Source: Candidatus Beckwithbacteria bacterium (GTDB lineage: Bacteria; Patescibacteriota; Microgenomatia; UBA1400; UBA1449). From it: a stretch of DNA of 64,000 nucleotides. A program made the position numbers and the translations under genes. The notes below the pieces were generated by a model. The model did no database searches. It was given only the letters and a program-made list of their open reading frames with translations, and was not told where the DNA came from. The stretch is taken from contig JAAZOH010000040.1 of the NCBI GenBank assembly GCA_012797845.1, forward strand, positions 57,072-121,071. Reading direction: 5' to 3'. This document shows, one piece after another, positions 1 to 64,000 of the stretch; the first letter of the stretch is position 1; the number at the start of each line of letters is the position of its first letter.

Positions 1-345
1 AACAAACGGAAATAGTTTGATGGTTTCGGTTAGGTAGTTAAAAACAGCGTGAGCAAAAATTAAGAATGGGAAAAAGGGGTACTGACCATGATCCGAATCG
101 ATAAAGTAAAAATCAATGCCGTGACGCAAATGCCAACCGGCTCCGGAAAACAACATCACATCAGTAATCTCTTTTTTAATCAGAGCAATAGTTAGTAACT
201 GTAATCCCAACACTCCCCAAAATAAATATTGGTAATTAAGTTTTTTTAATCGTTTGCTAATCTTGGGAATAAATAGCAAACTAAATAAAATAGTATATAA
301 AGCAAAGAAGATTACAAATTCCTGGGTAAAGTTGGCAAATAGCAT
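1..345 (-). CDS. Partial polytopic membrane protein. The N-terminal 115 aa lie in this window and the gene continues past the window start.
   Basis: I translated the minus strand manually from the ATG at 343-345 (MLFANFTQEFVIFFALYTILFSLLFIPKIS...). There is no stop codon before position 1. The sequence is hydrophobic and TM-rich. It is missing from the ORF track because it runs off the window. Confidence 0.35.
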   Translation of the reverse strand, partial: MLFANFTQEFVIFFALYTILFSLLFIPKISKRLKKLNYQYLFWGVLGLQLLTIALIKKEITDVMLFSGAGWHLRHGIDFYFIDSDHGQYPFFPFLIFAHAVFNYLTETIKLFPFV

Positions 346-418
346 AATTTATTTCATTGTAGCTTAATTAGTATTCTTTTCTAAACATTAGTACAATATA
401 ACAATTACAAATTATTAA

Positions 419-502
419 CTTTGTCATCCTGAACTTGTTTCAGGATCCATGTATATAAGCTGTTTTGAGACATAGATTCCTGCCTTCGCAGGAATGACAA
501 AG
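419..502. repeat. Short palindromic MITE/REP-like element, copy 1. Two internal hairpins are flanked by imperfect terminal inverted repeats CTTTGTCATCC / GGAATGACAAAG.
   Basis: Read from the sequence: gtcatcctgaac-ttgtt-tcaggatc and gattcctgc-cttc-gcaggaatgac. The outer ends are reverse-complementary. The same architecture recurs at 19452-19525 and 56173-56204. Confidence 0.5.
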
Positions 503-1972
503 ATGAAAGATTCTGCAATTAAAGCACATATGGCAAAAAACATCGCTACCCGCGCCACTAGATCTGTTATTGCTTTGACTTCCAGAACCTTTTTTCTTAA
601 TGTTGTCAATTTTTTAGGCGCCTTTGCCCTGACTATTTTTCTATCTCCTAAAGATTTTGGTATTTTTATTATCACTTCAACTATTGTTGATATTTTGACT
701 TATTTTTCCGATATTGGCTTGGCCGGAGCTTTAATCCAGAAAAAGAAAAAGCTTAAAAAATCTGAGATTAGTGCTACTTTCACGATTCAAATGGGTTTAG
801 TGTTGTTTTTAATTGTTGTAGCTTTTATCTTTCGCTATCAAATCAAAGATTTTTACGAATTGGATCAAATTGGGCTGGTGCTTTTATATGCCCTACTGCT
901 GTCTTTTTTCTTATCTTCTCTAAAAACGATTCCTTCGGTACTTTCCGAGCGAAAATTACGGTTTAATAATATTGTCATTCCTCAAGTTATTGAAGCCTTA
1001 GCTTTTAACAGTATTATTGTCGTTTTAGCTTGGCAGGGTTTTGGGGTTAAAAGCTATATTTGGGCTGTGTTAGCTAGAGCCCTTTCCGGAACCATTGCCA
1101 TTTATATTTTAGTGCCCTGGAAACCCAGCCTAAGTTTTAATTTTAAAGCTGTAAAGGGTTTGCTTAATTTCGGTATTCCTTTTCAGGCTAATAGTTTGAT
1201 TGCAGTTTTTAAAGACCGGGTTTCTTTATTAATTCTGGCTAAGATTATTGGCGTTGGTGGGATGGGTATCTTAGGTTGGGCTGAAAAATGGGCCAATTTG
1301 CCTTTGCGCTACTTTTTGGATTCTATGGTCAAAGTTTCCTTCCCACTCTTTTCCAGATTGCAGCATGATTTAGAAAAAGCCAAACAAGCTTTGGAACAAT
1401 CGGTTCACTTTATTACTGTCATGGTTTTTCCTTCTTTAGCCGGTGCTTACCTGCTGATGCCCCAAATTATTGATATTATTCCCAAGTATTCTAAATGGGA
1501 ACCGGGTTTATCTACTTTTAATTTATTTTTGATCTCAGCTGCCATTGCTTCAGTCTCAACCTTTTTGACCAATTTCTTGACCGCTATTGGCAAAGTCAAA
1601 ACTACCATGGGCTTGATGTTTATGTGGGCTACCTTGACTCTAACGCTCTATCCTCTTTTTGCTTATAAATTCGGTTACCACGGAGTTGCTATCGCTTCAA
1701 TTACTGTTGCTCTTACTTCTATCGTTCCCTACCTTATGGTCCGAAAAATAGTCAAGGTTGATTTATTCCGACCCATTGCTATTCCGCTACTGGCTTCGCT
1801 AGTTATGCTGGCAGTTTTAAGCCCAATTTTACCCAATTTTAAACCTGGTCTTGTCAAACTTATTGGTACCATTATTTCCGGCGGCGTGATCTATGGCGCA
1901 ATTTTATATATACTAGATGGCAAAAGATTAAGTCTACAAATTCGTAAATTTATAGCCTATGCCAAACAATAA
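494..1972 (+). CDS. Wzx-like oligosaccharide/polysaccharide flippase (MOP/MATE superfamily polysaccharide biosynthesis protein).
   Basis: 492-aa polytopic membrane ORF with ~12 predicted TM segments. It sits first in a glycan-biosynthesis gene cluster. The listed ATG lies inside the palindromic element at 419-502, so the true start may be the downstream MAKNI at ~530. Confidence 0.55.
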   Translation: MTKMKDSAIKAHMAKNIATRATRSVIALTSRTFFLNVVNFLGAFALTIFLSPKDFGIFIITSTIVDILTYFSDIGLAGALIQKKKKLKKSEISATFTIQMGLVLFLIVVAFIFRYQIKDFYELDQIGLVLLYALLLSFFLSSLKTIPSVLSERKLRFNNIVIPQVIEALAFNSIIVVLAWQGFGVKSYIWAVLARALSGTIAIYILVPWKPSLSFNFKAVKGLLNFGIPFQANSLIAVFKDRVSLLILAKIIGVGGMGILGWAEKWANLPLRYFLDSMVKVSFPLFSRLQHDLEKAKQALEQSVHFITVMVFPSLAGAYLLMPQIIDIIPKYSKWEPGLSTFNLFLISAAIASVSTFLTNFLTAIGKVKTTMGLMFMWATLTLTLYPLFAYKFGYHGVAIASITVALTSIVPYLMVRKIVKVDLFRPIAIPLLASLVMLAVLSPILPNFKPGLVKLIGTIISGGVIYGAILYILDGKRLSLQIRKFIAYAKQ

Positions 1973-2873
1973 ACTTTCAATCTGTTTACTCGCCCGCAAT
2001 GAAGCAGCCAATATTGCCCGAGCTTTAGAATCTGTTAAAAACCTAGCCGATGAAATTGTAGTAGTAGTTGATCAAACTACTACCGACAATACCGCTCAAA
2101 TTGCTAAAAAATATACTAAAAAAGTCTTCGTCAAAACTCATCAGGAGCAATTTCATGTCAACAAACAAATCGCTATCAATCTGGCTAAAAATGAGTGGGT
2201 TTTATGGCTAGATGCTGATGAAAAAGTCAGTCCGGCCTTGGCAAAAGAAATTAAAAGAGTCTTAGAAAATCCTGCTTATGATGGCTATGAAATTCCTCGG
2301 AAAAATCTGCTCTTTGGTAAATGGATGAAGTACTCTAATTGGTATCCGGACTATCAGCTCCGGCTTTTCAAAAAAAGCCAAATCACTTTTCCTTGCGAGC
2401 ATATTCACGAACATCCGGAAATAGATGGTCAAAAAGCCAAGCTTAATCATCATCTCTATCACTACAACTACCAAACCATTAGCCAGTTTATTGATAAACT
2501 TAACCGCTATACTAGCGCTGATGCTACATATTTTGCCAAACAAATTCATCCACCCTTTACTTCCCAACTGATCAAACGTCCTTTTGATGAGTTTCTGCGC
2601 CGCTTCTTTGCTTTCCATGGTTATAAAGATGGCATTCATGGTTTAGCCTTAGCTCTGCTCCAAGCTTTTTACGAACTGGTTGTTGTTTTAAAAGTCTGGG
2701 AACTGAAGAAATTTGATACGACCTATGAAAAGAAAACCTTAGCTACCGTTCAAACCCAAACTACCACTATAGCTAAAGATTTTTACTGGTGGATCAAAGA
2801 AGTTGCTATAAATAAAGCCGCTAACCCCTTGCAAAAATTAAACTTGAAAGTGAAGAGAAAAATCGGTTTATAA
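1959..2873 (+). CDS. Family 2 glycosyltransferase.
   Basis: N-terminal LSICLLARNEAANI...VVVVDQTTTDNT is typical of the GT2 (GT-A fold) nucleotide-sugar binding region. The start overlaps the flippase stop by 14 nt, which suggests an operon. Confidence 0.6.
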   Translation: MPNNKLSICLLARNEAANIARALESVKNLADEIVVVVDQTTTDNTAQIAKKYTKKVFVKTHQEQFHVNKQIAINLAKNEWVLWLDADEKVSPALAKEIKRVLENPAYDGYEIPRKNLLFGKWMKYSNWYPDYQLRLFKKSQITFPCEHIHEHPEIDGQKAKLNHHLYHYNYQTISQFIDKLNRYTSADATYFAKQIHPPFTSQLIKRPFDEFLRRFFAFHGYKDGIHGLALALLQAFYELVVVLKVWELKKFDTTYEKKTLATVQTQTTTIAKDFYWWIKEVAINKAANPLQKLNLKVKRKIGL

Positions 2874-3279
2874 CTATATGGAAATTAAGAATATTTTAGA
2901 GATAATTGAAAAAAAGCCTTTACCTATTGTAATTATTTTTTCAATTCTAATTCTTCCTTTTGCAATAAATCAGTAGGTTAATTTATTTCCTAACCACTGG
3001 ATATTAACATTAATTCTTGTCTTTATTTGGGGGATTTCATTATATTTTCAGTCAAACGAAGTAAGGGATTGGAAAAGAAAAACAAGGCTTGTTAGTTACT
3101 TAAAAAGACATGGTCCATGGAGAAGCATAAAACATTTGACAACAGAGTGGTATACAAAAGATGATTACTCCGAAAAAATAATTCAAAAACTAATTAAGAA
3201 ATACCCTGAAGAATTAAATGATGTTCCTATGAAAAAATATGGGCCTGGGGTTGGAATAAATAAAAAATAAATTATACGA

Positions 3280-3543
3280 CTAATTCTTATTCTCTTCTCG
3301 CATCCTATCAGCAACTTCCCACATAAACCCTATGTGTTTCATTGCAATTTCTTCATCTACTAAACCTAATACTGCAACCTCTGTCCAAAGAAGTGCTAAT
3401 TGATCAAATACGGCTGCTGATGGAGGAATTTGAGATAGTGCAACAGCTCGATCTAAAATAGATTGATAAGTACCGCTACCATCAGAACTTATGGCTTGAG
3501 AAAAATCATTCAAAAGTTGGTCATTTTCAGAATTACCTTTCAT
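3280..3543 (-). CDS. Hypothetical small protein inside an AT-rich island.
   Basis: 87-aa ORF only. No recognisable motifs. Confidence 0.2.
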   Translation of the reverse strand: MKGNSENDQLLNDFSQAISSDGSGTYQSILDRAVALSQIPPSAAVFDQLALLWTEVAVLGLVDEEIAMKHIGFMWEVADRMREENKN

Positions 3544-3688
3544 ATTATTGGATAATTTATAGGATTAAGTATTAAAAGTCAATATTTTGTTTATTTGAAA
3601 AACTTACTATTTAAACCAATTTTTCCAATTTTCATAATTTCAAAAACTAGCATCCTTTGACTAGAAAGAAGAAATATAATCCTATAAT

Positions 3689-4681
3689 ATGTTGATTATT
3701 ATATTTTTTTATACTATAATTCAACTCTCTAAAAATATGCACGGCAGAGAATTTCAAGTACTACTATCGCCAGAAGAATTGATGGGTTATGCTGCTGCTC
3801 AAATTGCTAGGATAAATCATCTTAAAGCTAATGAAGTTCAGACTATCGAAGTTGCTGCTTTAGCCTCCATACTAACTGGTAATACTGATTTTCTTGGTTC
3901 AACACAAGCAAAGGATTTGCTTCTTTCATGTTCTTATTATCCTGATCTAATAAATTTTTTATTTCGAAAATACCTTGGATTAGATAAGCTTGAAAGAGGA
4001 AGAGAGATGCAAGAGAAAGGAACTTGTTTGATATTGGGTGCCGAATTGCTTTTAAATACTCCAGTTTTAAGTACAACATATGGGTTGTTTTTTCCTTCTT
4101 ATTCAGAATTATTACAAAGATATCGAGAAGAGAACCCTGTTTTACCTGAGGGTTATTCATCGCTCTTAGTTGGAGCCATGAGCACCAATACAATATTTGA
4201 GTTCCAAGCGTTAAATAAGGCTTTCTTTCCTAATGGACATACGTATGTAATTGACTTAGAAGGGGTAACACTTGGAGCAACTGATAATTTTGTTTTAGGG
4301 GACGGTTACCATTTACCATACGGAGTTGATTCTTTTAGTACAATTCAAACCAACTATTTACTACATTCGTTAAGAGAACCAAAAAATCCTGAGCAACACA
4401 TAAAACTTTTTGCTGAATTTTATCGTGTTCTTAAACCAGGCGGTTGCGTTTTATCGGTAGAAGGACGTCTTAATAAGATTTCCGATGGTACAACTGTTGA
4501 GCAAATTAGACAAGAGCTACAATCTGAATTAAGGGAAGCAGGCTTTCAAAATCTTAATATAGGTTATGGTTATGCTTTTGCTTCAAGATCGGGGGTTATT
4601 AAGTCACTTTGTGGCTCACCAATATATGATCAACCAGTTGAACCAGAAGCCTCTGCTTTGCAAATTTATGCAAAAAAATAA
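3689..4681 (+). CDS. Class I SAM-dependent methyltransferase domain protein (Methyltransf_11-like C-terminal domain) with a ~200-aa N-terminal domain of unknown function.
   Basis: YVIDLEGVTLG...NFVLGDGYHLPYGVDSFSTIQTNYLLHSL...FAEFYRVLKPGGCVL matches the motif I / LPF-D-SFD / LKPGG pattern of class I methyltransferases. The first ~16 codons are AT-rich and hydrophobic, so the start may instead be MHGREF at ~3737. Confidence 0.45.
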   Translation: MLIIIFFYTIIQLSKNMHGREFQVLLSPEELMGYAAAQIARINHLKANEVQTIEVAALASILTGNTDFLGSTQAKDLLLSCSYYPDLINFLFRKYLGLDKLERGREMQEKGTCLILGAELLLNTPVLSTTYGLFFPSYSELLQRYREENPVLPEGYSSLLVGAMSTNTIFEFQALNKAFFPNGHTYVIDLEGVTLGATDNFVLGDGYHLPYGVDSFSTIQTNYLLHSLREPKNPEQHIKLFAEFYRVLKPGGCVLSVEGRLNKISDGTTVEQIRQELQSELREAGFQNLNIGYGYAFASRSGVIKSLCGSPIYDQPVEPEASALQIYAKK

Positions 4682-6429
4682 GAGTTATGTAAAAATTTTT
4701 GCTTACTATTTTTACTAAAAAGTATTATCCCTCCTAAGCTCATCGCCGCAATTATCGAAACCAAATCACTCCACAGATTTATCCCCTGCTCACTCCAAAA
4801 CATCTTAATCTCACTTTGGCCTTGAGCAACAGGGCAAACATAAAGATTATCTTCAATTTTACAATCTAACTTTTGCCCATTGCTAGTAAATTGCCAGCTG
4901 GGAAAGTAAAAGCGGTTAATTTTGATTTCACCAGCTTTACTAAAGTTAGCTTTCAGGACAATTTGATTTGCATTATTAGTCACAACATCAATAGTGCCTT
5001 CACCTTTAACTAGTTCGGTTAAGGCTTTAGCTGGTTGCATATGTTCCCAATCAGTCCCAGATGGTACATAGTCAGGCAAAATTCCACTCATCCGCCAGGC
5101 AATAAAACTGGCAGTGGGCTCAAAAATACTACCGGATTCAATTAGGTCTTTAGGCCGAAAATACTGACTATTCAAAGCAATAGTGACAATAAGGAAAATA
5201 GTAATAAGAGGAGCTGCCTTTTTGAAGCTCGCAACATAAGCCGTCAAAAGCGCTAAGAAAAACGAAGCCACCCCCAAAAACCGCCAAGGAAACTGGATAA
5301 AACTAACTAACGGCAAACGCTCCCACAAGCGTTGAGATTTAAAGTTAGTCAAAGCTATAGCCAGTAGCAGAGCCAATCCAAATAAAACTAAAGTCTGTAG
5401 TTCCTGCTTTTTTTCTTGTGTTTTTTTAGCAACGTAAAAATAAATTATCAAAACTGTAGCTAGTACAGCCATAATGACGATATCATTACCCAGATAAAAA
5501 GACATATCATCTTCAATCCCTAAGACTGAACCGCCATATTTCCAATTAGGAACAAATAGTTGCCGAAAATACAGAAAGTGTAATTTAAAATAGCTAAACC
5601 CCTCAGTCAGACTGCTGGCCCGCGTATAGCCTTTTTGCACAAAAGCCGGAATCAAGAAAAAAGCTGATACCGCCACTGATTGCACTACTGATAATGCCAG
5701 TAAATACCATAGTTTTAGTTTTTTTGATAACAGTAAAATCCCCAAACTTACTCCTCCCCAAAACGGCATAAAAGTCACGATACTGACATTGTGTGACAAC
5801 AAAATAGCAAGCAAAGTCAAAGTTAAACCTATATAAGGCTTCAGTTTTTTTTCTGAGTTAATTAGTGTGACTACAAAATAAAAACTCCAGGGGATCAGAG
5901 CAACAGCCAAATATTCAGCCCAAGCGCCCCGCACATAAAGATTGACCGCATGATAAGGTGCGAGCGTAAATGTGGTAGCAGCCAGCAACCCTCCCCAATG
6001 GTTCGTCAGTTTTTTAGCTAGAAGATACATGCCATAAAAGCCAAATAAAGTAATGAGAACTAAGATAATTTTCAGAGAAGTCATCAAAGAAAAACCAAGC
6101 AGGTATGGAATTTCTGCCAGATAAAAAAATAAGGGGGCATAAAACTGAAACAGTGGCATTCCAAAACCAAAGCCAAAATTTTGCGACCAACGGGGTGGAA
6201 ATTGCTCTGCTTTAAATGTTTGATCCAGCTCAAAGAGCCGTGACGGTGAAGTAAAATCATGAACCGTAAAAACCTTATCAGTCAGCAAAGGTTTAGCAAC
6301 TAAAATATTGACAACAGCCAAAACAATAATAAAACTAATGGTTTTGACTTGATGTTTATCAAGCCAGTTATTGAGCTTGCCAATTTGTGCGATTATTGAT
6401 TTCATAAACTTGCAACGGTGCTCCGTCAT
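4666..6429 (-). CDS. Large polytopic membrane protein, YfhO/GT-C-like putative membrane glycosyltransferase.
   Basis: 587 aa with many TM helices. The N-terminal HDFTSPSRLFELDQTF...QFPPRWSQNFGFGFGMP resembles the YfhO family. Context is a glycosylation cluster. Confidence 0.4.
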   Translation of the reverse strand: MTEHRCKFMKSIIAQIGKLNNWLDKHQVKTISFIIVLAVVNILVAKPLLTDKVFTVHDFTSPSRLFELDQTFKAEQFPPRWSQNFGFGFGMPLFQFYAPLFFYLAEIPYLLGFSLMTSLKIILVLITLFGFYGMYLLAKKLTNHWGGLLAATTFTLAPYHAVNLYVRGAWAEYLAVALIPWSFYFVVTLINSEKKLKPYIGLTLTLLAILLSHNVSIVTFMPFWGGVSLGILLLSKKLKLWYLLALSVVQSVAVSAFFLIPAFVQKGYTRASSLTEGFSYFKLHFLYFRQLFVPNWKYGGSVLGIEDDMSFYLGNDIVIMAVLATVLIIYFYVAKKTQEKKQELQTLVLFGLALLLAIALTNFKSQRLWERLPLVSFIQFPWRFLGVASFFLALLTAYVASFKKAAPLITIFLIVTIALNSQYFRPKDLIESGSIFEPTASFIAWRMSGILPDYVPSGTDWEHMQPAKALTELVKGEGTIDVVTNNANQIVLKANFSKAGEIKINRFYFPSWQFTSNGQKLDCKIEDNLYVCPVAQGQSEIKMFWSEQGINLWSDLVSIIAAMSLGGIILFSKNSKQKFLHNSYFFA

Positions 6430-7837
6430 TTAGTTTTGGATAATTTTTAATAAGTTTCATTTTCTCACGACTGGCTAAATCAATCCGGTTTTCATTCCCC
6501 ACATAGTAAATTTGTTCAGCCTTTGCTTGCAAAATCGTATCTACAAAATTCTCAGAAGCCGGCCCTCCAATTCCCACAACTTCCATATTATGCCAGTTGG
6601 AATTACCTTCCAGCAAGACAAATAGACCATCCGGCAGTGTTCCAAAGTAACCTTCAGTCAAGATTAAAATCTTTTTGTTTTGAGCTTCCTTAGCTAAAAA
6701 CTGCGAAGCTTCGCGCAAGCCAATCCCGCTTGACCATTCCCATAAATATTGCTGTTGATCAGCTTTTGCCAAATGAGCTGTCAAGGGATTGCTTAAGGTC
6801 TTATAATCAGCTGAGACTGCAAATAAGATAATCAAAAGTAAAGCTATAGCTTTAGGAATTTTGCCAATAGTTTGTAGGCAAAACGCAGCTAGGAACGGAA
6901 TTGTAAATCCTAAAAATAGATAGTATCTGGGTGTAACTACCTTGCCTAAAATAAGAAACGGAGCCGCAAACATCACTGAAACTAAAATCAAATTGATAAT
7001 TAATTTATTCTTTTTAACAATACCCAAAACAATCCCAGCAATAGCTAAAATAATAACGACCCAACCTTCATAAAATACCAACCAAGATCCTAAATGCCCA
7101 AAATTGCCAGCAATCTGATCACGTTGTCCAGCCAAAACTTCAGTCACTTGAAAGCTAAAATCCTCAGACCGGTTCATGAGATATGGAAACCAAACACTGA
7201 CTTTGAGACTCAAAATTACTAAACAAGCTAAAACGGTGGTAATTAAAGCAGCTATGAATGTTTTTTTATTTCGTTCAAATATAAGTGTGCTTAGTAAAGG
7301 AAAGGGAACCAAAAACAGCGCTGGAGTTTTAGTCCAAAAAGCCAGACCCAATAACAAACCAGTTGCGATAATTCGAGAATAGTTTTTCAGCTGAGTCCAG
7401 GCCAAAACAGCTCCTAAAAGCAAGGCTGCCAGCAAGGTATCCATCAGCGCCATTCGCCCATGAAAGAAAACAAATGGAGAAATAATAATTAGTAAAAATC
7501 CGGTTTTTAACCAAAGCAGTTCTTTTTTGGTCTTTGCTAAAAAATATATTCCTATTCCTAGTGCAAAAAGAGCTAGCACTGAAACTAGCCGGCCTGAGAA
7601 AAATAAATTACCAATCAATTTAAATAGTAATCCTGTGAGCCAGATAAATAGTGGCGGTTTGCCATCAAACATGGAAATAAACGGGTTTTCTTGACCGGTT
7701 ATGACCCGATTAGCCCAGTTGAGATAAATCGCTTCATCAGCAAAAATGGGAAAGCTAGTTAGTTTATACATATAAACTCCCAAGCCCAACAGTAATGGTC
7801 CTAAAAACAAGTAATCTTTTTTACCTAAAAATTTCAT
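6368..7837 (-). CDS. GT-C fold glycosyltransferase of the ArnT/PMT type (family 39/83-like), dolichyl/undecaprenyl-phosphate-sugar dependent.
   Basis: 489-aa polytopic membrane protein. The N-terminal loop FADEAIYLNWANRV carries the DE-type motif typical of the ArnT/PMT family. It is adjacent to polyprenol-phosphate sugar synthases. Confidence 0.5.
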   Translation of the reverse strand: MKFLGKKDYLFLGPLLLGLGVYMYKLTSFPIFADEAIYLNWANRVITGQENPFISMFDGKPPLFIWLTGLLFKLIGNLFFSGRLVSVLALFALGIGIYFLAKTKKELLWLKTGFLLIIISPFVFFHGRMALMDTLLAALLLGAVLAWTQLKNYSRIIATGLLLGLAFWTKTPALFLVPFPLLSTLIFERNKKTFIAALITTVLACLVILSLKVSVWFPYLMNRSEDFSFQVTEVLAGQRDQIAGNFGHLGSWLVFYEGWVVIILAIAGIVLGIVKKNKLIINLILVSVMFAAPFLILGKVVTPRYYLFLGFTIPFLAAFCLQTIGKIPKAIALLLIILFAVSADYKTLSNPLTAHLAKADQQQYLWEWSSGIGLREASQFLAKEAQNKKILILTEGYFGTLPDGLFVLLEGNSNWHNMEVVGIGGPASENFVDTILQAKAEQIYYVGNENRIDLASREKMKLIKNYPKLNDGAPLQVYEINNRTNWQAQ

Positions 7838-9003
7838 AGTTTTTTAAATAACTCTTGTACTGGTTTAAAAAGCAAAAGTAAAAGCGGCAATCCTAAAATT
7901 ATATACCGCTGCAGTGGTACCGGCGCATCCCAGTTACCATAATAAATAAAAGGAGCATAACGCAGTAATCCACCAATAGAAAGCAGCAGGGCTAAAGCAA
8001 CCGCCCACCATTTTTTAGAAAGTAGTAATAATACAATTCCCCAATGCAAATACCAGGAATGCAGTTGCCCTGGCCGACTCAGCAAAACAATCAAAAGCGC
8101 TAAGCCTCCCCAGGTAAAAATATCAATTTTTTGTTTTAAAAAATAAAAAGGCAGTAAAACCACTGTAGCATATTTGATTGATACTGAAGCTAACCACGCT
8201 AAAAGTGCCAAAGGATACCGCTTGATACTTGGCAAAGAATCTGAGTAAAGAATTAGTAAAGACAATAAAGTGAAAGCCATCATGACACTATCGTTATGCC
8301 CCACAATAATTGTTTCAACTAAAAGCAGTGGATTTAAAACCATTATGGCTGTACGAAATAGAGCTTTTTTAGGAAAGAGTTTTAGACTCAATTTGTAAAA
8401 TAAAAAGACTTCTAAAAGGTAAAAACCTGCAACCCAAGCTTTCATCAAAAATAAACTAATAGTAAATCGAGGTAACCCTAACCACACTGGCAAGAGGGAA
8501 ATAGCCGTCCAACCATAACCGTATGGCGCGGCTGTGTGAACATTGTGCATAAACCTGACCCAAGGATCCGAAGCAAAATCCAAAGCTGTTTGTGTATGAG
8601 GATTAGCCCCATAGACCAATACCATCTTGGCATTAAATAAATAGTTAAATATATCATGAGAAAATATGGGGTATGCCAACAAGCCCAATCCTACCAGTAA
8701 CCCAATAGCAGCTAGGAGTTGAGATTTGTTCAGCGTCAGTTTACCAAGCACAATTTTGCAATAAAGACCAATCAGAAGTAGCGACAAAATCAGGAATAGT
8801 AAAGTTGCCATTGGTCGCTGATAGTAGCCCAACTCAATAAGACTATTTTGAATTTGCTGCAAAAAAGGAGTGTTAAAAATAGTCAGATTTAGATCTCGCT
8901 GGGTATAAGAATAAAGACTGACAAAAAACCAGACCAAAGCAAACAAAGCTACCCATAACCACGATTTTTTCTGAATTTGAGAATCCATAGGTTTAGTATA
9001 CAA
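7834..9003 (-). CDS. Polytopic membrane protein, putative GT-C/polymerase-like.
   Basis: 389 aa with ~10 TM helices. It is in the operon and overlaps neighbours by 4 nt. There is no decisive motif. Confidence 0.3.
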   Translation of the reverse strand: MYTKPMDSQIQKKSWLWVALFALVWFFVSLYSYTQRDLNLTIFNTPFLQQIQNSLIELGYYQRPMATLLFLILSLLLIGLYCKIVLGKLTLNKSQLLAAIGLLVGLGLLAYPIFSHDIFNYLFNAKMVLVYGANPHTQTALDFASDPWVRFMHNVHTAAPYGYGWTAISLLPVWLGLPRFTISLFLMKAWVAGFYLLEVFLFYKLSLKLFPKKALFRTAIMVLNPLLLVETIIVGHNDSVMMAFTLLSLLILYSDSLPSIKRYPLALLAWLASVSIKYATVVLLPFYFLKQKIDIFTWGGLALLIVLLSRPGQLHSWYLHWGIVLLLLSKKWWAVALALLLSIGGLLRYAPFIYYGNWDAPVPLQRYIILGLPLLLLLFKPVQELFKKL

Positions 9004-9026
9004 GAGAAAGACTAAAAAGAAGAAAT

Positions 9027-9779
9027 TTATGAGTAACGACCCATCCAGGCGTACAGCCTGATTTTGACCACATCAAAAGCCATGTGTAGCGAATCCCGCA
9101 ATGGACTAACTCGATTGGTTTCTACATGTTTCCAGTGGATAGGTACCTCAGCAATTCGAAGTCCCATTTTGCGGGCGATAAATAATAGTTCAACATCAAA
9201 CGCTCCAGTAAAGGCATGATCAATTTCTCGAGGTTTATAAACCTGAAGTTTGGAAAAAAGTTTTTTAGCTGATTTAGCCTCAAAAGCTTTAAAACCACAT
9301 TGGGTATCAGCAATGCCGCCTACCGCTAAAAGCTTAACTCCAAAGTTAAAACCTTTACCCATCATATGACGATACCACGGTTCTTTTTCCCGTTTACTCC
9401 CAGCTACTTCTCGAGAACCAATTACTACCTCTGAACCATTTTTAAGATAGGGTAAAAGTTTCTCCCATTCTTCAATAGGTGTAGCCTGGTCAAAATCAGT
9501 AAAAAGTAAGTAATTGCCCTTAGCTTCGGTTACTCCTCTAGCTACTGTCCCGGCTTTACCCATGTGTTTATTTTGAATTAAGTAAAAACCGTTATGTTTT
9601 TGGCAAAAATCTTTGATAAGAGTTGGGGAACCATCAGTACTACCATCATCAACAATTAAGACTTCCCAGCTAAATTTTTTACCAGATAAATAAGAGGCCA
9701 CAGATTCCAAGGCCTGTTTTTTAAAATTAGCAAGCTCGTTATAAGCCGGAATGATAACTGATAAAAATGGTTCTTTCAT
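9027..9779 (-). CDS. GT2 polyprenol-phosphate sugar synthase (DPM1/GtrB-like).
   Basis: SVIIPAYNELANF...VLIVDDGSTDGS is the classic GT2 DxD region. Its 250-aa soluble size fits dolichol-P-mannose/glucose synthase-like enzymes. Confidence 0.65.
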   Translation of the reverse strand: MKEPFLSVIIPAYNELANFKKQALESVASYLSGKKFSWEVLIVDDGSTDGSPTLIKDFCQKHNGFYLIQNKHMGKAGTVARGVTEAKGNYLLFTDFDQATPIEEWEKLLPYLKNGSEVVIGSREVAGSKREKEPWYRHMMGKGFNFGVKLLAVGGIADTQCGFKAFEAKSAKKLFSKLQVYKPREIDHAFTGAFDVELLFIARKMGLRIAEVPIHWKHVETNRVSPLRDSLHMAFDVVKIRLYAWMGRYS

Positions 9780-11281
9780 GGTTTAAGTAATTTATACACA
9801 GTTGGACCACCTTCAAAATGCCAGGTATTTTTGATCAAACTGGCAGTTTCAGTAGAGTCGTTGTTCAAAAACTGTTCTACCTCCCAGGTATTAGTCTCAA
9901 TAGCGTTTTCAAAACTACTATCAGTAATTAGATAGAGCAATTTAATAGTACCATACTCATATACGTCTTCAAGATTAGCTGAGTCAGTTTCTAAAAAATA
10001 CCGATAATTCATTCCTCTGTAATCTTTTGTACTATCAATAAGCGCAATATTAAATCTTTGTCCTCCGGCATCAGCTGCAATTTGAGCAGCAACTTGTTTG
10101 ACATCATCAATCTGCCATCCAAGTGGTTTAAAATAACGGTAATTTTTTAGATTCCAAAAGGCAATCAAAGTAATAGTTACTACTACAAAAAATTTACCAA
10201 GTAGTTTCTGTTTGTGGAGAAAGCTTAGCAAAATTCCCAATAGTAAAAATGGTAGTGGGAAAATAATCCCCATGTAATGTTCGAAGACATCTCCAGAATA
10301 TAAAGTAAATCCAATTAGACTGGTAATAAAGTAAATAAAAATAAGTTGAACACTTTTTTGTTTCCTGTGAAAGTAAGCATAAATAGTAAAAACAATAGCC
10401 AGCAGCCAAGATAAATTATCACGAACAATCCGAAGTTTTTCAAAACCCAAAACTTGACCCAGAATTTGTTGCAAGCGCCCTTCACTCTCTTTGATAGTTG
10501 TCCAAATATTATGTGGCGAGTGATGTCCTTTTTGGAAAAATTCTAAAAACCCCTGATAGTTGATAAAATTATGCCGAAAATCAAAAATTATCAGCGGCAA
10601 GGCTAAAATTATAAAAACTAAAAATCCCAGCCATATATATAAACTCATTTTTTTAACATCTTTTTTATTCTGCCACACGGTCAAAGCAAAAATAATAAAT
10701 AGGACTGGAGCTAAAAGCAAGGCCATGTAATGTAGCTGCAAAGCTACTCCCCAAGATAAAGCAACGAGTATAAAGTAGGCATATTTCTTGCGTTGATATA
10801 TTTGATAAAGAGCCCATAGTAAGATAATTGTAGCCAAAGGCATTGGATTTGGATTCCAAGAACCTCTAGTATTAGCAATAATCACATCAGAAACTGAATA
10901 AAGAAAAGTTGCTATTATCGCTACCTGTTTACTAAATAAATCTTTGGTAAAAAAGTAAAAAACCGGAATTGTGATAATTCCCAATAATGCCACGGCTAAA
11001 GCCGGACCAATCGGATCATAGCCAGTTAGCCACAACCATGGCGCCATAAAATAGTAATATAGAGGACCAAGTTGAATTTTCCCTACTGATGTAGTGGGGC
11101 CGACTAAAATGAGATCGCTATGAATTAAAAGGTTGCGGACAATACTGGCATCCCGACCCTGATCACCTAAAAAAATTAAAGTACTTCGTAGGTGATACAA
11201 ACGTAAAAATGCTCCGATAATAGTTGTTAGTACCAGCAGGTAATTTTGCTTGGCAAATTCGATCAATTGAAGTTTTTTCAT
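9776..11281 (-). CDS. GT-C fold glycosyltransferase, ArnT/PMT (GT39/83)-like.
   Basis: 501-aa polytopic membrane protein. The N-terminal FLRLYHL...FLGDQGRD loop motif is typical of ArnT-like 4-amino-arabinose/mannose transferases. Confidence 0.5.
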   Translation of the reverse strand: MKKLQLIEFAKQNYLLVLTTIIGAFLRLYHLRSTLIFLGDQGRDASIVRNLLIHSDLILVGPTTSVGKIQLGPLYYYFMAPWLWLTGYDPIGPALAVALLGIITIPVFYFFTKDLFSKQVAIIATFLYSVSDVIIANTRGSWNPNPMPLATIILLWALYQIYQRKKYAYFILVALSWGVALQLHYMALLLAPVLFIIFALTVWQNKKDVKKMSLYIWLGFLVFIILALPLIIFDFRHNFINYQGFLEFFQKGHHSPHNIWTTIKESEGRLQQILGQVLGFEKLRIVRDNLSWLLAIVFTIYAYFHRKQKSVQLIFIYFITSLIGFTLYSGDVFEHYMGIIFPLPFLLLGILLSFLHKQKLLGKFFVVVTITLIAFWNLKNYRYFKPLGWQIDDVKQVAAQIAADAGGQRFNIALIDSTKDYRGMNYRYFLETDSANLEDVYEYGTIKLLYLITDSSFENAIETNTWEVEQFLNNDSTETASLIKNTWHFEGGPTVYKLLKP

Positions 11282-11284
11282 GTC

Positions 11285-13383
<2,099 letters not shown>

Positions 13384-14346
13384 CTACTGTTTGTTTAATA
13401 ATTGCATGTCATAATCAACCATCATTTCAATCATTTTTTGAAAATTCAGGCTTCTTTTCCACCCTAGAGTTTTTTCGGCCTTTTCAGGATTACCATAGTA
13501 GTTTTTCTTGGGAGTTTCCCGATAAAATTCAGGAGCCATTGTAACAAATTCCTCCCAGTTTAGTCCAAGTTTGCCAAAAGCTATAGTAACGATATCTTTG
13601 ACCGTATGTAATTCTCCGGTTGCCAAAATATAGTCATCAGCCTTATCCTGTTGCAACATCAGCCACATAGCTTGTACATAATCAAGTGCATACCCCCAAT
13701 CTTGTTTAGCCTCTAAATTCCCTAAAGCCAATTGTTTTTCCAAACCTAATTTGATTTTAACTGCTCCCTGGGTAATTTTGCGAGTCACAAATTCACTTCC
13801 CCGTCTTGGAGATTCGTGATTATATAAAATCCCGGAACAAGCAAAAGTATCAAAATGTTGCCTAAAAAGCTGGCAAGAAAGATGTGCACAAAGCTTAGCT
13901 ACACTATATGGATCTGGTGGATTGTAAGCTGTTTTTTCACTCTGTTTTTCTTCATCACTTTGGCCAAAGATCCGAGCTGAAGTAGCCTGGAAAAATCTAG
14001 TTTGGGGCGAAAAATCTCGAATTGCCTCTAAAATACGCAGCACTCCTAAGCCGTTAACATCATAGTTCAAAACTGGCTTGTCCCAAGAAACCGGCACAAA
14101 AGAGATTCCGCCCAAGTTATAAACTTCATCAAACTGGTATTTTCGTATCAAATTCTCAATTGAAGCTTTATCCAACAAATCGCCTTCTTCTAAAATTAAT
14201 TTATCCTTAATGTGAGTAATATTTTGTCCGCCAATGTCATTTTTGCCGCTCACCATTCCCACAACTTGATAGTCTCTCTCCAAAAGAAATTCTGATAAGT
14301 AAGACCCATCTTGGCCAGTAATACCGGTGATAAGAGCTGTTTTCAT
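13384..14346 (-). CDS. Second GDP-mannose 4,6-dehydratase paralog, tandem to gmd.
   Basis: [30 protein letters not shown]...NHESPRRG...DWGYALDYV. I trimmed the start to the internal Met (MKTALITG). By eye it is ~60% identical to the upstream copy. Confidence 0.75.
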   Translation of the reverse strand: MKTALITGITGQDGSYLSEFLLERDYQVVGMVSGKNDIGGQNITHIKDKLILEEGDLLDKASIENLIRKYQFDEVYNLGGISFVPVSWDKPVLNYDVNGLGVLRILEAIRDFSPQTRFFQATSARIFGQSDEEKQSEKTAYNPPDPYSVAKLCAHLSCQLFRQHFDTFACSGILYNHESPRRGSEFVTRKITQGAVKIKLGLEKQLALGNLEAKQDWGYALDYVQAMWLMLQQDKADDYILATGELHTVKDIVTIAFGKLGLNWEEFVTMAPEFYRETPKKNYYGNPEKAEKTLGWKRSLNFQKMIEMMVDYDMQLLNKQ

Positions 14347-14439
14347 AAAATAAAAATACAAAACTTAGAACATAAGAATATTCTAACATTTAATTGAGTT
14401 TTATATGAATTTGGGAATTCTGATACTTTATCTTTTTAA

Positions 14440-15729
14440 TTAATCTCGACCCACTCCCACATAGCTAAAGCCAAGTTTTTTAAGCTCCTGTGGATCATAC
14501 ATATTTCGCCCATCAACGAGTAAGTCGCCTTTCATATCTTTTTTAATTTGGGCAAAATCGACTTCTTTAAACTCATTCCATTCGGTTACTAGAAAAATCG
14601 CGTCAGCTTCCTTAGCTGCTTCAGCAGGCGAATCAGCAAAGCTGATTTTGTCTCCAAAAATAGTTTTTGATATGGCAGTAGCAATTGGATCATAAGCTGA
14701 GACTTTAGCTCCTTTTTGTAATAAAAGGTTTATTAGAGTAACTGATCTAGCCTCTCTCATATCATCAGTATCTGGTTTAAAGGCCAAGCCCCAAATAGCA
14801 ATTTGTTTGCCTTGCAAAGAGCCGTATTTTTTCTCAATTTTAGAAATTACATAAGCCACTTGGCTGTCATTGATTTGATCAACAGTTTTTAAAAGTTCAA
14901 AATCATAGCCAGCGTCTTTAGCCAGATAGTAAAGACCTTTAATATCTTTAGGAAAGCAAGATCCACCAAAACCTAAACCTGGACTTAAAAATTGGTTACC
15001 AATCCGTGGATCAGTCCCTACTCCCTTCATGACATCAGTTACATCTGCTCCTAGTAGATCGCAAATCCGGGCAATGCCATTGACAAAAGAGATTTTGGTA
15101 GCCAGCAAACTATTGGCTGCATATTTAATCATTTGAGCCGAAACTACATCAGTTACAATCCGTTCACCAGGCAAAGATTTATGGATATCCAACAAATCAT
15201 CTTTGGCCTTTTGACTGGCTACTCCAATCACAATTCGCGAAGGATGAACAGTATCGGTAATAGCTGAACCTTCGCGCAAAAATTCCGGAGCTGAGGCAAA
15301 TTCATAAGCTACTTTAGTATGCTGGTCCAATATTTTGGTTAGGTGTTTGTGAATCCCAGGCGGCACTGTGCTTTTTAACACAATCGTAGTTGGCTGTTTC
15401 AAAGCTTTGGCAATGGACTCTACCGCTGTCTCTACATAACGCAAATCCACTTTGCCACTGTCAGACTGGGGTGTTCCTACACAAATAAAGACAATTTGAC
15501 AATTATCCAAAGCTTCTTGATATGAACTAGTAAAATGAAGTCGTTTAGCTTTAAGACCCCGTTGCAAAAATTCATCGAGTCTGGGCTCGTGAATAGGAGG
15601 AATGCCTTTTTTTAAAGTTTCAACCCGTTTAGGATCAATATCCACTCCCCAGACTTGGTTACCAAAATCGGCATAGACAACTGCCGAAACAATACCAACA
15701 TAACCAGTTCCAATAACAGCAATATTCAT
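14440..15729 (-). CDS. ugd: UDP-glucose 6-dehydrogenase / nucleotide-sugar 6-dehydrogenase.
   Basis: MNIAVIGTGYVGIVSAVVYA...GGSCFPKD catalytic Cys motif. Start trimmed to MNIAVIG. Confidence 0.8.
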   Translation of the reverse strand: MNIAVIGTGYVGIVSAVVYADFGNQVWGVDIDPKRVETLKKGIPPIHEPRLDEFLQRGLKAKRLHFTSSYQEALDNCQIVFICVGTPQSDSGKVDLRYVETAVESIAKALKQPTTIVLKSTVPPGIHKHLTKILDQHTKVAYEFASAPEFLREGSAITDTVHPSRIVIGVASQKAKDDLLDIHKSLPGERIVTDVVSAQMIKYAANSLLATKISFVNGIARICDLLGADVTDVMKGVGTDPRIGNQFLSPGLGFGGSCFPKDIKGLYYLAKDAGYDFELLKTVDQINDSQVAYVISKIEKKYGSLQGKQIAIWGLAFKPDTDDMREARSVTLINLLLQKGAKVSAYDPIATAISKTIFGDKISFADSPAEAAKEADAIFLVTEWNEFKEVDFAQIKKDMKGDLLVDGRNMYDPQELKKLGFSYVGVGRD

Positions 15730-15784
15730 ACTCAGAAAATATAACACAAGTTAAAGGATCTGTCATTCCTGTGAAGACAGTAAT

Positions 15785-16240
15785 CTATCCTTTTAAACTG
15801 GAAGTACAATTGGGGCAACGAGTTGCTTTAGCTGGAATTTTAGTAAAGCAAAAGGGACACGTTTTATTTTTTTCTTTCTTTTCTTTTTCTTCTTTGCGTT
15901 GCAACTGATTAATTCCCTTAACCAATAAAAAGACAGCAAACGCTACGATAGTAAAATCAATAACATTATTTAAAAATATGCCATAACTAATAACTGGAGC
16001 CCCAGCTTCAGAAGCTGCAGCCAAACTGGAATAATGTTTACCTGACAAATTAATGTATAAATCAGCAAAATCAACCTTAGCCAATAAAAGTCCTAATGGC
16101 GGCATGATAATATCGCCAACTAATGAAGAGATGATTTCTTTAAAAGCTCCGCCAATAATAATACCAACTGCCAAATCAATAACATTACCCCGCATGGCAA
16201 ATTTTTTAAACTCATTGAAAAATTTTTGTAGCATAGCCAT
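15785..16240 (-). CDS. mscL: Large-conductance mechanosensitive channel MscL with a C-terminal Cys4 zinc-ribbon extension.
   Basis: The N-terminus [17 protein letters not shown] and TM2 are canonical MscL. A C-terminal CPFC...CPNC motif has been appended. Confidence 0.8.
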
Positions 16241-16291
16241 ATTTTAACAAATAATTTAATATTCTGCACTTTCTAGGGTAAAATATACGTA

Positions 16292-16963
16292 ATGAAAATT
16301 GATGTTCTCACTATTTTTCCGAATATGTTTGGCAGCCCTTTTGCTGAGTCGATTATTAAACGGGCTCAAGATCAAAAATTGCTTGAATTAAGTATTCATA
16401 ACCTAAGGGATTGGTCAACTGATAAGTATAAAAGCGTTGATGATCGGCCTTTTGGCGGTGGAGCCGGTATGATTATGCGAGTCGATATTGTAGACAAAGC
16501 TGTCACTGCCTTTAAATCTCAAAATGCTAAGCTAAAAACTAAAGTAGTCCTTCTCGATACTAAAGGCCAGTTTTATACTCAAAAAAATGCTCAGCAATTG
16601 GCCAATCATGAACATCTCATCATTATTGCTCCGCATTTTGAAGGTATCGATCATCGGGTACATGAACATATTGCTGATGAAGTTTTTTCAATTGGCCCCT
16701 ATGTACTAACTGGTGGAGAATTACCAGCCATGGTGGTGATTGACTCAGTGACACGACTTATTCCTGGAGTCATCAATCCCGATTCTCTACTTGAGGAGTC
16801 TTATGCAAATTTTGAATTTGACAATGTCAAATTTGATCATTGCCAAGAATATCCCCAATACACTAGGCCAGCACAATATAAAGACTGGAAAGTACCTGAA
16901 GCACTGCTTTCCGGCAACCATGCCCAAATTGATACCTGGAGAAAAGAACAAGTTAATAAGTAA
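16292..16963 (+). CDS. trmD: tRNA (guanine37-N1)-methyltransferase.
   Basis: MKIDVLTIFPNMF...RPFGGGAGMIMRVD...ITGGELPAMV are the canonical TrmD SPOUT motifs. Confidence 0.9.
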   Translation: MKIDVLTIFPNMFGSPFAESIIKRAQDQKLLELSIHNLRDWSTDKYKSVDDRPFGGGAGMIMRVDIVDKAVTAFKSQNAKLKTKVVLLDTKGQFYTQKNAQQLANHEHLIIIAPHFEGIDHRVHEHIADEVFSIGPYVLTGGELPAMVVIDSVTRLIPGVINPDSLLEESYANFEFDNVKFDHCQEYPQYTRPAQYKDWKVPEALLSGNHAQIDTWRKEQVNK

Positions 16964-17849
16964 GACCAACTGATTTTAGTCTTAAAATTTCTTCATCATG
17001 GCTAGGGTGAGTCATGGTCAGAATTTTTTCAGTTTCTTGACTGCTAAGGCTTAAATTTTTAGCACCATTGTCTTCTATGCTAGTAGCTGTAATATTACAG
17101 TTTTTTTCAAAAATTTGAGCTGCGGCTGCTCCGAATGCATAAGGAGTAGTAGCTGGACCAACCACATGTAAAATTTGCCCTGAAGAAAGCAGCTTAGTTT
17201 CTAGAAGCTGGCTAATTTTCATACAAGTCTGACTAATAAAATCTATTGAAGTAGGACAGATTTTTTGATCAGCATACAAATTAACTGTCTGATTTTTATC
17301 CATCCAGGAAAGCATTTTGCGTAGTAATCCCATTTTGGGGTGAATCAGATTTCCATAAGGAAAAGCGATTCGCATAATTACTACTTGCTGATTTTTAGCT
17401 ACTTCTAAAACTGCTTCTTCGGCTGCTGCCTTTGTTTGAGAATAAACTGTATCATCGGGCAATATTGCATCAGTTTCAAGATATGGATCTTCTTTTGTCC
17501 CACCAGCAAAAACATAATCAGTACTAATATGAACAACCGGAATATCCAGTTTTTTACCAACTTCTAGAATATTTTTAGTACCCTGAACATTAAGCCGCCA
17601 GGAAAGAGATTCTTGCTCCGAGCTCAAATTTTTACCTGTGAAGGTAATAGCGGCAAAGTGAAATAAGACTGGTTTTATTCCTTCACGCAGCTTTCCTTCT
17701 ATCGCCTGAAACACGTTGTCTTTATCTAAAATATCAACGCTCTGATTCTCACCATGTAAATCAAGACCAATAAAATCCAAGCCCTGATTTATGCAGTCTT
17801 GTTTAAATTGACTAGCTACTAAACCTGATGATCCGGTACAAAAAATCAT
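16953..17849 (-). CDS. rmlD: dTDP-4-dehydrorhamnose reductase.
   Basis: SDR-fold protein adjacent to rmlC and rmlB, of RmlD length and with RmlD-like motifs. Start trimmed to MIFCTGSSG so it no longer overlaps rmlC. Confidence 0.65.
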   Translation of the reverse strand: MIFCTGSSGLVASQFKQDCINQGLDFIGLDLHGENQSVDILDKDNVFQAIEGKLREGIKPVLFHFAAITFTGKNLSSEQESLSWRLNVQGTKNILEVGKKLDIPVVHISTDYVFAGGTKEDPYLETDAILPDDTVYSQTKAAAEEAVLEVAKNQQVVIMRIAFPYGNLIHPKMGLLRKMLSWMDKNQTVNLYADQKICPTSIDFISQTCMKISQLLETKLLSSGQILHVVGPATTPYAFGAAAAQIFEKNCNITATSIEDNGAKNLSLSSQETEKILTMTHPSHDEEILRLKSVGLTY

Positions 17850-17854
17850 ATTAG

Positions 17855-18376
17855 CTATCCATTGAGTGGTTCCCAAATTTCTTCGAGCACACTATTCCAA
17901 GTAAATTTGTATTCATCACTGGGATCATATGGCTCTGATTGGAAATTGGTCACAATTACTTCTGGTGGCGTTAGAGCTTTCCAACCATGCATAATCCCAA
18001 AAGGAATTTTGATAAATTTAGGATGTTGGGTGCTAATAATAATTTTATTGGCATGCAAAAAAGTCGGACTATCTTCCCGAAGATCAATCAAAGAAACCTG
18101 AAGTTTACCACGAGTGACTGTAAATTGATCAATATGCTTTTCATGCAAATGCCAACATTTAACCACTCCATAATCAGTAGCTGATTGATAGACATGTTTA
18201 GGCGCTACAATTGGTTCTTTCTCTGTCCAAGGTAAGCTCCACAGCTCGGTAATACTTCCTCGTCCATCTACAATGGTGTTAAGCTCTTTTACATAGACTC
18301 CATCAATGGTGACTTCTTTTTGGATCGTAAAGGTTTGGCTTTTCAGCCAATCTTGGTTAATTTGTGAAATTTGCAT
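17855..18376 (-). CDS. rmlC: dTDP-4-dehydrorhamnose 3,5-epimerase (cupin).
   Basis: 173-aa cupin. DGRGSITELW resembles the RmlC substrate-binding region. Gene order is rmlB-rmlC-rmlD. Confidence 0.65.
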   Translation of the reverse strand: MQISQINQDWLKSQTFTIQKEVTIDGVYVKELNTIVDGRGSITELWSLPWTEKEPIVAPKHVYQSATDYGVVKCWHLHEKHIDQFTVTRGKLQVSLIDLREDSPTFLHANKIIISTQHPKFIKIPFGIMHGWKALTPPEVIVTNFQSEPYDPSDEYKFTWNSVLEEIWEPLNG

Positions 18377-18425
18377 ATTACTCCTTATTTTTTATTTTAA
18401 ATATATCCTTTTAATCTTTACCTTC

Positions 18426-19439
18426 TTACTTCTCTTCCCCATACTGTTTCTTATAATACTCCTGATACTCTCCCGATTTAACTCTTTGCCACCATTCTTG
18501 GTTTTGCTGATACCAGTCAATTGTTTGCTGTAAGTAATCAGTAAAATCATGTTGTGGAAAATAGCCCAGCTCATTCTTAGCCTTAGTCCAATCAATAGCA
18601 TAACGCACATCATGACCTGGCCGGTCCGTTACATGCTCAATTAAAGACTCATCTTTCTCCATTAGCTTTAAGATCATTTTTACTACTTGTAAATTGGAAA
18701 TGTCTCCTGTCATTCCACCAAAACAGTATGTTTCCCCAATTTTGCCTTTTTTAAGAACAAGCTCAATTCCAAAGCAATGATCATCGACATACAGCCAATC
18801 TCGAACTTGATTACCTTCACCATAGACCGGAATTTTTTTACCTTCAATAATATTGCTAATAGTCAGTGGGATAAATTTTTCCGGAAACTGGTAGGGGCCA
18901 AAATTATTACTACAATTGGAAATGGTAACAGGCAAGCCATAGGTATGGTAATAAGCTCTCACTAGATGATCAGAAGCCGCCTTAGAGGCACTATAAGGAC
19001 TACTGGGATCATAAGCTGTGTTTTCACTAAACTTATCTTCACTGCCTAGTTCTAGGCTGCCAAAAACCTCATCAGTGGAAACATGATGGAAACGGATGTT
19101 TTTGGTCCGAGCTGCTTCCAGCAACACATATGTTCCTTCAATGTTGGTTTTGATAAATGCTCCTGGTCCGGAAATTGACCGGTCTACATGAGTTTCAGCC
19201 GCAAAGTGCACAATTGCTTCACAACCTTCAAGAGCTTTTTTAACTACAGCAGAATCACAGATATCACCTTTGACAAACTGGTAATTGGGATTTTTCTCGA
19301 CTATTTTCAAGTTTTCTAAATTACCGGCATAAGTTAAAGAGTCTAAGTTGACAATTTGATCAGTTGGATATTTGCTAAGCCAGTAACGGATAAAATTACT
19401 GCCAATAAAACCAGCTCCACCAGTTACAAGTAGTTTCAT
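18426..19439 (-). CDS. rmlB: dTDP-glucose 4,6-dehydratase.
   Basis: [21 protein letters not shown]...[12 protein letters not shown] (YxxxK). It is RmlB across the full length. Confidence 0.9.
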
Positions 19440-19451
19440 AGTTTCAATACA

Positions 19452-19525
19452 GTCATTCCGAACTTGTTTCGGAATCCCCTATATTAATTAAAATTAAGAG
19501 GATCCTGAATCAAGTTCAGGATGAC
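19452..19525. repeat. Short palindromic MITE/REP-like element, copy 2.
   Basis: gtcattccgaa-cttgt-ttcggaatc ... ggatcctgaa-tcaag-ttcaggatgac. There are two hairpins, and the outer GTCAT/ATGAC ends are inverted. The element lies between the rmlB start and the NUDIX stop. The NUDIX stop codon falls inside the right hairpin. Confidence 0.5.
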
Positions 19526-20076
19526 ATTTTTTTAATCTTACTTTTATATAGCATGTAAGCCCCAATTGTGGAAAGGTCCATAATTTTTCCACTAGCAATC
19601 ATGTTCTCAAAAGTAGCTAAACTAAGCAACTTTGTCTCAATTAATTCGTATTCGGCTTCTTCTTTTGATTGAGTTTTCATTTCTTTTTCAAAATCATCAA
19701 CCAAAAATACATTACCTAGTTGATTACTGTAACCAGGAGCTAGCCAGTAAGATCCAAGGTGTGTAATTTGTTTAGCTTTATAGCCAGTTTCCTCCTGTAG
19801 TTCTCGCTTGGCTGCCTGTGCCGGTGTTTCGCTACTATTTCTTGCTCCCATTGGTATTTCCCAAATCCATTGTCGCAAAGGAGCTCGCCACTGTTTTTCC
19901 AGAATAATCTTGCCATCTTTTATAGCTAAAATCACTACATAATCATTATCCCGTTCTAGTGTATAGTAATCTTTTACTTTGCCATCAGGATAGCGAATTT
20001 TCTCTTTAAAAACCTTCAACCACTTACAGTCAAAGACTTTTTTTGAAGAAACTACAGCTTTATCATCTAAACTCAT
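19516..20076 (-). CDS. NUDIX hydrolase.
   Basis: The Nudix box GARNSSETPAQAAKRELQEETGY fits GX5EX7REUXEEXGU. Confidence 0.75.
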   Translation of the reverse strand: MSLDDKAVVSSKKVFDCKWLKVFKEKIRYPDGKVKDYYTLERDNDYVVILAIKDGKIILEKQWRAPLRQWIWEIPMGARNSSETPAQAAKRELQEETGYKAKQITHLGSYWLAPGYSNQLGNVFLVDDFEKEMKTQSKEEAEYELIETKLLSLATFENMIASGKIMDLSTIGAYMLYKSKIKKMSS

Positions 20077-20182
20077 AGTTTCTTATTGTAGCAAAATCAT
20101 TGGCAATATCTTGACTAGGCTTGTCAGATATTTACAGAACCGCTATATTAGGAGCGTAAATAAAAATATATAAGGAGTAACT

Positions 20183-20662
20183 ATGGCCGACGATCAAACC
20201 ACACCTCAAACTACCACTGAGGAAACTACCTATGAACTAAGCGAAGAAACCCAAAGCACTGACACTTTTAACCAGGAAGAATTTGAAGCGGTTAAAAATT
20301 TGGTCTCTCGCAAAACTTCGCAAGCCGATGAGCTCAAAGAAAAAATCCGCGAATTAGCTGAATCTTTAAAAAACATGCTGACCAATGATAGTACGCTAGC
20401 TGATGCTGAAGAAACCCTCAAAGAAACTCGTAAAGCCGTCACCAAACGTAAAAATGAAATTGCCAATTCCGAGGAAGCCCAGTCGATCAAAGCTAAGCTG
20501 CGAGAACTCAAAGAAGAAATGGCTGATATTGAAGACAGTCTCAGTACCCAGCTACTTAATCTCTATCAGATTACAGGAGTTAAAGAGTTTGAGACTAATA
20601 CTGGGGAAGTTAGAGAGTTTGTCATTAAAGCCAAAGTTAAAGCCAAGAAGATTAAAGCTTAA
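20183..20662 (+). CDS. Hypothetical acidic coiled-coil protein with a Lys-rich C-terminus.
   Basis: 159 aa. It is preceded by an AAGGAG Shine-Dalgarno sequence, with a Thr/Glu-rich N-terminus and a KAKVKAKKIKA tail. No family was recognised. Confidence 0.3.
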   Translation: MADDQTTPQTTTEETTYELSEETQSTDTFNQEEFEAVKNLVSRKTSQADELKEKIRELAESLKNMLTNDSTLADAEETLKETRKAVTKRKNEIANSEEAQSIKAKLRELKEEMADIEDSLSTQLLNLYQITGVKEFETNTGEVREFVIKAKVKAKKIKA

Positions 20663-20984
20663 CAGTCTTAATCTGTACTCCCACCAAATCAATATAGGGA
20701 AAGTAGCTTCTTACTTCTTCCCAGAATTTATCAGCCAGTTTACTAGAAAAAACTGCATTTTCGCCTTTTTCCATATGGCCACAGAGTTTGCTTTCCCACT
20801 CTTTAATAATAGCTACTACTTGTCCACCTATCTCATCAAATTCAGCTTTGTATTTTTGACGGTCTTTCCCGTAATCATCATTGAGTAGCTTGAATCGAAA
20901 GAAAAGTTCTTGATGTTCCTTAAACATCTGATTAAAGTAGTCTTTAAATTTTGGCATATTATTATCCTGAGCAAGCCTGAGCAT
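20652..20984 (-). CDS. Hypothetical small protein.
   Basis: 110-aa ORF convergent with the previous gene, with an 11-nt overlap. It lies immediately downstream of a small HTH regulator. No family was recognised. Confidence 0.3.
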   Translation of the reverse strand: MLRLAQDNNMPKFKDYFNQMFKEHQELFFRFKLLNDDYGKDRQKYKAEFDEIGGQVVAIIKEWESKLCGHMEKGENAVFSSKLADKFWEEVRSYFPYIDLVGVQIKTVKL

Positions 20985-21016
20985 ATCGAAGGCGAGTCGA
21001 AGGATTGTTCAATTTA

Positions 21017-21262
21017 TTATTTGACTTCGTATACTGCCCCTTTAGTTTCACCCCTTTTAATAACAAAGCCTTTCTTAGCCAGTTGTTCCAAATCATAACG
21101 CAATGTCCGCTCAGGGACTGCAAAAAAGCGCCGTTTAATAAAGCTAAGGCTTACCTGCTTATGATCCCTGATAATTTGCAGGATTTCAAAACGCCTAGGT
21201 AAAAGTTGGCGCTCACGAAGATCCATATTTAAACAGTAACATATCTTGCCGATTGTTGCCAA
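21017..21262 (-). CDS. Small winged-helix transcriptional regulator (DeoR-type HTH).
   Basis: ILQIIRDHKQVSLSFIKRRFFAVPERTLRYDLEQLAKKGFV matches the DeoR N-terminal HTH pattern (...VS...L...F.VS..TIRRDL..L...G.). The true start may be the internal MDLRERQ. Confidence 0.5.
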   Translation of the reverse strand: MATIGKICYCLNMDLRERQLLPRRFEILQIIRDHKQVSLSFIKRRFFAVPERTLRYDLEQLAKKGFVIKRGETKGAVYEVK

Positions 21263-21302
21263 TATCTATTGAATAGGAGATTTTATTTTTACGTTACATC
21301 TT

Positions 21303-22499
21303 TTATTTATCATAATATTTTTTCCCTTTTAATTTTTCTGGTAAAAGACTCTCTTTAGTATATTTTTGATAGCCTTTGCCATAACCTAGTTCTTTCATAA
21401 GATTAGTGGGAGCATTACGAATTGATAAAGGAATGGATAAATTACCATAGTTTTTAACATCTTTTAAAGCTGCCATATAAGCATCATAGGCTCGGCGATC
21501 TTTAGGTGCTTGAGCCAGATAGGCTACTCCAGCTGCTAGATTTTCTTGACATTCTGGATAGCCCACTGTTTCACAAGCCCGAAACACAGCATTGGCAACC
21601 ACCAAAGCTGTTGGTGTAGCTACATCTTCTGAAGCAAAAACCACCATCCGTCTAGCAATAAACTTAGGGTCTTCTCCAGCCTCAATCATGCGAGCCAAAT
21701 AATAAAGCGCTGCATCAACATCAGAAGCTCTCATGCTTTTAATAAAAGCCGAAATAGTGTCGTAGTGCTGGTCAGCATGTTTATCATAAAGTAAGGTTTT
21801 CTTTTGCAGGATATCTTTAATTAATTGAAGTGTAATTTTTGACTGGCTTGAAGTCTCTTTAGCAATCTGGACTACCCCTAAAGCAATCCGAGCATCGCCA
21901 TTAGCAAAACTACTTAAGAAATCTAGGGCTTTTTTTTCAACACTAAGATTAACTGTTTTCAAAGCTCGCTTGGTTAAAATAGCTATTTTTTCACTTGTTA
22001 AAGGTTTAAGTACATAAACCCGGCTTCGTGATAGTAAAGCGCTAATCACTTCAAAAGAAGGGTTTTCGGTAGTAGCACCAATCAAAGTAATTGTTCCATC
22101 TTCAACATATGGTAAAAGATAATCTTGCTGGGCTTTATTAAAGCGGTGAATTTCATCTAAAAATAAAACTGTTTTAGTGTTTTCACTTTTCTTTTCACTA
22201 GCTAACTCAAGTTGTTCATTTTCTAATTTTTTACTTTTTTTAACAATATTTTGAATATCTTTTTTTCCAGCTGAAACAGCTGATAGATAATAAAATTGAG
22301 CATTAACTGCCTTGGCAATAAGTTTTGCCAAGGTAGTTTTACCACAACCCGGTGGCCCCCAAAAAATCATGGAGTATAAAGTTCCATGTTCAACCATGGT
22401 CCGGATTGGTTTACCTTTACCCACAAGATGTTCTTGACCAACAAATTCTGATAAGTTTTGGGGACGTAATTGTTCTGCTAGAGGAACCGAAAAATCCAT
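21303..22499 (-). CDS. rarA: Replication-associated recombination protein A (AAA+ ATPase MgsA/RarA).
   Basis: Walker A at FWGPPGCGKTTLAKLIA and Walker B at VLFLDEIHRFNKAQQD. The C-terminal MgsA helical domain is present. Confidence 0.85.
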   Translation of the reverse strand: MDFSVPLAEQLRPQNLSEFVGQEHLVGKGKPIRTMVEHGTLYSMIFWGPPGCGKTTLAKLIAKAVNAQFYYLSAVSAGKKDIQNIVKKSKKLENEQLELASEKKSENTKTVLFLDEIHRFNKAQQDYLLPYVEDGTITLIGATTENPSFEVISALLSRSRVYVLKPLTSEKIAILTKRALKTVNLSVEKKALDFLSSFANGDARIALGVVQIAKETSSQSKITLQLIKDILQKKTLLYDKHADQHYDTISAFIKSMRASDVDAALYYLARMIEAGEDPKFIARRMVVFASEDVATPTALVVANAVFRACETVGYPECQENLAAGVAYLAQAPKDRRAYDAYMAALKDVKNYGNLSIPLSIRNAPTNLMKELGYGKGYQKYTKESLLPEKLKGKKYYDK

Positions 22500-22533
22500 G
22501 AATTTAGAATAGCAACTAAGCCTAAAAAGTCAA

Positions 22534-22935
22534 CTAAAAGCGAATATCCCAATCCAACTGAGGATAACTCAAGTTTAGTTCTTGAAGATCAACATTTTTA
22601 GTATCTTCTTCAAGTGCTTTAACCCGATCAGTTAATTCCTGTGGTAAAACCGGGGCGGGTGTAGCCGTTGCCTGAGCAGTTGGAGTCGGGGTTGTAACTA
22701 CTACTGATCCATTTTTTTGCGCCAAAAGTGCCAAAATTACCAGTAGAATAATAATGATAAATCCTAGTGCAACAGCTAGTCCAATAATATACATCTTTAA
22801 GGTCTTGGTTTTTTTATCAACTTCACTAATCGCTTCTTGCTTAGTATCTTTAGTCACTGGCTCTACTTCAGCCTCTAAATCTTTATATGGCACATTGCCA
22901 CTCATTGGTGGGGTTGTAAAAGGGTCTTCTTGCAT
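22534..22935 (-). CDS. Hypothetical single-pass membrane protein with a Thr/Pro/Ala-rich linker.
   Basis: 133 aa with one TM helix and a TPTPTAQATATPAP segment. Confidence 0.3.
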   Translation of the reverse strand: MQEDPFTTPPMSGNVPYKDLEAEVEPVTKDTKQEAISEVDKKTKTLKMYIIGLAVALGFIIIILLVILALLAQKNGSVVVTTPTPTAQATATPAPVLPQELTDRVKALEEDTKNVDLQELNLSYPQLDWDIRF

Positions 22936-22936
22936 A

Positions 22937-23809
22937 TTAATTGTTGCTAGAAGAAGCAGTAGCTTCTTTTTCTATATTTTCCCGATTAACACTATTTAAA
23001 GCTGGTAATCGCTTATTCAGATCATCGATAATTTCATTCTGAAAACCAATACCCTTAGTGAGTGCTAGTTTTGCTGACTCACTATCTGTTTTAATTTGAG
23101 TAAAAGCTTTGATTACCTGTTCCGATGAACTACTTTTTCGCACCAACTCATCTACCATAGTCTCAGCGCTTTTTAAACTTTGCAAAGCCTCAAAAGCACT
23201 GTTTTGAGCTTCATTAAGCCAGTTGCTAAGATAGCCTACTCCAGTCTCTTCAACATATGGTTTTAACTGCGATGAAATTGCAATATATTCTTGATTTAAA
23301 GTATAGACTTTACCAATAATTACTCTTGACATAGTTTCATACCCTAAAACCCGAAAATCGGTTTCTTTTTTTTCAAAACGTTTAGAGATTTCAAACAAAT
23401 CTCCCAAGGTTGGGTTAGAAGCATTATTGATATCATCCATATGATTTTGTAGCCAACCCACTTCATCATCAATACTAGCACTTAATTTTTCTTTATCATC
23501 CTTAGAAATACCCAGATTTGATTGCAGTTTAAATTTAAGGGCCAATAAATAGGTTCGCATAACTTGTGCTCTTTGAGCCAGTAATGTCCTAGTTTTTTCA
23601 ATAGCTATATTTTGTGAAGCTAAACTATTGGTTTGTAAAAATTCATCTCTAGCAGTTTCATATTCAGGATACAGTTGCCGATATTTTTCATATTGGTATT
23701 CAAAATCAGAAATCAACCGATCCTCAGCAAAAATAGGCGAAACAATTAATAATTGAACACTTATAAGTAGTAAAAATAAGATAGTGATTTTTTGCCAGAC
23801 AAATTTCAT
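22937..23809 (-). CDS. Hypothetical membrane-anchored coiled-coil protein.
   Basis: Start trimmed to MKFVWQKITILFLLL, which abuts the rmlA stop at 23811. The protein has an N-terminal TM/signal segment, and its stop is adjacent to the next gene. Confidence 0.3.
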   Translation of the reverse strand: MKFVWQKITILFLLLISVQLLIVSPIFAEDRLISDFEYQYEKYRQLYPEYETARDEFLQTNSLASQNIAIEKTRTLLAQRAQVMRTYLLALKFKLQSNLGISKDDKEKLSASIDDEVGWLQNHMDDINNASNPTLGDLFEISKRFEKKETDFRVLGYETMSRVIIGKVYTLNQEYIAISSQLKPYVEETGVGYLSNWLNEAQNSAFEALQSLKSAETMVDELVRKSSSSEQVIKAFTQIKTDSESAKLALTKGIGFQNEIIDDLNKRLPALNSVNRENIEKEATASSSNN

Positions 23810-23810
23810 A

Positions 23811-24548
23811 TTATTTTGCACTTTGGGCTTTTTCTGCCCAGTAGTTATTAGCTCGAAGCAAAGAGTCAAATGTCCCAGCATCTTCCCAAAACCCATTTAT
23901 TATTTTAGCTGTTAATTCACCTTTTTCAAAATAGGTGTTATTGATTGCTGGAGATCCAAGATAGCTAGTCATTTCTATCTCACCTCTCTGAGAAGGCGTT
24001 AACGATTTAGCAATATCACAAACTCGATTATCAAAAACATAAAAACCAACAGAGGCATAATTGCTTTTAGGGTTTTGAGGCTTTTCTTCAATAGATAAAA
24101 CTTTTCCCGTATTATCAAATTCAATAATTCCATATCTCTCAGGATCAGGTACTTCTTTTACAAAGTTCAGTCCTCCATTCTTAAAGCTTTGTATTTCTTT
24201 AGAAAAATCATAATCAAAAATATTATCACCTAAAATTAGAGCTACGCTGTCATCGCCAACAAAGCGTTCACCAACAATAAAAGCATCGGCTAAACCTCGA
24301 GCTTCTTCCTGAATTTCATAGCTAAACCTACAATTAAATTCTTTTCCTGATCCTAAGAGGTGCAAAAAATGCCCAGCATAATCAGGAGCAATGATAATTA
24401 AAATATCTTTAATGCCTGCTTTCAAAAGAGTTTCTAAGGGATAATAGATCATGGGTTTGTCGTAAACAGGAAGTAATTGTTTGGAAGTAACCAGCGTCAA
24501 AGGTCGAAGTCTTGTTGCTTTGCCTCCGGCTAAAATAATGCCTTTCAT
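23811..24548 (-). CDS. rmlA: Glucose-1-phosphate thymidylyltransferase (short form).
   Basis: MKGIILAGGKATRLRPLT...KQLLPVYDKPMIYYPL are canonical RmlA/sugar-nucleotidyltransferase motifs. Confidence 0.8.
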   Translation of the reverse strand: MKGIILAGGKATRLRPLTLVTSKQLLPVYDKPMIYYPLETLLKAGIKDILIIIAPDYAGHFLHLLGSGKEFNCRFSYEIQEEARGLADAFIVGERFVGDDSVALILGDNIFDYDFSKEIQSFKNGGLNFVKEVPDPERYGIIEFDNTGKVLSIEEKPQNPKSNYASVGFYVFDNRVCDIAKSLTPSQRGEIEMTSYLGSPAINNTYFEKGELTAKIINGFWEDAGTFDSLLRANNYWAEKAQSAK

Positions 24549-24570
24549 AGGTTAAAAATAAGTGGCAGCC

Positions 24571-24849
24571 TTATGTCCGTAAAATAAGAGTTAATAATAG
24601 TGCCATTGCTAGACTGGCTACTAAAGTATATTCTAATACAATTTTAGGATGAAAATCACCCTCATGTGCATGATGAAGCGTTCCCCAGAGAATATAAAAT
24701 AAACCAGTCCCAATAATGATAGCTACTTGCAAAGCCAATTGACCCATGCATAAAAAATAAAAACCAGCCCCACCGGCTAACCCTAAACACAAAATAAAGT
24801 AATGACTATGCAAAATATCTGACTTAGGCTTTTTATGTAAAATATTCAT
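24571..24849 (-). CDS. Small membrane protein, hypothetical.
   Basis: 92 aa with 3 TM helices. Confidence 0.25.
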   Translation of the reverse strand: MNILHKKPKSDILHSHYFILCLGLAGGAGFYFLCMGQLALQVAIIIGTGLFYILWGTLHHAHEGDFHPKIVLEYTLVASLAMALLLTLILRT

Positions 24850-24865
24850 AGGCAGTTGCTTTTAC

Positions 24866-25855
24866 TTATAATATCCTACCACTTCCAGTTAAGATAATAA
24901 TTAAAGCTACCATTACAAATAAAGATAAGTGCACAAAACTTTTTCCGGTTCTTCGGATGGTGCCCCGATGCCAAATCAAAATTCCATCAATTACCAAAAC
25001 AACGATAATAATGAGTGTCAGAGCCAGATTAACGCTTTTAGTCAGATCAAATGAGGAAAACGCAGGAATATGATCTAAACTAACTGATTCAAGTAATGTT
25101 TCCGGGAACAAAGTTTTGATTTGCGTATTTGCTGGTTCTTGTTGTTTGACTTCTTTGATATCTTCTACCACTTCATCAACTGGTTCCGCCACAGCAACAA
25201 CCGGTTCTTCAGTAATGGGTTTAACTTGAGGTTCAATTTGTACCCCCTGTACAGATTCAGCAGCTGCCTGTTCAGGGATAGCAGCAACTGCTGTTGATGG
25301 TGCTCCAAAGTGCTGAACCACTAAAGTCGTTTCCTGGCCATTTAAGAGTCCATTAACTACTGCTACTCCAATTTGGGTATAACGACCAGACATAATATTA
25401 TCTTTATGGGTTTGAGATTCCATCCAAGCTGCCACCACAGCTCCGGAGTCATTAAAATCTCGGGCTAAGTTTTCTCCAGCATACAGATAGGTATAGCCAG
25501 CTTGCTTAAAAAAAGACCAAGGACTAGTTCCATCAGGGGCTGTGTGGGCCCAATAATTATTGGCAAACATATGAGCTGCTTTATACCTGGCCGAAGTAGC
25601 TAATGTTTCATTAAATTCTAGGGCTGGCAAACCAGCTTCAGCTCGTTTCTGATTGGTCATTGAAACAATATCACCCACAGAAATATTTGAGGCATATCCT
25701 AAAACCCCAGGTTTAACTTGAGAAATCCCAGAAATTAAAAGCTGGAAAAAAAGAATCAGTAAAACTAGTTTAGAAAGCGATTTATGGTGAAGAATTTTAG
25801 CACGATGATTATTGCCGTGATGAGGAAAAAACAAATTATGTAGATGCCGCTTCAT
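24866..25855 (-). CDS. CAP/SCP/PR1-like (YkwD-type) domain protein with signal peptide and C-terminal membrane anchor.
   Basis: NYWAHTAPDG...YLYAGENLARDFN...AAWMESQTHKDNIMSGRYTQIGVAV carries the CAP domain signatures. A hydrophobic C-terminus is present. Confidence 0.7.
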   Translation of the reverse strand: MKRHLHNLFFPHHGNNHRAKILHHKSLSKLVLLILFFQLLISGISQVKPGVLGYASNISVGDIVSMTNQKRAEAGLPALEFNETLATSARYKAAHMFANNYWAHTAPDGTSPWSFFKQAGYTYLYAGENLARDFNDSGAVVAAWMESQTHKDNIMSGRYTQIGVAVVNGLLNGQETTLVVQHFGAPSTAVAAIPEQAAAESVQGVQIEPQVKPITEEPVVAVAEPVDEVVEDIKEVKQQEPANTQIKTLFPETLLESVSLDHIPAFSSFDLTKSVNLALTLIIIVVLVIDGILIWHRGTIRRTGKSFVHLSLFVMVALIIILTGSGRIL

Positions 25856-25929
25856 ATCAAACCATTATGAAACTATCAGATTATTTCGTCAATTAGAAAA
25901 GTGTGAAAATAAGAAAGTAAAGAAAATAT

Positions 25930-27385
25930 ATGTCGGACCGTCGTATTGTATTGCTTCTCTTTTTTTGTGTTGTTGCTTAAAAAAGAGTCGACGGCCCGAC
26001 TAAGGTAAACAATCAGCCCGATGTTTTGGGCTGATTGAGAATTATCTTTCTAGAACACACTCAGGGAGTATGCTCTAGTTTTCACAACTGGGGTTTGGGT
26101 CCCAGTTGAGAATTGTTTTACTCGGGGTGTGAAAGGGCCGAACTTCCCCGAGTTTTTTCAACAGCTGGGTTGAGTGGACAACCCAACTGAAAATTGTTGG
26201 AGCCCGCCATTGGGCTCCGGAACGCACGACTCTGTGCGTTCAAATAACCTCCCCTTTTTCGGGCATTGTAGTTGGCAACTTCGCCAACCAAAACCCTAAG
26301 AGGTAGGTCATTTTCTTTTTTTTATTTTTTATTGCTGTTGTTTTTCAAAAACCATCATAGCCCCTACGGCTAGGTTTTTGTTAACAACTCTGCCCCCATC
26401 GGACAGCCCAAAAATTCTCAAGAAGAATTCCGGGATTTTACTATCCAAAAAAATCAATAGCAAAATCCCAGAATCCTTACTGTTTACCATATTGTAAAGA
26501 GCCAATTACCACTTTCTAAACTAAAGCTAGTTTTCAGTTGAAAATGATAAATTTGGAAAAGTGAATTTTACTACTTAAAAAGCAAAAAATCAAGACATTA
26601 AAAGAAGAAGGTGAAACTAAAAGAAGTAAATAATATGCCCCAAAACGCGAAACAAGACACCTTCATCTACCTTTCTACTTAACGTAGAAACAACAGGATA
26701 GAATTGGGTGTCTTGTAAAAGACAATGAAACGAAGTCCACGAGGGCTGCAGGGTGTTGCAAAATCTGGTCAATAAGACCTGCAGCCCTCAGCGGACACTT
26801 AGGAAAAGGAGAAGGGTTTCGTCGCGATATTCTGCGACGGGGGTCCAAAGTCAGCCAAGAGACAGCTGACCCGAAAACCCTTCCCTCAAAGGACGGGGTG
26901 GTTCTTCCGGGCGACAGTACAGCAATGATTTCGGGGACCCCTCCCGAAATCCAGAAAATGAACGAAAATACCTTGAGGCGAGCCAGCCTCTCCAGTAACA
27001 AGCTCGCCTCGCCGAGATCTACTTTCCCTCTCCCCAGGGAAATGCAAGCAGGTCTCGGTATTAAAGACCTTTTTCGACCCAACCCAATCGCACTGGGTTG
27101 AGTTGTCCAGATCACCCCCATGTGGGCACATCTCTAAGGGGGGTTCCCTGGACACAACAGGTGCCCAATCATTGAAGGCTAAGTTTCTAGCCATCGATTG
27201 GGCGTTTTTACCGAACTTTTCCTTTCCGGGAGAATTGTCTCCCAGACTTTCAATAAGCTCAGGCAAGCCTATTCTTGCCTGAGTACGACTAAAATAATTC
27301 CACCCGGCAACCTGTGGGACGTCTTGGGTTGCCGGGCTGCGGTGCGCCTGTTGAGGGTGGCGAGGAATGTGAAAGTTTACCATCT
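25930..27385. ncRNA. GC-rich, hairpin-dense non-coding island. Candidate large structured RNA of unassigned family and unknown strand.
   Basis: Base composition rises sharply relative to the flanks. There is no credible ORF, only mutually overlapping garbage ORFs on both strands. Dozens of perfect or near-perfect stems are visible. Examples: gtcggaccgtcg/cgacggcccgac at 25932/25988; gggctgcagg/cctgcagccc at 26743/26778; caagacacc/ggtgtcttg at 26653/26707; a three-way junction at 26811-26883; cccggcaacc/ggttgccggg at 27303/27326. Confidence 0.35.
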
Positions 27386-27636
27386 AATAATTACATGGCA
27401 CACTATCACACTCCTCTTATTTTTCATTCATATTCATATTTCTCCTTTTCCTTATTTCATTGTTAAAGGGCATTAGTCATAAAAAATAAAAAAACCGCTC
27501 TTGGTTTATTATTTTTAACTGACTAATATTATGAGCTATATTATTCAATAAATTATTATTTTGTCAAGAAACATCTTGTATATTAGAGATCTTTATACTT
27601 GTCAAAGGGAATTAAATCTGCAAAGATAATTATGAG

Positions 27637-28269
27637 ATGAATGAATCAGTTAATCCCCAAACTCAAGCCAATACCAATAAAGAGGATAATCTTGTCTACA
27701 ACCCCTATACTCACAAAATGTTTACTAAAAATGCCGCTGCCATGGCTGGGTTTGAGGTTTCTTTGGATAAAGCCGCAGATTTGAAATTACCACTTTTTTG
27801 GGATAATGGCGTAATTTTTGGCTCTAAAGAAATGGTTGAGCAAAGAAAAGTCGCCACTTTACCAGGAACGGTAAATAAAGGAGCCTGTATTCACTATGAA
27901 GATATAGCCGGAAAAACAACTTATGCTGCTATTACTGAACCCTGGCTTTTTGCTAAATATAAGGGTATTTATTTGCGACCGGTTTCAGCTTTAGAAGTAC
28001 CCATTCTTTTTGGTAAACATTCTGTTTTTAAAACCTACGAAATTCGTGATAGCAATTTTATACCTTTAGATAAAGCTATTATTAAAGATAAAATTGATAT
28101 TCCAAAACAGTTTAAAAATCCGGTTTTACAGAAAATTTTTGCTGGTTATACCAAAATAAAAACTAAAGGTAAAAATTCAAAATTCTTTACTGCTGACACT
28201 ATCTTGTGGGTTTATTTTGTGCTGATTATGTCGCTTTTGACAGCTTTAATTATTCGGTTTTACAAATAA
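27637..28269 (+). CDS. Hypothetical protein with C-terminal TM anchor.
   Basis: 210 aa with a hydrophobic tail (ILWVYFVLIMSLLTALIIRFYK). No family was recognised. Confidence 0.3.
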   Translation: MNESVNPQTQANTNKEDNLVYNPYTHKMFTKNAAAMAGFEVSLDKAADLKLPLFWDNGVIFGSKEMVEQRKVATLPGTVNKGACIHYEDIAGKTTYAAITEPWLFAKYKGIYLRPVSALEVPILFGKHSVFKTYEIRDSNFIPLDKAIIKDKIDIPKQFKNPVLQKIFAGYTKIKTKGKNSKFFTADTILWVYFVLIMSLLTALIIRFYK

Positions 28270-28285
28270 TTGCGTATTAATTCCT

Positions 28286-28954
28286 CTACCTGTGATTTTT
28301 CTTAAACCAGTTACTTATAATATTGTTTGTCCTAAACCCATCCCACCAATGCTTGAAAAAGTTTTTATAGTGGTCAAAGTGATGTCCAAATGTTGGCTTA
28401 GGAGTTGGCGTTGGTGTGTGATGGTGATCAGGGTTACCACAACTAAAATTGATGTCAAAATCAAACTTGATACTGCTTTGCTGATACTCATTACCCACTG
28501 ATGAATCAATAGACACGATCCAGTCATAATCTCTTGACTGGCCGTTGCTAAGTGTGCCTAAGTTAATTCTCTCAGTTGCCAGCAGATCGGCTAAAGTTTT
28601 ATCGCTACCAGCCCACCCACTAACTAGAAAATTTCCAAAATAATCAGTGCCATTAGCTCTGATAACGGTAAATAAAACTTCGTCCAAACTTTTAGGCTCA
28701 GTTGCATCTTTTGGCCGGACTAGAAGCGTCAGCTGGCAATCTTTACCAGTAGTGTTTTTGACTGAAATAGTTTTTTGATACGTATCACCTGGTTTAACAT
28801 CTAGTTCCTGAAACAAGGTTTTTTTATCAATAGTCGTCATACTACAACGGCTCTTATCGCATTTGACAGTGCAATCGCTATGAGCAGACACAGGCTGTAT
28901 AAAAATTCCTAAACAAAATAGTGAAAACAGAATTGCTATAAAATATTTAGTCAT
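28286..28954 (-). CDS. Secreted TasA/camelysin (Peptidase_M73)-like protein, His-rich C-terminus.
   Basis: Signal peptide, then LDVKPGDTYQKTISVKNTTGKDCQLTLLVRP. This resembles the TasA core L-PGD-x-K-x-V-N-G motif. Confidence 0.4.
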   Translation of the reverse strand: MTKYFIAILFSLFCLGIFIQPVSAHSDCTVKCDKSRCSMTTIDKKTLFQELDVKPGDTYQKTISVKNTTGKDCQLTLLVRPKDATEPKSLDEVLFTVIRANGTDYFGNFLVSGWAGSDKTLADLLATERINLGTLSNGQSRDYDWIVSIDSSVGNEYQQSSIKFDFDINFSCGNPDHHHTPTPTPKPTFGHHFDHYKNFFKHWWDGFRTNNIISNWFKKNHR

Positions 28955-28957
28955 AGT

Positions 28958-31123
28958 TTATTTTTCCTGCCAAGGAAATGTAATAGTACTTGTCCCAATT
29001 GATGTATCACCATCTTTATATAGTAAATCAATGCTTACAGTTCCGATACCCGTGTGGGCTACACAAGTCAAAAGCTCATCAGAACACGTTCCTAAAAAGA
29101 TCGGATCCAAAATGAGTTGGTTTTGATTGAGTGGCTTATAGGCTTTTCCTTTAATTGTTTCTTCTACTGGTTCATTGCTATACAGATGGTGATAGGAAAT
29201 TGCATAGTCAAGTTCATCAAATCCCCAAGCATTACTAAAGCCAATTAGTAAATAGCTATCCTCTTGGTCTACGGAAACTGAGATATGGCTATGAGGGTTG
29301 GTCCCGGGATTAGGTGTTGCTAATTCTATCCAATCTGAAGGACTATCGGTATCAAAACCTAATGGACTTCTAGCTATTGAATGGCCTTCGGCCACTGCTA
29401 AAGTCCAATCAGGATACAAATGCGGAAAATTATTTGAACATGTTCCGCCATCACAAGAACCTTGTTCCCAGGCTACAAAATCAACAATTTGATCATCACT
29501 GTTTCTAAGTGTTAGCTGGTCACCGTCATTATTAAGCCAAGCTGCAGCACCAGCAAGTTGCACTATCACTGCCCCATTATCGCTAAAGCAATGAATCCAG
29601 GTCCCATTATCATGAGATAAAAGTGCAAAACCATAGGCTGGTATCTCAGGATTACCAGTGATTGTGACCGAACCGGCGTTATCGCTTAAGCTCCAATTTT
29701 TAATATTGACTGCAAAATTATTGGGATTATATAGCTCAATCCACTCACTACTGGCTTCATCGCAGTGAGTAGTATTGGCTACATCATAGTACACCTCATT
29801 GATTACGATTTTAGTAAACTCAGGTCCTGCTGGTATTTTGTGATTACCAAAATCAATATCTTCATAAAGATCTGGACCTGGGAATACGTAGTATTTACTA
29901 CTTGGCATAGTTTGCTGCCAACCGGTTTGGTTTTCTTCAGCCACTACGATTTCGCCATCAACATTGCTCAAGTCTAGTTCATACAGACCATCGGTATCAG
30001 TAATATCAGAACTTACTACTTTAAAGATAGTGACATTTAAATTACCTGTGTTGTTTGTATACAGAATGTCATATATTTTGAAGTTGACCGAAGCCCCAGT
30101 TCCAACCAAACTAGTCCAGTATTCGTGATCACTAGCATAAGGCCCCCAATCAGGAGATGCGCCATCAATTTGTAAATCAAGCAATTCGTATCCATAAGAT
30201 TCCAAACCATTAACTGTATCTGTCCAGTTGGTATCTGGGTTGCGGACTGAGTATTTGGCATCTGCCGTCAAATCGGTATCAGCTTGGTAAGTCCCGGTAA
30301 CCCTCACTAGATATGTAGCTCCATTTTCCAAAACTTCAGAATCTATGCCTGTATTATCATCGGCTGGAACACTAAGTTCCTCAACTTCCTGAGCCGCAAA
30401 AATGTTCCAACCTTCCAAACCTGGTTCAGCTTCATCTTTATCACCATTGCCATCCAAATCATTAAATTTCATGCCAGTTACTTTAGCCCATGACCCGGTT
30501 GAAACACTATTTGCTAAGATTTCTTCATCCCAAAAAGCCTGCCCATAGCTATGCTGCTGCATCCAGGCTTTCGCAACGTATGAAAAATTACAGCTTAAAT
30601 TTCCTAGATTCGGATTCGGATCATCAGGTAAAGAGACCTGATATTCAAACCAATGTTGAGCTAAACCATAATCCGGATTTGGGTAGTAATCAGCAGTAGG
30701 AAAAGATAAATCACCATCTAAACCATTTGTATTAATACTAAAGTCAACCAAAGAACCAGAGTATTTGTTTGTAATTTGTAAAATCCCATGCAAATCATAG
30801 TATTTTAGAAGAACTTCCAAATGCAGGTTTTGGCAAAGCGTTTCGTCACCACTATCAAACTGGTATTTTTGACTGTAAATAAACGGTAAAGCTCCAATTT
30901 GATTAATTAAAGCGCTGCGGGAAGATTCCTTATCAGGCATAAGCAGAGCTGGTTCAAAACCAGTTTGGACTGAATTAAAACCTAAATCTAAATTAGTAGT
31001 TCTAAAAAAATTATCTGAAGATTTTTCTTGATCACTAAATAGCGCTCCAGAAACCGGTAGGAGATACAGATTCAACAAAATGCTTATCAAACACGCTCTA
31101 GTTAAGAAGCTCAAAAGTCTCAT
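28958..31123 (-). CDS. Large secreted protein containing a lamin-tail domain (LTD).
   Basis: Signal peptide present. IVINEVYYD...SSEWIELYNPNNFAVNIKNWSLSD is the LTD signature (INE...EWIEL.N....V.L.GW.L.D). Confidence 0.6.
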   Translation of the reverse strand: MRLLSFLTRACLISILLNLYLLPVSGALFSDQEKSSDNFFRTTNLDLGFNSVQTGFEPALLMPDKESSRSALINQIGALPFIYSQKYQFDSGDETLCQNLHLEVLLKYYDLHGILQITNKYSGSLVDFSINTNGLDGDLSFPTADYYPNPDYGLAQHWFEYQVSLPDDPNPNLGNLSCNFSYVAKAWMQQHSYGQAFWDEEILANSVSTGSWAKVTGMKFNDLDGNGDKDEAEPGLEGWNIFAAQEVEELSVPADDNTGIDSEVLENGATYLVRVTGTYQADTDLTADAKYSVRNPDTNWTDTVNGLESYGYELLDLQIDGASPDWGPYASDHEYWTSLVGTGASVNFKIYDILYTNNTGNLNVTIFKVVSSDITDTDGLYELDLSNVDGEIVVAEENQTGWQQTMPSSKYYVFPGPDLYEDIDFGNHKIPAGPEFTKIVINEVYYDVANTTHCDEASSEWIELYNPNNFAVNIKNWSLSDNAGSVTITGNPEIPAYGFALLSHDNGTWIHCFSDNGAVIVQLAGAAAWLNNDGDQLTLRNSDDQIVDFVAWEQGSCDGGTCSNNFPHLYPDWTLAVAEGHSIARSPLGFDTDSPSDWIELATPNPGTNPHSHISVSVDQEDSYLLIGFSNAWGFDELDYAISYHHLYSNEPVEETIKGKAYKPLNQNQLILDPIFLGTCSDELLTCVAHTGIGTVSIDLLYKDGDTSIGTSTITFPWQEK

Positions 31124-31159
31124 CTACGTCTTTAACCTAACTTTTTAATTATTACTAGA

Positions 31160-31621
31160 TTAATTTTCGTCAAAAACAACTAATTCAGCAGGAAACCCTA
31201 GGGTTGTCGAAATACCGCCTACTGCAATTCTAAATCTATTAACTAAATTACTATCTTCAAAAAAACCTAAATAACCTAAGGCTTCCATTGCTGCACTTAC
31301 TGCTGGTCTAAATTTCTTATCTAGGTTAGCTAGACCATCTAATCCTTCACTACAATTAAACTTATTTATTTGTCTCTTACTCGCTCTAGACTCATGAGCT
31401 AAATTACAGAGAATCCAGGCTGATAATAATTGACGTGCTTTTTGTCTTTGGATTTCTTCCATAGCTCCTACAGGGATTTCATCAAGCCCTGCAGCTGAAG
31501 CTGCTGATTCCTGTACATCAAACGACCTTGCCAAAGGTAATCCCACTGTCCCTTCTCTTCCACCTGCTTCCATAGCAGCTTCTTCAACATGCGATGGAAC
31601 TAACTCAGTTCTTTCTCTCAT
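31160..31621 (-). CDS. Hypothetical soluble protein.
   Basis: 153-aa ORF with no signal peptide. The N-terminus is Ala/Glu-rich. Confidence 0.25.
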   Translation of the reverse strand: MRERTELVPSHVEEAAMEAGGREGTVGLPLARSFDVQESAASAAGLDEIPVGAMEEIQRQKARQLLSAWILCNLAHESRASKRQINKFNCSEGLDGLANLDKKFRPAVSAAMEALGYLGFFEDSNLVNRFRIAVGGISTTLGFPAELVVFDEN

Positions 31622-31673
31622 ATAATTCCTTTCTTTATTTCTTTTTAACTTTAAATAATTTTCTTCACTATTT

Positions 31674-32237
31674 TCATTTTTTTTCTTCAGCTTTTTGCCT
31701 TTTCTTTTCTTTATGTTTTAAAGCCATCTGGCCAAGTTCGGTTTTAATATTGACCAACTCGGCGTAAACAATGATAGTTATTGGCACTACAATTAGAACA
31801 ATAAAACCCATTTGGGTTTGGGCAAAAGCAATCGGATAGCCAAGATAAGGAAGGTAGACAGTAGCTTTACCTACTACCCGATCAGATCTGACCAACTCTA
31901 AATCAGGTGTATTATTAGCATCCCCTTTGGTGCGGTAACTAGTTAACCCTAAATCTTTATCTTGACTGATATCTACAATCCGATGAGTCACTGTTTCTTT
32001 AGGATTGATTTCTCCCCGAAACGTAATTACGTCATTAACTTGGTAATTTTTTTGCGGTGCAACAATTACTAAACTTCCCATGGGAATAGCTGGCTCCATC
32101 GAACCTGATTGCACCATAAAAAGTTTATAGTCGATTGGAGTATTGAGCCGGGTCAGCATTAAACTTCCAGCTATAAGCACTATCAACAAAATCACCAAGG
32201 TATAAAAAATAGTTTGAATGATTTTAAAAATCTTCAT
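31674..32237 (-). CDS. sipW: Signal peptidase I of archaeal/eukaryotic type (SipW-like, S26B).
   Basis: N-terminal TM, then VQSGSMEPAIPMGSLVIV (catalytic Ser box), then ...VTHRIVDI (His box). The 187-aa size fits SipW. Confidence 0.7.
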   Translation of the reverse strand: MKIFKIIQTIFYTLVILLIVLIAGSLMLTRLNTPIDYKLFMVQSGSMEPAIPMGSLVIVAPQKNYQVNDVITFRGEINPKETVTHRIVDISQDKDLGLTSYRTKGDANNTPDLELVRSDRVVGKATVYLPYLGYPIAFAQTQMGFIVLIVVPITIIVYAELVNIKTELGQMALKHKEKKRQKAEEKK

Positions 32238-32312
32238 ATTTTCTTAGCTCGTTTTTAAAAGCAAAAATTGGCTTCTCAAAAACCAACTAAAATATTTCTC
32301 TAGCTAAGGAGA

Positions 32313-32330
32313 GAGGGGCAAATACCCCTC
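32313..32330 (-). terminator. GC-rich hairpin downstream of the 288-aa tasA-like gene. Possible terminator or attenuator.
   Basis: gagggg-caaata-cccctc perfect 6-bp GC stem. A T-rich stretch follows on the minus strand but is not immediately adjacent. Confidence 0.3.
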
Positions 32331-32359
32331 CCTCCCCGCTAACGAAAAAACAAATTAAT

Positions 32360-33226
32360 CTATTGCTCATGCTCTGGACATACATAGTCCATATTGTTCC
32401 GTGATTGAATGGCGGTAAACTTGAGATCGGCAGTCAAAGTATCTGTTTGAGCTGCGTTATTTACCTCTACTCCATTACAAGTAAACCCAGTTCCTCTGAC
32501 TAAAGGACCAGTTGTATCTTCAGGTAAAGGAGTCAGTGTCATTTCACCAAAGCACCAACCCTTACCAATATAATAGGTTTGCAAGCCTTTTAGAGGCAAT
32601 ACGGTGTCACCTTGATCCAATCTGGTTCTATCAAAAAAGTTAAGATACTTATCAGCTAAGGTTAATTGAATTGTATTATCAGTACCTAAAAGATTTGCAA
32701 TAGTTTCAGGCCCAAGATAGTACTTAGAGGCTTCTTCATTTTCTTCCAAAACATTGTCACCATCATCAGCCCACCAAACAAATTCAATACCTTGAGCTAG
32801 CTCACCATCCATAAGTTCAGCTGATTCTGTTGCGCAACTTGGATCATCATCTAATTCTGGTTCACTACAGCCATTATCAGCATTGCTGGTTAAAGTTAAT
32901 TCGGCACAAGCCCAAGCATCGTTATTATCAACAGTTAAATCAATGGTATCCTCACCAATATCGCCTGGCTTTATATCCGTAAAATCAAAAAACTTATTTA
33001 CTGTAGTTAAGTCAGCACTAATCCATGACGTATTTGGGCTTGCAACTAACGCACCAGTAATTTGATCTGAAACATAGCTATCATTACTTACTTTCAAATC
33101 AATTGATCCAGCAGTAAAAACATTATTAGTTGAGGTTTCGGTATCAGAAAAATATGCTTGAGTAGCATAGACGCCAATTGCCCCAACTGTAGCAATAGTT
33201 AAAACACTTAGTAAAATTTTATTCAT
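32360..33226 (-). CDS. TasA/CalY/camelysin family fibre protein with SipW-cognate signal peptide.
   Basis: The N-terminus ...VGAIGVYATQAYFSDTETSTNNVFTAGSIDLKV matches the SipW-cognate class signal (AxFSDxE.S.N.F.AGT.DL). A strong AAGGAGGTGA Shine-Dalgarno sequence lies 6 nt upstream. Confidence 0.65.
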   Translation of the reverse strand: MNKILLSVLTIATVGAIGVYATQAYFSDTETSTNNVFTAGSIDLKVSNDSYVSDQITGALVASPNTSWISADLTTVNKFFDFTDIKPGDIGEDTIDLTVDNNDAWACAELTLTSNADNGCSEPELDDDPSCATESAELMDGELAQGIEFVWWADDGDNVLEENEEASKYYLGPETIANLLGTDNTIQLTLADKYLNFFDRTRLDQGDTVLPLKGLQTYYIGKGWCFGEMTLTPLPEDTTGPLVRGTGFTCNGVEVNNAAQTDTLTADLKFTAIQSRNNMDYVCPEHEQ

Positions 33227-33232
33227 ATTTTT

Positions 33233-33242
33233 TCACCTCCTT
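33233..33242 (-). promoter_or_regulatory. Shine-Dalgarno sequence AAGGAGGTGA for the tasA-like gene.
   Basis: The reverse complement of tcacctcctt lies 6 nt upstream of the ATG at 33226. Confidence 0.5.
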
Positions 33243-33293
33243 AAAGTGAAATTTATTATTTTTCTAACAAAGCAAAAGTAATGCGTCAACCGC

Positions 33294-34607
33294 TTACCTA
33301 TCTGACTCTAAACAGGTATTAACTTGTACAGCATCTACTGCATCCAAATCATAGCCATCAGCATCACTTTGGCTAAAATCAGCCGGATTACTAGTATCAA
33401 CAATCCGGACAAATTTGACCCAATCAAAACCTGATCCAGAGATATCAACATAAGATACTCCAGAACTACTATCATGATTGCTAATCGTGCCAATATAGAC
33501 GAAACTATTCCCATCCTGACTTACAAAAATATCAGCTGTTTCATTGGGGTAACTAGATCGGCCATTGGTCACCTCATGGAAAGAAATGTCTCCGGCACTT
33601 ACATTCGCAGTATCGTCAACAATCGGATTAGCAAAAGACACAGTAATTTGGCCGCCAAAACCAAGGCTGACAAAATTGCCATCCAGTGCTCCCTCAACTG
33701 AAGCTGGATTGCTTCTATTAGCTAAAACCGGTGTTCCATTTTTACGTAAACCCTGCACTAGGGTAAAAGCCTGATCAGCATAAACCGAATCTTCAATACA
33801 AGTCGGACAAACAAAGCTGTCATTATGCCTGGCTTGGAAAATATTAAAAACCACGTCTGCCATAACTCTGTCTGTCTGAGCTAAATTAAGATCAGCTGTG
33901 CCATCACAAATCACCCCTGGGTTAACTGTGGGATCTTGGCCAACTGCTACTGGTGCTTTTGTTAGTGTCCCAAAGCACCAGGCTTTACCGATAAAATAAT
34001 CTTGATTACCAGCTTGCAATGGTCCGCTACCATCCCAAAGATTGTGACTTGCATCAGCTAAAGTCCATTTGCCATTGTTTATCAAAGTATAAGCCGATCC
34101 TTCAAACAATATTTTATCTAGTTCGTTATTTTCCAAAACATTGTCACCATCATCAGCCCAGAAAATCATATTGAGATTTTGAGCCAGTTCTCCATCCCAA
34201 AGATCCTCTGTATCCTCGCTGTCTCCAGCCGTCAGTTCTGGTTCATTTGCTGTGTTTTCATCATTTTGAGTTAGTGTGATATCCATACACGCCCAAGCTG
34301 GATTGTCTGCTACATGCAAGCTAATAGTATCCTCACCTAAATCCCCTGGTTTAAGATCATGAAAATCAAAAAAGAGTTGGTTGGTAAGATTAGTTAGTTC
34401 CCAAGTAGTGCTCTCCATAAGTTCTAATCCACCATCTACTGAAAAACCATTGTAGTAACTATGATTATCAACTTTTAAGTCAATTGTCCCAGCTGTCAGT
34501 GAGTTGCCAGTTGAAGTTTCAGTGTCTGAAAAATAAGCAGATGTAGCTACTACTCCAACGATTGCTACAAAACTTAGCGTTAACAGGCTTAAAAAAATTT
34601 TTTTCAT
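33294..34607 (-). CDS. TasA/CalY/camelysin family fibre protein (long paralog) with SipW-cognate signal peptide.
   Basis: N-terminus ...VGVVATSAYFSDTETSTGNSLTAGTIDLKV. The first ~150 aa are collinear with the upstream paralog, and a ~150-aa C-terminal extension is added. Confidence 0.65.
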   Translation of the reverse strand: MKKIFLSLLTLSFVAIVGVVATSAYFSDTETSTGNSLTAGTIDLKVDNHSYYNGFSVDGGLELMESTTWELTNLTNQLFFDFHDLKPGDLGEDTISLHVADNPAWACMDITLTQNDENTANEPELTAGDSEDTEDLWDGELAQNLNMIFWADDGDNVLENNELDKILFEGSAYTLINNGKWTLADASHNLWDGSGPLQAGNQDYFIGKAWCFGTLTKAPVAVGQDPTVNPGVICDGTADLNLAQTDRVMADVVFNIFQARHNDSFVCPTCIEDSVYADQAFTLVQGLRKNGTPVLANRSNPASVEGALDGNFVSLGFGGQITVSFANPIVDDTANVSAGDISFHEVTNGRSSYPNETADIFVSQDGNSFVYIGTISNHDSSSGVSYVDISGSGFDWVKFVRIVDTSNPADFSQSDADGYDLDAVDAVQVNTCLESDR

Positions 34608-34680
34608 GTTCTCTTCACCACCTTTCTTTTATCTTATAGTTTATTAAAACTATCCTTTAATATTTGAAATCTTAAGCAAC

Positions 34681-34702
34681 AAAAAACCAGCACGTGTGCT
34701 GG
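34681..34702 (-). terminator. Rho-independent terminator after the sortase gene.
   Basis: On the minus strand the sequence reads ccagcacacgtgctgg followed by TTTTTTG. That is a 7-bp stem, a 2-nt loop and a T-run. Confidence 0.45.
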
Positions 34703-34903
34703 CTTATGATGTAAGACCTTTGTGGCCAAGATTGTATCTGGTAGTGTAGCTATTTTGCATGCTTTAGCAGTATTTTTTTGTACTGCATAAAAAGATTTCC
34801 ACAGCTTTTAGCAATTTTAAAGTAACGATTTTCTATACACTTGTCAATATGCATTTTGAAAATTATAGCTAACTCAATTATAGTTATAGGTTGCGAATAA
34901 GAA

Positions 34904-35461
34904 TTATAGGGAAGATTGTGGTTTAGCTACCACCACTAAGCGCTTTTGGTCCCAGAAACCAGTACAGGTATATAACGTCAATCGTTGATCTTTACTTTGA
35001 TCCAGCACTTCAGCTTGATTAGAAGAAACTACTCTAATACTTTGAATAGTAAAATTTTGTACTGACTTATCGGAAAATTGGATAGTTATAGTCTGACCAA
35101 CTTTAGCTTTATTAAGATTGCCAAGCAGACTATTCCAGTTGTGACCATACAAAACACTATTACCCATTTGTCCAGGTAGTGGTGTATCCAAAAGGTAGAC
35201 AATTCCTTGGCTAGGCGCACTCCAATGGCTATCAGCAAAGCTCATTGCTTGTACAGCAACATCTATATCCAAAGCTGAGATTTGCAGTCTAACGGGAAGT
35301 TTGGAGGTATTTTGAGTAGTAGTTGTATTTTGAACTAGCTGAGTATTAGTAAAACTTAGTTTGGCCGGCACATACTTTTGCCACAGCAAATAGCCCGCTG
35401 TCATTAGAAAACAAAAGCCAATGATTAAAAAAACTTGAGAAGGTTTTACAAAACTGCTCAC
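34904..35461 (-). CDS. Sortase (transpeptidase).
   Basis: N-terminal TM anchor, His in LYGHNW, catalytic Cys in LTLYTCTG (TLxTC motif), and a downstream conserved Arg. Size 185 aa. Confidence 0.7.
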   Translation of the reverse strand: MSSFVKPSQVFLIIGFCFLMTAGYLLWQKYVPAKLSFTNTQLVQNTTTTQNTSKLPVRLQISALDIDVAVQAMSFADSHWSAPSQGIVYLLDTPLPGQMGNSVLYGHNWNSLLGNLNKAKVGQTITIQFSDKSVQNFTIQSIRVVSSNQAEVLDQSKDQRLTLYTCTGFWDQKRLVVVAKPQSSL

Positions 35462-35471
35462 AAGCTAAACC

Positions 35472-36368
35472 TTAACGGACTGATTTTTTATGCAAGACCC
35501 AGCTGCCAGCAAAACTTAATCCCGCTAAACCTAAGAGCATAGCAATTTCATCAGTTGTTCCAGTATCAGCTAAGCCTAAAATAGCTCCACCAATACCGGT
35601 TGAATTGTCGTACCAGGAGCTGCTGGTTCCTAAAATTGAACCGCCACCAATACCGCTATCGCAAATTAGCGTATCAATGTAAACAGCTTGATTAGGGAAA
35701 TTGTCTTCTGCTTCAGCTTCGATTGAGCCTTCACCACTATGGCTATAAGAAACACTGGCTCGACCGTCTTTATTGGTATGGGCAATTTGCCGCATACCAC
35801 GGTAAATAAAGGTAACCTTAACTCCTTCAACTTTATTGCCGTTTTCTCTGGCATCATAAGTCACTTCAATAGCACTATCTTCACAAGTCGGCCCGTTTTT
35901 ACCCATACTAGAGTGTTTACCACCATCTGGATTAGGCGTACTAGTTGGGGTTGGTTTGGGACCACTGCCACAATCATAGTACTGGTTTTGGGCCAGATAT
36001 GGAGCTTGGGATAATCCCCAAACTTCCCCATTGGGCACATAATACCAACCTTGTTTTCTAAAAGCGTTAATATCATCTTGAGAAAGATCACCAATTTGCC
36101 ACCAATTAGTTTGAGTGCCATTGCCACCTTCTGGACAAAAGCATTGAATCAGTAGATCCGAACTAACTTGATAGACCTGATCAGAACCATGGTTATCAGT
36201 AATAACTCCCACAATGCCGTGCAAACCATCACTATAATTTGCAATAATTTCTCCTCTAGGACTAGCACATGATGGAAAATCTGGAGCAGAAACTGCTAAG
36301 GCTTTTTGAGCAAAAAAGGTAAATAGAAGAATAAAAAAACTGCCCAAAGTAATAATTTTTTTCAACAT
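35472..36368 (-). CDS. Secreted sortase substrate with an LAxTG-type sorting signal (LADTG).
   Basis: Signal peptide present. The C-terminus is ...GLADTGTTDEIAMLLGLAGLSFAGSWVLHKKSVR. That is a motif, then a hydrophobic stretch, then a positively charged tail. It is immediately upstream of the sortase gene. Confidence 0.55.
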   Translation of the reverse strand: MLKKIITLGSFFILLFTFFAQKALAVSAPDFPSCASPRGEIIANYSDGLHGIVGVITDNHGSDQVYQVSSDLLIQCFCPEGGNGTQTNWWQIGDLSQDDINAFRKQGWYYVPNGEVWGLSQAPYLAQNQYYDCGSGPKPTPTSTPNPDGGKHSSMGKNGPTCEDSAIEVTYDARENGNKVEGVKVTFIYRGMRQIAHTNKDGRASVSYSHSGEGSIEAEAEDNFPNQAVYIDTLICDSGIGGGSILGTSSSWYDNSTGIGGAILGLADTGTTDEIAMLLGLAGLSFAGSWVLHKKSVR

Positions 36369-36474
36369 AGCTATCAGGGCAGCTATTTAAAAACTTATAA
36401 GATAAATAGGATTATATCACAATTACGAATAATTTCCGAAGTAAAAGTAAAAATAGATTTTAAGTAGAGTATTT

Positions 36475-37728
36475 TTAGAAGTTATACTCTTTTTTAAAAA
36501 GACTGCTAATAAATTCTGTAATGCTTTTTTTGAGACGAAACAACCAATCTTCGCGATGTTTTCGCAGGATTATGGTCATGGGCTGGCTGCGGTAAGCTAA
36601 ATTAACCGTTTGACTATCATAACCATCAGCAGAAATAGTCAGCGTAGGATTGCTCTCTAAAAACGGCAGGATAAATTGACCGTCACGACCAGTTACTATA
36701 TGAAAGTACGGGCTGGTCACAGCTACACTATCTAACTTATCACCTGTTATATCTTTAACTACACCACTGGCGACTTGCGGCTGAAAGTATTTTGTCAAAA
36801 CAGTAACTGCAGACCTAGGTCTACCATCTTCATACCAAAGTTGGGTTGAACTGCCAGTATTGGCCCAGTAATTTACACCAATAAGTTCTGGAGTTTCAGC
36901 TAAAGCTAACATGGCAGTATCCAGCCATTCCGCCTGTTCCTGCTCAGACATATCACCATGCAAATCAGGAATAGGAGCACCAAATTCTCCTAAAACGATT
37001 TTTCCACCCGTAGCTTGGGCATACCTGCGAATATCATCAGCTAAACGCTTCGGGCTTTCCACATAGTGGTCAATCACCACAACTCCATCTAAGGCTTTAG
37101 TAGTTTCAGGATCCATAATCAGCATGGCCACATCTCCATTCATGGAAAAGTAGTTGGTCTTAACATCTTTACCGATACTCTCAAAAGCTGTCTGGCTAAT
37201 CTTATATTCATTAATAAGAAAATTGCGGAAGCCTTCAACATCTCCGGTTTTTCTGGGATCACCCGGTCCACCATTCTCACATTCTGGACAAGAGCTAAAA
37301 ATATCACCATCTTTAAACAGCCCTGGGTTGTCTTCAATAAATTGCTTGGTTTTAGCTAAGTGTTCTTCCCGGCTAATGCTAGGGTATTCAAACCAGCCCT
37401 CCCAACCGGCCCAATTACCCCGAAACCAAACGTTCAATTGGTACTTTCGCGCAGCTGTCACCCAACGTTTTAAAATAGGTAAAAATTCCACATCATAGGG
37501 GGTAGCAATAGCTACATGAGTAGCTCCGGTTTTGGCAATATTGCTGATCTGGACATCAATAACCATATCAAAATCCCGATCACCTAATTTTTCCCGAGCT
37601 TTATCACGGGAGTATTTCATGGTATCAACCGACTGCACCTGCCACCAGGGAACTTCATTATCAGCGTAAACTGGTTGGGGAAACAGTAAAAATAGACAGA
37701 TGATTAAGCTAATTAGAATCTTTTTCAT
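36475..37728 (-). CDS. Secreted glycoside hydrolase, GH5-like TIM-barrel.
   Basis: Signal peptide. NVWFRGNW...LINEY (candidate acid/base NE) and KIVLGEFG (candidate nucleophile Glu in a GEFG context) resemble clan GH-A. Start trimmed to MKKILISL. Confidence 0.45.
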   Translation of the reverse strand: MKKILISLIICLFLLFPQPVYADNEVPWWQVQSVDTMKYSRDKAREKLGDRDFDMVIDVQISNIAKTGATHVAIATPYDVEFLPILKRWVTAARKYQLNVWFRGNWAGWEGWFEYPSISREEHLAKTKQFIEDNPGLFKDGDIFSSCPECENGGPGDPRKTGDVEGFRNFLINEYKISQTAFESIGKDVKTNYFSMNGDVAMLIMDPETTKALDGVVVIDHYVESPKRLADDIRRYAQATGGKIVLGEFGAPIPDLHGDMSEQEQAEWLDTAMLALAETPELIGVNYWANTGSSTQLWYEDGRPRSAVTVLTKYFQPQVASGVVKDITGDKLDSVAVTSPYFHIVTGRDGQFILPFLESNPTLTISADGYDSQTVNLAYRSQPMTIILRKHREDWLFRLKKSITEFISSLFKKEYNF

Positions 37729-37732
37729 AGCT

Positions 37733-39364
37733 TTACAATTGATTGGCCTCCGGATTACCCAACAGGCGGGGCACATATTCAGGCTTGAGTTCGTAAATAT
37801 CGGCAAATGGATACTTAGCCATCAGCTTATATTTTTTAAAACCACTGGTCTTACTGACTAGCTTATAGGTTAAATCATTATCATCATAGGTGCGCAAAAT
37901 AATCCAACGAACCCAACGATCCGGATAAGCTGTAGCATCCAGCCAGTAATCACCCGTCCCTTCATGGATAAAGCGCCGCATCGGTAAACCAGAAGAAAAG
38001 ATGATAGCATCATGAGAAGCAGCCGAAATCAGAATCAAACCTGGATTATCATAAGTTCTGGATTTGAGCCAACCAGATACCTCGCTGACATTTTTCTGAG
38101 AAGAACCAACCCTGGCATCATCTATAGTCACTGCATCATGATTGACTATAGCAAAGAAACTAACCATAAGTAGTAAGCCAATATAAACCCATTTCAGCTG
38201 TTTAGCCCGGTCAACTAAATAGCCAAGATAAATTGCAATAGAAGGCATCAGCATGACTCCATACCGGACATTAAACCAGGTATTGCCGGAAATACCTTGG
38301 ATAAAAAGAACTGAGTGGCCAAAAAATAAAGCAATGATATTGAAAAAAAGTGGAGCCAGTAAAGCAATACTTGCAATCTTGACTTCGCTTTTAAGCTTTT
38401 TATCAAACCAAAACCATATTGCTCCCACAAAACCTAACAGCGCCGGAATAGTGTATGAATTGTAAAAAAGGGCATAGAGATACACTTTTACAGATAAAAG
38501 TAGATTATGTTGGGTGGGTAAATTCCCGGCTGCTTCCAGCTGCTTTTGCTGAGCTCGGGCTGAGAAAGGCCCAAAAGCAAAGTAAAGGGCGTCTTTAAAA
38601 ATCAATTGGTTCCAGAGTAGCCATAAAAAAATCCCAAAAGCAGCCAGAGTACAAAACATAATCACGATACCTTCTGTGGTTTTATAGCCTTTTTTCCGGT
38701 ATACCTGAAAGGCAATTAAAATGGTCGAAACAAACAGTAAAAACCAGCCGTCGTAACGAATTAACGTTGATAGCATTATCCAAAATGAGGCTTTTATCAG
38801 TTCCAGCAATCGATTAGTTTGGAACCAACGTAGCAGATAGTAGGCACCACCTGTCATGGTTCCTAAAAGCAGAAGCTCGGTCATAGCAGTTGACTGCAAA
38901 TATAAAACATTTAAATTAGCCGCCCAAATAAAAACTGCCACCAACCTACCCAATAAACCAACTTTTATTTTTTGCAAAAACAGATAGATGATAATTCCGG
39001 TGGCCACATAGGCAATCATAGATTGCAAAGCTCCAGCTAACCCTGAGTGCCACATAAAATCACTCCAGACGGTGGGCACCATCAGCAAATGTGGCAACGG
39101 TAACCAAACCGAACCCAGTTGAGCTAATCCTGGTTTAAGACCTTCAACTACCCTTCGCCCAATATCCAGATGAGACCGAGCGTCATTGTAAGCAATACCA
39201 AGACCGTTATAGTAGTATGTCCAAAAAGTAACTATAGCTGTAATCGTTAAAGCTAAGGCTATAACCACTAAAGCATACTTATTCACTATCAGTTCGGCTT
39301 TTTTAAGCCAGGATTTTGGTAATGAAAAGCTAATGGTTTCTGGTATAAGCTTATTTTTTTTCAT
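37733..39364 (-). CDS. GT-C fold membrane glycosyltransferase (ArnT/PMT-like).
   Basis: 543-aa polytopic membrane protein. The N-terminal loop YNDARSHLDIGRRVVEG resembles the D-x-R-H-type first-loop motif of GT39/83 enzymes. Confidence 0.4.
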   Translation of the reverse strand: MKKNKLIPETISFSLPKSWLKKAELIVNKYALVVIALALTITAIVTFWTYYYNGLGIAYNDARSHLDIGRRVVEGLKPGLAQLGSVWLPLPHLLMVPTVWSDFMWHSGLAGALQSMIAYVATGIIIYLFLQKIKVGLLGRLVAVFIWAANLNVLYLQSTAMTELLLLGTMTGGAYYLLRWFQTNRLLELIKASFWIMLSTLIRYDGWFLLFVSTILIAFQVYRKKGYKTTEGIVIMFCTLAAFGIFLWLLWNQLIFKDALYFAFGPFSARAQQKQLEAAGNLPTQHNLLLSVKVYLYALFYNSYTIPALLGFVGAIWFWFDKKLKSEVKIASIALLAPLFFNIIALFFGHSVLFIQGISGNTWFNVRYGVMLMPSIAIYLGYLVDRAKQLKWVYIGLLLMVSFFAIVNHDAVTIDDARVGSSQKNVSEVSGWLKSRTYDNPGLILISAASHDAIIFSSGLPMRRFIHEGTGDYWLDATAYPDRWVRWIILRTYDDNDLTYKLVSKTSGFKKYKLMAKYPFADIYELKPEYVPRLLGNPEANQL

Positions 39365-40940
39365 GGTATGCCTGCCAATATAGTAACCCTGCTAAACCAC
39401 CACTAATCCAAACTAAACATGTTGCAATAAGTAAATAGTACTGAGTTGCACTAAGATAAGTATGGCCCCAAGTTTGATATACAAAAGATTTTGATTGGTT
39501 ACTTTGCAAAAATTCCCAACTACGTAAAAAGTTGTAGTGTTCAACTCGGCCCGAAAGTTTTTCTAAAGCGAGCACTTCAACCTTGGGAGGAATAGCACTG
39601 CTGGTGATAGCTCCCAATGTATTGATATAAATTGAGTATGCCATTACTGGCAAAAAGATGATTAAAAACCAAGGTTTATGTTTAAAATAATCAACTAGAT
39701 AAGCAATGCCAATAGCTAAAATGGCATAGCCTGGCACCAGATAACGCGAACCAAAAGCCCAACCACCCCAGGGATCACCCCAAAGTGAATACAGAGTTAG
39801 ATTAACCCCAACTATAGCAATCAATACAGCTGCTATATATGGTTTTTTCAAAAAAAGCAGCCAAAGCCCCAAAGCCCCAAAAAACATAATAGGGGTAAAC
39901 CATAAGATACTGCGATCAGAACCAATAAGGTGGGTATAGAGTCCATTTACTAAATTTCTGGTTTTGAAAAAACCAACTGCTGATTTTTTTTGCAGTTCGG
40001 GATTAAGGTACGTTTGCATATCTAAAGTCCCAATTTCAGTTGGCGTGGTTGGCTTCCCTTGCTCATCAATAGCATTAACACTGGAAACCGTCCCGGAAAA
40101 CTGGAAGGGATTGCCATAGGATTGCTGATTGAACCACATAAAAAAATATAGTGGCAATACAACAGTAGCAATAGATAAAATACCGGGTAACCATAGAGAA
40201 ATTTTGACTTTAGCTCTCCCTGGACTAATTATTAACAATCTTCCAGCTGCAAATAGAGCAATCGGAAACATCAAGAATAAATTTGGGTAATCAATAGGAA
40301 TGGCGGCGGCGGCCAAAAACCAAATCAAGCCTAGCGACCACCAGGTTTTAAATTTGATGAGCAAATAGAGACTGGCTAATATTAGAAACGTTGAAATATG
40401 GTGTTGGAAAAACGAAACTCCATACACAAAGGCTGGAGTAGCAAAGAGGAAAATCAAACCTCCCAATAAAGCAGCCAGCTTTGGCACACCTAAAAGTCGG
40501 GCAATAGCTTGGATTAAAATCAGGTTTAAAAGTGCAAAAAGCGCCACAATCGCATAGGTACCAATTTGAGCAGCTCCAAACAACTTTCCTACCATATAAC
40601 CAGGAGCTGTCATAAAAGAAACCCCGGGAGCAAACATGGAAACGTAGTGTCCATTTTTATAGCCTAAATCAGGCGTAGCAAACCGGGCCACCGGCAGGGA
40701 AAAATAAAATGATTTGTCTTCAACCAGCGAGTAAAGCAAGGCAAAGCGACCTCGCTCTGGTGAAAGCTCCAATGGTCCTTTATCTGTCCAGTAAGCACTG
40801 GTCAACTCCTGAGCGACTGGATTACCAAGCCTGCCTCGCAAGGCTAAAACAATAGTTAAACATGCTAGGGCTAAAACGAAAATGGTAATAAAATCAATTT
40901 TTTTAAACATAAGTAAAGTATAGCAAGTGAATAAGGTCAC
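39351..40940 (-). CDS. Polytopic membrane protein, putative GT-C/YfhO-like glycosyltransferase.
   Basis: 529 aa with >10 TM helices. It is operonic with GT and deacetylase genes. No decisive motif. Confidence 0.3.
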   Translation of the reverse strand: MTLFTCYTLLMFKKIDFITIFVLALACLTIVLALRGRLGNPVAQELTSAYWTDKGPLELSPERGRFALLYSLVEDKSFYFSLPVARFATPDLGYKNGHYVSMFAPGVSFMTAPGYMVGKLFGAAQIGTYAIVALFALLNLILIQAIARLLGVPKLAALLGGLIFLFATPAFVYGVSFFQHHISTFLILASLYLLIKFKTWWSLGLIWFLAAAAIPIDYPNLFLMFPIALFAAGRLLIISPGRAKVKISLWLPGILSIATVVLPLYFFMWFNQQSYGNPFQFSGTVSSVNAIDEQGKPTTPTEIGTLDMQTYLNPELQKKSAVGFFKTRNLVNGLYTHLIGSDRSILWFTPIMFFGALGLWLLFLKKPYIAAVLIAIVGVNLTLYSLWGDPWGGWAFGSRYLVPGYAILAIGIAYLVDYFKHKPWFLIIFLPVMAYSIYINTLGAITSSAIPPKVEVLALEKLSGRVEHYNFLRSWEFLQSNQSKSFVYQTWGHTYLSATQYYLLIATCLVWISGGLAGLLYWQAYHEKK

Positions 40941-41716
40941 CGGTGGGTAAAGTAATATTCGGGCAAATCTGGCACAAGTCCTTTTGGAAATAACCCAAAA
41001 ATTTGAGTTTTATAGCCTTTGATCATGGTTTTCTTTTGATCTCCACATTTAGAAAATCTGGTTTTGATCAATTGATTTGTTTTAATAAATTCTGTGTCCA
41101 AATCTTCCTTTAACCCATAAGGAAAATCCAACCAGTAGACTACGTTTCTTGCCAACTTACTACAAACTTTTCTGATAATAATGTGGTCAACATGCTTACC
41201 AACTCCCAGTGGAGCAAAGACTACAGCTTTTTTTGGTATTTGTCTTGCTAGCTGGTCACTAATTTGATTAATCAAAGTATTTTCTTCTTTGGCTACTTGA
41301 CCCAATAACACATGCCATCGATACGTAGGGTAGACGTGTAAAAATTCCGGTAACAGTTTGCCCAAAAATTGTAAAAATTGTTTATTGCTTTGTTTTTTAC
41401 GGAAAGAGGCATCAGTATATGGTAAATGTTCAACTTTGACATTGTGGAGCTTAAACACTTCCCTATCCTCTACTCTTCTATCTGCAAAAAGTTTTTGTAA
41501 ATCTTGGTAACCGTTGACTTTTAAATGCTGTCTCCCTGACAACGTATATGGCCCTTCTGAGCCTTTGGTAAAAACAGTTATGACAGTCACTTTGGTTTTT
41601 GAGCTTAGGTATGCAATCAAATCCCCAGCCGACAAAGCCGCATCATCCAAGTGGGGCGAGATAAAAAAGCAGGGAATTTTTTCTTTGACAATGGTTGCTA
41701 GTAATGTTTTAAACAT
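40937..41716 (-). CDS. PIG-L/LmbE family N-acetylglucosaminyl deacetylase.
   Basis: FFISPHLDDAALSAGDLIAYL matches the PIG-L motif (SPHxDD). Confidence 0.7.
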   Translation of the reverse strand: MFKTLLATIVKEKIPCFFISPHLDDAALSAGDLIAYLSSKTKVTVITVFTKGSEGPYTLSGRQHLKVNGYQDLQKLFADRRVEDREVFKLHNVKVEHLPYTDASFRKKQSNKQFLQFLGKLLPEFLHVYPTYRWHVLLGQVAKEENTLINQISDQLARQIPKKAVVFAPLGVGKHVDHIIIRKVCSKLARNVVYWLDFPYGLKEDLDTEFIKTNQLIKTRFSKCGDQKKTMIKGYKTQIFGLFPKGLVPDLPEYYFTHR

Positions 41717-42818
41717 AATTTTTATTTACTAGAACATCTTTAATTATTTGTTTGTATTTTTCTACTACTAAATCCCAACTAAATATTTTTACTCCTTCTT
41801 CGCAAGCATGGGAAATAGCGGTTCTCAGTTTTTCATCTTGGCCCATTGTTTTAATAGCTTGAGATAATGCTTCTTTATCAAAGTCTTTTACGAGATAGCA
41901 GCAATCTTTAGGAATCCAACTAAGGCCATCAATAGTAAAACCAACTATGGGTAACCGATAGGCTAAAGCTTCCAAAGCTACTACTGAAAAAGTTTCAAAC
42001 CTAGAAGGAATCACAATAAAAGAAGCTTGGCGGAGCAATTTCCTTTTTTCTTTGCCAACAACTTTACCGAGCAATATAACTCTATCTTGCAATTCTAGTT
42101 TGTGTATCATTTTTCTCAACCGATTTTCTTCAGTTTTAGTTCCACTCCCAGCAATAATCAAGTTCTGCTTAACTTGATCCTCAGTTTGTTTATACGATTC
42201 AAGTAAGATATCTAATCCCTTTTGGTCAATTTCCAATCTTCCTAAAAACAGAATAAAATTTTTATGAGTTTTGGTGGTTGGCAAAGCATACACATCAACT
42301 CCATTGCTGACTACATACATTTGAGCTTTAGGATTGACGGCTGAAATTCTGTTTTTAATCTTTTGAGTTAAAACAATAAAATGCTGATAACTACGAAGTC
42401 CAAGGTTTTCAAAAAAAATAAACGGTAGCTTGTACTTGCGCTGCATATCTTCCCCTGCCAGCATGTGCACTAAACCTATCACCGGTTTTTTAGTAAACAG
42501 TGGTAAACAGGTAGTAGAAAATGGTGGGGTAAAGCTTTCAATCCATAAATCATATTGTTCACTGATGGCTTTGTAGATTAAAGCAATTTGAAATGCCAAC
42601 TGACTCAGTTTTGGTCCCAACCAAGTTATTCCAATATGGCAATACTGTATTCTATTGATTTTTTTATCATGACAACCCGGATATTTGCCTGTAAAAATAG
42701 TAACGTTATAGTTTTTAGTTAACGCCTTAGCTACTTTATGTACTGCTAAAGCTCCACCTCCTGCATAGTAAGGATTTTTTAGACTGTCGTAGCTGGAAAA
42801 AACTATACGTGCTTTCAT
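41709..42818 (-). CDS. Family 4 glycosyltransferase.
   Basis: C-terminal FVIPSRFETFSVVALEALAYRLPIV is the GT4 EX7E region. Confidence 0.7.
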   Translation of the reverse strand: MKARIVFSSYDSLKNPYYAGGGALAVHKVAKALTKNYNVTIFTGKYPGCHDKKINRIQYCHIGITWLGPKLSQLAFQIALIYKAISEQYDLWIESFTPPFSTTCLPLFTKKPVIGLVHMLAGEDMQRKYKLPFIFFENLGLRSYQHFIVLTQKIKNRISAVNPKAQMYVVSNGVDVYALPTTKTHKNFILFLGRLEIDQKGLDILLESYKQTEDQVKQNLIIAGSGTKTEENRLRKMIHKLELQDRVILLGKVVGKEKRKLLRQASFIVIPSRFETFSVVALEALAYRLPIVGFTIDGLSWIPKDCCYLVKDFDKEALSQAIKTMGQDEKLRTAISHACEEGVKIFSWDLVVEKYKQIIKDVLVNKNYV

Positions 42819-43723
42819 AAGGTATCTTTAGTAGAACTAATGACAGTCCAATTGGCACTAACTTCCTTTTTATCAAAAAATGCCACCAAGTGAACTAAGG
42901 GTACTACCCCTATATAAATTAAAGTCCATCCAGGGCTTTGCGTCATACTTTGCCACAGTCCCCTCAATTTATGACTCATTGTAATGGTGTATGATTTGCT
43001 GATTAAATCTTTGTCAAAGTTTTTTTCTTGCACATTCTGTGAATGAAGGTAGCGGATATTTTGTTTGAAGTAGTCTCGTAATGTGGCCGGCAAAACAAAC
43101 TGAGCATAGGCTTCAGGTTTATAGTAATATTTTAAACTGTGCGTTTGGCAATATAGGTATGGATAAACATCATCTGCACTAAAGCTAGGAAAAACTAATT
43201 GCTTATAAAGCGGTTTAGCAAAAGCTCTGATAGCGCCTTCGCAAAAATACATTGGCTGATTGGCAATTTTTTTAGTTAAATCCCAAACATGCCATGACAT
43301 ATACGCAATATGTTGAGCAAAAGTTTGTGGTGATATCGGCTTCACATATCCTGAAACTAGTTTAACCTCAGAATCTGTAATCATAGGGGTTAATAATGTT
43401 TGCAAAACTTTTTGGTCAGGAAGTTTAATATCAGCATCAAAAATAACTACGATATCCGCACGACTTTTTGCAAAGATTTGATTAATACAAGCTGACTTTC
43501 CACTTCTATTTGGATTTTCAAATATTTGGATTTTTTGATTTTTTAAAGACTTAACTTGGCTAACCGTTGTATCACTACTAGCATCAGAAATCACAATAAT
43601 ATTTTTGATTTCAAAATCTCTTTGTACTTGATTAAGAATAGTTAATAACAAGGCTTTAATGTTTTTACCCTCATTGTGAGCTGGAATACCGATGGTAACG
43701 GATGGTCTTATAGTTTTGATCAT
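42815..43723 (-). CDS. Family 2 glycosyltransferase.
   Basis: VTIGIPAHNEGKNI...IIVISDASSDTT...IFDADI are GT-A DxD-type motifs. Confidence 0.6.
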   Translation of the reverse strand: MIKTIRPSVTIGIPAHNEGKNIKALLLTILNQVQRDFEIKNIIVISDASSDTTVSQVKSLKNQKIQIFENPNRSGKSACINQIFAKSRADIVVIFDADIKLPDQKVLQTLLTPMITDSEVKLVSGYVKPISPQTFAQHIAYMSWHVWDLTKKIANQPMYFCEGAIRAFAKPLYKQLVFPSFSADDVYPYLYCQTHSLKYYYKPEAYAQFVLPATLRDYFKQNIRYLHSQNVQEKNFDKDLISKSYTITMSHKLRGLWQSMTQSPGWTLIYIGVVPLVHLVAFFDKKEVSANWTVISSTKDTL

Positions 43724-44652
43724 ATAGTTAAGATGTGATGTAAAAATTTTAGTGACGAGTTTTGGTTGGCATCAACAACTGCAGTCAGCTCCAAAAATAT
43801 GGCATAAATAGCTAAGGCTTTAAAAATTTGTTTTTGTTTTGGGGTTTTCAAAATAGTCTGTATAGTTTGGCTTTGCCAAAATAGTTTGAACAAATCCTGA
43901 TCTTCCCACAGATCGGTCAAAAAATCGATAATCTCAAACAAAGGATGAGTCAAAACTGTTAACTGGAAATCAATAATATAGACTTTATTGCCTGGCGCTA
44001 CGAGTAAATTATAATCACCAATATCCCGATGCGCTAAAGCCAGTTCATTGTGGGTTAGCAGCAAGGGTGTGCTTGCAAAAAAAATGCTAATAGCCGACCA
44101 AAGTTCACTTATTTTTTTTGGGTACTGCAGTAAAGCTTTGACAGCAAAAGCTACAAAAGTGCCAATATTGTAATTCATGCCCCGTTTTTTCAATTTACTA
44201 AAAACAGCTTTGTTTTGGACTTGTCCAAGATGGTGCAAATAAGCAAACACGTTTTCATACAAGCTAATTTTTTGCTTGGCTGATAAGTTACTTTTATTAA
44301 CGGTTACACAGTCAATCTTTTCAAATAGAATTACAATTCGTGTAGGCTTAACAATAAAATGGAGTAATTTGGGAATTAAAATATTTGGATACTTTTTTTG
44401 TAAATTAAGTCTTTCTTGCCTGCTTAGCTGGTTAAATAATTGATGGAACAGCAAGTCATTTGCTATCCAGTAACGATCAAGATTTGGAATGTTGCCACTC
44501 CACATTTTAGCTATCGCTTGTCTACCTTGATTATTTTCATACCAGGCATAACGATAACTAGTTTGATGATTACAGCTTTGCGCAATAGCTTTAAAACGGT
44601 ACTTACCCACTGTTTTAGGAAAATGATTTTGTTTACTTGGATTTTTAGACAT
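43720..44652 (-). CDS. Protein-kinase-fold small-molecule phosphotransferase (APH/choline-kinase-like).
   Basis: LAHRDIGDYNLLV...YIIDFQL matches the Brenner HxDxxxxN plus IDF/DFG-like motifs of the APH/ChoK family. Confidence 0.55.
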   Translation of the reverse strand: MSKNPSKQNHFPKTVGKYRFKAIAQSCNHQTSYRYAWYENNQGRQAIAKMWSGNIPNLDRYWIANDLLFHQLFNQLSRQERLNLQKKYPNILIPKLLHFIVKPTRIVILFEKIDCVTVNKSNLSAKQKISLYENVFAYLHHLGQVQNKAVFSKLKKRGMNYNIGTFVAFAVKALLQYPKKISELWSAISIFFASTPLLLTHNELALAHRDIGDYNLLVAPGNKVYIIDFQLTVLTHPLFEIIDFLTDLWEDQDLFKLFWQSQTIQTILKTPKQKQIFKALAIYAIFLELTAVVDANQNSSLKFLHHILTI

Positions 44653-44661
44653 AGGAGTAAC

Positions 44662-45228
44662 TTATGAGCTCAATAATCTATTAAAAAACTCCATTTTTCT
44701 AAGTTGATAGTTTCGCACCGAAAGATGGTTGGCAGATGTTTTGAGGTTTTTATACTCAGCTAAAATTTTAGAATTGCTTTGTAATTTTTCAAAAATTTCC
44801 AATTGCATTTTGAGAAAACTTGACTGTGGGTCAATGATGGTAAATTCAAGCTCAACCTGTTTATAATCAATTTTCCATTCAACATAACTAGGTCTGGTTT
44901 TAGTGGGCAACCCAAATTTCGCTTCGATAATTGGGACTATATTGTTGAAATTTTTAGGCTCACAAGGCATAAACAAATCTACATCACCAATACCTTCTAT
45001 ACCTAAATTAGTTGAGCCAACAAAGTAAACAGTAGTACCGGGAAATGTACTTTCAGCCCAAGCAATGATTTCACAGGCTACTTTTCGGGCATGGCCGGAA
45101 AATGGTTTAATAGCAATTTTTCTTTTTCCAGAATAAGTAAATGAGTATAAGTAATCTTTCGGTGTCTGCCAAAACAAGGTCAGGTGAAATCTTAATGTAT
45201 CTAGTAGTTTTTTTATCGTCAGTTTCAT
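44662..45228 (-). CDS. Nucleotidyltransferase-fold protein (Pol beta/GrpB-like).
   Basis: VYFVGSTNLGIEGIGDVDLFM resembles the GS-x-n-DxD minimal nucleotidyltransferase signature. Confidence 0.4.
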   Translation of the reverse strand: MKLTIKKLLDTLRFHLTLFWQTPKDYLYSFTYSGKRKIAIKPFSGHARKVACEIIAWAESTFPGTTVYFVGSTNLGIEGIGDVDLFMPCEPKNFNNIVPIIEAKFGLPTKTRPSYVEWKIDYKQVELEFTIIDPQSSFLKMQLEIFEKLQSNSKILAEYKNLKTSANHLSVRNYQLRKMEFFNRLLSS

Positions 45229-45231
45229 AGT

Positions 45232-48200
45232 TTAGGCTTTTATAATCTCAATAAGTTTTTGACTGCTTTTATCCCAACTAAACTGCCCAGCCCATTTCTG
45301 AGCTTCTTGCTCCATTCTGGTCCTCAGTTTTTTCTTAGTCAAAAGCTGGGTAATTTTCTGAGCAAAAGCACCGCTATCACCATGAGGAACTAAGTAACCG
45401 GTATGGGGATTAGAAACGGAATCCCGCAAGCCAGGGACATTGGCCGCCACTACTGGGGTACCACAAGCATTGGCTTCAATGACCGAGATACCCCACCCCT
45501 CCATTGAAGACGGATAAGCAAAAACCCAAGACTCTGTTAGGAGTTTGTATTTAGCTTCTTCACTAACTTTACCTACAAAAGAAACAGTGTCTTGCAAATG
45601 AAGTTTTTTAACCAGTTTTTTGAGCTGTTTTTTATGCTCTCCAAAACCGGCAATAGTTAGCTTTGCTTTAGGCTGTTTTTGTTTAATCTCTACCATCGCT
45701 TCAATAAGTGTATCTATTGATTTATATGCTTTTAATCGGCCCAAATACAGGATTGATGGGTAGGAAGTTTTTTTGCTATTTTTGGGACTGCAAACTGTCA
45801 CCCCTGGATTGATAATGGCAATTTGATGTTTTTTGCCCAGACCAATTTTGATCATGTCTTTTTTAGAAGACTCGGACACCGTGATCATTTCCACATTACG
45901 ATACACCCAAGGCATCAGTTGGCTTTCTAAAAAGGTAGCTAGCATGGCTGAAAAGGGGTTGAGGTTTTTACGAAAAACTTCTTGATGCACATGATGAACT
46001 AAGCCAACAATCGGTTCTTTGGCATACAGTGGCGTAAAAAAGGGAATGCCATTTTCACCGTCAATAATCACATCATATTTACCTTTAAACCGAAATAGGT
46101 AGTAAAAGAATGCCCAAATGTAGACAGTATAAAAACCACCCCGCCTGACAATATGGACACCGTCAATGGTTTCAAACTTAGGATTGTGGTGATCATTACC
46201 ACAAAAAACTGTCACTGTGTGGCCTTTTTCCACCAACTGTTTGGCAATTTCATGGACATAAACCTCAGCTCCCCCAGCCCAAATATGCTTGGTATCACGC
46301 CAGTTAAAAATCAAAATCTTATAGCTATCAAGCTTCTTTTTTTCTGGAGCAGGAACAGATAAAAACAGCCCTAAAAAATCAGTGATATTTCCCCAAATAG
46401 TCGGCAAGGCATCAGCAAAAATATGCAGAAAAGCCATGGCTGACAAATTGGCCAATCCCACAATAGCCATTACCCAAACAATTTGACTCACACTACTATG
46501 AAACAAAACAATGCCAAAAATTTGCACCAAGGCAAACATAAAATTGACAGTTGGGAAAAGGTGCTTATTCCTAGCCTGATGGAAGGTGGCAATAATATTG
46601 GCCACCGTGAAGTAAAAGATAGCAATGCCGTAAATTGGCAAAAGTCCAACTACCGGAACTATTTTACTACCCAAGAGTAATGGTGTGGTGTATTTACCCA
46701 ACAGACCAACAAATAGGTAGGCTAATAAACTTACTCCACTGGAAAGATAAAAAAGCTTATAAAAAATTGGTTTACTGGCTTTACTCTCCCCCTCAGCTTT
46801 ACTCACAATCGGTAAAACAAACTGGCTAAACAGGCTGCCAATCATGTAAATCATTTTGCCCACCAAAGCTACTAGGGCATAGTGACCAGCGTCACTAGGT
46901 GAAAGATAATGTTTGGCTAAAATTACGTCAAAGCTCAAAAAAGCTACAGATGAAAATTTCAATAAAACTGAACTTGAGAAAAATTTAACTGGAAATTTGT
47001 ATAAAGCCGGGCTTTGTTCAATGTGCTTCTCCTTAGTTTTTTTGGCTGCATACCACCCAACTAGAAACGAAACAGCCATAGATAAGGGAATCGCCATATA
47101 AACCCAATGCTCAAAACCAAGTTGAACTAATAACACGGTGAAGACTAATTTACTGGTAGCTTCAGCTGCAACCATAAAAGCTAAAGTTTTAAATTGTAAA
47201 ATTCCAGACAAATAACCACTATCAACTGCTGCTACCGTGCCAATAAACCAAATTGGGGTAAATAGTATAAACGGGATGACACTTGAGGAATTAAAGTAAT
47301 GACTGAGAAAAGGCGTAGTTAATAACCACAGAGCCGTCAAAGCTAAACCGATATAAACTACCTTGCTACGAATGTGAGCCCAGTAGCTTTTGATAGCCGT
47401 TTGATACTTACCAAAATAGTAGGCACTTTTATTGGTAATAGTCCGGGATAAACCGCTTAGAGGAATAGCAGATAAAAACAGGAAGTTGCCCATCAGGCTC
47501 ACTAAACCAAAACTTTCCAAAGAAATAGTTCTAGATAGATAGGCGTTATAGAGAAAATTCAGCACATTACCCAACATGGAGGCAGCCACTAAAATCCCAC
47601 CCGATACCGCATCAGTGCTTATTAAAAATCCAAATCTGCGGCCAATAAAACTTTGCCTATCAACTGATTCAACTTGCTGTTCCGCTTGAGCCTCGGCCTG
47701 TTCCTGTTGCTGTCCTAAATGCAAACCGTGAATGGTTTTTTCCCAGTAGTACGGTTTGACTATAAACTGCCATAGGGCTTTTACTGCCGCTAGGCTTACC
47801 ATCAACCAGTACACAGGAATCAAAAAGACAAATTTGACCAGTTGCCACTGTTCTCGCTTGGCACAGCCAATCATGTAATAGTAGATAAATAAGAAATTAC
47901 CAAAAATCAGTGAAGTCATAGCCATGTAAAAAATTGAGGCCGGATAGAGGGATTCGATAGTCGGACCAACGATGGCGTAGAGCGAAAAGTAAGCAATTGT
48001 TGCTAACCATAAAATCGGATTAATGAGCATGAAAGCAATTTTGCCCCCCACTACCAATTGAAAAATAAAAGCATGCCAACTCTGATTTTTGACAAACTGA
48101 ACCGGGTGACGCATGTGAACAAAGTAAGTTTGGATATAGCCTTTAATCCATCGGGATCGTTGCCTAAACCAATTGCCTACTTTACTATTAGCCTCCTCAA

Positions 48201-49842
48201 GAGTTGTCGAATCAATCATGGCAGTTTTAAAACCTTCTTTAAAAAGCCTTACGCCCAAGTCACAATCTTCAGTCACATTGAAAGCATCCCAACCCTGCAG
48301 CTTTTGCAATTCTTGAGTACGGAAATGGTTGCTGGTACCGCCAAGGGGAATAGTGGTATCTATTGACTGCAAACCGGACAAGGTAATATCAAACCAAAGC
48401 GAATATTCGGCTGTAAACAGCCTGGTGAGAATATTTTGCTCAGGATTGTAGTAGTTAAGTTTGGCCTGCAAACACTTGACGTCATCCGAAGCTTTATTAA
48501 AAGCAAGATAGGCTTTTTTAAGCTGCAATGGATCAGGTTGGTCTTCTGCATCATAGATAACCAAAAATTCACCAATAGCCTGCTTAAGACCATAATTACA
48601 AGCTTTGGGTTTTGTTTTAGGTTGGGAATGAGGGACAACAATAATTCTGACATAATCAGGCAAATTTAGTTTCTCGGCAGCTTCAATCGTAACCCTGTCA
48701 TCCTCTTCCAAAAGCAACTGGACATCAAGTTTATCCTTGGGCCAATCAAGCTTAGCAATTGATTTCAAAAAGTGTGGCAAAACATGAGCTTCTTTGTATA
48801 GCGGACAAAGAATGGTGTAGATGGGTAAAAGCTCTGGTTTTAAAGCTTGAATTTCTGCTTGGCTAACTGAAATTTCTGGCGGGAAATGGAGACTTTTTAA
48901 AATTAAATAGAGATTAAATAAAACATCAATAAAATAGATTGAGCTTAAAATCGCAACCACTACTTTTAATGTCTGAATAGGATTTAGGCATATGCCCACA
49001 GCCACTGAAGCCAAAATTAGAAATATAGTCAATTTTTGCCAATGCTTCAAGCTTGTAATAGCTGATTGATGTAATTCTAACTGTGTATGAGTAGTAAACC
49101 GTCTCCGTTTATAGCCAATTACACCCTCTTTATTTTGATCAATATACAAAGGCTTGACGTGATGAAGACGCTGCCAAATCGACAAGCTTAGTAGTTCAAA
49201 ACTGGCTGAAAATAACTTTGATTTCCGGTTACCGTGTTGGCGTCCATGATAAGGTACTTCCACAGTTCCAATACTAAAACCTGCCTCAACGCTCCTACGG
49301 ACAAATTCTAGATCAAAGCTCCAATTCCCTGGCTTAATTTCAATATGATCAATAATTTTCTTTTTAAAAACTTTAATACCGGATTGAATATCAACCTGTA
49401 GATTAAATAGTAATGTACCAAAAATAAATTTATACAAAGAAGCTAGTAGCTTTTTACCAACCCGCTGTTTGTTTTGATATTTCCTACTACCTATAACTAA
49501 ATCATATTGCTTTATGCTTTCAGCTAGTTCTGGAATTATTTCGGGAGGATACGCTAAATCAGCGTCAATAAAACCAATAGTCTGGTATTTGGCAGCCTTA
49601 ATTCCCACCCAAACAGCTTTACCTTTCCCAGAAGATTCTTTCCTAGTTATTATTTTAAAAGGATATTCCTTATTAAGATTTTTCAAAACTTTTAAACTTT
49701 TATCGGTTGAATGATCATTGACAACAATAATTTCGAAATGCCTAAAATTTTTTTGAAGAGTTTCCAACAACCTGGGGATTAAAACAGGAAGACTTTCCTG
49801 CTCATTTTTTACTGGAATGATAATACTAATCGAAGCTAGCAT
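45232..49842 (-). CDS. Giant 1536-aa multidomain glycan synthase fusion. Domain order: GT2 (DPM1-like), processive GT2 synthase (QxxRW), polytopic Wzx/MOP-like membrane domain, then GT4.
   Basis: N-terminal SIIIPVKNEQE...VVNDHSTD (first GT2). Central IYDAEDQPD...TEDCDLG...QRSRWIKG (cellulose-synthase-like D,D,D,QxxRW). Residues ~aa 600-1100 are hydrophobic and helix-rich. The C-terminus LTESWVFAYPSSMEGWGISVIEANACGTPVVA carries the GT4 EX7E motif. Confidence 0.7.
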   Translation of the reverse strand: MLASISIIIPVKNEQESLPVLIPRLLETLQKNFRHFEIIVVNDHSTDKSLKVLKNLNKEYPFKIITRKESSGKGKAVWVGIKAAKYQTIGFIDADLAYPPEIIPELAESIKQYDLVIGSRKYQNKQRVGKKLLASLYKFIFGTLLFNLQVDIQSGIKVFKKKIIDHIEIKPGNWSFDLEFVRRSVEAGFSIGTVEVPYHGRQHGNRKSKLFSASFELLSLSIWQRLHHVKPLYIDQNKEGVIGYKRRRFTTHTQLELHQSAITSLKHWQKLTIFLILASVAVGICLNPIQTLKVVVAILSSIYFIDVLFNLYLILKSLHFPPEISVSQAEIQALKPELLPIYTILCPLYKEAHVLPHFLKSIAKLDWPKDKLDVQLLLEEDDRVTIEAAEKLNLPDYVRIIVVPHSQPKTKPKACNYGLKQAIGEFLVIYDAEDQPDPLQLKKAYLAFNKASDDVKCLQAKLNYYNPEQNILTRLFTAEYSLWFDITLSGLQSIDTTIPLGGTSNHFRTQELQKLQGWDAFNVTEDCDLGVRLFKEGFKTAMIDSTTLEEANSKVGNWFRQRSRWIKGYIQTYFVHMRHPVQFVKNQSWHAFIFQLVVGGKIAFMLINPILWLATIAYFSLYAIVGPTIESLYPASIFYMAMTSLIFGNFLFIYYYMIGCAKREQWQLVKFVFLIPVYWLMVSLAAVKALWQFIVKPYYWEKTIHGLHLGQQQEQAEAQAEQQVESVDRQSFIGRRFGFLISTDAVSGGILVAASMLGNVLNFLYNAYLSRTISLESFGLVSLMGNFLFLSAIPLSGLSRTITNKSAYYFGKYQTAIKSYWAHIRSKVVYIGLALTALWLLTTPFLSHYFNSSSVIPFILFTPIWFIGTVAAVDSGYLSGILQFKTLAFMVAAEATSKLVFTVLLVQLGFEHWVYMAIPLSMAVSFLVGWYAAKKTKEKHIEQSPALYKFPVKFFSSSVLLKFSSVAFLSFDVILAKHYLSPSDAGHYALVALVGKMIYMIGSLFSQFVLPIVSKAEGESKASKPIFYKLFYLSSGVSLLAYLFVGLLGKYTTPLLLGSKIVPVVGLLPIYGIAIFYFTVANIIATFHQARNKHLFPTVNFMFALVQIFGIVLFHSSVSQIVWVMAIVGLANLSAMAFLHIFADALPTIWGNITDFLGLFLSVPAPEKKKLDSYKILIFNWRDTKHIWAGGAEVYVHEIAKQLVEKGHTVTVFCGNDHHNPKFETIDGVHIVRRGGFYTVYIWAFFYYLFRFKGKYDVIIDGENGIPFFTPLYAKEPIVGLVHHVHQEVFRKNLNPFSAMLATFLESQLMPWVYRNVEMITVSESSKKDMIKIGLGKKHQIAIINPGVTVCSPKNSKKTSYPSILYLGRLKAYKSIDTLIEAMVEIKQKQPKAKLTIAGFGEHKKQLKKLVKKLHLQDTVSFVGKVSEEAKYKLLTESWVFAYPSSMEGWGISVIEANACGTPVVAANVPGLRDSVSNPHTGYLVPHGDSGAFAQKITQLLTKKKLRTRMEQEAQKWAGQFSWDKSSQKLIEIIKA

Positions 49843-50039
49843 AATAATATAGAAACCAGGCTTGAATCATTGTAAGTACTTTAAATTAAGACCTATATAA
49901 TTCGATAATTAATTATAAATGAATTTTATATAAGTATTATACCTAATATTACAGATATAGCAATATTTTCCTATATTATTAATATAAATGACATTAAGTT
50001 ATGAAAATTGGGAGGGGTTGAAAAAAACTTAAGGAAAAA

Positions 50040-51002
50040 TTAGCGGTTATGCCATTTCCAGGCAGAAGTCACGATTGTTTCCAGATCTGAATATTGAGGT
50101 TTCCAGCCCAAATCCTGCTGCAGCTTTGTGCTATCCGCAATAAGCTCATTAGCATCACCTGGTCGGCGTTGTGAAATGTTTACTCGAACTGACTGACCTG
50201 TAACTTTTTCAACCATCTCAATAATTTGTTTATTCGAGTAACCTTGACCAGTTCCGGCATTATAAACATTAGTAGCATGACCTTCGCTTAATACCTGCAA
50301 AGCCATAATATGTGCTGAAGCCAAATCTAATACATGAATATAATCGCGAACGCAGGTGCCATCAAAAGTCTCATAATCATCACCAAATAGAGTAAATTCC
50401 CGTTTTTCCTGCACAGCTTTGATAATATTGGGGATAAGATGACTTTCTGGCTCATGAGCTTCACCTAAACTACCATCCAATAAAGCTCCAGCTGCATTGA
50501 AATAACGAATGGTAATAGAGCGTAAATGGTGAATTTGATCAAACCAACGCAACATCCGCTCAACCATTAATTTGCTTTCGCCATAAGGGTTAACTGGGGT
50601 TTTAGGATCGTCTTCTTTGATCGGAATCTGAACCGGATTACCATAGACTCCGGCAGTAGAAGAAAAAATCAGTTTGTCGACTTTGACATCAACCATAGCT
50701 CGCAGCAACTGTAAAGCCCCATTAACATTGTTATGAAAATATTTTCCCGGATCAACCATGGACTCGCCCATCTCAATCCAAGCGGCAAAATGCATGACTG
50801 CTTCGATTTTGTGCTGAGCAAGAGTTTTTTTGACAAATTCAAAATCCGTAGTTTCGCCAATCACCAGCTCATAATCTTTGACTCGCTCCCGGTCACCATG
50901 TTGCAAACTATCAAAAATTACTACTTCATGGCCAGCTTTTTTAAGCTCATGAGCACAAATCGAACCAATATATCCCGCTCCACCAGTAACTAAAATTTTC
51001 AT
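50040..51002 (-). CDS. galE: UDP-glucose 4-epimerase.
   Basis: MKILVTGGAGYIGSICAHEL...YGESKLMVERML (YxxxK) shows full-length GalE similarity. Start trimmed to MKILVTG. Confidence 0.85.
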   Translation of the reverse strand: MKILVTGGAGYIGSICAHELKKAGHEVVIFDSLQHGDRERVKDYELVIGETTDFEFVKKTLAQHKIEAVMHFAAWIEMGESMVDPGKYFHNNVNGALQLLRAMVDVKVDKLIFSSTAGVYGNPVQIPIKEDDPKTPVNPYGESKLMVERMLRWFDQIHHLRSITIRYFNAAGALLDGSLGEAHEPESHLIPNIIKAVQEKREFTLFGDDYETFDGTCVRDYIHVLDLASAHIMALQVLSEGHATNVYNAGTGQGYSNKQIIEMVEKVTGQSVRVNISQRRPGDANELIADSTKLQQDLGWKPQYSDLETIVTSAWKWHNR

Positions 51003-51003
51003 A

Positions 51004-51462
51004 TTATGTTTTATTGTAAATAAAGTGAACAATTTTTACTAATTTGCCTTTTTTATTTTTAATCCAACCAACTAAGTATAGTGCTAGCAAAATCCCTCCA
51101 ACATCAATTAACACATCTCTTATTGTCGAAGTCCGACCATAGGTAAAGCGTTGGTGGTATTCATCAGACATAGCATAGAGAGTACCTAAGACAGCCGTCA
51201 CTATTTTGTAATTTTTAATAGCATATGTATCTAAAAATGTCTGCTTTAAAGCTCTAAAAAGTAAGGTAAATAAAATAGCGTACTCGGTCACATGAGCTGT
51301 TTTTTTGATAACTACATCCCACCAAATAAGATAGGGAGTTTTGGTTGAAGGCAAGGAAGAGAAGAAAAAGATTACCCCACACCATAGTAACACTGGCAAC
51401 CATAACCTGATCATCTTGATTTTTCGAAATGGACAAGAATTAAACATAGTACTTAGTGCCAT
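51004..51462 (-). CDS. VanZ-like family membrane protein.
   Basis: 152 aa with 4 TM helices and ...KTAHVTEYAILFTLLFRAL, as in VanZ-like proteins. Confidence 0.5.
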   Translation of the reverse strand: MALSTMFNSCPFRKIKMIRLWLPVLLWCGVIFFFSSLPSTKTPYLIWWDVVIKKTAHVTEYAILFTLLFRALKQTFLDTYAIKNYKIVTAVLGTLYAMSDEYHQRFTYGRTSTIRDVLIDVGGILLALYLVGWIKNKKGKLVKIVHFIYNKT

Positions 51463-51512
51463 AGAGTACTATTGTACCGCAAGAAGGTGTTTCGAAGTAG
51501 GTTTATATAAAT

Positions 51513-52748
51513 CTAATTTTTCTTAACTTTTTGTAAAAACTTATTAAGTTTTGGCTTCATCACTGGCACACTAGCCCCTCCAATCATTGCTAATCCCAAA
51601 CCAGCAATCCCAAAAGGCAGTAGTGGTTTTTTAGTTCCAGATCTAGAACTAACTTGCTCACCTAAAACTGAAGATATTGGCGTAGCAGAGGATGTGCTTA
51701 GTAACTCTGGTAGTTTTCTTTTGGCTTCTGCTGAATTAGTGCTATTTTTAATAGTTGATTTAGGAGTAGTAGTTTTTGTACCTAAAACTTGGGGGCTAGG
51801 CGTTGGCGTTGGGTTTTCACTTTCATCTTCCTCTTCATCACTTTCTTCTTCAATACAGCTACTATTTGCGCTGTTTTGACTTGGCTCAGCCAGACACCAG
51901 TTATCATTTACCAAAGCCCATGATATGCCTTTGCTAATTTCTGGATATTCCAAACTGAATTTTTCTTCCAAAGCAGCATTGAATAATTTGAGTAAATCTC
52001 CACTATTATTTAGAGCAATATCGTTAACCTCATAAGCTTTATATGATTTACTAGCTATTTCCAGATCGGCAATGATTTCTCCATCTTTATTACTCTCTAA
52101 AGCATTGCGGTCTTTCAAGTACCAACCTTCTAAGTTAACGGAGTTGTCATTGCCATTATAAAACTCCACCCACTCAGCTCCAGTTTCTGGAGAAGGAAAA
52201 ACTTCAGTAATTTTGATATTGTCGTAGTTTTGGTAAGTTTTAGTTTCAGAGGTTGGAGTCGGAGTTGAAGTTGGTGATAGCTCAGAGGTAGAAGTTGTTT
52301 CTGAGACTATAATCTTAATCTCTTTTTCATCGCTATCAATATTGTTAGTAGTCTCAACTTTTTGAACTCTAATAACCAAGTTATTTTTACCTAACTCAGC
52401 AGTATCCTTTACTCTAAATATTGCTGATTGTTCTGGATTGATTTGTCCAGTTTCTGTAGTTATTAATACTGGAAAACTAACCCAAGAACTATTATCACCC
52501 AACCACTTATTACTTTGAGGATTAAAGGTTTCAGCTTTATTAAGGGTATTATCTACACCAATTCTGATTTTATAGTAGTATTCTGAGTTTGAATCTAAAT
52601 CACCCGTAAAACTTAAGCTACTTTCCTGATTAATTTCAATTTGTTGCGGATAAGAATTAATATTGGGAATTGCCCAAACAAACCGTGGAAACGAAATAAG
52701 AAAAAATAAAACTACTAAAAAAACTATGCTACGAAGCAAAGTAGACAT
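51513..52748 (-). CDS. Surface protein with a lamin-tail domain, a Ser/Thr/Pro linker and a C-terminal hydrophobic anchor.
   Basis: Signal peptide. IKITEVFPSPETGAEWVEFYNGNDNSVNLEGWYLKD is the LTD signature. The C-terminus is ...RKLPELLSTSS...LLPFGIAGLGLAMIGG...KPKLNKFLQKVKKN. Confidence 0.55.
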   Translation of the reverse strand: MSTLLRSIVFLVVLFFLISFPRFVWAIPNINSYPQQIEINQESSLSFTGDLDSNSEYYYKIRIGVDNTLNKAETFNPQSNKWLGDNSSWVSFPVLITTETGQINPEQSAIFRVKDTAELGKNNLVIRVQKVETTNNIDSDEKEIKIIVSETTSTSELSPTSTPTPTSETKTYQNYDNIKITEVFPSPETGAEWVEFYNGNDNSVNLEGWYLKDRNALESNKDGEIIADLEIASKSYKAYEVNDIALNNSGDLLKLFNAALEEKFSLEYPEISKGISWALVNDNWCLAEPSQNSANSSCIEEESDEEEDESENPTPTPSPQVLGTKTTTPKSTIKNSTNSAEAKRKLPELLSTSSATPISSVLGEQVSSRSGTKKPLLPFGIAGLGLAMIGGASVPVMKPKLNKFLQKVKKN

Positions 52749-52775
52749 AGTTTAATAGTAACAAAAAACTACATA

Positions 52776-53219
52776 CTAATCTTTTTTGAAAGGAACAATT
52801 GTACCAATACCTTGATTTCCAAGTCTTCGAATCCTCTCTCTAAAAGTTTTTTCTGGTTTTTGAAATAACTCTTCTTTATCAAGTCCCTCTTCTGTTAAAG
52901 TAATATCCTGTGAATAAACTTCAATTGCTAGTTCCCATAAATCCATTGGTGATAATTCAAGAGCTGGATCAATTGTCTGCAATTCGTCTAAAATAGCAAT
53001 CAATTTAGCCCTGATTTGTAAATCAGTTTGTTTTAAAGATCCATCATTAACTATTAGTTTGGAAATTCTATTTATTATTGATGTCATTCTTTCAACGCCA
53101 TTCTTATCACCAATTGAAGAACTTTCATTCAACATACCCGTTGCAATCCAATATAAGCCAGCGCCAATATTTATTGAAGTGATTGAATTAAACCTGAGTA
53201 TGTTTTGTTCTTGCATCAT
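52776..53219 (-). CDS. Hypothetical protein.
   Basis: 147-aa ORF with no recognised motifs. Confidence 0.25.
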   Translation of the reverse strand: MMQEQNILRFNSITSINIGAGLYWIATGMLNESSSIGDKNGVERMTSIINRISKLIVNDGSLKQTDLQIRAKLIAILDELQTIDPALELSPMDLWELAIEVYSQDITLTEEGLDKEELFQKPEKTFRERIRRLGNQGIGTIVPFKKD

Positions 53220-53325
53220 TAGAAGCTATATTATAAAGCAAAAATTTTCATTCTGAACTTGTTTTGCAAATTCAATATCTTAAGATTTTGCAGCAGGATT
53301 CTAAAGTGATTTTGACTGACAATAC

Positions 53326-54540
53326 CTAATAGTTCACATGCAAATAATACGTCTCCAAATCCCCATCCTTATGATCGACTCGGACATAACGTAGGCGACA
53401 GCCACCAGAACCACCATAACTACCACGATAAAGCGTCCCATCTTGGACTGCTCGAACCTCAGTTGAACCACCTAAAATATCAATTCCATTATGAAATGAG
53501 TAGATCTGACCGACCCAGGTGTTTTGGACTGCCCAAGTACTACCATACCCTTGATTCATTCTAATTTTAGGAGATAGTGGCCAAGACCAGTTCCCACTAG
53601 GATTAAAGGGATCACCTTCATTACAATCTCCTCCCCCAGAACAGTTATCGTGATCAATGCCTGATAAATAAGAAAAGGGATTATAGGTATTACCATTACC
53701 ATCAGCTACCGTAAAATGTAAATGGGTCCCACTGGAATTACATGATGAACCAGTAATAACCGAAGCAATCTTATCACCAGCCTTAACTTCACCTACTTCT
53801 TCCTCATCTCCCCGACCAGCAATAATAGCCTGAATCGCTTCAAACTCAGATCTAGCTTGAGACAGCAATGATTGGAAACGTGCCTCATCATTTTTAGTAG
53901 CTACCAATAAATCTTGCTTAACTGCTTTTTGTGAAGCCAAAACTGTCTGCTGATTTTGTAAAAAAGTTTGCAGCTCTTCCAGTTCTTTTTGTTTTTCTTC
54001 TTTTAAAGCTTTTTGTTTATCAAAGTTTTGCTTAGTCTCTTCCAAGGCGTACATCACCTCTTTATCGTGCATTTGAGCAGCCTGCAGATACTTAACTCTT
54101 GAAAGTAGATCACTAAAATCATTAGAGGCAAATAGTAAATAGACTGAAGGCATAAACGAGCGTTTATAGGTTTCTTCGATTCTATTTGTAAGAAGAACTG
54201 TAATTTCATCCAAGCTTTGATCAAGCTGGTTGATTTTGACAGCTAAATCCTCAATTTCGCTTGTAAGTACGGCAATTTCTTGCTCTGTTTTAGTAATCCG
54301 AGCAGAAGTTAAGTAAATTTGGTTATCCAAAACTGCAATTGTGGAGGCCAGTGTACGCTGTTGGGATTTAGCTTCTTCAATCTTTTGTTCATATTCTTTA
54401 ATTTTTTCTTCCAGTTCATGCAGTTTATCTCCCTGCTCATCAGCCAATGAACTGGTCGGCAATACTAAAAGCAATAATAGTAAACCAATAAAGCTTAAAA
54501 GAATACTAAGAATGATGTTTTGTTTGCGGAAAAGCTTCAT
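53326..54540 (-). CDS. EnvC-like coiled-coil M23 (LytM) peptidase family protein.
   Basis: Signal/TM at the N-terminus. A long coiled coil spans aa 35-230. C-terminal SGTHLHF and FHNGIDI are M23 signature fragments. The gene is immediately downstream of ftsX. Confidence 0.6.
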   Translation of the reverse strand: MKLFRKQNIILSILLSFIGLLLLLLVLPTSSLADEQGDKLHELEEKIKEYEQKIEEAKSQQRTLASTIAVLDNQIYLTSARITKTEQEIAVLTSEIEDLAVKINQLDQSLDEITVLLTNRIEETYKRSFMPSVYLLFASNDFSDLLSRVKYLQAAQMHDKEVMYALEETKQNFDKQKALKEEKQKELEELQTFLQNQQTVLASQKAVKQDLLVATKNDEARFQSLLSQARSEFEAIQAIIAGRGDEEEVGEVKAGDKIASVITGSSCNSSGTHLHFTVADGNGNTYNPFSYLSGIDHDNCSGGGDCNEGDPFNPSGNWSWPLSPKIRMNQGYGSTWAVQNTWVGQIYSFHNGIDILGGSTEVRAVQDGTLYRGSYGGSGGCRLRYVRVDHKDGDLETYYLHVNY

Positions 54541-54577
54541 AGCGTATCTGTCAACTATTAGCTACTAACTACTTGTG

Positions 54578-55456
54578 TTATACCCGAAGAAAGCGCCTGA
54601 CTGCAAGCAAGCTACTAATAGCTCCAACTACCATGCCACCCAAAACCATAACTCCAAGCATAATCAGAAGCAAAGTAATATTAATTGGTAAGGCAATAAT
54701 ATCCTTGAGCCAGTCAATTAAAACTGGAGTAGCATACTGTAAAGCCGTAAACATACCCAGCCAGCCAAAAAACGCTCCTAAAGCCCCATAAAACATCCCT
54801 TCAAGTAAAAACGGACTATGAACATACCAGGCTGAAGCCCCTAGTAAGCGCATAATTTCTATTTCCTTCCGTTTATCTTTGACCTTTAAGCCAATAATGA
54901 CAATCAAAATTAGAATGGATAAAAAGAGCAAAAAGCCAATCATTCCGAGTCCGGTATAACGGACATTTTTAAACCAGCGTGACATTTGGGAAACCACGTC
55001 TTCATGATACGCAATGTCAGTAACTTGCGGCTCGGATTCCAAAACATCTTTAAGCTGACCTAGCGAATCAATGTCAGTAGCCGAAATTTCGATAGATGGT
55101 GGCAAAATTTTGTAGTCAACCAATTCATTTAAAAGCGGATCATTTTCATTTTTTTCCTTGTAAATTTTTTCAGCTTCCTTGGTTGAAACATAAGTAAAAC
55201 TACCTAATTTGCCTGTTGCTTCCAGTTTTTGTTTAATTCGATCAATATCTTGATCAGGTAAATCTTTGCCTCGCTCAAAAAAAACAATTACTTGTGGAGC
55301 GGCTTCAAAATATTTGAGAATAAGGTGCGAACCAGCTGAAATTAAGACAAAAACTGCTACCGCAAAAAAAGATAGGGCCAAAATCAGCACGGCTATTAAA
55401 GCCTGATAAGGCGTACGTCTAACTTGCTTAAACATGGTCGAAATTGAGCTTGCCAT
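54578..55456 (-). CDS. ftsX: Cell-division ABC transporter permease FtsX.
   Basis: 4-TM topology with a large first periplasmic loop. The 292-aa size and position downstream of ftsE fit FtsX. Confidence 0.8.
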   Translation of the reverse strand: MASSISTMFKQVRRTPYQALIAVLILALSFFAVAVFVLISAGSHLILKYFEAAPQVIVFFERGKDLPDQDIDRIKQKLEATGKLGSFTYVSTKEAEKIYKEKNENDPLLNELVDYKILPPSIEISATDIDSLGQLKDVLESEPQVTDIAYHEDVVSQMSRWFKNVRYTGLGMIGFLLFLSILILIVIIGLKVKDKRKEIEIMRLLGASAWYVHSPFLLEGMFYGALGAFFGWLGMFTALQYATPVLIDWLKDIIALPINITLLLIMLGVMVLGGMVVGAISSLLAVRRFLRV

Positions 55457-55464
55457 AAATATAG

Positions 55465-56163
55465 TTACGCATCCTTTTTGCGTTTATACTTTTTAGCTTT
55501 TTTATCTTCAGCTAACTTACCTTTATCAAGAATCATAACCCGTTCTCCCATAGAGTTGACCATGTCTAAATTGTGTGTAGCTACAATCACGGTTTTACCG
55601 CTCCGATTAATCTCTTTTAAAAGTGAGGCAATTTTCCAGGCCGATTCATCGTCCAAATTAGCCGTTGGTTCATCGGCAAAAATCAGAACTGGATCTCCAA
55701 CCACCGCTCGAGCAATCCCAATCCGCTGAATTTCTCCCCCAGATAACTGAACTGGAAATTTATCAGCTTTATCAGTCAAATCAACCAAATCCAAAACTGC
55801 TTCAACTGCTTCTTTAATTTCCTGTGGTTTTTTACCCACGATTTCCATAGCCATGGCAATATTTTCAAAAATAGTCCGGTCCATCAACAGTTTTACATCT
55901 TGAAAAGAAGCGCCGATTTGGCGACGAAGCTTGGGTACACAAATCCCTTTTTTATTGCTAATTTCAATATTATCAAGCATGATTTTCCCCTGAGTGGGTC
56001 GAAGTTCTCTTAGTAGCAACCGCAAAAAAGTAGTTTTACCAGAACCAGAGGGGCCTACTAAAAACACCATCTCTCCTGGTTCAATTTCGCAGGATACGTT
56101 ATCTAAAGCCAATGTTTCATCGCCAAATTTATGACTGACTTGATCAAAAACAATAAATGCCAT
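55465..56163 (-). CDS. ftsE: Cell-division ABC transporter ATP-binding protein FtsE.
   Basis: Walker A at GPSGSGKTTFLRLL, ABC signature at LSGGEIQRIGIARA, Walker B at ILIFADEPT. Confidence 0.9.
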   Translation of the reverse strand: MAFIVFDQVSHKFGDETLALDNVSCEIEPGEMVFLVGPSGSGKTTFLRLLLRELRPTQGKIMLDNIEISNKKGICVPKLRRQIGASFQDVKLLMDRTIFENIAMAMEIVGKKPQEIKEAVEAVLDLVDLTDKADKFPVQLSGGEIQRIGIARAVVGDPVLIFADEPTANLDDESAWKIASLLKEINRSGKTVIVATHNLDMVNSMGERVMILDKGKLAEDKKAKKYKRKKDA

Positions 56164-56172
56164 ACATATATG

Positions 56173-56204
56173 GTCATTCCAAACGGGGTCCAGAATGACA
56201 AAAG
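56173..56204. repeat. Short palindromic element, copy 3 (single-hairpin version), sharing the GAATGACAAAG end with copy 1.
   Basis: gtcattc-caaacggggtcca-gaatgacaaaag. It lies between the ftsE start and the upstream gene stop. Confidence 0.4.
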
Positions 56205-56207
56205 AAG

Positions 56208-56798
56208 CTATTTCACTACTTCTAATTTACCCACATCCATAAGCCATCCGGCTTTTTGAGCGCTAAAGGTTTCTCCCCAAACTTTGACAGTCCGACCAAC
56301 AAATTGATCTAAATCAATAACAGAGGAAGTCATATAGATGGTTTGGGAATCACCTCCCGGCCGGACTAGATGATGAGAACCCTCACCGTCTACCCCACCT
56401 TTTTCCAAAGTTCCTTCAGCTGTATCTTTAAAAGTTCGTTCATCAGCTACTCCAACTTTAGTTCCAACTGTAATTTCGTCTTTACTAACTTCACGTTGTA
56501 AACCTGGCTCATTTCTTAAACCACTAGAACCAACACTACCTCCAGTAAAAACTGCCAGACCATAACCCGTTCCTGCTCCTAATAGTAAAACCACCAATAC
56601 TAAAACAATAATGGGAAACGGTTTTTTCATATTTGTTCCTTTCGAAGCTCCTTGTGGATCAAGTGGTTTTAAAACTGGATTTGCTGCAACTATTGGAGTA
56701 GTAGCTGGCTTGACTGCTTGATTAGTCGGGGTTGTTTGAGTTCTGGGCAAAGTACTTGGAGCTTGATTAGTAACTGGTGTAGGTTGAGCAGTTGGCAT
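56208..56798 (-). CDS. Hypothetical membrane-anchored protein with a Pro/Thr-rich N-terminus.
   Basis: 196 aa. PTAQPTPVTNQAPSTLP... then one TM, then a ~110-aa extracytoplasmic domain. Confidence 0.3.
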   Translation of the reverse strand: MPTAQPTPVTNQAPSTLPRTQTTPTNQAVKPATTPIVAANPVLKPLDPQGASKGTNMKKPFPIIVLVLVVLLLGAGTGYGLAVFTGGSVGSSGLRNEPGLQREVSKDEITVGTKVGVADERTFKDTAEGTLEKGGVDGEGSHHLVRPGGDSQTIYMTSSVIDLDQFVGRTVKVWGETFSAQKAGWLMDVGKLEVVK

Positions 56799-56896
56799 AG
56801 ATTTTTGAAAATGTTTTTTACCAGTTTACTATATCACAATTCATAAACACAGTAACAGAACTGAAGAGCTTAAATTTCATTCTGAGAAAGCTTTTA

Positions 56897-57982
56897 CTAC
56901 AAACTCACTTCGGCTTGGATAAATTGATCCAGATTACCATCCAAAACACCATCTGGATCAGAAGTTTCAACTCTGGTCCGTAAATCTTTAACCATTTTAT
57001 ACGGATGAAGTACATAAGACCGGATTTGATTACCCCAACCATGCGTTTTATGCTCACCTTTAACAGCTGCTACTTGTTGTTGTTGTTGTTGCTCCTCCAA
57101 ATCCCACAACTTGGCTTGCAAAAGTTGCATCGCTATTTTGCGGTTTTGGGTCTGGGTTCGCTGAGTCTGACATTCCACGGTAATCCCAGTCGGAAGATGT
57201 TTAAGCCGAACTGCGGTAGAAACTTTGTTAACATTTTGGCCACCATGACCGCCAGACCGAAAAGCTTCAAAGCTAATATCTTCCGGCTTGATATCAAGCT
57301 GCGTTGTTTCTTCCATAATAGGCAGTATCTCTACGCCAGCAAAAGAAGTTTGACGCAAGTTATCAGCATTAAAAGGGGACAAGCGGACTAGTCGATGCAC
57401 TCCTTGCTCGTGTTTTAGGTAGCCATAAGCAAATCTGGCTTCAATTAAATAGGTGACACTTTTAATACCGGTTTCCTCACCTGGTCGCAGATCTATCAAG
57501 ATAGCTTTCCATTCTTTTTTTTCAAAATAGCGCATATACATGCGCTGGAGCATGGCTGCCCAATCACAAGCTTCAGTTCCTCCCTGGCCAGCATGAATCG
57601 ACAAAAAAGCAGCTCCTTTATCATATGTTCCAGAAAAATACGTTTGGATTTCCAGCTTTTTGAGAATGGTTTCAGCTTTGACTAAATCTGTTTCTAACAG
57701 TTTTTGATCATCTTGGGAAAGATCGTCTCCCACCATTTCCAGATTTTCTAAACCTTCAACAAGCAATTTTTTGACTAAATCAATTTGCTCTATATCTTCC
57801 CTAAGCTGATCCAGGTTTTGCATTTTTTGTTGGGCAGCTTGGGAATCCTGCCAAAAATCAGGAGCACTAGCTTCTGCTTCCAATTTTGCAAGCTCCAGTT
57901 TCATAGCTGACAAATCAAGCTTGTCGATTAAAATATTGGCTTTTTGATTAAGATCTTGGAATTTATCTGATAATTCACTCAT
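56897..57982 (-). CDS. prfB: Peptide chain release factor 2, encoded as a single uninterrupted ORF.
   Basis: The SPF tripeptide (RLSPFNAD) identifies it as RF2-specific. GGQ is present ([11 protein letters not shown]). The 361-aa ORF is full-length from ATG and has no frameshift site. Confidence 0.85.
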
Positions 57983-58016
57983 GAAGCTATTTTAACATCA
58001 TCCTGCTTACGCGTCT

Positions 58017-58457
58017 TTAATCTTCCTCCAGCCAGTCTTTACAAATTTGTTGGTACATTTCTTTCCGTAGCTCTTTTTTGATCTCCTCTACTTTCTCAGC
58101 TGGTAGGTCTTTTACATCCTGTAATTTTTCATTAACTTTTTTCTCAACTGCATCTGAAGCAGCTTGTGATGGGTCATCACTTTTTGCTAAATCAGTAATA
58201 GTTTCAGAAATTGGTAAGTCGGCTTGTTCGACTTGATTGGCAAAATCAATCGTGGTTTGAGTAATAGCTGGTCCCAAGCTACCGGCTTTATCCCAAGTTG
58301 TTCCTAAAACCTGTCCAAAAACCGGCATTCTTCTAGCCGGATTAATCACCATGTCTTCAAGTTGGCTAGGGAAAAACAAGCGGCCAATAGCTATGCCTCC
58401 AAGAATAAATAATAGGATGTTTTTGAAAAAAAACTGAACTACTTTGGGAAGCTTCAT
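58017..58457 (-). CDS. Hypothetical membrane-anchored protein.
   Basis: 146 aa with an N-terminal TM helix. Confidence 0.25.
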   Translation of the reverse strand: MKLPKVVQFFFKNILLFILGGIAIGRLFFPSQLEDMVINPARRMPVFGQVLGTTWDKAGSLGPAITQTTIDFANQVEQADLPISETITDLAKSDDPSQAASDAVEKKVNEKLQDVKDLPAEKVEEIKKELRKEMYQQICKDWLEED

Positions 58458-58462
58458 ACAAG

Positions 58463-58939
58463 CTAGTATACAGCCTCAGCTATAGACATGGGAGCAATAC
58501 TTTGGTCAACAAATTGCAAATCTATTCGAAAAGATTTAAAAGGAACTTGGCCAATAGTTTGATTTACATAGAAACGGTTACCATTAGCTTGACTTAATTG
58601 ACCTAAGTCAACATCTCCATCCTCCATAATTCCAATGAGATGATAGCTGGTATCAGTTTGAACCTGGTCTAAATCAATTGCAGCCTCAATATACTGATTG
58701 CTATTTGCATAACGAATAGTAATGTCACCAATTTTTTGTGATGAAGCAAGAGATATGACTTCTAAAACTTTGGTTCCAAATGGATCTTTAGATGTTTCAG
58801 CAAGATATATATTGGCTTGTTGTGAGGTTCGGCTTTTTACCCAGATTCCCCCAACCGCAGTAAAAATTATGGTTAAAAATATAATAAAAACAATTTGATA
58901 TTTACTCATAGTTTTACTTTCCACCTGACCAAAAAGCAA
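58463..58939 (-). CDS. Hypothetical membrane-anchored protein.
   Basis: 158 aa with an N-terminal TM helix. Confidence 0.25.
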   Translation of the reverse strand: MLFGQVESKTMSKYQIVFIIFLTIIFTAVGGIWVKSRTSQQANIYLAETSKDPFGTKVLEVISLASSQKIGDITIRYANSNQYIEAAIDLDQVQTDTSYHLIGIMEDGDVDLGQLSQANGNRFYVNQTIGQVPFKSFRIDLQFVDQSIAPMSIAEAVY

Positions 58940-60137
58940 AATTATTACCTACTTGATCAAGTGGTAGGATTTTTTGAGATGATAACTGCCATAAGCCAGT
59001 GCTTTCTTGGCAATGAGTTTTATTCTGATACTTAATTAAAGCAAATTTTTGATCAGCCGAAAAGAGATATTGATTAAATTCAATCGGAAAACTAGTCAAA
59101 TAAGCCGGAGAACTAAAACTCTGATTTTTTTCTAGCTTGCCATTTTTAAGGGCATATACATAGAGCTGATGGCTTTTAATTTCATTATGGGTATCGCTAC
59201 CTGCAAAACAATCTTTTATAAAATCAATTTGGATTCCTTCTTCTTCCTCTATGGCTATCTGATCATGTGCGCTAATACCTCTAAATATCCCCATATCTAA
59301 ACTATCACTTATTTTCCCAGTCCCAATATCAAATACCGACATCCCTTGCTGGCCAGTAAAAACAATATGTTGGTTATCTTGTGAAAAAGCTATAGCCACA
59401 TCATTAACCACCACCTTGGGAAATAAATTGACGCTCTCTACTCCGTTGACAATGACCGCTAAAGCCGTTGGTTCACTGCCTTTGTTCGGTTCAATATTTT
59501 GATATGTAAACCCAATAAAATTAGCATCCGGACTAATAAAGGGCACATAAACCGTCATTGTCAAATTACTGGTCAGTTTTTTTAAATTAAAATCAATCAA
59601 ACTATAACGGTATAAAGCCCGGCGACGATAATTATCCCGAGCATCACGATCGGAAGTAAAAAGAATATATTCCCCACTAGCAGCTACAACAGGAGGAGTT
59701 TCAACTCCAAAACTACCATCATTTTTTTCTAAAGGGACATAATATTTTTCAAAATGTTGACCATTTTGGATATAGAGCTTATCAAAAACAAAGCTACGAC
59801 CAATAGTCTTTTTTTGCCAAAAATAAATCCGACCATCTGCTAGCATTCCTGGATAATACATTTCTGTACCTTTAATAAGAACTGTTTTGCTTTTGGCATC
59901 TGGGCTAAGCGCAAATAGGTTTTGGTTATCGGTAAAAATAATACTGTTGCCAATATCACTGGCATCTATAGTCACCTGGCTTACTTCATGCAAAACTGGC
60001 TCGGTAATGGGTTCTTCTTGTTCTTGCTTGCGTTCTGGCACATAGCCCTTACGATTTAAAGCAATAACAACCAAAACAAAAATAAGTACGCTACCAATGC
60101 CAAAAATATATTGTTTTAATTTGATTTTTTGTCTCAT
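58914..60137 (-). CDS. Membrane-anchored beta-propeller (TolB/PD40-like) protein.
   Basis: Start trimmed to MRQKIKLKQYIFGIGSVLIFVLVV (a TM helix). Repeated ...SPDG/ISPDANFIGF... segments resemble PD40 blades. There is a 4-nt ATGA overlap with the upstream gene. Confidence 0.4.
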   Translation of the reverse strand: MRQKIKLKQYIFGIGSVLIFVLVVIALNRKGYVPERKQEQEEPITEPVLHEVSQVTIDASDIGNSIIFTDNQNLFALSPDAKSKTVLIKGTEMYYPGMLADGRIYFWQKKTIGRSFVFDKLYIQNGQHFEKYYVPLEKNDGSFGVETPPVVAASGEYILFTSDRDARDNYRRRALYRYSLIDFNLKKLTSNLTMTVYVPFISPDANFIGFTYQNIEPNKGSEPTALAVIVNGVESVNLFPKVVVNDVAIAFSQDNQHIVFTGQQGMSVFDIGTGKISDSLDMGIFRGISAHDQIAIEEEEGIQIDFIKDCFAGSDTHNEIKSHQLYVYALKNGKLEKNQSFSSPAYLTSFPIEFNQYLFSADQKFALIKYQNKTHCQESTGLWQLSSQKILPLDQVGNNFAFWSGGK

Positions 60138-61297
60138 ACACTCGGATGATCTTTGCGCCAATATAAATAAATCATACCAGTTGCTGCTGATAAAATAGCA
60201 ATTCGGTATAAAAAGCCAATAACTGGCATAAATCCTAATAGTAAATAAACTATTATGCCAGTTATGAGTGCCCAACCTCGGCGTTCACCAAGACCTAAAC
60301 TTTGGAGCAAAAAACGACCAACCAATAAGCTGCCAAGAATTTTTGCCAAAAATAGTAATACCCAATAAAGCAAAGCGGTAATAATCGCAAATGGAATTCC
60401 TAAAATAGTAATTACCAGCAATGCAATCAGCAACGGAATTACAATGAGAATTAGCAATCCTTTACCAAAAAGGTGTACGTAATTAAGCTCTAAAGTGCTC
60501 AACATATCACCAAACTGTTTAGGAAAGATTTTTAGAAGAATTAATCCTAAAACCAATGCAAACATTGCCTCAATAGCTCTGCCAACCATAAAAACCTGAT
60601 TTATTATCCTACCAACATTATGAACTCGAACTGGATTAAATTTATAACGATATAGTTGGTCTGGAATGTAGCGAATTTCTCCGGAAATACTAGCTTGTGG
60701 AGCAATAGTAGCTTTATTGGGTGAGCGATAGGTCAAGCTTTTAGCTGAAAAATCAGGCTCAACTGTAATAGTTTGAGCAGTAATATCCCAATTATCTTGA
60801 CCAAGACTATCAGCCAAAACTGAACCAGCTGCTACCACTACTTTGCCATCGATTTGACCAAAAATTTCAGTTTGTCCGGCTGCAACCACTAAAGACCGAT
60901 GTAAATGGGCATTTGAACCAATTCTGATTTGGCCACCAAGAGCGGTCACATTACCTAAAACTTCACCATTAATAGAAACAGTTCCTCCCAAAACCCGCAC
61001 ATCTTGTTCAACTACACCTTGAATTTCAACTTTACCACCAGCCACAAGAAGATCTCCTTGTACAACGCTATCTATATACACATCGCCCCCTCCTAAATAA
61101 GCATCATCAGTAATGGTTTTACCAATAACATGAACTGACTTGGCTCCTTCGAGAAAAATTCCTTCATGAGTATTTTCTTGAGTTGTCTCCATTTGAGCAG
61201 CCACATTTTGAGCCGCAACTGGAGATGGCAATAAAAGTAATACAATAGCAATAATAATTTGGGAAATTTTTATCATATATAAATCTTTTTTGTCCAC
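60134..61297 (-). CDS. Bactofilin-like (DUF583, polymer-forming) domain fused to a C-terminal polytopic membrane domain.
   Basis: GDVYIDSVVQGDLLVAGGKVEIQGVVEQDVRVLGGTVSINGEVLGNVTALGGQIRIGS is the repetitive beta-helix motif of bactofilins. The C-terminal ~160 aa contain 5-6 TM helices. Confidence 0.5.
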   Translation of the reverse strand: MDKKDLYMIKISQIIIAIVLLLLPSPVAAQNVAAQMETTQENTHEGIFLEGAKSVHVIGKTITDDAYLGGGDVYIDSVVQGDLLVAGGKVEIQGVVEQDVRVLGGTVSINGEVLGNVTALGGQIRIGSNAHLHRSLVVAAGQTEIFGQIDGKVVVAAGSVLADSLGQDNWDITAQTITVEPDFSAKSLTYRSPNKATIAPQASISGEIRYIPDQLYRYKFNPVRVHNVGRIINQVFMVGRAIEAMFALVLGLILLKIFPKQFGDMLSTLELNYVHLFGKGLLILIVIPLLIALLVITILGIPFAIITALLYWVLLFLAKILGSLLVGRFLLQSLGLGERRGWALITGIIVYLLLGFMPVIGFLYRIAILSAATGMIYLYWRKDHPSV

Positions 61298-61540
61298 TTT
61301 TTTAAAACGCAGCTATCAAGAAGCTGTTTTGTGAATTCCTTAATAAAGTGTCTTCTGCATTCCTCTGAGGGAAGCTTAGAAGACATAAATAAACAAAACA
61401 GATTCCTGAAGACCGTTTTATAAAGTGGCAGTTTCTTTTTGCCTATTTCCTTTGCTGTCAAAGAAAATAGGCTATTAAAATATTTATTCTAAAAAATTAG
61501 TTATATTTATAGTAATCGACTCCAGCATTTCAGTCTAGAT

Positions 61541-63262
61541 TTAGTTGAAGGTAAAAACTTGATCCTGATCAAGCCAACGTTTTGCCTGCATAGTTTTACC
61601 ATTTTCAATCAATTCAACGCTGTACCAAAAGCCTGGAATTCCTGACTGTTTTACTACCGTAAGCTGATATGGATAGTTTTGATTTTTAGGTAAAACATAT
61701 GACAAAGAAACAGTGCTTTGCTGCTGAAAAGAAACGGGCACAAAAAATCCCAATTCCTGCAACCCCTCATCAATTCTAACTTTTCGACTCAAATCGGCGG
61801 CGGCAATTGCCTGACCATCAACTTGGACTTGAGGTAATTTAGCTTGAGCAGGCAGTAAAATTCTAAGGTAATTTTTATAGTTTCCGCCCCAAAATTTAGG
61901 AGGCTGAGGATTAGCCGCAATACTGTGATTTTCAACAAGATAGTCAACTGAAACCTGATAAGCTTTTTCTTGCTGAGTCACAATTTGTGTAGCTCCCCGC
62001 ATAATGCAACAATTGGCTTTATTAGCCCCTAAATTAGCCTCCACAAAAAAGAGGTAGTCTGAGCTCACCCTATCATCTTTTGGTAGCTTTAATTCACCAG
62101 ACCAACCCTGAGCTCGAGCCCAAGCTTGAAGGGTTTGATCTTTAAAATAAAATTGGATATTTTTTTGTTTTAAATGTTTAGCTATGACATCTAAAATCTG
62201 TACTAGTTGATCAGCACTTGCATGTGAGGCTGCAAAAAATAACTGCTTAGATAGAGCTTGCAAAAAATCTTTTTTTTGGGTTGAGCCAGGGAAAAAATCA
62301 CGTTCAGCTTCATATTGGGCAATACTATAGATATTGTCGCCGGTAATTTCTTGGCCATAATCAGCAACCTTAATTGGGCCCAAGATATCTACAACATCTT
62401 CCAAAACTTCTAGATTTAAGCCAATAATGCCGTCACCAGGATCAACCCCTCCTTTTTCAAAAAACCAGGTCATGGTTTCGCTGGCTTTAGCAAAATTAGG
62501 ATCCCAGTTACTATCTCGTAATCGCCACCACCCCTGACCAAAAGCTTCCTGAATCGGTTCTGGCGGATTCACATGCCCGGCAATCGCCCCATCAGGCACA
62601 TAAATATCTTGAACTAAGTAATTAGTAAGTCTGGCTTTTTGAAACGTTAACTGGCCATAAGATCCGATAAAACCGCCCGTTGGCCTAATTTCCCGATTAT
62701 TTTGCAGTAAAACAGTATATTTTTTAGGCTCCCAAAACCCTAAAAATTGCGGCGCAATTTGCATAAAACTTTGGATTGTTCCTTGGTAAGTTTCTAATTC
62801 GGTCAATTTTTGAGTTAATGCGTTGAGGTTTTTTTCTTTTCCAGTTATTGAAGCCAAGAAACGAATAGTGGGATCAGTTAGTATATGCTGCATTTCTTCA
62901 AACTTATTTAGGAGAGTTGTAGTAGCTTGGGATAATGCTCGCCAAGCTGTTTCATTTTGAGCTTCAGGATTATCTAACACATTGCTAAAAAAAGTTTCAC
63001 TACTGTCTTTTACTTTTTTAAGCTCCAAGCTTATGTTGCTAATTTGATATATTGTCGTAAATGGAGCAAAACCAATGGGAGTTTTTTGGGTCCAAACTGT
63101 AGCTATTTGTAATATTTTTGCCTGATTGGCAGCTTTATCCAGAGAACCATTTTCCAGATTTTTTAAAAACCAAATACCCAAAACTACAACTGTCAATACA
63201 TAAAGAGCTACTACACCTACTATCGAAATAAAACCTATAAAGAATACTTTTTTTCTGGACAT
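61541..63262 (-). CDS. Large N-terminally membrane-anchored extracytoplasmic protein of unknown function.
   Basis: 573 aa with a single N-terminal TM helix. No catalytic motif was recognised. Confidence 0.3.
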   Translation of the reverse strand: MSRKKVFFIGFISIVGVVALYVLTVVVLGIWFLKNLENGSLDKAANQAKILQIATVWTQKTPIGFAPFTTIYQISNISLELKKVKDSSETFFSNVLDNPEAQNETAWRALSQATTTLLNKFEEMQHILTDPTIRFLASITGKEKNLNALTQKLTELETYQGTIQSFMQIAPQFLGFWEPKKYTVLLQNNREIRPTGGFIGSYGQLTFQKARLTNYLVQDIYVPDGAIAGHVNPPEPIQEAFGQGWWRLRDSNWDPNFAKASETMTWFFEKGGVDPGDGIIGLNLEVLEDVVDILGPIKVADYGQEITGDNIYSIAQYEAERDFFPGSTQKKDFLQALSKQLFFAASHASADQLVQILDVIAKHLKQKNIQFYFKDQTLQAWARAQGWSGELKLPKDDRVSSDYLFFVEANLGANKANCCIMRGATQIVTQQEKAYQVSVDYLVENHSIAANPQPPKFWGGNYKNYLRILLPAQAKLPQVQVDGQAIAAADLSRKVRIDEGLQELGFFVPVSFQQQSTVSLSYVLPKNQNYPYQLTVVKQSGIPGFWYSVELIENGKTMQAKRWLDQDQVFTFN

Positions 63263-63475
63263 AGCGCTACCAAGAATGTGTTTTTATGATATCATTCAAA
63301 ATAGATTAGGCTCATTGCAAAATAAAAAATGTTACAAAAACGAAGAATTTTTGTTCAATTTTCTAGGAAATTAAACCGATAGTACTTAATGTACTTGAGG
63401 TGTTAAGTGACAAAGAAAATTGACAAAAAGACAAGTTAGTGTGCGTTTGCTTATTTTGCAATAAGTCTAGTTATT

Positions 63476-64000
63476 ATGGCTACTGTTATCATTTCATTTC
63501 TAAAAGATATAGGCAAGACACTCCTAAAACTCATTCGCAGCTTATTGCTGAATGTGATTGTTTTAGGTTTAATCTTTTTCTTGCTATTCATACTTATTAC
63601 AGCTGTAATACCTCAGAGTCAAACCGGCTTAGGCTATTTTAAAGAACAAGTGGTTCGTAATGAAGGCGGTGAGGCTAAAATTGCAGTCATTCCTCTTTCT
63701 GGTTTAATTTTGTCAGATAATGCTACTGATTTACTATCTGCTGGTTCTGAAATTATTTCTCCAACCAAAGTCCGTAATGCCCTTTTGCAAGCTCAAGCCG
63801 ATCCAATGACTAAAGCAGTGATTTTTGATCTCAATTCGCCAGGCGGTTCGCCGGTTGCTTCTGATCGGATTTTTGAAGAAGTTGTCAATTTTAAGCGTCA
63901 AACTAAAATTCCGGTTGTTTTTCTGCTCGGTGATTTGGCAGCTTCTGGTGGATACTATATTGCTTCATCAGCTGACTTTATTGTAGCTAATCCAGCCACA
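63476..64000 (+). CDS. sppA: Signal peptide peptidase SppA (S49 family). Only the N-terminal part is in the window; the gene continues beyond the window end.
   Basis: I translated the ORF manually from the ATG at 63476. It runs open to the window end and is absent from the ORF track because no stop falls inside the window. It has an N-terminal TM helix, then ...IAVIPLSGLI...AVIFDLNSPGGSPVASD...LGDLAASGGYYIASSADFIVANPA, which are S49 signatures. Confidence 0.7.
   Translation, partial: MATVIISFLKDIGKTLLKLIRSLLLNVIVLGLIFFLLFILITAVIPQSQTGLGYFKEQVVRNEGGEAKIAVIPLSGLILSDNATDLLSAGSEIISPTKVRNALLQAQADPMTKAVIFDLNSPGGSPVASDRIFEEVVNFKRQTKIPVVFLLGDLAASGGYYIASSADFIVANPAT

Follow-up and report, generated by a model that had tools for sequence, protein, structure and literature searches.

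Three closely spaced, hairpin-rich elements lie at 26640–26890 in the 64-kb stretch of Candidatus Beckwithbacteria DNA analyzed here (the window). The first-pass annotation read them, from their multi-helix form, as a ribozyme or riboswitch core. What are these elements, and what do they belong to? We find that they do not form a free-standing motif in front of a gene, but are branches off a long-range, interrupted helix within a structured island of ~1.5 kb. In the explanation that we prefer, and to which we give about an even chance, they would be side branches of a large, lineage-specific structured noncoding RNA of ~1.55 kb, an orphan.

Three elements and their folding

All the helices listed in the first-pass annotation could be read from the sequence at the same coordinates, with small slips in loop and arm lengths. 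In the first element (H1), caagacacc (26653–26661) pairs with ggtgtcttg (26707–26715), the true length of the helix being 10 bp (26652–26661/26707–26716). The inner hairpin of H1 is formed by tttctac (26672–26678) and gtagaaa (26684–26690), as had been annotated, around a 5-nt loop (ttaac); the loop had been given as ttaacg, with the g counted twice. Because a 6-bp middle helix (26666–26671/26697–26702) connects the outer helix to this inner hairpin, H1 is a single long irregular hairpin of 10+6+7 bp, instead of the nested long-range helices described earlier. The inner hairpin resembles a Cas12a-like repeat, an identity that was rejected, as no array is present and no cas gene occurs among the proteins scanned.

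In the second element (H2), gggctgcagg (26743–26752) and cctgcagccc (26778–26787) form the core of a perfect 12-bp stem (26741–26752/26778–26789), which has a 25-nt loop and is lengthened by six further pairs (26735–26740/26791–26796). The third element is a three-way junction. Its closing stem consists of gaagggttt (26811–26819) and aaacccttc (26875–26883), and encloses the hairpins cgtcgc/gcgacg (26820–26825/26834–26839) and gtcagc/gctgac (26850–26855/26865–26870). The junction strands read C/G, GGGGGUCCAAA, and CCGA, and none of them contains CUGAUGA, the core strand of the hammerhead.

That this region forms a multi-helix structured element was borne out by shuffling. The 251-nt stretch folds with z = −7.9 on the plus strand and −6.8 on the minus strand, at nearly equal energies (−101.0 and −101.2 kcal/mol, respectively), and none of 200 shuffles was as good. 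When the elements are folded one by one, z is between −3.8 and −7.0 (−5.4 on the minus and −7.0 on the plus strand for H2, 26735–26796), and for each of them 0 of 200 shuffles did as well. The three-way junction, previously called textbook, holds in the isolated fold, in which the closing stem has a probability of 0.93. Within the full-length fold this probability is 0.02, because 26801–26813 pairs with 27440–27452 (13 bp, perfect, probability 0.97). An alternative fold, in which a 6-bp closing stem adjoins this long-range pairing, costs only 3.6 kcal/mol more than the minimum; the junction stays plausible in these models, but is not the sole solution.

A GC-rich island and its strand

The three elements are inside a gene-free, hairpin-filled island of 1.78 kb (25856–27636). 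The GC content of the island is 46–54%, and every other 400-nt bin of the window has 45% or less; the highest-GC bin (53.5%) falls at 26970–27416. Twelve of the 13 most structured 200-nt segments of the 64 kb are in the island (25901–27500). The adjoining gene, for a 210-amino acid protein, has a low, host-like GC content (29–39%), and the GC excess is therefore a property of the structured part and not of a whole foreign block. The island sequence is identical in two independent assemblies and is real DNA.

The elements had been written on the plus strand, but the evidence on strand favors the minus strand. At 12 mismatched helix positions the pair is G·U on the minus strand and A·C on the plus strand, with the reverse at only one or two; a C-to-T mutation bias on the minus strand could account for part of this excess. 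The full island folds to −644 kcal/mol on the minus strand and −579 on the plus strand, which outside the 251 nt folds worse throughout (65 kcal/mol overall). An internal loop in 27104–27154 has tandem G·A on the minus strand and is pyrimidine-pyrimidine on the plus strand. The minus strand is also the G-rich strand of the island, as seen from the GC skew. Since this skew is monotonic and the island has no DnaA boxes, a replication origin was rejected.

Signals resembling those of transcription frame the island on the minus strand. A promoter-like site (27540–27567; TTGACA-16 nt-AATAAT) reaches 11/12 or more against the sigma-70 consensus, as no other site in the 64 kb does with both strands counted, and would place the start near 27533. 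At the downstream edge, a terminator-like hairpin (26001–25986, AGUCGG-GCCG-UCGACU) is followed by a U-run (CUUUUUU), the whole feature spanning 25978–26001 and marking the putative 3′ end; a weaker terminator-like site occurs at 26037–26010. Terminator-like features of this kind are found only at these two places and in none of the three elements, and a scan of 26640–26890 gave no hairpin-plus-T-run site, as the first-pass annotation had argued. Both promoter and terminator, as consensus matches, are putative. Taken together, strand asymmetry, fold energy, the sigma-70 match, and the terminator-like hairpin point to a minus-strand RNA of ~1.55 kb, and we infer from them that the island is transcribed, with these ends.

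Such an RNA would be made from ~27533 to ~25978, from its own strong promoter to an intrinsic terminator. It would begin with an AT-rich 5′ hairpin of 6+8+5 bp (27474–27525, probabilities 0.94–0.98), followed by a 5′ domain of ~840 nt (27473–26635) closed by an interrupted 44-bp zipper. In the zipper, a purine-rich 5′ strand of 53 nt (27473–27421) pairs colinearly with four separated, pyrimidine-rich segments, and the three elements branch between them. When the zipper strand alone is shuffled, 19 kcal/mol of folding energy is lost (z = −7.1), with none of 120 shuffles matching the real sequence, and helix probabilities across the island are mostly 0.8–1.0 in the minus-strand fold. The apical region of the domain (26970–27416) has nine local hairpins, most with helix probabilities of 0.9–1.0, at 27362–27416, 27302–27337, 27258–27283, 27208–27256, 27163–27203, 27104–27154 (which holds the tandem G·A loop), 27077–27103, 27012–27058, and 26975–27010. 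Zipper partner 4 comes next (26954–26968, 11+3 bp with 27421–27435, probability 0.92), and between it and partner 3 are a 9-bp hairpin (26927–26951, probability 0.90) and the three-way junction (26811–26883). Partner 3 (26801–26813) is the 13-bp segment that competes with the closing stem, and the 12+6-bp hairpin H2 separates it from partner 2 (26722–26731, 10 bp with 27454–27463, probability 0.94). H1 (26652–26716, 23 bp) branches between partner 2 and partner 1 (26635–26641, 7 bp with 27467–27473, probability 0.79), which closes the domain.

An AT-rich linker (26490–26634, ~32% GC) follows, and has weaker hairpins and three 9/12 promoter-like sites. The linker may be a boundary between two RNAs, and because of its promoter-like sites the island could hold two. 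The 3′ domain (26488–26004) would be a string of about eleven stable hairpins, closed by helices (26479–26488/26004–26013 and 26413–26421/26035–26043) with probabilities of ~0.68. Among the hairpins is one of 23 bp (26423–26478), in which three internal positions and one terminal pair are G·U on the minus strand and A·C on the plus strand. The 3′ domain also contains three paralogous units (26000–26056, 26075–26127, and 26152–26203), each consisting of AAYAATTYTCA, a hairpin, and TGT. Seven of 10 stem pairs are altered on both sides between units, which is weak evidence of covariation. A covariance model of the unit, run on the window and on the loci of relatives, recovered only the three copies used to build it.

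Homologs, locus, and known classes

The island is found, as judged by sequence searches, only in one Beckwithbacteria (candidate phyla radiation, CPR) genome among the collections searched. No homolog was detected by blastn in phage and plasmid records, and when the remainder of the window (62 kb) and eight loci of relatives were searched by blastn and nhmmer, AT-run noise was all that came back. Two long spurious ORFs (165 and 148 amino acids) served as proxies for the DNA, and had no match among 5.8 billion protein clusters or in JGI metagenome contigs, GTDB species genomes, and IMG/VR; a third ORF, from the 3′ domain, had none in IMG/VR. As no homolog was present in any collection searched, the island helices have no covariation support. 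The literature on structured noncoding RNAs of CPR bacteria (Patescibacteria) yielded nothing specific.

The island is absent from eight orthologous CAP loci, drawn from five related lineages, which have 22–58 bp in its place. It is a recent acquisition, and could be inert. It is part of a ~2.5-kb replacement that left an fn3 gene truncated, and what remains of this gene (28286–28954, minus strand) forms the right-hand edge; its 222-amino acid product matches residues 3–178 of the 435-amino acid fn3 protein of relatives (43% identity, E = 3e-36). A pseudogene was rejected, as tblastn with the fn3 and 142-amino acid proteins of relatives found no remnant in the island. A 13-nt direct repeat (25880/27555) was likewise rejected as a target-site duplication, being at the estimated chance level for AT-rich sequence. 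The ~3 kb of contig beyond the window held nothing relevant.

The same lineage-specific segment includes the divergent gene (27637–28269, plus strand) for the 210-amino acid protein, which is tail-anchored and belongs to a tiny family. A word-indexed search found no close homolog of this protein, and exhaustive phmmer found six remote ones. It matches no Pfam, NCBIfam, or PADLOC family, has a marginal match to a PHROG of unknown function (E = 0.013) and a meaningless PDB match (E = 0.82), and its AlphaFold single-sequence model has a pLDDT of 41. The gene has no link to the island in other genomes: none of three contigs examined that carry homologs has a structured island, and the idea of a protein-RNA module was dropped for this reason.

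Rfam 15 gave no match at gathering score anywhere in the window. The families covered included riboswitches, ribozymes, GOLLD, ROOL, OLE, HEARO, and raiA, and also group I and II introns, 6S, RNase P, tmRNA, and CRISPR repeats. At E ≤ 10, the only matches in 25500–28000 were eukaryotic miRNA, snoRNA, and lncRNA models together with RAGATH-30 and CrcZ, which are weak bacterial sRNA matches; all were far below gathering scores. The three-way junction, with its two short hairpins and 9-bp closing stem, is similar to those of purine and TPP riboswitches and the hammerhead. Unlike in riboswitches, the junction is outside any 5′ UTR and its closing stem is pitted against a long-range helix in the full-length fold. 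A riboswitch was rejected, as the elements are >750 nt away from any start codon, whichever the strand, and contain no terminator-like site, and so was a small self-cleaving ribozyme, given the lack of an Rfam match and of a hammerhead core in the junction strands. The riboswitch or ribozyme reading of the three elements is thus unsupported, and it is unlikely that the island RNA is a ligand-sensing or self-cleaving core.

Other classes were also considered. A group II intron was rejected, as neither Intron_gpII nor group-II-D1D4 matched at E ≤ 10 and no reverse transcriptase was present among the proteins scanned. The three paralogous units do not suit a type III toxin-antitoxin RNA (ToxI-like), because they are ~75 nt apart and differ in their stems, no toxin-like gene follows, and PADLOC matched nothing. 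The GC-rich, stable intergenic hairpins and the three tandem units with conserved flanks recall REP/BIME elements and MITEs. However, neither the 62 kb of this genome searched beyond the island nor the loci of relatives have a copy, in agreement with the earlier judgment that the elements are not dispersed REP-like repeats, and the G·U/A·C asymmetry points to selection on one strand, unlike in REP elements and MITEs.

One of the closest likenesses is to the large "ornate" RNAs GOLLD, ROOL, and OLE: the island is long, GC-rich, and multi-junction, without coding capacity, seemingly a stand-alone transcription unit, and apparently acquired with foreign DNA. Of these, GOLLD is described as the largest, many of its members exceeding 800 nt, and cryo-EM has recently shown that all three are self-assembling particles (PMC12286853). 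They are defined by conservation and covariation, whereas the island is a single known copy, matches no covariance model, and consists of long perfect hairpins. Many of its stems are 8–13 bp and perfect, and loop-loop complementarity across the island is not enriched, giving no sign of pseudoknots or kissing loops; no GNRA tetraloops were noticed by eye among the hairpin loops of the minus-strand fold. In this respect the island resembles beads on a string more closely than it does the known ornate RNAs, with their short helices, pseudoknots, and conserved loops. GOLLD and ROOL occur in phages and prophages, often beside tRNA islands (PMC12286853), while the 64 kb here have no tRNA or tmRNA, the island ORFs and the two right-hand neighbor genes have no phage-family match, and the island has no match in phage records or IMG/VR.

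The Breaker laboratory's screens for noncoding RNAs use long GC-rich intergenic regions in AT-rich genomes (GC-IGRs) as a signature (PMC11109978), and the island corresponds exactly to what they select. These screens promote candidates that have several representatives and covariation (PMC11109978), and the island, with a single representative, would consequently rank as "unnamed" or low.

Competing readings of the island

The island may be an inert relic, that is, nonfunctional structured DNA brought in by the ~2.5-kb replacement and now without a role; it could be what is left, for example, of an RNA gene or noncoding region that another CPR bacterium had in a phage or mobile element. We consider this unlikely, though it has to be reckoned with. 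Absence from all five related lineages examined, location where the fn3 gene was truncated, and the lack of relatives in the collections searched all fit a relic, and the strand asymmetry could go back to a donor that had a functional version of the RNA. But CPR genomes are compact and the relatives' spacers are 22–58 bp, which makes 1.8 kb of junk unusual. The helices are intact, without decay to A·C mismatches on the minus strand, and the island is bounded exactly by the strongest promoter match in the window on one side and a terminator on the other. In addition, no mobile-element, phage, integrase, or reverse transcriptase gene was found by Pfam in the segment or among 30 window proteins scanned, and no mobile-element families are on record for the other called genes. 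An improbable reading is that the island acts in cis, as a very long 5′ leader of the CAP/92-amino acid protein/nucleotidyl-transferase operon, with the hairpin at 26001–25986 as attenuator. This operon lies directly downstream in the same orientation, the terminator-like site is 130 nt before the CAP start codon, and the insertion separates the operon from upstream genes that directly adjoin it in relatives. Yet CAP has promoter-like sites of its own (25907–25864), relatives run the same operon without the island, and no riboswitch or leader matched in Rfam. We also know of no bacterial cis-regulatory leader near 1.5 kb in length, which is several-fold beyond those familiar to us. Slightly less probable again is a DNA-level element, either inverted repeats for a recombinase (an invertible segment) or nested REP/MITE-like palindromes inserted in an older AT-rich hairpin. 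The perfect 13-bp inverted repeat (26801–26813/27440–27452) spans 626 bp and is accompanied by further colinear repeats, and GC-rich perfect hairpins within AT-rich sequence would be expected if palindromes had inserted into one another. The surrounding genes form a cell-envelope and surface-protein cluster (LTD, CAP, sortase, and M73-like proteins), and phase variation is common in such clusters. What argues against an element of this kind is that no recombinase was found among the window's genes, the promoter is outside the repeats, no second copy of any hairpin occurs in the window or at the loci of relatives, and double-stranded DNA should show no asymmetry between G·U and A·C, which here is 12 to 1–2.

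The probability is lower still for a plus-strand RNA, a structured transcript or 5′ UTR directed toward the 210-amino acid protein gene at 27637, with the junction as sensor core. The 251 nt do fold equally well on the plus strand, unpaired plus-strand positions are 40% A, and a hairpin and long T-run at 26242–26335 resemble a plus-strand terminator. That terminator, however, would stop a transcript 1.3 kb short of the gene, and the only plus-strand promoter match near the island (27515–27544, 9/12) is downstream of the structured part, just before the gene, with none upstream of the island. The poorer plus-strand fold outside the 251 nt and the 12 A·C mismatches also weigh against it, and homologs of the 210-amino acid protein lack such an upstream region. 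Finally, it is very improbable that the minus-strand ORFs of 165 (26886–27383) and 148 amino acids (26675–27121) are real genes, one or both, with incidental hairpins. The longer is called as a gene in ENA and Logan, and its length is uncommon by chance at 52% GC (~0.1 expected, as a rough estimate). Against this, it has no relative among the 5.8 billion protein clusters or in genome, metagenome, or viral contigs, and neither ORF matches a family in Pfam-like libraries. The two overlap in different frames, their translations have a junk-like composition rich in Arg, Pro, Gly, and Ser, and no Shine-Dalgarno sequence precedes the ATG. Their GC content (~52%) also differs from the approximately 33–40% of most window genes. 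With no coding evidence found, the island is most likely noncoding.

The large structured noncoding RNA remains our preferred explanation, and we infer that it would most likely act in trans, providing a stable scaffold or a platform to which proteins, or the RNA itself, could bind. More tentatively, and at less than an even chance, the island may give rise to a single, protein-free structured RNA of ~1.55 kb, the first reported member of a new class in CPR bacteria or their mobile elements. The same caution applies to the modular plan that comes with the single-RNA reading, in which a 44-bp zipper helix with branch domains is followed by a tail of tandem hairpins. If one RNA, it would be about twice as long as GOLLD and, to our knowledge, the largest structured bacterial noncoding RNA outside the ribosome.

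The island marks a limit of comparative methods. It passed all single-sequence tests for a structured RNA (composition, folding energy, strand asymmetry, and transcription signals) and yet, with a single copy sequenced, is beyond the reach of covariation. If inert, the island would be a clear case of a compact CPR genome gaining and keeping foreign noncoding DNA in a surface-protein cluster. If transcribed and stable, its RNA would extend the small set of "ornate" bacterial noncoding RNAs by a very large one of CPR origin, and would be a natural target for cryo-EM, like GOLLD, ROOL, and OLE (PMC12286853).

Genomic setting of the structured island

The 251 nt that the first-pass annotation described as structured (26640–26890; the elements H1, H2 and a three-way junction) are contained in a 1.78-kb island (25856–27636) without a credible gene. 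The host belongs to the candidate phyla radiation (CPR, Patescibacteria). NCBI assigns the proteins flanking the island, which carry the locus tags GYA49_05510 and GYA49_05520, to Candidatus Beckwithbacteria bacterium. If the tags advance in steps of 5, exactly one feature (GYA49_05515) falls within 25856–27636. The same DNA occurs in ENA assembly ERZ928041 (124-kb contig k127_38915, from run ERR1876141), and the island sequence is identical in two independent assemblies. Nearly all genes of the window are on the minus strand, and those around the island encode cell-envelope and surface proteins. A 1536-amino acid protein with two GT2 domains fused to a GT4/GT1 glycosyltransferase module (45232–49842, minus) is encoded within an extended stretch of genes for glycosylation and surface proteins (LTD, sortase, M73-like, DUF4012).

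GC content is 30–42% across most of the window and 46–54% in the island, with the maximum of the window (53.5%) at 26801–27200. When 200-nt segments were folded in a sliding scan across the whole window, 12 of the 13 most structured segments fell in 25901–27500. The most structured 200 nt outside the island (z = -8.8 on the minus strand) correspond to a GC-rich hairpin at 32290–32345 (minus; GCGGGGAGGGAGGGG...CCCCTCTCTCC...), located directly past the stop of an M73-like gene (33226–32360), which looks like an ordinary intrinsic terminator. Intergenic positions 61301–61500 and 63301–63500 gave z of about -5.5 to -6.

Origin of the segment and its neighboring gene

Eight loci from five related lineages, located via homologs of CAP (the gene downstream of the island on the minus strand; 58–62% identity), were compared with the window. 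The order in these relatives is LTD, an fn3 protein (about 400–440 amino acids), sometimes a 142-amino acid gene, CAP, a 91-amino acid gene, a nucleotidyl-transferase and, farther away, MgsA; some relatives have sortase genes in place of the LTD and fn3 genes. The spacer before CAP is only 22–58 bp at the eight loci. In the window, a 222-amino acid ORF (28954–28286, minus) aligns with residues 3–178 only of a 435-amino acid fn3 protein (43% identity, E = 3e-36), and no remnant of the rest was found in the island; the ORF is a truncated ortholog of the relatives' 435-amino acid fn3 surface protein. Its 44-residue tail, rich in His, Pro and Thr, is encoded by inserted DNA. The 142-amino acid gene that follows fn3 in one relative (L005) is absent here. 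Because the relatives' spacers are short and fn3 is truncated without its remaining part, about 2.5 kb (roughly 25860–28420) must have taken the place of the 3' half of the fn3 gene and its neighbor. This new segment contains the island and a divergent 210-amino acid gene.

The 210-amino acid protein (27637–28269, plus) is predicted to be a tail-anchored membrane protein; its transmembrane helix is C-terminal, and it contains no known domain. Close relatives were not found. An exhaustive search yielded six remote homologs (27–34% identity, 195–233 amino acids), all of which have a hydrophobic stretch at or near the C-terminus as read from their sequences, and these proteins together look like a small, uncharacterised tail-anchored family. 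The structured island is absent from all three homolog contigs examined, and therefore the protein does not depend on being paired with the RNA. The 210-amino acid gene itself has a low, host-like GC content, and thus the GC excess belongs to the structured part.

Strand and predicted architecture

The RNA is probably on the strand opposite to that of the first-pass annotation, as judged from fold energies and mismatch asymmetry. The fold energy is -644 kcal/mol for the minus strand versus -579 kcal/mol for the plus strand, which disfavors the lesser rival of a plus-strand RNA; every sub-region favors minus except the 251 nt, where the strands are equal. Twelve single mismatches in well-defined helices are G.U on minus and A.C on plus, with only one or two the reverse, and the internal loop at 27154–27104 is a tandem G.A when read on minus. 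This asymmetry argues against another lesser rival, a DNA-level inverted-repeat element, since double-stranded DNA is expected to show none. The minus strand is G-rich, and a C-to-T bias on it could contribute to the asymmetry; by estimate, a skew of about 10% is insufficient for 12 to 2.

The minus-strand fold covered 27540–25960, and all features that follow are on this strand unless noted. A purine-rich 53-nt 5' strand (27473–27421) is predicted to pair colinearly with four separate segments, 26968–26954 (11+3 bp, probability 0.92), 26813–26801 (13 bp, perfect, 0.97), 26731–26722 (10 bp, 0.94) and 26641–26635 (7 bp, 0.79). Shuffling of the 5' strand alone lost 19 kcal/mol (z = -7.1), with 0 of 120 shuffles as good. 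H1, H2 and the junction branch off this interrupted helix, each between two consecutive partners; a 9-bp hairpin (26927–26951) lies next to the junction in the same gap, and the apex (26970–27416) has nine additional hairpins. An AT-rich linker (26634–26490) leads to a second domain (26488–26004) of about eleven hairpins, one of 23 bp (26478–26423). Three of the hairpins belong to tandem paralogous units (26000–26203), each consisting of AAYAATTYTCA, a hairpin and TGT. The flanks are conserved among the units, whereas 7 of 10 stem pairs differ in both partners. The flank motif also occurs as an inverse copy (26421–26413), which pairs in the predicted fold with the copy at 26043–26035. Located 370 nt upstream, this copy could pair with each of the three units, and the set may constitute alternative pairings or simple duplication. 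Loop-loop complementarity is not enriched in the island, which speaks against a compact tertiary fold.

Every pairing named in the first-pass annotation is present in place, with minor errors of loop and arm length only. H1 (26652–26661/26707–26716, 10 bp) encloses a 6-bp helix and a 7-bp hairpin with a 5-nt loop (26672–26678/26684–26690); H2 (26741–26752/26778–26789) is a perfect 12-bp stem with 6 further pairs; and the junction (26811–26819/26875–26883) encloses cgtcgc/gcgacg and gtcagc/gctgac. For the 251 nt as a whole, the fold z-score is -7.9 for the plus and -6.8 for the minus strand, and each element singly is better than all 200 shuffles on both strands. The 9-bp closing stem of the junction shares three bases with the 13-bp long-range helix, and its probability drops to 0.02 in the full-length ensemble. 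An alternative in which a 6-bp closing stem stands beside the long-range helix lies just 3.6 kcal/mol over the minimum, a gap inside the error of such predictions. Read on the plus strand, H1's inner hairpin (26672–26690) is UUUCUAC-UUAAC-GUAGAAA and resembles the Cas12a repeat handle; we consider this a coincidence, because the window lacks both a repeat array and a cas gene.

By consensus match, a promoter-like TTGACA-16-AATAAT (27567–27540) and, at the other island edge, a terminator-like AGUCGG-GCCG-UCGACU followed by CUUUUUU (26001–25978) bracket a ~1.55-kb unit. The former is the only sigma-70 match of at least 11/12 on either strand of the whole 64 kb. It and the region upstream of the 210-amino acid gene are arranged back-to-back.

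Identity of the element

No Rfam family matched, whether at its gathering score or with the cut-off set at E<=10, and searches with the island's two long ORFs yielded no island homologs in metagenome or species-genome collections. The earlier description of a multi-helix, structured RNA-like element that is neither terminator nor REP holds, and its likening to a riboswitch or ribozyme core was not borne out by any aptamer or ribozyme match. Also rejected were a phage-borne ornate RNA (no tRNAs; no phage, plasmid or viral match), a dispersed repeat (no second copy in the window or the relatives' loci), a replication origin (no DnaA boxes or skew turn), a mobile element (no recombinase, RT or transposase gene in the window) and a defence system (no cas gene in the window, no defence-system match).

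In the best-supported reading, the minus strand of the island encodes a large structured orphan ncRNA, the 251 nt being three branches of its 5' domain. The main rival reading takes the island for an inert remnant of foreign DNA. A long leader of the CAP operon is a lesser rival, against which CAP has its own promoter-like sites at 25907–25864 (minus, consensus matches). A real protein gene, likewise a lesser rival, would have to be the 165-amino acid ORF placed in the island by gene callers or the 148-amino acid ORF overlapping it; a search of 5.8 billion protein clusters yielded no relative of the former, neither has a family match in NCBIfam, PHROGs or PADLOC, and their translations look like junk. 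NCBI proteins do not include the 165-amino acid ORF.

The island satisfies every single-sequence criterion for flagging structured RNAs, and shows the same signature, a long GC-rich intergenic region, as is used in screens of GC-rich intergenic regions (PMC11109978). It is alike in kind to the large bacterial ncRNAs GOLLD, ROOL and OLE and a member of none. GOLLD is described as the largest of these, with many members >800 nt (PMC12286853); the island RNA, if one RNA, is about twice the size of GOLLD. A single copy of the island is known. Because long regular hairpins dominate, with no expression platform and no aptamer or ribozyme core match, this RNA would more probably serve in scaffolding or binding than in sensing or catalysis.

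Follow-up and report, generated by a model that had tools for sequence, protein, structure and literature searches.

A probable TasA-superfamily fibre operon with its own SipW-type signal peptidase in a CPR bacterium

The 64-kb window that we analysed (the whole 64,000-nucleotide stretch of DNA) holds what is probably a single TasA-superfamily fibre operon (28286-34607, minus strand), accompanied by what looks like a separate module of a sortase and an LADTG protein. The locus is confirmed to come from a CPR bacterium, as the first-pass annotation had inferred: one of its proteins, TasA288, matches GYA49_05545 from a MAG of Candidatus Beckwithbacteria with 100% identity. Every open reading frame which that annotation named, in the operon and in the pair of genes upstream of it, was located where it had been placed, on the minus strand. 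Its identification of a TasA-type fibre locus with a dedicated SipW also stands, with TIGR04088 and TIGR02228 passed and the TasA fibre 8AUR as top fold match. Our comparisons draw on 78 related CPR loci, cited by number (L) where needed.

The TasA-like proteins, their signal peptidase and the minor subunits

TasA437 (437 aa; 33294-34607) and TasA288 (288 aa; 32360-33226) are 48% identical. The SipW-cognate motif first seen in these two AYFSDTETS proteins reads ...ATQAYFSDTETSTNNVFTAGSIDLKV and ...ATSAYFSDTETSTGNSLTAGTIDLKV, and both exceed the TIGR04088 cut-off of 19 (TasA437, 30.5 bits; TasA288, 24.2 bits). TasA437, which matches the family HMM at E 2e-113, has a SipW-type signal and donor-strand motif (ATSA/YFSDTETSTGNSLTAGTIDLKV), a beta-sandwich core at residues ~40-275, and an extra C-terminal domain (residues ~275-437) that gave no sequence match in Pfam or the PDB. 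TasA288 is single-domain, with predicted SipW cleavage at ATQA/YFSD. PF12389, the TasA/camelysin family expected for these proteins, matches their signal and donor-strand region but nothing beyond residue ~50 (TasA437, 20.4 bits, below cut-off, residues 20-50 only; TasA288, 24.7 bits, residues 19-50 only).

The AlphaFold model of TasA288 has a pLDDT of 88.2, with low confidence confined to residues 21-40. Its N-terminal extension is unpacked, as has likewise been reported for the TasA and BsaA monomers (PMC9674648, PMC11580942), and residues ~25-43 make up this free extension, the putative donor strand. The suggested structural comparison with B. subtilis TasA bore out the assignment: the best match of both modelled proteins was 8AUR, with two methods agreeing, and 8aur_A was the sole Foldseek match to the TasA288 model at E<=1e-3 (3.7e-4, prob 0.99). 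Using hhalign, TasA288 aligned with B. subtilis TasA, whose query sequence was checked against 8AUR, over TasA residues 3-80 (prob 87.5%, E 3.5e-6), a span that takes in the signal, the donor strand and the KPGD strand. Profile searches of PDB sequences with the TasA-like proteins gave no match. TasA superfamily membership of the AYFSDTETS proteins is thus supported by the modelled fold, by the TasA profile alignment over residues 3-80 and by gene context, rather than by a full-length family match. TasA288 has more than 2,150 relatives, and the organism-named ones among the 120 listed are all CPR. Conservation in the family is highest in the N-terminal strand motif, where F26, D28, E30, S32, N35, A39, G40, D43 and L44 are invariant in 71 sequences. 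The CPR TasA-like family, in which Asn35 and Lys86 do not vary, includes paralogs with varied C-terminal domains, VWA and SpaA-like ones among them (Pfam annotation).

The gene for the 187-aa protein (31674-32237) starts 122 nt after the TasA288 gene, in keeping with the ~120 nt first noted. The protein matches TIGR02228 at 115.1 bits (cut-off 51.85), has transmembrane (TM) helices at its N- and C-terminus, and contains the motifs SGSMEP, THRI and GDAN; by these features it is assigned, as it had been originally (S26B), to the SipW-type (archaeal/ER-type) signal peptidases I. It scores 124 bits against the Bacillus SipW equivalog NF046067, under the cut-off of 190. Of the 78 related loci, 67 have a sipW gene after their tasA genes. 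The gap before sipW contains a GC-rich stem-loop (32308-32337, minus strand), identified by fold energy (MFE -34.7 kcal/mol, z -6.2 for 32295-32350) and by conservation. An equivalent hairpin, defined as <= -18 kcal/mol in 50 nt, precedes sipW in 33 of the 43 related loci where the gap is >=45 nt, and z is <= -3 at the same position in 36 of these 43.

Between sipW and the next gene lies p153 (153 aa; 31160-31621), an orphan ORF absent from the first-pass gene list. It lacks a signal peptide, Pfam yields a single match that is weak and sub-threshold, no homolog was found in the 78 related loci, and its sole match among 1.84 billion representative proteins is p153 itself. A GC3 of 0.195 suggests that it is genuinely coding. 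That p153 is part of the fibre system is doubtful, and its interruption of the middle of the operon counts against our explanation.

LTD721 (721 aa; 28958-31123) contains a lamin tail domain (LTD) at residues 437-552 (PF00932, 58.2 bits, cut-off 34.3). It begins with a SipW-cognate signal and donor-strand motif (…VSGALFSDQEKSSDNFFRTTNLDL), followed by a TasA-like N-domain (residues ~40-215) whose KPGD motif is without its Lys. Further on are an SdrD_B-like region, with a sub-threshold match (E 0.12), and a C-terminal domain unassigned to any family. By hhalign, residues 24-51 of its N-terminus align with the TasA-like family (prob 96.5%, E 8.7e-10), and its N-domain aligns with the p222 family over 130 columns (prob 95.7%). 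In the LTD-type family alignment the donor-motif Asn is invariant and Lys is missing at the KPGD position; the donor motif as a whole is always kept in LTD-type proteins. LTD-bearing genes follow sipW in ~20 of the 78 loci, and in six further loci the LTD is fused to SipW itself, as in the natural SipW::TM::donor-motif::LTD fusions of L024, L030, L053, L022 and others. The lamin tail domain had been recognised correctly but read as belonging to a neighbour of the fibre genes; because it shares the SipW motif and recurs after or fused to sipW, LTD721 is, judged from sequence, an integral, recurrent component of the fibre system.

The last gene encodes p222 (222 aa; 28286-28954), which had been called a third TasA-like protein and is TasA-like by fold. 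It has an ordinary signal peptide (PVSA/HSD) and a TasA-like beta-sandwich with PGD and GNEYQ…F.F motifs. The SDTETS..N.F.AG donor motif is missing, and the protein finishes in a tail made of a His/Pro/Thr linker and a basic-aromatic end. The donor motif is likewise never present in the p222-type proteins of related loci, whose anchoring-type tails comprise a TM helix, RTX repeats or a sorting signal.

Across the 78 loci, the conserved unit is two to five TasA paralogs, usually a strong RNA hairpin, and sipW. In a large subset there follow a SipW-motif LTD protein and then a p222-like subunit without donor strand and with a variable C-terminal tail; this order recurs in the closest relative, L083, among others, and about a third of the loci have no detectable LTD or p222-type genes.

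The adjoining sortase module

The sortase (185 aa; 34904-35461, minus strand), as first annotated, clears the PF04203 cut-off (79.2 bits, cut-off 26.6) and also TIGR01076 (43.2 bits, cut-off 39.35). It has an N-terminal TM anchor and the His (YGHNW), Cys (LYTCTG) and Arg (KRLVVV) residues. None of the sortase class models reached its cut-off, the best being class F (48 bits vs 166). Upstream, LADTG298 (298 aa; 35472-36368, minus strand) is a secreted, Cys-containing surface protein ending in LGLADTG, a hydrophobic stretch and HKKSVR. This canonical sorting signal, the sole one in the window, agrees with the original description of an LADTG-anchored protein, and LADTG298 is the predicted cognate substrate of the adjoining sortase.

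The first-pass annotation joined these two genes with the fibre genes in one composite system. That the sortase and LADTG298 function in the fibre system, for example in covalent anchoring to peptidoglycan or at the fibre base, is possible but unlikely. The genes do adjoin the tasA genes on the same strand. A homologous LAxTG-protein/sortase pair lies beside the TasA locus of L024, on the opposite side, where the LATTG protein shares the N-terminal ~145 aa of LADTG298 (E 4e-40), and other sortase/substrate pairs flank the TasA loci of L023, L030, L045 and L048. A p222-like paralog in L032 (7824-8495) bears a C-terminal LSDTG sorting signal, and in C. perfringens a sortase gene adjoins the bsa operon and some bsaB genes encode LPXTG (PMC11580942). 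However, none of the four TasA-like proteins of the window has a sorting signal, and the LAxTG substrates beside sortases are not TasA-like; LADTG298 itself matched none of the TasA-like, p222 or LTD-N profiles. A terminator-like hairpin (34684-34705, minus strand; consensus scan, sequence and fold) stands between the genes for the sortase and TasA437, which are 296 nt apart, and lies 77 nt ahead of the start codon of TasA437. It consists of AAGCCAGCAC-ACGT-GTGCTGGTT then TTTTTTGTTGC (-14 kcal/mol, z -2.8), and as a terminator it is suggestive only, because the regional total of terminator-like sites is not above chance.

The proposed neighbourhood was conserved only in part: the tasA-sipW-LTD arrangement recurs in related loci, but a sortase is near only 6 of the 78, with none in the flanks (at most 10 kb, often shorter) of the other 72. 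The closest relatives L083, L081 and L079 have no sortase in their available sequence, which is short upstream in L083 and L081. The flanks, 1.19 Mb in all, contain seven sortase-like genes, ~2-6x the expectation at an assumed 1-3 sortases per Mb, but this enrichment is weak evidence because the loci are phylogenetically non-independent. The sortase and LADTG298 look, from gene content and order, like a self-contained two-gene module for cell-wall anchoring that is loosely linked to the fibre genes, and such modules are tied to TasA-type loci in some Microgenomates lineages only.

A model for fibre assembly

On our favoured reading of a single fibre operon, TasA437 and TasA288 would be exported and cut by SipW after ATSA and ATQA, a step to which the motif, the peptidase family and the gene linkage point. 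Cleavage would free the N-terminal strand YFSDTETST.N.F/LTAG, which may then enter the beta-sandwich of the next subunit by donor-strand exchange as in B. subtilis TasA, given the homology of fold and motif. LTD721, with its adhesin-type domains on display, may serve as nucleator or cap in the manner of TapA; it would donate the first strand and would thus sit, with its LTD displayed, at one fibre end. For p222 we propose an "acceptor-only" terminator or cell-proximal end subunit: its acceptor fold without donor strand would accept a strand only, and so would end the fibre. The cell-facing end of the fibre is read from homolog tails only, which suggest that p222 may form the cell-proximal side; attachment of p222 to the cell is a guess, because the window's own p222 has neither TM helix nor sorting signal. 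The stem-loop before sipW may act as an attenuator or stabilise the mRNA, and in this way probably ensures that the major subunits outnumber SipW and the minor subunits.

It is improbable that the TasA-like proteins do not polymerise and are instead monomeric or lattice-forming surface proteins (an S-layer-like coat, matrix or lectin-type adhesins), with SipW for export only and LTD721 and p222 independent. The fold is a generic beta-sandwich whose match scores are moderate, the varied C-terminal domains of the paralogs resemble adhesins, and the fibre is a prediction from genes and monomer models. Against this, the N-terminal strand motif, with its nine invariant residues, is conserved, is common to LTD721, is directly fused to SipW in some genomes and is precisely missing from p222-type proteins, which is the pattern predicted by a donor-strand polymer with defined ends. 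A reading of the AYFSDTE proteins as camelysin-type (M73) metalloproteases that are secreted is exceedingly improbable, since the Peptidase_M73 (PF12389) match of TasA288 is confined to profile positions 21-51 of 196, in the signal region, no HExxH-type motif was seen in TasA437 or TasA288, and the peptidase assignment of CalY is itself considered a probable misidentification (PMC11580942).

Relation to known fibre systems

The claim that this arrangement had not been described was overstated: operons of the TasA/BsaA family are known in which the neighbouring genes encode a signal peptidase, a sortase, LPxTG proteins and SpaA-domain proteins (PMC11580942), and TasA homologs of Patescibacteria have been noted (PMC9245690). 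B. subtilis tapA-sipW-tasA and B. cereus sipW-tasA-calY likewise have a dedicated SipW-type peptidase adjoining its substrates. [quoted passage not shown] Unlike in Bacillus, the order is two tasA genes, hairpin, sipW and minor subunits; PF12389 does not detect the core past residue ~50; and in the CPR family the first strand is followed by a ~27-aa insertion, Cys pairs are conserved and an acidic loop, WxDDGDNxxE, is invariant. In place of TapA the minor donor protein is LTD721, with 721 aa and several domains, the LTD among them; the acceptor-only p222 has no described Bacillus counterpart, and SipW falls under the Bacillus equivalog cut-off.

C. perfringens sipW-bsaA-bsaB-bsaC (PMC11580942) also combines SipW with several remote TasA homologs in each operon. 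Both systems add an accessory protein with adhesin domains, which in C. perfringens is the VWA protein BsaC and in our locus the LTD protein; some CPR paralogs carry VWA too. An adjacent sortase gene, and LPXTG on some family members, are further likenesses. The bsa operon differs in phylum, in its far-diverged proteins and in its type IV pilus dependence, of which the CPR locus shows no sign; the invariant CPR Asn35 and Lys86 are no more than possible counterparts of residues in the BsaA isopeptide lock N35-E56-K74. The archaeal TasA-like donor-strand filaments (P. calidifontis AbpA bundling pili, S. acidocaldarius threads and P. abyssi cannulae) are encoded in operons without a dedicated SipW (PMC9245690), with other accessory proteins and sequences unrelated at profile level. 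In sortase-assembled, SpaA-type Gram-positive pili a sortase and LPxTG-type substrate also adjoin the fibre genes, whereas here the fibre subunits have no sorting signal, the sortase fails the class C model (36.5 bits vs 160) and its substrate is one small surface protein.

The Pam pili of Ca. Mycosynbacter amalyticus, reported chiefly from Saccharimonadia and Microgenomatia, are CPR surface filaments formed by donor-strand exchange; one operon encodes several pilin paralogs, a subunit is proposed to form the tip, and the terminator is anchored in the membrane (bioRxiv 10.64898/2026.03.03.709456). Pam pilins have two domains and donate the inter-domain linker strand, and their operon encodes PapD/FimC-like membrane-anchored chaperones, whereas the TasA-like subunits of our locus are single-domain with an N-terminal donor strand, and the locus has SipW and no chaperone-like gene. 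The Pam paper mentions neither SipW nor TasA, and the two systems are compared here by their described features. The CPR locus belongs to the known tapA-sipW-tasA/bsa kind and is no new class, and a role for this fibre system in attachment to a host, while putative, is plausible.

TasA-type proteins of the locus

Nine open reading frames, all on the minus strand and co-directional, were read from this region of the window. In transcription order they begin with p443 (36475-37806), LADTG298 (35472-36368), which carries a C-terminal LADTG sorting signal, and the sortase Srt185 (34904-35461), and continue after a 296-nt gap with the AYFSDTE proteins TasA437 (33294-34607) and TasA288 (32360-33226) and, after a further gap of 122 nt, with the SipW-type signal peptidase SipW187 (31674-32237). 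The last three are p153 (31160-31621), which lies between sipW and the gene for the lamin-tail-domain (LTD) protein, LTD721 (28958-31123) itself, and p222 (28286-28954), whose start codon is 3 nt past the LTD721 stop. A Candidatus Beckwithbacteria MAG protein is 100% identical to TasA288, so the CPR origin proposed in the first-pass annotation was correct.

The same annotation had called the AYFSDTE proteins TasA/CalY paralogs, an identity borne out by their SipW-cognate signal and TasA-like fold but not by a full-length match to PF12389. Both exceed the TIGR04088 cut-off of 19 for the SipW-dependent-type signal (TasA288, 24.2 bits; TasA437, 30.5 bits). TasA288 is just over the PF12389 cut-off and TasA437 is under it (24.7 and 20.4 versus 22.5 bits), and in both the match is partial, confined to profile positions 21-51 of 196, which fall on residues 19-50, the signal region. 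Because PF12389 stops there, and because TasA was not found among PDB sequences either by TasA288 alone or by a 71-sequence family profile, plain profile searches back the signal only. Alignment of the family to B. subtilis TasA with hhalign, using a TasA query that we checked to be identical to chain A of the fibre structure 8AUR, gave a probability of 87.5% and an E value of 3.5e-6 over TasA residues 3-80, a span that takes in the signal and the donor and KPGD strands; the CPR proteins have an insertion of ~27 residues. TasA288 and TasA437 both have a TasA-like beta-sandwich (jelly-roll) fold, and for TasA288 8AUR was the single Foldseek match at E ≤ 1e-3 (probability 0.99, TM only 0.29/0.35). 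In the monomer model the predicted mature N-terminus (residues ~21-40) is the sole poorly packed part, and an unpacked N-terminus is likewise described for TasA and BsaA monomers (PMC9674648, PMC11580942). On the strength of the hhalign alignment, the 8AUR match and the unpacked N-terminus, TasA288 and TasA437 are divergent members of the TasA superfamily and not strict members of PF12389; some relatives already carry the NCBI name "TasA family protein". A camelysin-protease reading fails, as the PF12389 match is confined to the signal and neither sequence shows an HExxH-type motif.

An acidic loop, W-x-D-D-G-D-N-x-x-E (TasA288 residues 152-164), is invariant in the CPR TasA-like proteins and looks like a calcium-binding site. 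The family also has three invariant cysteines and one near-invariant one (TasA288 Cys107/225/250/283), making disulfides possible. To our knowledge, neither the loop nor such cysteines are features of B. subtilis TasA. The C-terminal domain of TasA437 had no useful match among PDB sequences, and relaxed-threshold Pfam searches with this domain, sub-regions of LTD721 and the N-domain of LADTG298 returned only sub-threshold hints of SdrD_B and Flagellin_D3.

Related loci, peptidase fusions and minor subunits

GTDB species representatives hold 501 confirmed matches to this locus type, the best 78 of which were compared by ORF calling with phmmer and hmmsearch. Their names are mostly CPR, with some binned MAGs labelled Gammaproteobacteria or Pseudomonadales. 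Among these best 78 loci, TasA-like ORFs occur in all 78, usually as 2-5 paralogs, sipW follows the tasA-like genes in 67, LTD-bearing proteins come after sipW in ~20, and p222-like genes are present in 34, usually as the final gene. The closest relative among them, L083 (72% identity), has four tasA genes, sipW, a gene for an LTD protein of 636 aa and one more gene, and L081 and L079 are arranged similarly. A strong hairpin lies between TasA288 and sipW in the window (-34.7 kcal/mol, z -6.2). Of the related loci, 43 have a gap of 45 nt or more there, and 33 of these carry an equivalent hairpin before sipW.

The assignment of SipW187 to the SipW-type (S26B) peptidases held: it scores 115.1 bits against the TIGR02228 cut-off of 51.85, and the SGSMEP, THRI and GDAN boxes, with the catalytic Ser and His, can be read directly, although it falls under the Bacillus SipW equivalog cut-off (NF046067, 124 versus 190 bits). 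Many "long" sipW ORFs in related loci are natural in-frame fusions, in which SipW runs on through a basic linker in the cytoplasm into a third TM helix, then a SipW-cognate motif (e.g. SASFFSDTEGSLGNLFRAGEW) and LTD or other domains (L024 13855-15471, L030 11725-13083, L053 13711-14922, L022 13453-15183, L057 14439-16007 and L045 12464-13228, each in the coordinates of its own locus); the L045 fusion has nearly nothing after the motif. Since sipW is here fused to a second SipW-cognate motif, the peptidase would carry its own substrate. The SipW::LTD fusions link an LTD-bearing donor-strand module directly to the peptidase.

LTD721 contains a lamin tail domain (PF00932, 58.2 versus 34.3 bits, residues 437-552), and its N-terminus, ...VSGALFSDQEKSSDNFFRTTNLDL, aligns with the family SipW motif in hhalign (probability 96.5%, E 9e-10). 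Its N-domain also aligns with the domain of p222 over 130 columns (probability 95.7%). For p222 there was no family match, and as a lone query in a word-index search it retrieved only itself, so its relatives were gathered from among the neighbouring genes of related loci (alignment A2) and by profile search. p222 has the TasA-like fold and the family motifs, and its relatives share two strands, PlF..N.(K/L)PGD…V.N and AGNEYQ…v.FD, the latter recalling the NKYQGNSIKLQFSFEATQ segment of TasA. The fold and motifs of p222, together with the N-terminal matches of LTD721, therefore bring the TasA-type domains in the locus to four; the three TasA-like proteins counted at first (TasA437, TasA288 and p222) are indeed TasA-like, but the N-domain of LTD721 had been missed.

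These subunits divide by what they carry. TasA437 and TasA288 have both the donor motif (the SipW-cognate N-terminal strand) and the acceptor domain; the donor motif is also constant in LTD721-type proteins, which have no Lys of KPGD; and in p222-type proteins the donor motif is missing and the signal peptide is of the ordinary kind. The C-terminal ends of the p222 type are of four kinds: a TM helix in Parcubacteria-type loci, RTX calcium-binding repeats finishing in CEL in Microgenomates-type loci, an LSDTG sorting signal (L032 7824-8495), and, in the window and L040, a basic-aromatic tail on a PT-rich linker. Public annotation of p222 (GYA49_05525, 184 aa) starts at Met39 and leaves out the signal peptide; the 222-aa start is more likely to be correct, because its signal peptide aligns with those of all p222-family homologs.

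The remaining small protein, p153, has no signal peptide and looks genuinely coding, with a low GC3 of 0.195; a search of 1.84 billion representative proteins returned only a self-match, making it an orphan.

The sortase pair and flanking sequence

The sortase claim (PF04203/TIGR01076) proved sound, with Srt185 scoring 79.2 bits against the PF04203 cut-off of 26.6, a His-Cys-Arg triad visible in YGHNW, LYTCTG and KRLVVV, and a LADTG substrate adjoining. The NCBIfam class models (A-F types) all score far under their cut-offs, class C reaching 36.5 bits versus 160. The C-terminus of LADTG298 consists of LADTG, then a hydrophobic stretch and a basic tail; no other sorting signal occurs in the window.

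The first-pass annotation had gone further and suggested a composite fibre/adhesion system that includes sortase and substrate. They do adjoin the fibre genes, and a similar pair of sortase and LADTG298-type substrate recurs beside the L024 locus, on the opposite side. Flanks totalling 1.19 Mb also contain seven sortase-like genes, more than expected at an assumed 1-3 sortases per Mb (P 2e-4 to 0.07, the loci being non-independent). However, none of the four TasA-like proteins, TasA437, TasA288, LTD721 and p222, has a sorting signal, and a canonical-looking stem and T-run sets the sortase gene apart from TasA437. Moreover, among the best 78 of 501 loci, with flanks of up to 10 kb, sortase genes are near only six; at least five of these loci also encode, next to the sortase, an LAxTG/LPxTG substrate of its own, and the three LAxTG substrates compared are all not TasA-like. 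No sortase was seen in the available sequence of the closest relatives, where the upstream flanks of L083 and L081 are short. A functional tie between the sortase pair and the fibre in Microgenomates is possible but unlikely. We conclude that the pair and the fibre genes are two separate cell-surface modules with a loose, lineage-restricted linkage; the sortase element of the original proposal adds little. A SpaA-type sortase-assembled pilus can be set aside, given fibre subunits that lack an LPxTG signal and the low class C score.

Other sortase-related genes lie near these loci. Directly after a p222-like gene, L030 14284-14907 (+) is sortase-like with the TLxTC Cys replaced (…TIMTLWPPGTSLRR), and may be an inactive pseudo-sortase. 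N/G/S/Q-rich repeats (…NGAGSSNT…VEQ.N.A…) build the sortase substrates L045 15511-16632 (-) and L048 17573-18697 (-), which carry LPATG and LPDTG, and the same repeat family forms small secreted proteins beside Microgenomates TasA loci (L045 14300-14917 and L028 14872-15474).

The most upstream gene, p443, has homologs near two other loci, and it was left out of the system because unrelated genes lie between; it has no BLASTP similarity to the GHL10-type hydrolase upstream of a relative's locus. Rfam returned nothing down to E=1 for the 296 nt upstream of TasA437, which had been considered as a possible site of a riboswitch or leader RNA. Judging from N-terminal sequences of ORF translations, neighbours at 1959-24548 and 36475-51032 resemble cell-envelope glycan genes, among them apparent sugar-nucleotide dehydratases/epimerases, glycosyltransferase-like proteins and large multi-pass membrane proteins. 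Between 25856 and 27636 lie ~1.8 kb without a convincing ORF, with a GC content of 50-54% against a background of ~37%. This stretch, especially 26640-27420 and 26000-26300, forms a far more stable fold than shuffled sequence, whichever strand is taken (MFE -335 and -319 kcal/mol and z about -10 for a 781-nt part). It has no Rfam match, tRNA or tmRNA, nor any BLASTN likeness in the fetched loci, and may be a large structured RNA or an element rich in hairpins.

A possible three-part fibre

The mechanism we propose goes beyond the observed folds, motifs, fusions, synteny and hairpin conservation and takes established TasA biology as its template. In TasA, residues 28-38 form an N-terminal strand that fills out the sandwich of the following subunit (PMC9674648), and the first donor strand comes from TapA (PMC9674648, PMC10151520). 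For the window locus we infer cleavage, polymerisation, polarity, anchoring and any host-attachment role as follows. SipW cleavage would expose the YFSDTETS…AG strand, and TasA437 and TasA288 would build the shaft by donor-strand exchange. LTD721 would nucleate or cap the end with the free acceptor groove, displaying its LTD and SdrD-like domains, p222 would accept the last donor strand and so end the fibre at the cell, and the hairpin between TasA288 and sipW would set subunit stoichiometry. That the invariant Asn35 and Lys86 lock subunits together covalently, as happens in BsaA, is speculation, as is their equivalence to the BsaA N35-E56-K74 triad.

Extended to CPR, the same scheme describes a polar, three-part TasA-type fibre, a tentative reading that we regard as possible and well short of probable. 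Its distal tip would be a SipW-released donor-strand cap bearing the LTD, in some genomes a self-processing SipW::LTD fusion; its shaft would consist of at least two TasA-like paralogs with swappable C-terminal adhesin domains; and its cell end would be an acceptor-only terminator that holds the fibre on the cell by lineage-specific tails (TM helix, RTX repeats or sorting signal).

The Bacillus tapA-sipW-tasA and C. perfringens sipW-bsaABC operons are of the same kind as the window locus. The arrangement had been taken as not described, which is not the case: sortase, LPxTG, SpaA and signal peptidase genes are reported neighbours of the BsaA/TasA family, with a sortase beside the bsa operon (PMC11580942), and PF12389 homologs in Patescibacteria have been noted (PMC9245690). 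In our literature search we did not find descriptions of the CPR accessory set (an LTD donor-strand cap and an acceptor-only subunit with variable tails), of SipW::LTD fusions or of the conserved hairpin before sipW. By its published description, the recently reported Pam pilus of CPR is a different system: its pilins have two domains and donate a linker strand, its operon encodes PapD-like chaperones anchored in the membrane, and it has no SipW, whereas the window locus has no chaperone-like gene.

CPR/Patescibacteria are believed to live attached to other microbes, and the only CPR surface filaments with direct evidence that we know of are type IV pili and, very recently, Pam pili. The locus type is found in hundreds of CPR species genomes (the 501 matches among GTDB representatives) and in thousands of metagenomic proteins; if fibres are made, they would be a major uncharacterised CPR surface structure. 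The accessory genes bear on how chaperone-free donor-strand fibres start, end and stay on the cell, and an LTD donor-strand cap, sometimes fused to the peptidase, together with an acceptor-only subunit with an anchoring tail, offers a clean comparative test of these steps. If the three-part fibre is real, it would give these episymbionts a second, widespread appendage for host attachment or for a matrix, in addition to type IV and Pam pili.

Follow-up and report, generated by a model that had tools for sequence, protein, structure and literature searches.

A compact sortase and the protein encoded directly before it on a contig of Candidatus Beckwithbacteria (CPR, Microgenomates) probably constitute a dedicated sortase-cargo pair of the Microgenomates, in which the cargo would be cut at a LADTG motif and anchored to the cell wall. 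The stretch of DNA analysed, referred to here as the window, is 64 kb long, and the CPR host that the initial annotation had raised as a possibility is borne out. Both ORFs lie on the minus strand, the sortase (185 aa, GTG start) at 34904-35461 and its cargo (298 aa) at 35472-36368, with the sortase GTG 10 nt past the cargo stop codon. A stringent six-frame scan of the window returned a single credible ORF with a sorting signal, and this ORF adjoins the sole sortase of the window. We use ‘dedicated’ in the sense of one sortase with one cargo, on the basis of 20-kb loci and the 64-kb window. In principle the pair is a variation on a well-known means of anchoring, the combination of a tripartite signal with a Cys transpeptidase being textbook.

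Judged by predicted fold, catalytic triad and profile matches, the product of 34904-35461(-) is a true member of the sortase superfamily (PF04203, MEROPS C60). The Pfam sortase domain PF04203 is matched at 79.2 bits against a cut-off of 26.6, and TIGR01076 at 43.2 bits against 39.35. An AlphaFold model (pLDDT 86.5), searched against the PDB with Foldseek, returned sortases as all of its top 50 matches (E 1e-10 to 4e-9, probability 1.00), and model and matches together place an eight-stranded sortase β-barrel in the 185-aa protein; lack of a sortase fold in structure prediction, named in the initial annotation as a possible refutation, is thus not what we find. The chain runs from an N-terminal membrane anchor (aa ~7-30, modelled as helix 7-30) through a linker to the catalytic β-barrel (aa ~55-181). 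In the translation, His107 lies in LYGHNW (codon 35141-35143), Cys166 in TLYTC (codon 34964-34966) and Arg174 is encoded at 34940-34942, and all three are invariant in alignments of homologues (26/26 and 82/82). The original description of a minimal sortase with a transmembrane anchor and these His, Cys and Arg residues therefore agrees with Pfam, model and alignment alike. The public gene call (P0001) has 166 aa and begins at an internal ATG, with loss of the membrane anchor; we favour the 185-aa reading because homologues align from residue ~8 on.

The LAxTG-type motif had been taken to imply kinship with class E sortases, and here the evidence points elsewhere. When NCBIfam class HMMs were run on the window sortase and 26 family members, no class reached its cut-off and none stood out. 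Class F gave the highest score of all class models for the window sortase (NF033748, 48.1 bits against a cut-off of 166), with the class GN ‘marine’ model (TIGR03784, 42 against 158), class C (NF033745, 36.5 against 160) and class E (NF033747, 29.8 against 160) below it, and classification by HMM over classes A-F thus leaves the enzyme in no class. Across the 26 family members, the class E model matches 21 at all, with a best E-value of 5e-14. The best matches in a PDB profile search were B. anthracis SrtA (2kw8), C. perfringens SrtD (4d70) and C. diphtheriae SrtA (5k9a), and class-E structures ranked low (5utt at 40.6 bits, 5go5 at 25 bits). Tyr229 of SrtE1 has been equated with Phe92 of CpSrtD (PMC5148588); by profile alignment with CpSrtD (4d70; ‘gvsyl’ vs ‘NIGHF’), this class-E Tyr of the β3/β4 loop (S3 subsite) corresponds to Leu90 of the window sortase, in a column with Leu in 76 of 82 homologues, though the adjacent Tyr89 is kept in 70/82 and a one-residue shift of the loop alignment is possible. 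The ~21-aa β6/β7 insertion of class E is absent: alignment with 2kw8 (class A) and 4d70 (class D) needs no large gap between β6 and TLYTC, and the only element modelled between strands 134-146 and 159-167 is a short helix (150-153). As for the LAxTG signal that marks class E, the link here is through genomic association only, in 66 of 69 adjoining cargos. On the HMM score, the missing Tyr and the missing insertion, membership in class E is rejected. With all three of these class-E features wanting, the LAxTG preference seems to have arisen separately from that of actinobacterial class E, and by sequence the enzyme appears to be part of a Microgenomates-wide clade of compact (~180 aa) sortases outside classes A-F and GN. 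The lack of the features proposed for recognition of Ala at P3 in class E counts against such a preference.

The cargo opens with a Sec signal peptide (MLKKIITLGSFFILLFTFFAQKALA, then cut before VS; 36294-36368, minus strand), followed by a conserved four-Cys N-domain (35964-36293, minus strand), an S/T/P-rich linker with a poorly modelled β-rich module (aa ~150-240), and the C-terminal sequence GGAILG-LADTG-TTDEIAMLLGLAGLSFAGSWVL-HKKSVR. The pentapeptide (residues 266-270) is encoded at 35559-35573(-), and the hydrophobic segment with its basic tail at 35475-35558(-), modelled as helix 272-297; cleavage is predicted between Thr269 and Gly270. Read from the sequence, the parts of a tripartite signal are all in place (signal peptide, pentapeptide, ~20 hydrophobic residues, basic tail), and pentapeptide, hydrophobic segment and tail are each conserved among cargo homologues. 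LADTG forms part of an extended consensus, (V/I)LG-LAxTG-(N/D), with L266, A267, T269 and G270 kept in 69-71 of 73 locus homologues. Translation and homologues thus uphold the sorting signal first proposed for this protein, and the objection foreseen at that point, that LADTG might not be conserved in orthologues, is answered by the conservation of LAxTG among them. In the wider cargo family, 112 of 148 representatives carry an xxxTG signal, including 83 LAxTG, 16 FAxTG and 7 LPxTG, and those lacking one are mostly truncated fragments. The curated LPXTG-anchor HMM gave no match to the cargo at E<=0.01, as expected for an Ala-for-Pro variant. For the N-domain, which is modelled with confidence, no relative was found among solved structures, making it an orphan fold.

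The arrangement recurs beyond the window: of 75 related loci, 69 have a cargo homologue as the immediate upstream neighbour of the sortase, in the same orientation and with a median gap of 7 nt, which argues against chance pairing. Every one of these adjoining cargos (69/69) ends in (L/F)(A/G)xTG, 66 of them in LAxTG and none in LPxTG. Five loci without the cargo family have another protein with LAxTG(N/D), a transmembrane segment and a basic tail directly upstream of the sortase. There are also two in-frame cargo-LAxTG-TM-sortase fusions (L015 and P0269), which are independent of each other and only 37% identical, and some loci (L049, L060) have a second, divergent sortase. Gene-order conservation among related lineages may derive in part from shared ancestry. 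Conserved adjacency and motif together support the initial proposal that the neighbour is the substrate of the sortase.

The pair would form the last part of a co-directional block, whose conserved upstream context comprises glycosyltransferases (GT2/GT4), two polytopic membrane proteins of 529 aa (39351-40940) and 543 aa (37733-39364), and a secreted orphan protein of 417 aa (36475-37728), all three on the minus strand and in the fixed order m529-m543-p417-cargo-sortase. The 417-aa partner precedes the pair, in the same orientation, in 48 of 65 loci, and homologues of the 543-aa and 529-aa proteins in 47/80 and 44/80, respectively. The 417-aa protein, for which the ORF list gives 443 aa with a TTG start at 37806, consists of a ~300-aa core without known relatives and a CarboxypepD_reg-like β-sandwich; in Pfam, NCBIfam and PDB profile searches only this C-terminal domain was matched. 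Database matches to the protein fall in more than 2,400 clusters (50-59% identity), exclusively hypothetical proteins of Microgenomates/Patescibacteria. Its motifs CENGG and GEFG give the impression of a clan GH-A-like glycosidase, and a Glyco_hydro_cc match in 2 of 30 family members (E 0.035) is too weak for use. A GT39/PMT identity was considered for the two polytopic proteins and is unsupported: the 543-aa protein has no Pfam, NCBIfam or PDB match, and the 529-aa protein, likewise unmatched in Pfam and PDB, reaches 30.8 bits with the NCBIfam LA_3751/LA_3752 putative glycosyltransferase family, far under the cut-off of 200. True PMT_2 proteins are present elsewhere in the window. The genes of the block probably serve to build or decorate one envelope structure; any glycosylation, like the function of the cargo, is something that we infer.

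Under the mechanism that we propose, Sec would export the cargo, with cleavage of the signal peptide between ALA and VS, and the hydrophobic segment and basic tail at the C-terminus would retain the precursor in the membrane. Cys166, assisted by His107 and Arg174, would then attack the Thr-Gly bond of LADTG, and the resulting thioacyl intermediate would be resolved by an amine nucleophile, for which lipid II, through an amine of its stem peptide or cross-bridge, is the most likely source. This would leave the conserved N-domain covalently displayed on peptidoglycan at the tip of the S/T/P-rich stalk. No member of the Microgenomates is known to be in culture. A cell wall is plausible because the window encodes FtsEX and an M23 peptidase (peptidoglycan remodelling) and because peptidoglycan pathways in CPR are essentially complete (PMC7143001). 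The acyl intermediate could instead be resolved on something other than peptidoglycan, whether water, so that the cargo is set free, a glycan or lipid of the surface produced by the upstream glycosyltransferase block, or another protein such as that of an S-layer. Such an outcome would suit a pair that sits in a conserved glycan-type block (GT2/GT4, polytopic proteins of which one is weakly GT-like, secreted orphan), in a lineage whose envelope is poorly known and with a sortase outside the classes of known acceptor. We nevertheless hold it to be unlikely, with peptidoglycan-remodelling genes nearby, peptidoglycan synthesis encoded by CPR and nothing to indicate a specific alternative. To our knowledge, all sortases characterised so far that act on a tripartite signal pass their substrate to lipid II or a pilin lysine, which also counts against it.

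The adjacency of tasA genes had been read in the initial annotation as a hint of sortase-anchored fibres. Downstream of the pair and on the same strand are two TasA-like proteins with SipW-type signal peptides (TIGR04088, 30.5 and 24.2 bits against 19), then SipW itself (NF046067, 124 bits; TIGR02228, 115 against 51.9). On such a reading the sortase and SipW/TasA modules would be tied, with the LAxTG protein as a wall-bound base or nucleator comparable to TapA, or with the sortase joining both. SipW is indeed enriched near the cassette: 12 of 80 loci have it no more than 10 kb away on either side, against ~2-4% expected from genome size (binomial P 7e-8 to 8e-5, uncorrected for relatedness). 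Two old SipW-cargo-domain fusions, L078:10548-11609 and P0328, which share 30% identity, point the same way, as does L060, where the second sortase follows an LAATG protein that has a domain in common with the C-terminus of the 437-aa TasA-like protein in the window. This last match (‘TasA437’) was rejected as a TasA-like protein with a sorting signal, however, as the shared domain is the non-TasA C-terminal part only. Moreover, 68 of the 80 loci have no SipW nearby, orientation is mixed where it is present (divergent, convergent, same-strand), and neither the TasA-like proteins of the window nor its 721-aa LTD protein carries a sorting signal. The cargo itself has an ordinary Sec signal with no match to the SipW-dependent type (TIGR04088), and its model gave no TasA-like fold match. 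The 296-nt spacer from the sortase stop to the first TasA-like gene holds a terminator-like hairpin (AAGCCAGCACACGTGCTGGTTT plus T-run, 34684-34705, minus strand); this match to consensus suggests that the cargo-sortase pair and tasA-tasA-sipW are separate transcription units, and the conserved partners of the pair lie upstream. The hint thus finds little backing in the wider comparison, and we doubt that SipW-dependent TasA-like fibres in Microgenomates have the LAxTG orphan-fold protein as their base on the wall, or as a tip or adaptor. If they did, one CPR surface appendage, possibly a host-attachment organelle, would combine sortase anchoring with SipW-type fibre assembly. A minimal sortase-assembled pilus, with the cargo polymerised head-to-tail in class C fashion, would fit the place of class C sortases among the closest solved structures in structural and profile searches, and the resemblance of the compact gene pair to pilus islets, but it is highly improbable: the best-conserved lysine column in the mature cargo reaches 50/73, with Gln in the window protein, and this speaks against polymerisation of the pilin type; Pfam/NCBIfam searches returned no pilin or E-box domain, there is one cargo gene only, and the sortase is short and far below the class C cut-off.

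We therefore return to a dedicated pair whose cargo is anchored to the wall, and to what it adds. A CPR sortase family (fam000526; Méheust et al. 2019) occurs in over half of CPR and is near-ubiquitous in Microgenomates, and the paper describes no substrate, LAxTG motif, class placement or conserved gene block for it (PMC6744442). While CPR sortases are thus known to be common, their cargo and signal are undescribed in the searchable literature, where we found no report of LAxTG in CPR, Patescibacteria, Microgenomates or Saccharibacteria. Together with about 80 relatives, the locus marks out a clade of compact sortases that spans the lineage and has LAxTG as the cognate signal. The clade bears on how sortases read P3 and supplies small enzymes as candidates for orthogonal sortase-mediated protein ligation. 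The loci also put a name to a near-universal, predicted covalently anchored surface protein of orphan fold and to four orphan partner genes, in bacteria whose envelope and host-attachment biology is little described.

Among known systems, class E sortases that go with LAxTG include Streptomyces coelicolor SrtE1/SrtE2, with the chaplins, and Actinomyces oris SrtA (PMC5148588). Ala at P3 in a classical tripartite signal and a single membrane-anchored, housekeeping-like enzyme are common to class E and the Beckwithbacteria pair, whereas class E enzymes have a 21-aa β6/β7 insertion and a long cytoplasmic N-tail, both missing here, and act in Actinobacteria on a regulon of substrates rather than, as in this CPR host, on one adjoining cargo. 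Sortases of classes F, D and C go with LPxTG or LPxTA signals, not LAxTG (PMC5148588). They have the β-barrel, His-Cys-Arg triad, TLxTC and N-terminal anchor in common with the Beckwithbacteria sortase, which nonetheless falls more than 100 bits under every class cut-off. The neighbours in the window recall the tapA-sipW-tasA operon of B. subtilis in that they include SipW and two proteins bearing SipW-type signals, but the B. subtilis fibre is made without a sortase, whereas the cargo here has no SipW-type signal and the adjacency is confined to 12/80 loci. Dedicated sortase-target pairs are known from the class GN sortase (TIGR03784) with its single adjoining target and from SrtB-IsdC. Sortase clade, motif and cargo differ from those found here, where the hosts are Gram-positive-like CPR, but the arrangement is the same: one sortase beside its one target, with a private variant of the motif.

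The gene at 34904-35461 (-) begins with a GTG codon 10 nt past the cargo stop codon, and its 185-aa product belongs to the sortase superfamily, as the initial annotation had proposed. It scores 79.2 bits against the Pfam Sortase model (threshold 26.6), its AlphaFold model (26 homologs as input, mean pLDDT 86.5) consists of an N-terminal helix at residues 7-30 and a β-barrel, and the best 50 Foldseek matches of that model in the PDB are sortases throughout (E about 1e-10). His107 (LYGHNW), Cys166 (TLYTC) and Arg174 are shared by all 26 database homologs and all 82 sequences of related loci. In the public annotation the protein (P0001) begins at an internal ATG, which leaves 166 aa and no membrane anchor; homologs and tblastn matches set in around residue 8, and this supports the GTG start at 35461 and the 185-aa reading.

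The 298-aa cargo (35472-36368, (-)) carries an N-terminal Sec-type signal peptide (…FAQKALA, followed by VS) and ends in …GGAILG-LADTG-TTDEIAMLLGLAGLSFAGSWVL-HKKSVR, with the pentapeptide at 35559-35573 (-) and the C-terminal tail at 35475-35558 (-), both verified by translation. In a six-frame pattern scan this was the sole credible tripartite sorting signal of the 64-kb window. The model reaches pLDDT ~95 over the cargo N-domain (aa ~26-135), which conserves four near-invariant cysteines, H50, and QTNWW, WGL and PYxAxN motifs; no Pfam or NCBIfam family was found for it, and it may, at a reasonable guess, serve as a binding module exposed on the surface. What sets the window cargo apart is an additional β-rich module in its middle, modelled with low confidence and weakly matching Big_1 (E 0.003), which also occurs in the database protein P0062. 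Most cargo homologs have an S/T/P/G-rich stalk ahead of the sorting signal. The homolog alignment contains no conserved lysine column in the mature cargo, which makes pilin-like polymerization unlikely. The window has a G+C content of 33-42%, and the databases contain an identical protein, listed as hypothetical and assigned to Candidatus Beckwithbacteria, bearing out the suspicion that the host is a CPR organism.

Scanning one genome per species gave 233 sortase relatives; the loci of 80 of these were retrieved, their ORFs called and then searched with HMMs made in this analysis. Upstream sequence was sufficient in 75 loci, and 69 of them have a cargo N-domain homolog directly upstream of the sortase on the same strand, at a median gap of 7 nt. 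All 69 adjacent cargos carry [L/F][A/G]xTG and none LPxTG; 66 have LAxTG, so that the motif read in the window substrate is indeed conserved in its orthologs. Position x is most often S (27), then A (10), T (9), F (6), N (6) and P (5), and the residue following the Gly is N in 45, D in 12 and T in seven. At L033, L034, L063, L075 and L078, which have no cargo N-domain upstream, another protein directly precedes the sortase and ends in LAxTG(N/D), a hydrophobic segment and basic residues. Cargo homologs in the databases show the same extended consensus as the loci, (V/I)LG-LAxTG-(N/D). Searched exhaustively with the N-domain alone, 1.84 billion cluster representatives yielded just 324 relatives, mostly of ~180-220 aa with the domain immediately past the signal peptide; among the best 148 of these 324, 83 end in LAxTG, 16 in FAxTG and seven in LPxTG, the remainder being mostly truncated fragments.

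The predicted enzyme–substrate pairing has support about as good as comparative genomics allows. Two in-frame cargo–sortase fusions, one at L015:9317-10558 (+) (413 aa) and the other the 378-aa protein P0269, add strong Rosetta-stone evidence for it. Both run in the order cargo N-domain, LAATG or LASTG, TM segment, basic loop, sortase anchor and catalytic domain, at just 37% identity to each other. Their topology is feasible, and the products would be self-processing sortase–passenger proteins.

Informatively labelled loci belong to Woese-, Roizman-, Levy-, Gottesman- or Amesbacteria or to 'Patescibacteria'. Many others among L002-L080 are labelled 'uncultured Gammaproteobacteria' despite a Microgenomates-type cassette, and single loci with the same type of cassette are labelled Weeksellaceae, Sulfotelmatobacter or Methylomirabilota; these labels look like placeholder or wrong taxonomy, or contaminant contigs in bins. 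In six members of the cargo N-domain family (P0242, P0246, P0249, P0271, P0286 and P0323), PC(K/R)(Y/W)(F/Y)W replaces LAxTG ahead of the hydrophobic segment and basic tail, and may be a distinct Cys-containing sorting signal. In the 640-aa protein P0184, three tandem cargo N-domains are combined with an additional β-domain and a canonical LPRTG signal, so the domain also exists in multiple copies with LPxTG-type anchoring. A second sortase of another type (ILQTC) is encoded at L049:13828-14385.

The initial annotation had associated the LAxTG motif with class E sortases; the class comparisons speak against placing the window sortase in that class. All NCBIfam class models score the window sortase more than 100 bits below their cut-offs: class F 48.1 (cut-off 166), SrtD LPxTATN 42.5 (140), class GN 42.1 (158), class D 38.9 (165), class C 36.5 (160), class E 29.8 (160) and class B 16.4 (154). 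Scores of all 26 family members are equally flat. With a family profile searched against PDB sequences, class A, D and C enzymes come first (2kw8, 4d70, 5k9a), with class E structures well down the list (5utt 40.6 bits, 5go5 25 bits). Kattke et al. proposed as class E hallmarks a conserved tyrosine in the β3/β4 loop and a ~21-aa β6/β7 insertion, and equated SrtE1 Tyr229 with CpSrtD Phe92 (PMC5148588). The profile alignment to CpSrtD sets 'gvsyl' opposite 'NIGHF', which makes Leu90 the residue equivalent to Tyr229; it is Leu in 76 of 82 sequences, with the neighboring Tyr89 present in 70 of 82, so that a one-residue misalignment of the loop is possible. No large β6/β7 gap was found in the alignment to class A and D enzymes. 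Class E identity was rejected on the model score, the low-ranked structures and the missing hallmarks. Judged by sequence, the sortase falls in none of the defined classes; it shares LAxTG with class E but lacks the hallmarks of that class, so its association with the motif appears to be independent of class E, with the proviso that the loop alignment may be off by one residue.

Upstream lies a conserved co-directional string of GT2/GT4 glycosyltransferases, a 529-aa polytopic protein (39351-40940), a 543-aa polytopic protein (37733-39364), a secreted 417-aa protein (36475-37728), the cargo and the sortase. The block of three orphan proteins (36475-40940, (-)) recurs in about 45-50 of 80 loci, usually behind GT2/GT4 genes, with homologs in fixed order (529-aa in 44/80, 543-aa in 47/80, 417-aa in 50/80). 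The 417-aa family is very large and strongly conserved, with >2,400 clusters at 50-59% identity, annotated as hypothetical throughout, and a C-terminal CarboxypepD_reg-like domain is its sole recognizable part. The ORF listing extends this gene to 36475-37806 (443 aa); the public call uses the ATG at 37728 (MKKILISL…), which also abolishes the overlap with the adjoining gene and is probably the true start. Neither polytopic protein has a Pfam or PDB match, and the sole match for either is a weak one, between the 529-aa protein and a family of putative glycosyltransferases. Nearly the entire window is an envelope and glycan region: 1-28000 and 41000-63300 encode a flippase, GT2/GT4/GT1 transferases and PMT_2-type GT-C proteins, and the window also holds a 1,536-aa multi-GT protein (45232-49842), GDP-mannose dehydratase-like, UDP-glucose dehydrogenase and RmlA/RmlD-like genes, PIG-L deacetylase, VanZ, FtsEX with an M23 peptidase (53326-56163), a DUF4012 protein (61541-63262) and a CAP-domain protein (24866-25855).

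Downstream of the sortase, a 296-nt spacer contains a terminator-like hairpin (34684-34705), past which lie two proteins with SipW-dependent-type signal peptides (TIGR04088) that match Peptidase_M73 in their N-terminal region alone, then a SipW signal peptidase and finally a lamin-tail-domain protein of 721 aa (28958-31123, (-)). None of the four carries a sorting signal. Adjacency to these tasA-like genes had been taken as a hint of sortase-anchored fibers; SipW lies within ±10 kb of the sortase in just 12/80 loci, in varying orientation, so this adjacency is not part of the core context. The part of the hint that survives is that 12/80 is above the ~2-4% that genome size would predict (binomial P 7e-8 to 8e-5, uncorrected for relatedness of the loci) and that SipW-type peptidases are fused to the cargo N-domain in L078:10548-11609 (-), where NCBIfam confirms the SipW part, and in P0328. 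Neither fusion has an LAxTG signal; the L078 gene is convergent with the sortase of its locus, and its junction (…PAYALLSDSAGLTNNTFTV…) looks to the eye like the cleavage region of a SipW-type signal peptide. The cargo–sortase pair and the SipW/TasA-like module may still be linked functionally in some way.

At L060:11816-13304 (+), a 314-aa LAATG protein is directly followed by a second, divergent sortase (185 aa, LTLYTCEG); the N-terminal domain of the LAATG protein matches the one at the C-terminus of the 437-aa TasA-like protein of the window (33294-34607). The start of the 721-aa protein (…SGALFSDQEKSSDNFF) looks SipW-type by eye, with no HMM report, and a second lamin-tail-domain protein (411 aa, 51513-52748, (-)) ends in a hydrophobic segment and basic tail without a sortase motif. 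None of the 80 loci has a homolog of the 153-aa ORF at 31160-31621 (-), which lies between SipW and the 721-aa protein; its one match, to ATP-grasp_N, is sub-threshold, and it may be no true gene.

The peptidoglycan pathway is reported to be essentially complete in CPR genomes (PMC7143001), which together with FtsEX/M23 in the window points to lipid II as the default acceptor of the sortase intermediate. Alternatively, the cargo may be released, or passed to a glycan, a lipid or another protein, since the sortase fits no class whose acceptor is known. Given that glycosyltransferase genes belong to the conserved block and that the cargo has an S/T/P stalk, one may speculate that the anchored cargo is glycosylated or works with a wall glycan.

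The near-ubiquity of a sortase family in Microgenomates was already reported by Méheust et al. 2019 (PMC6744442), and sortases receive brief mention in other papers on CPR genomes. We found no published account of the substrates, LAxTG motif, class placement, fusions or gene block in a literature coverage that was incomplete, so an earlier description is possible. The cargo–sortase system is solid and lineage-wide, and of use for studies of sortase specificity and CPR envelope biology. It works like a housekeeping or dedicated sortase, and its mechanism is conventional unless the SipW/TasA link is real.
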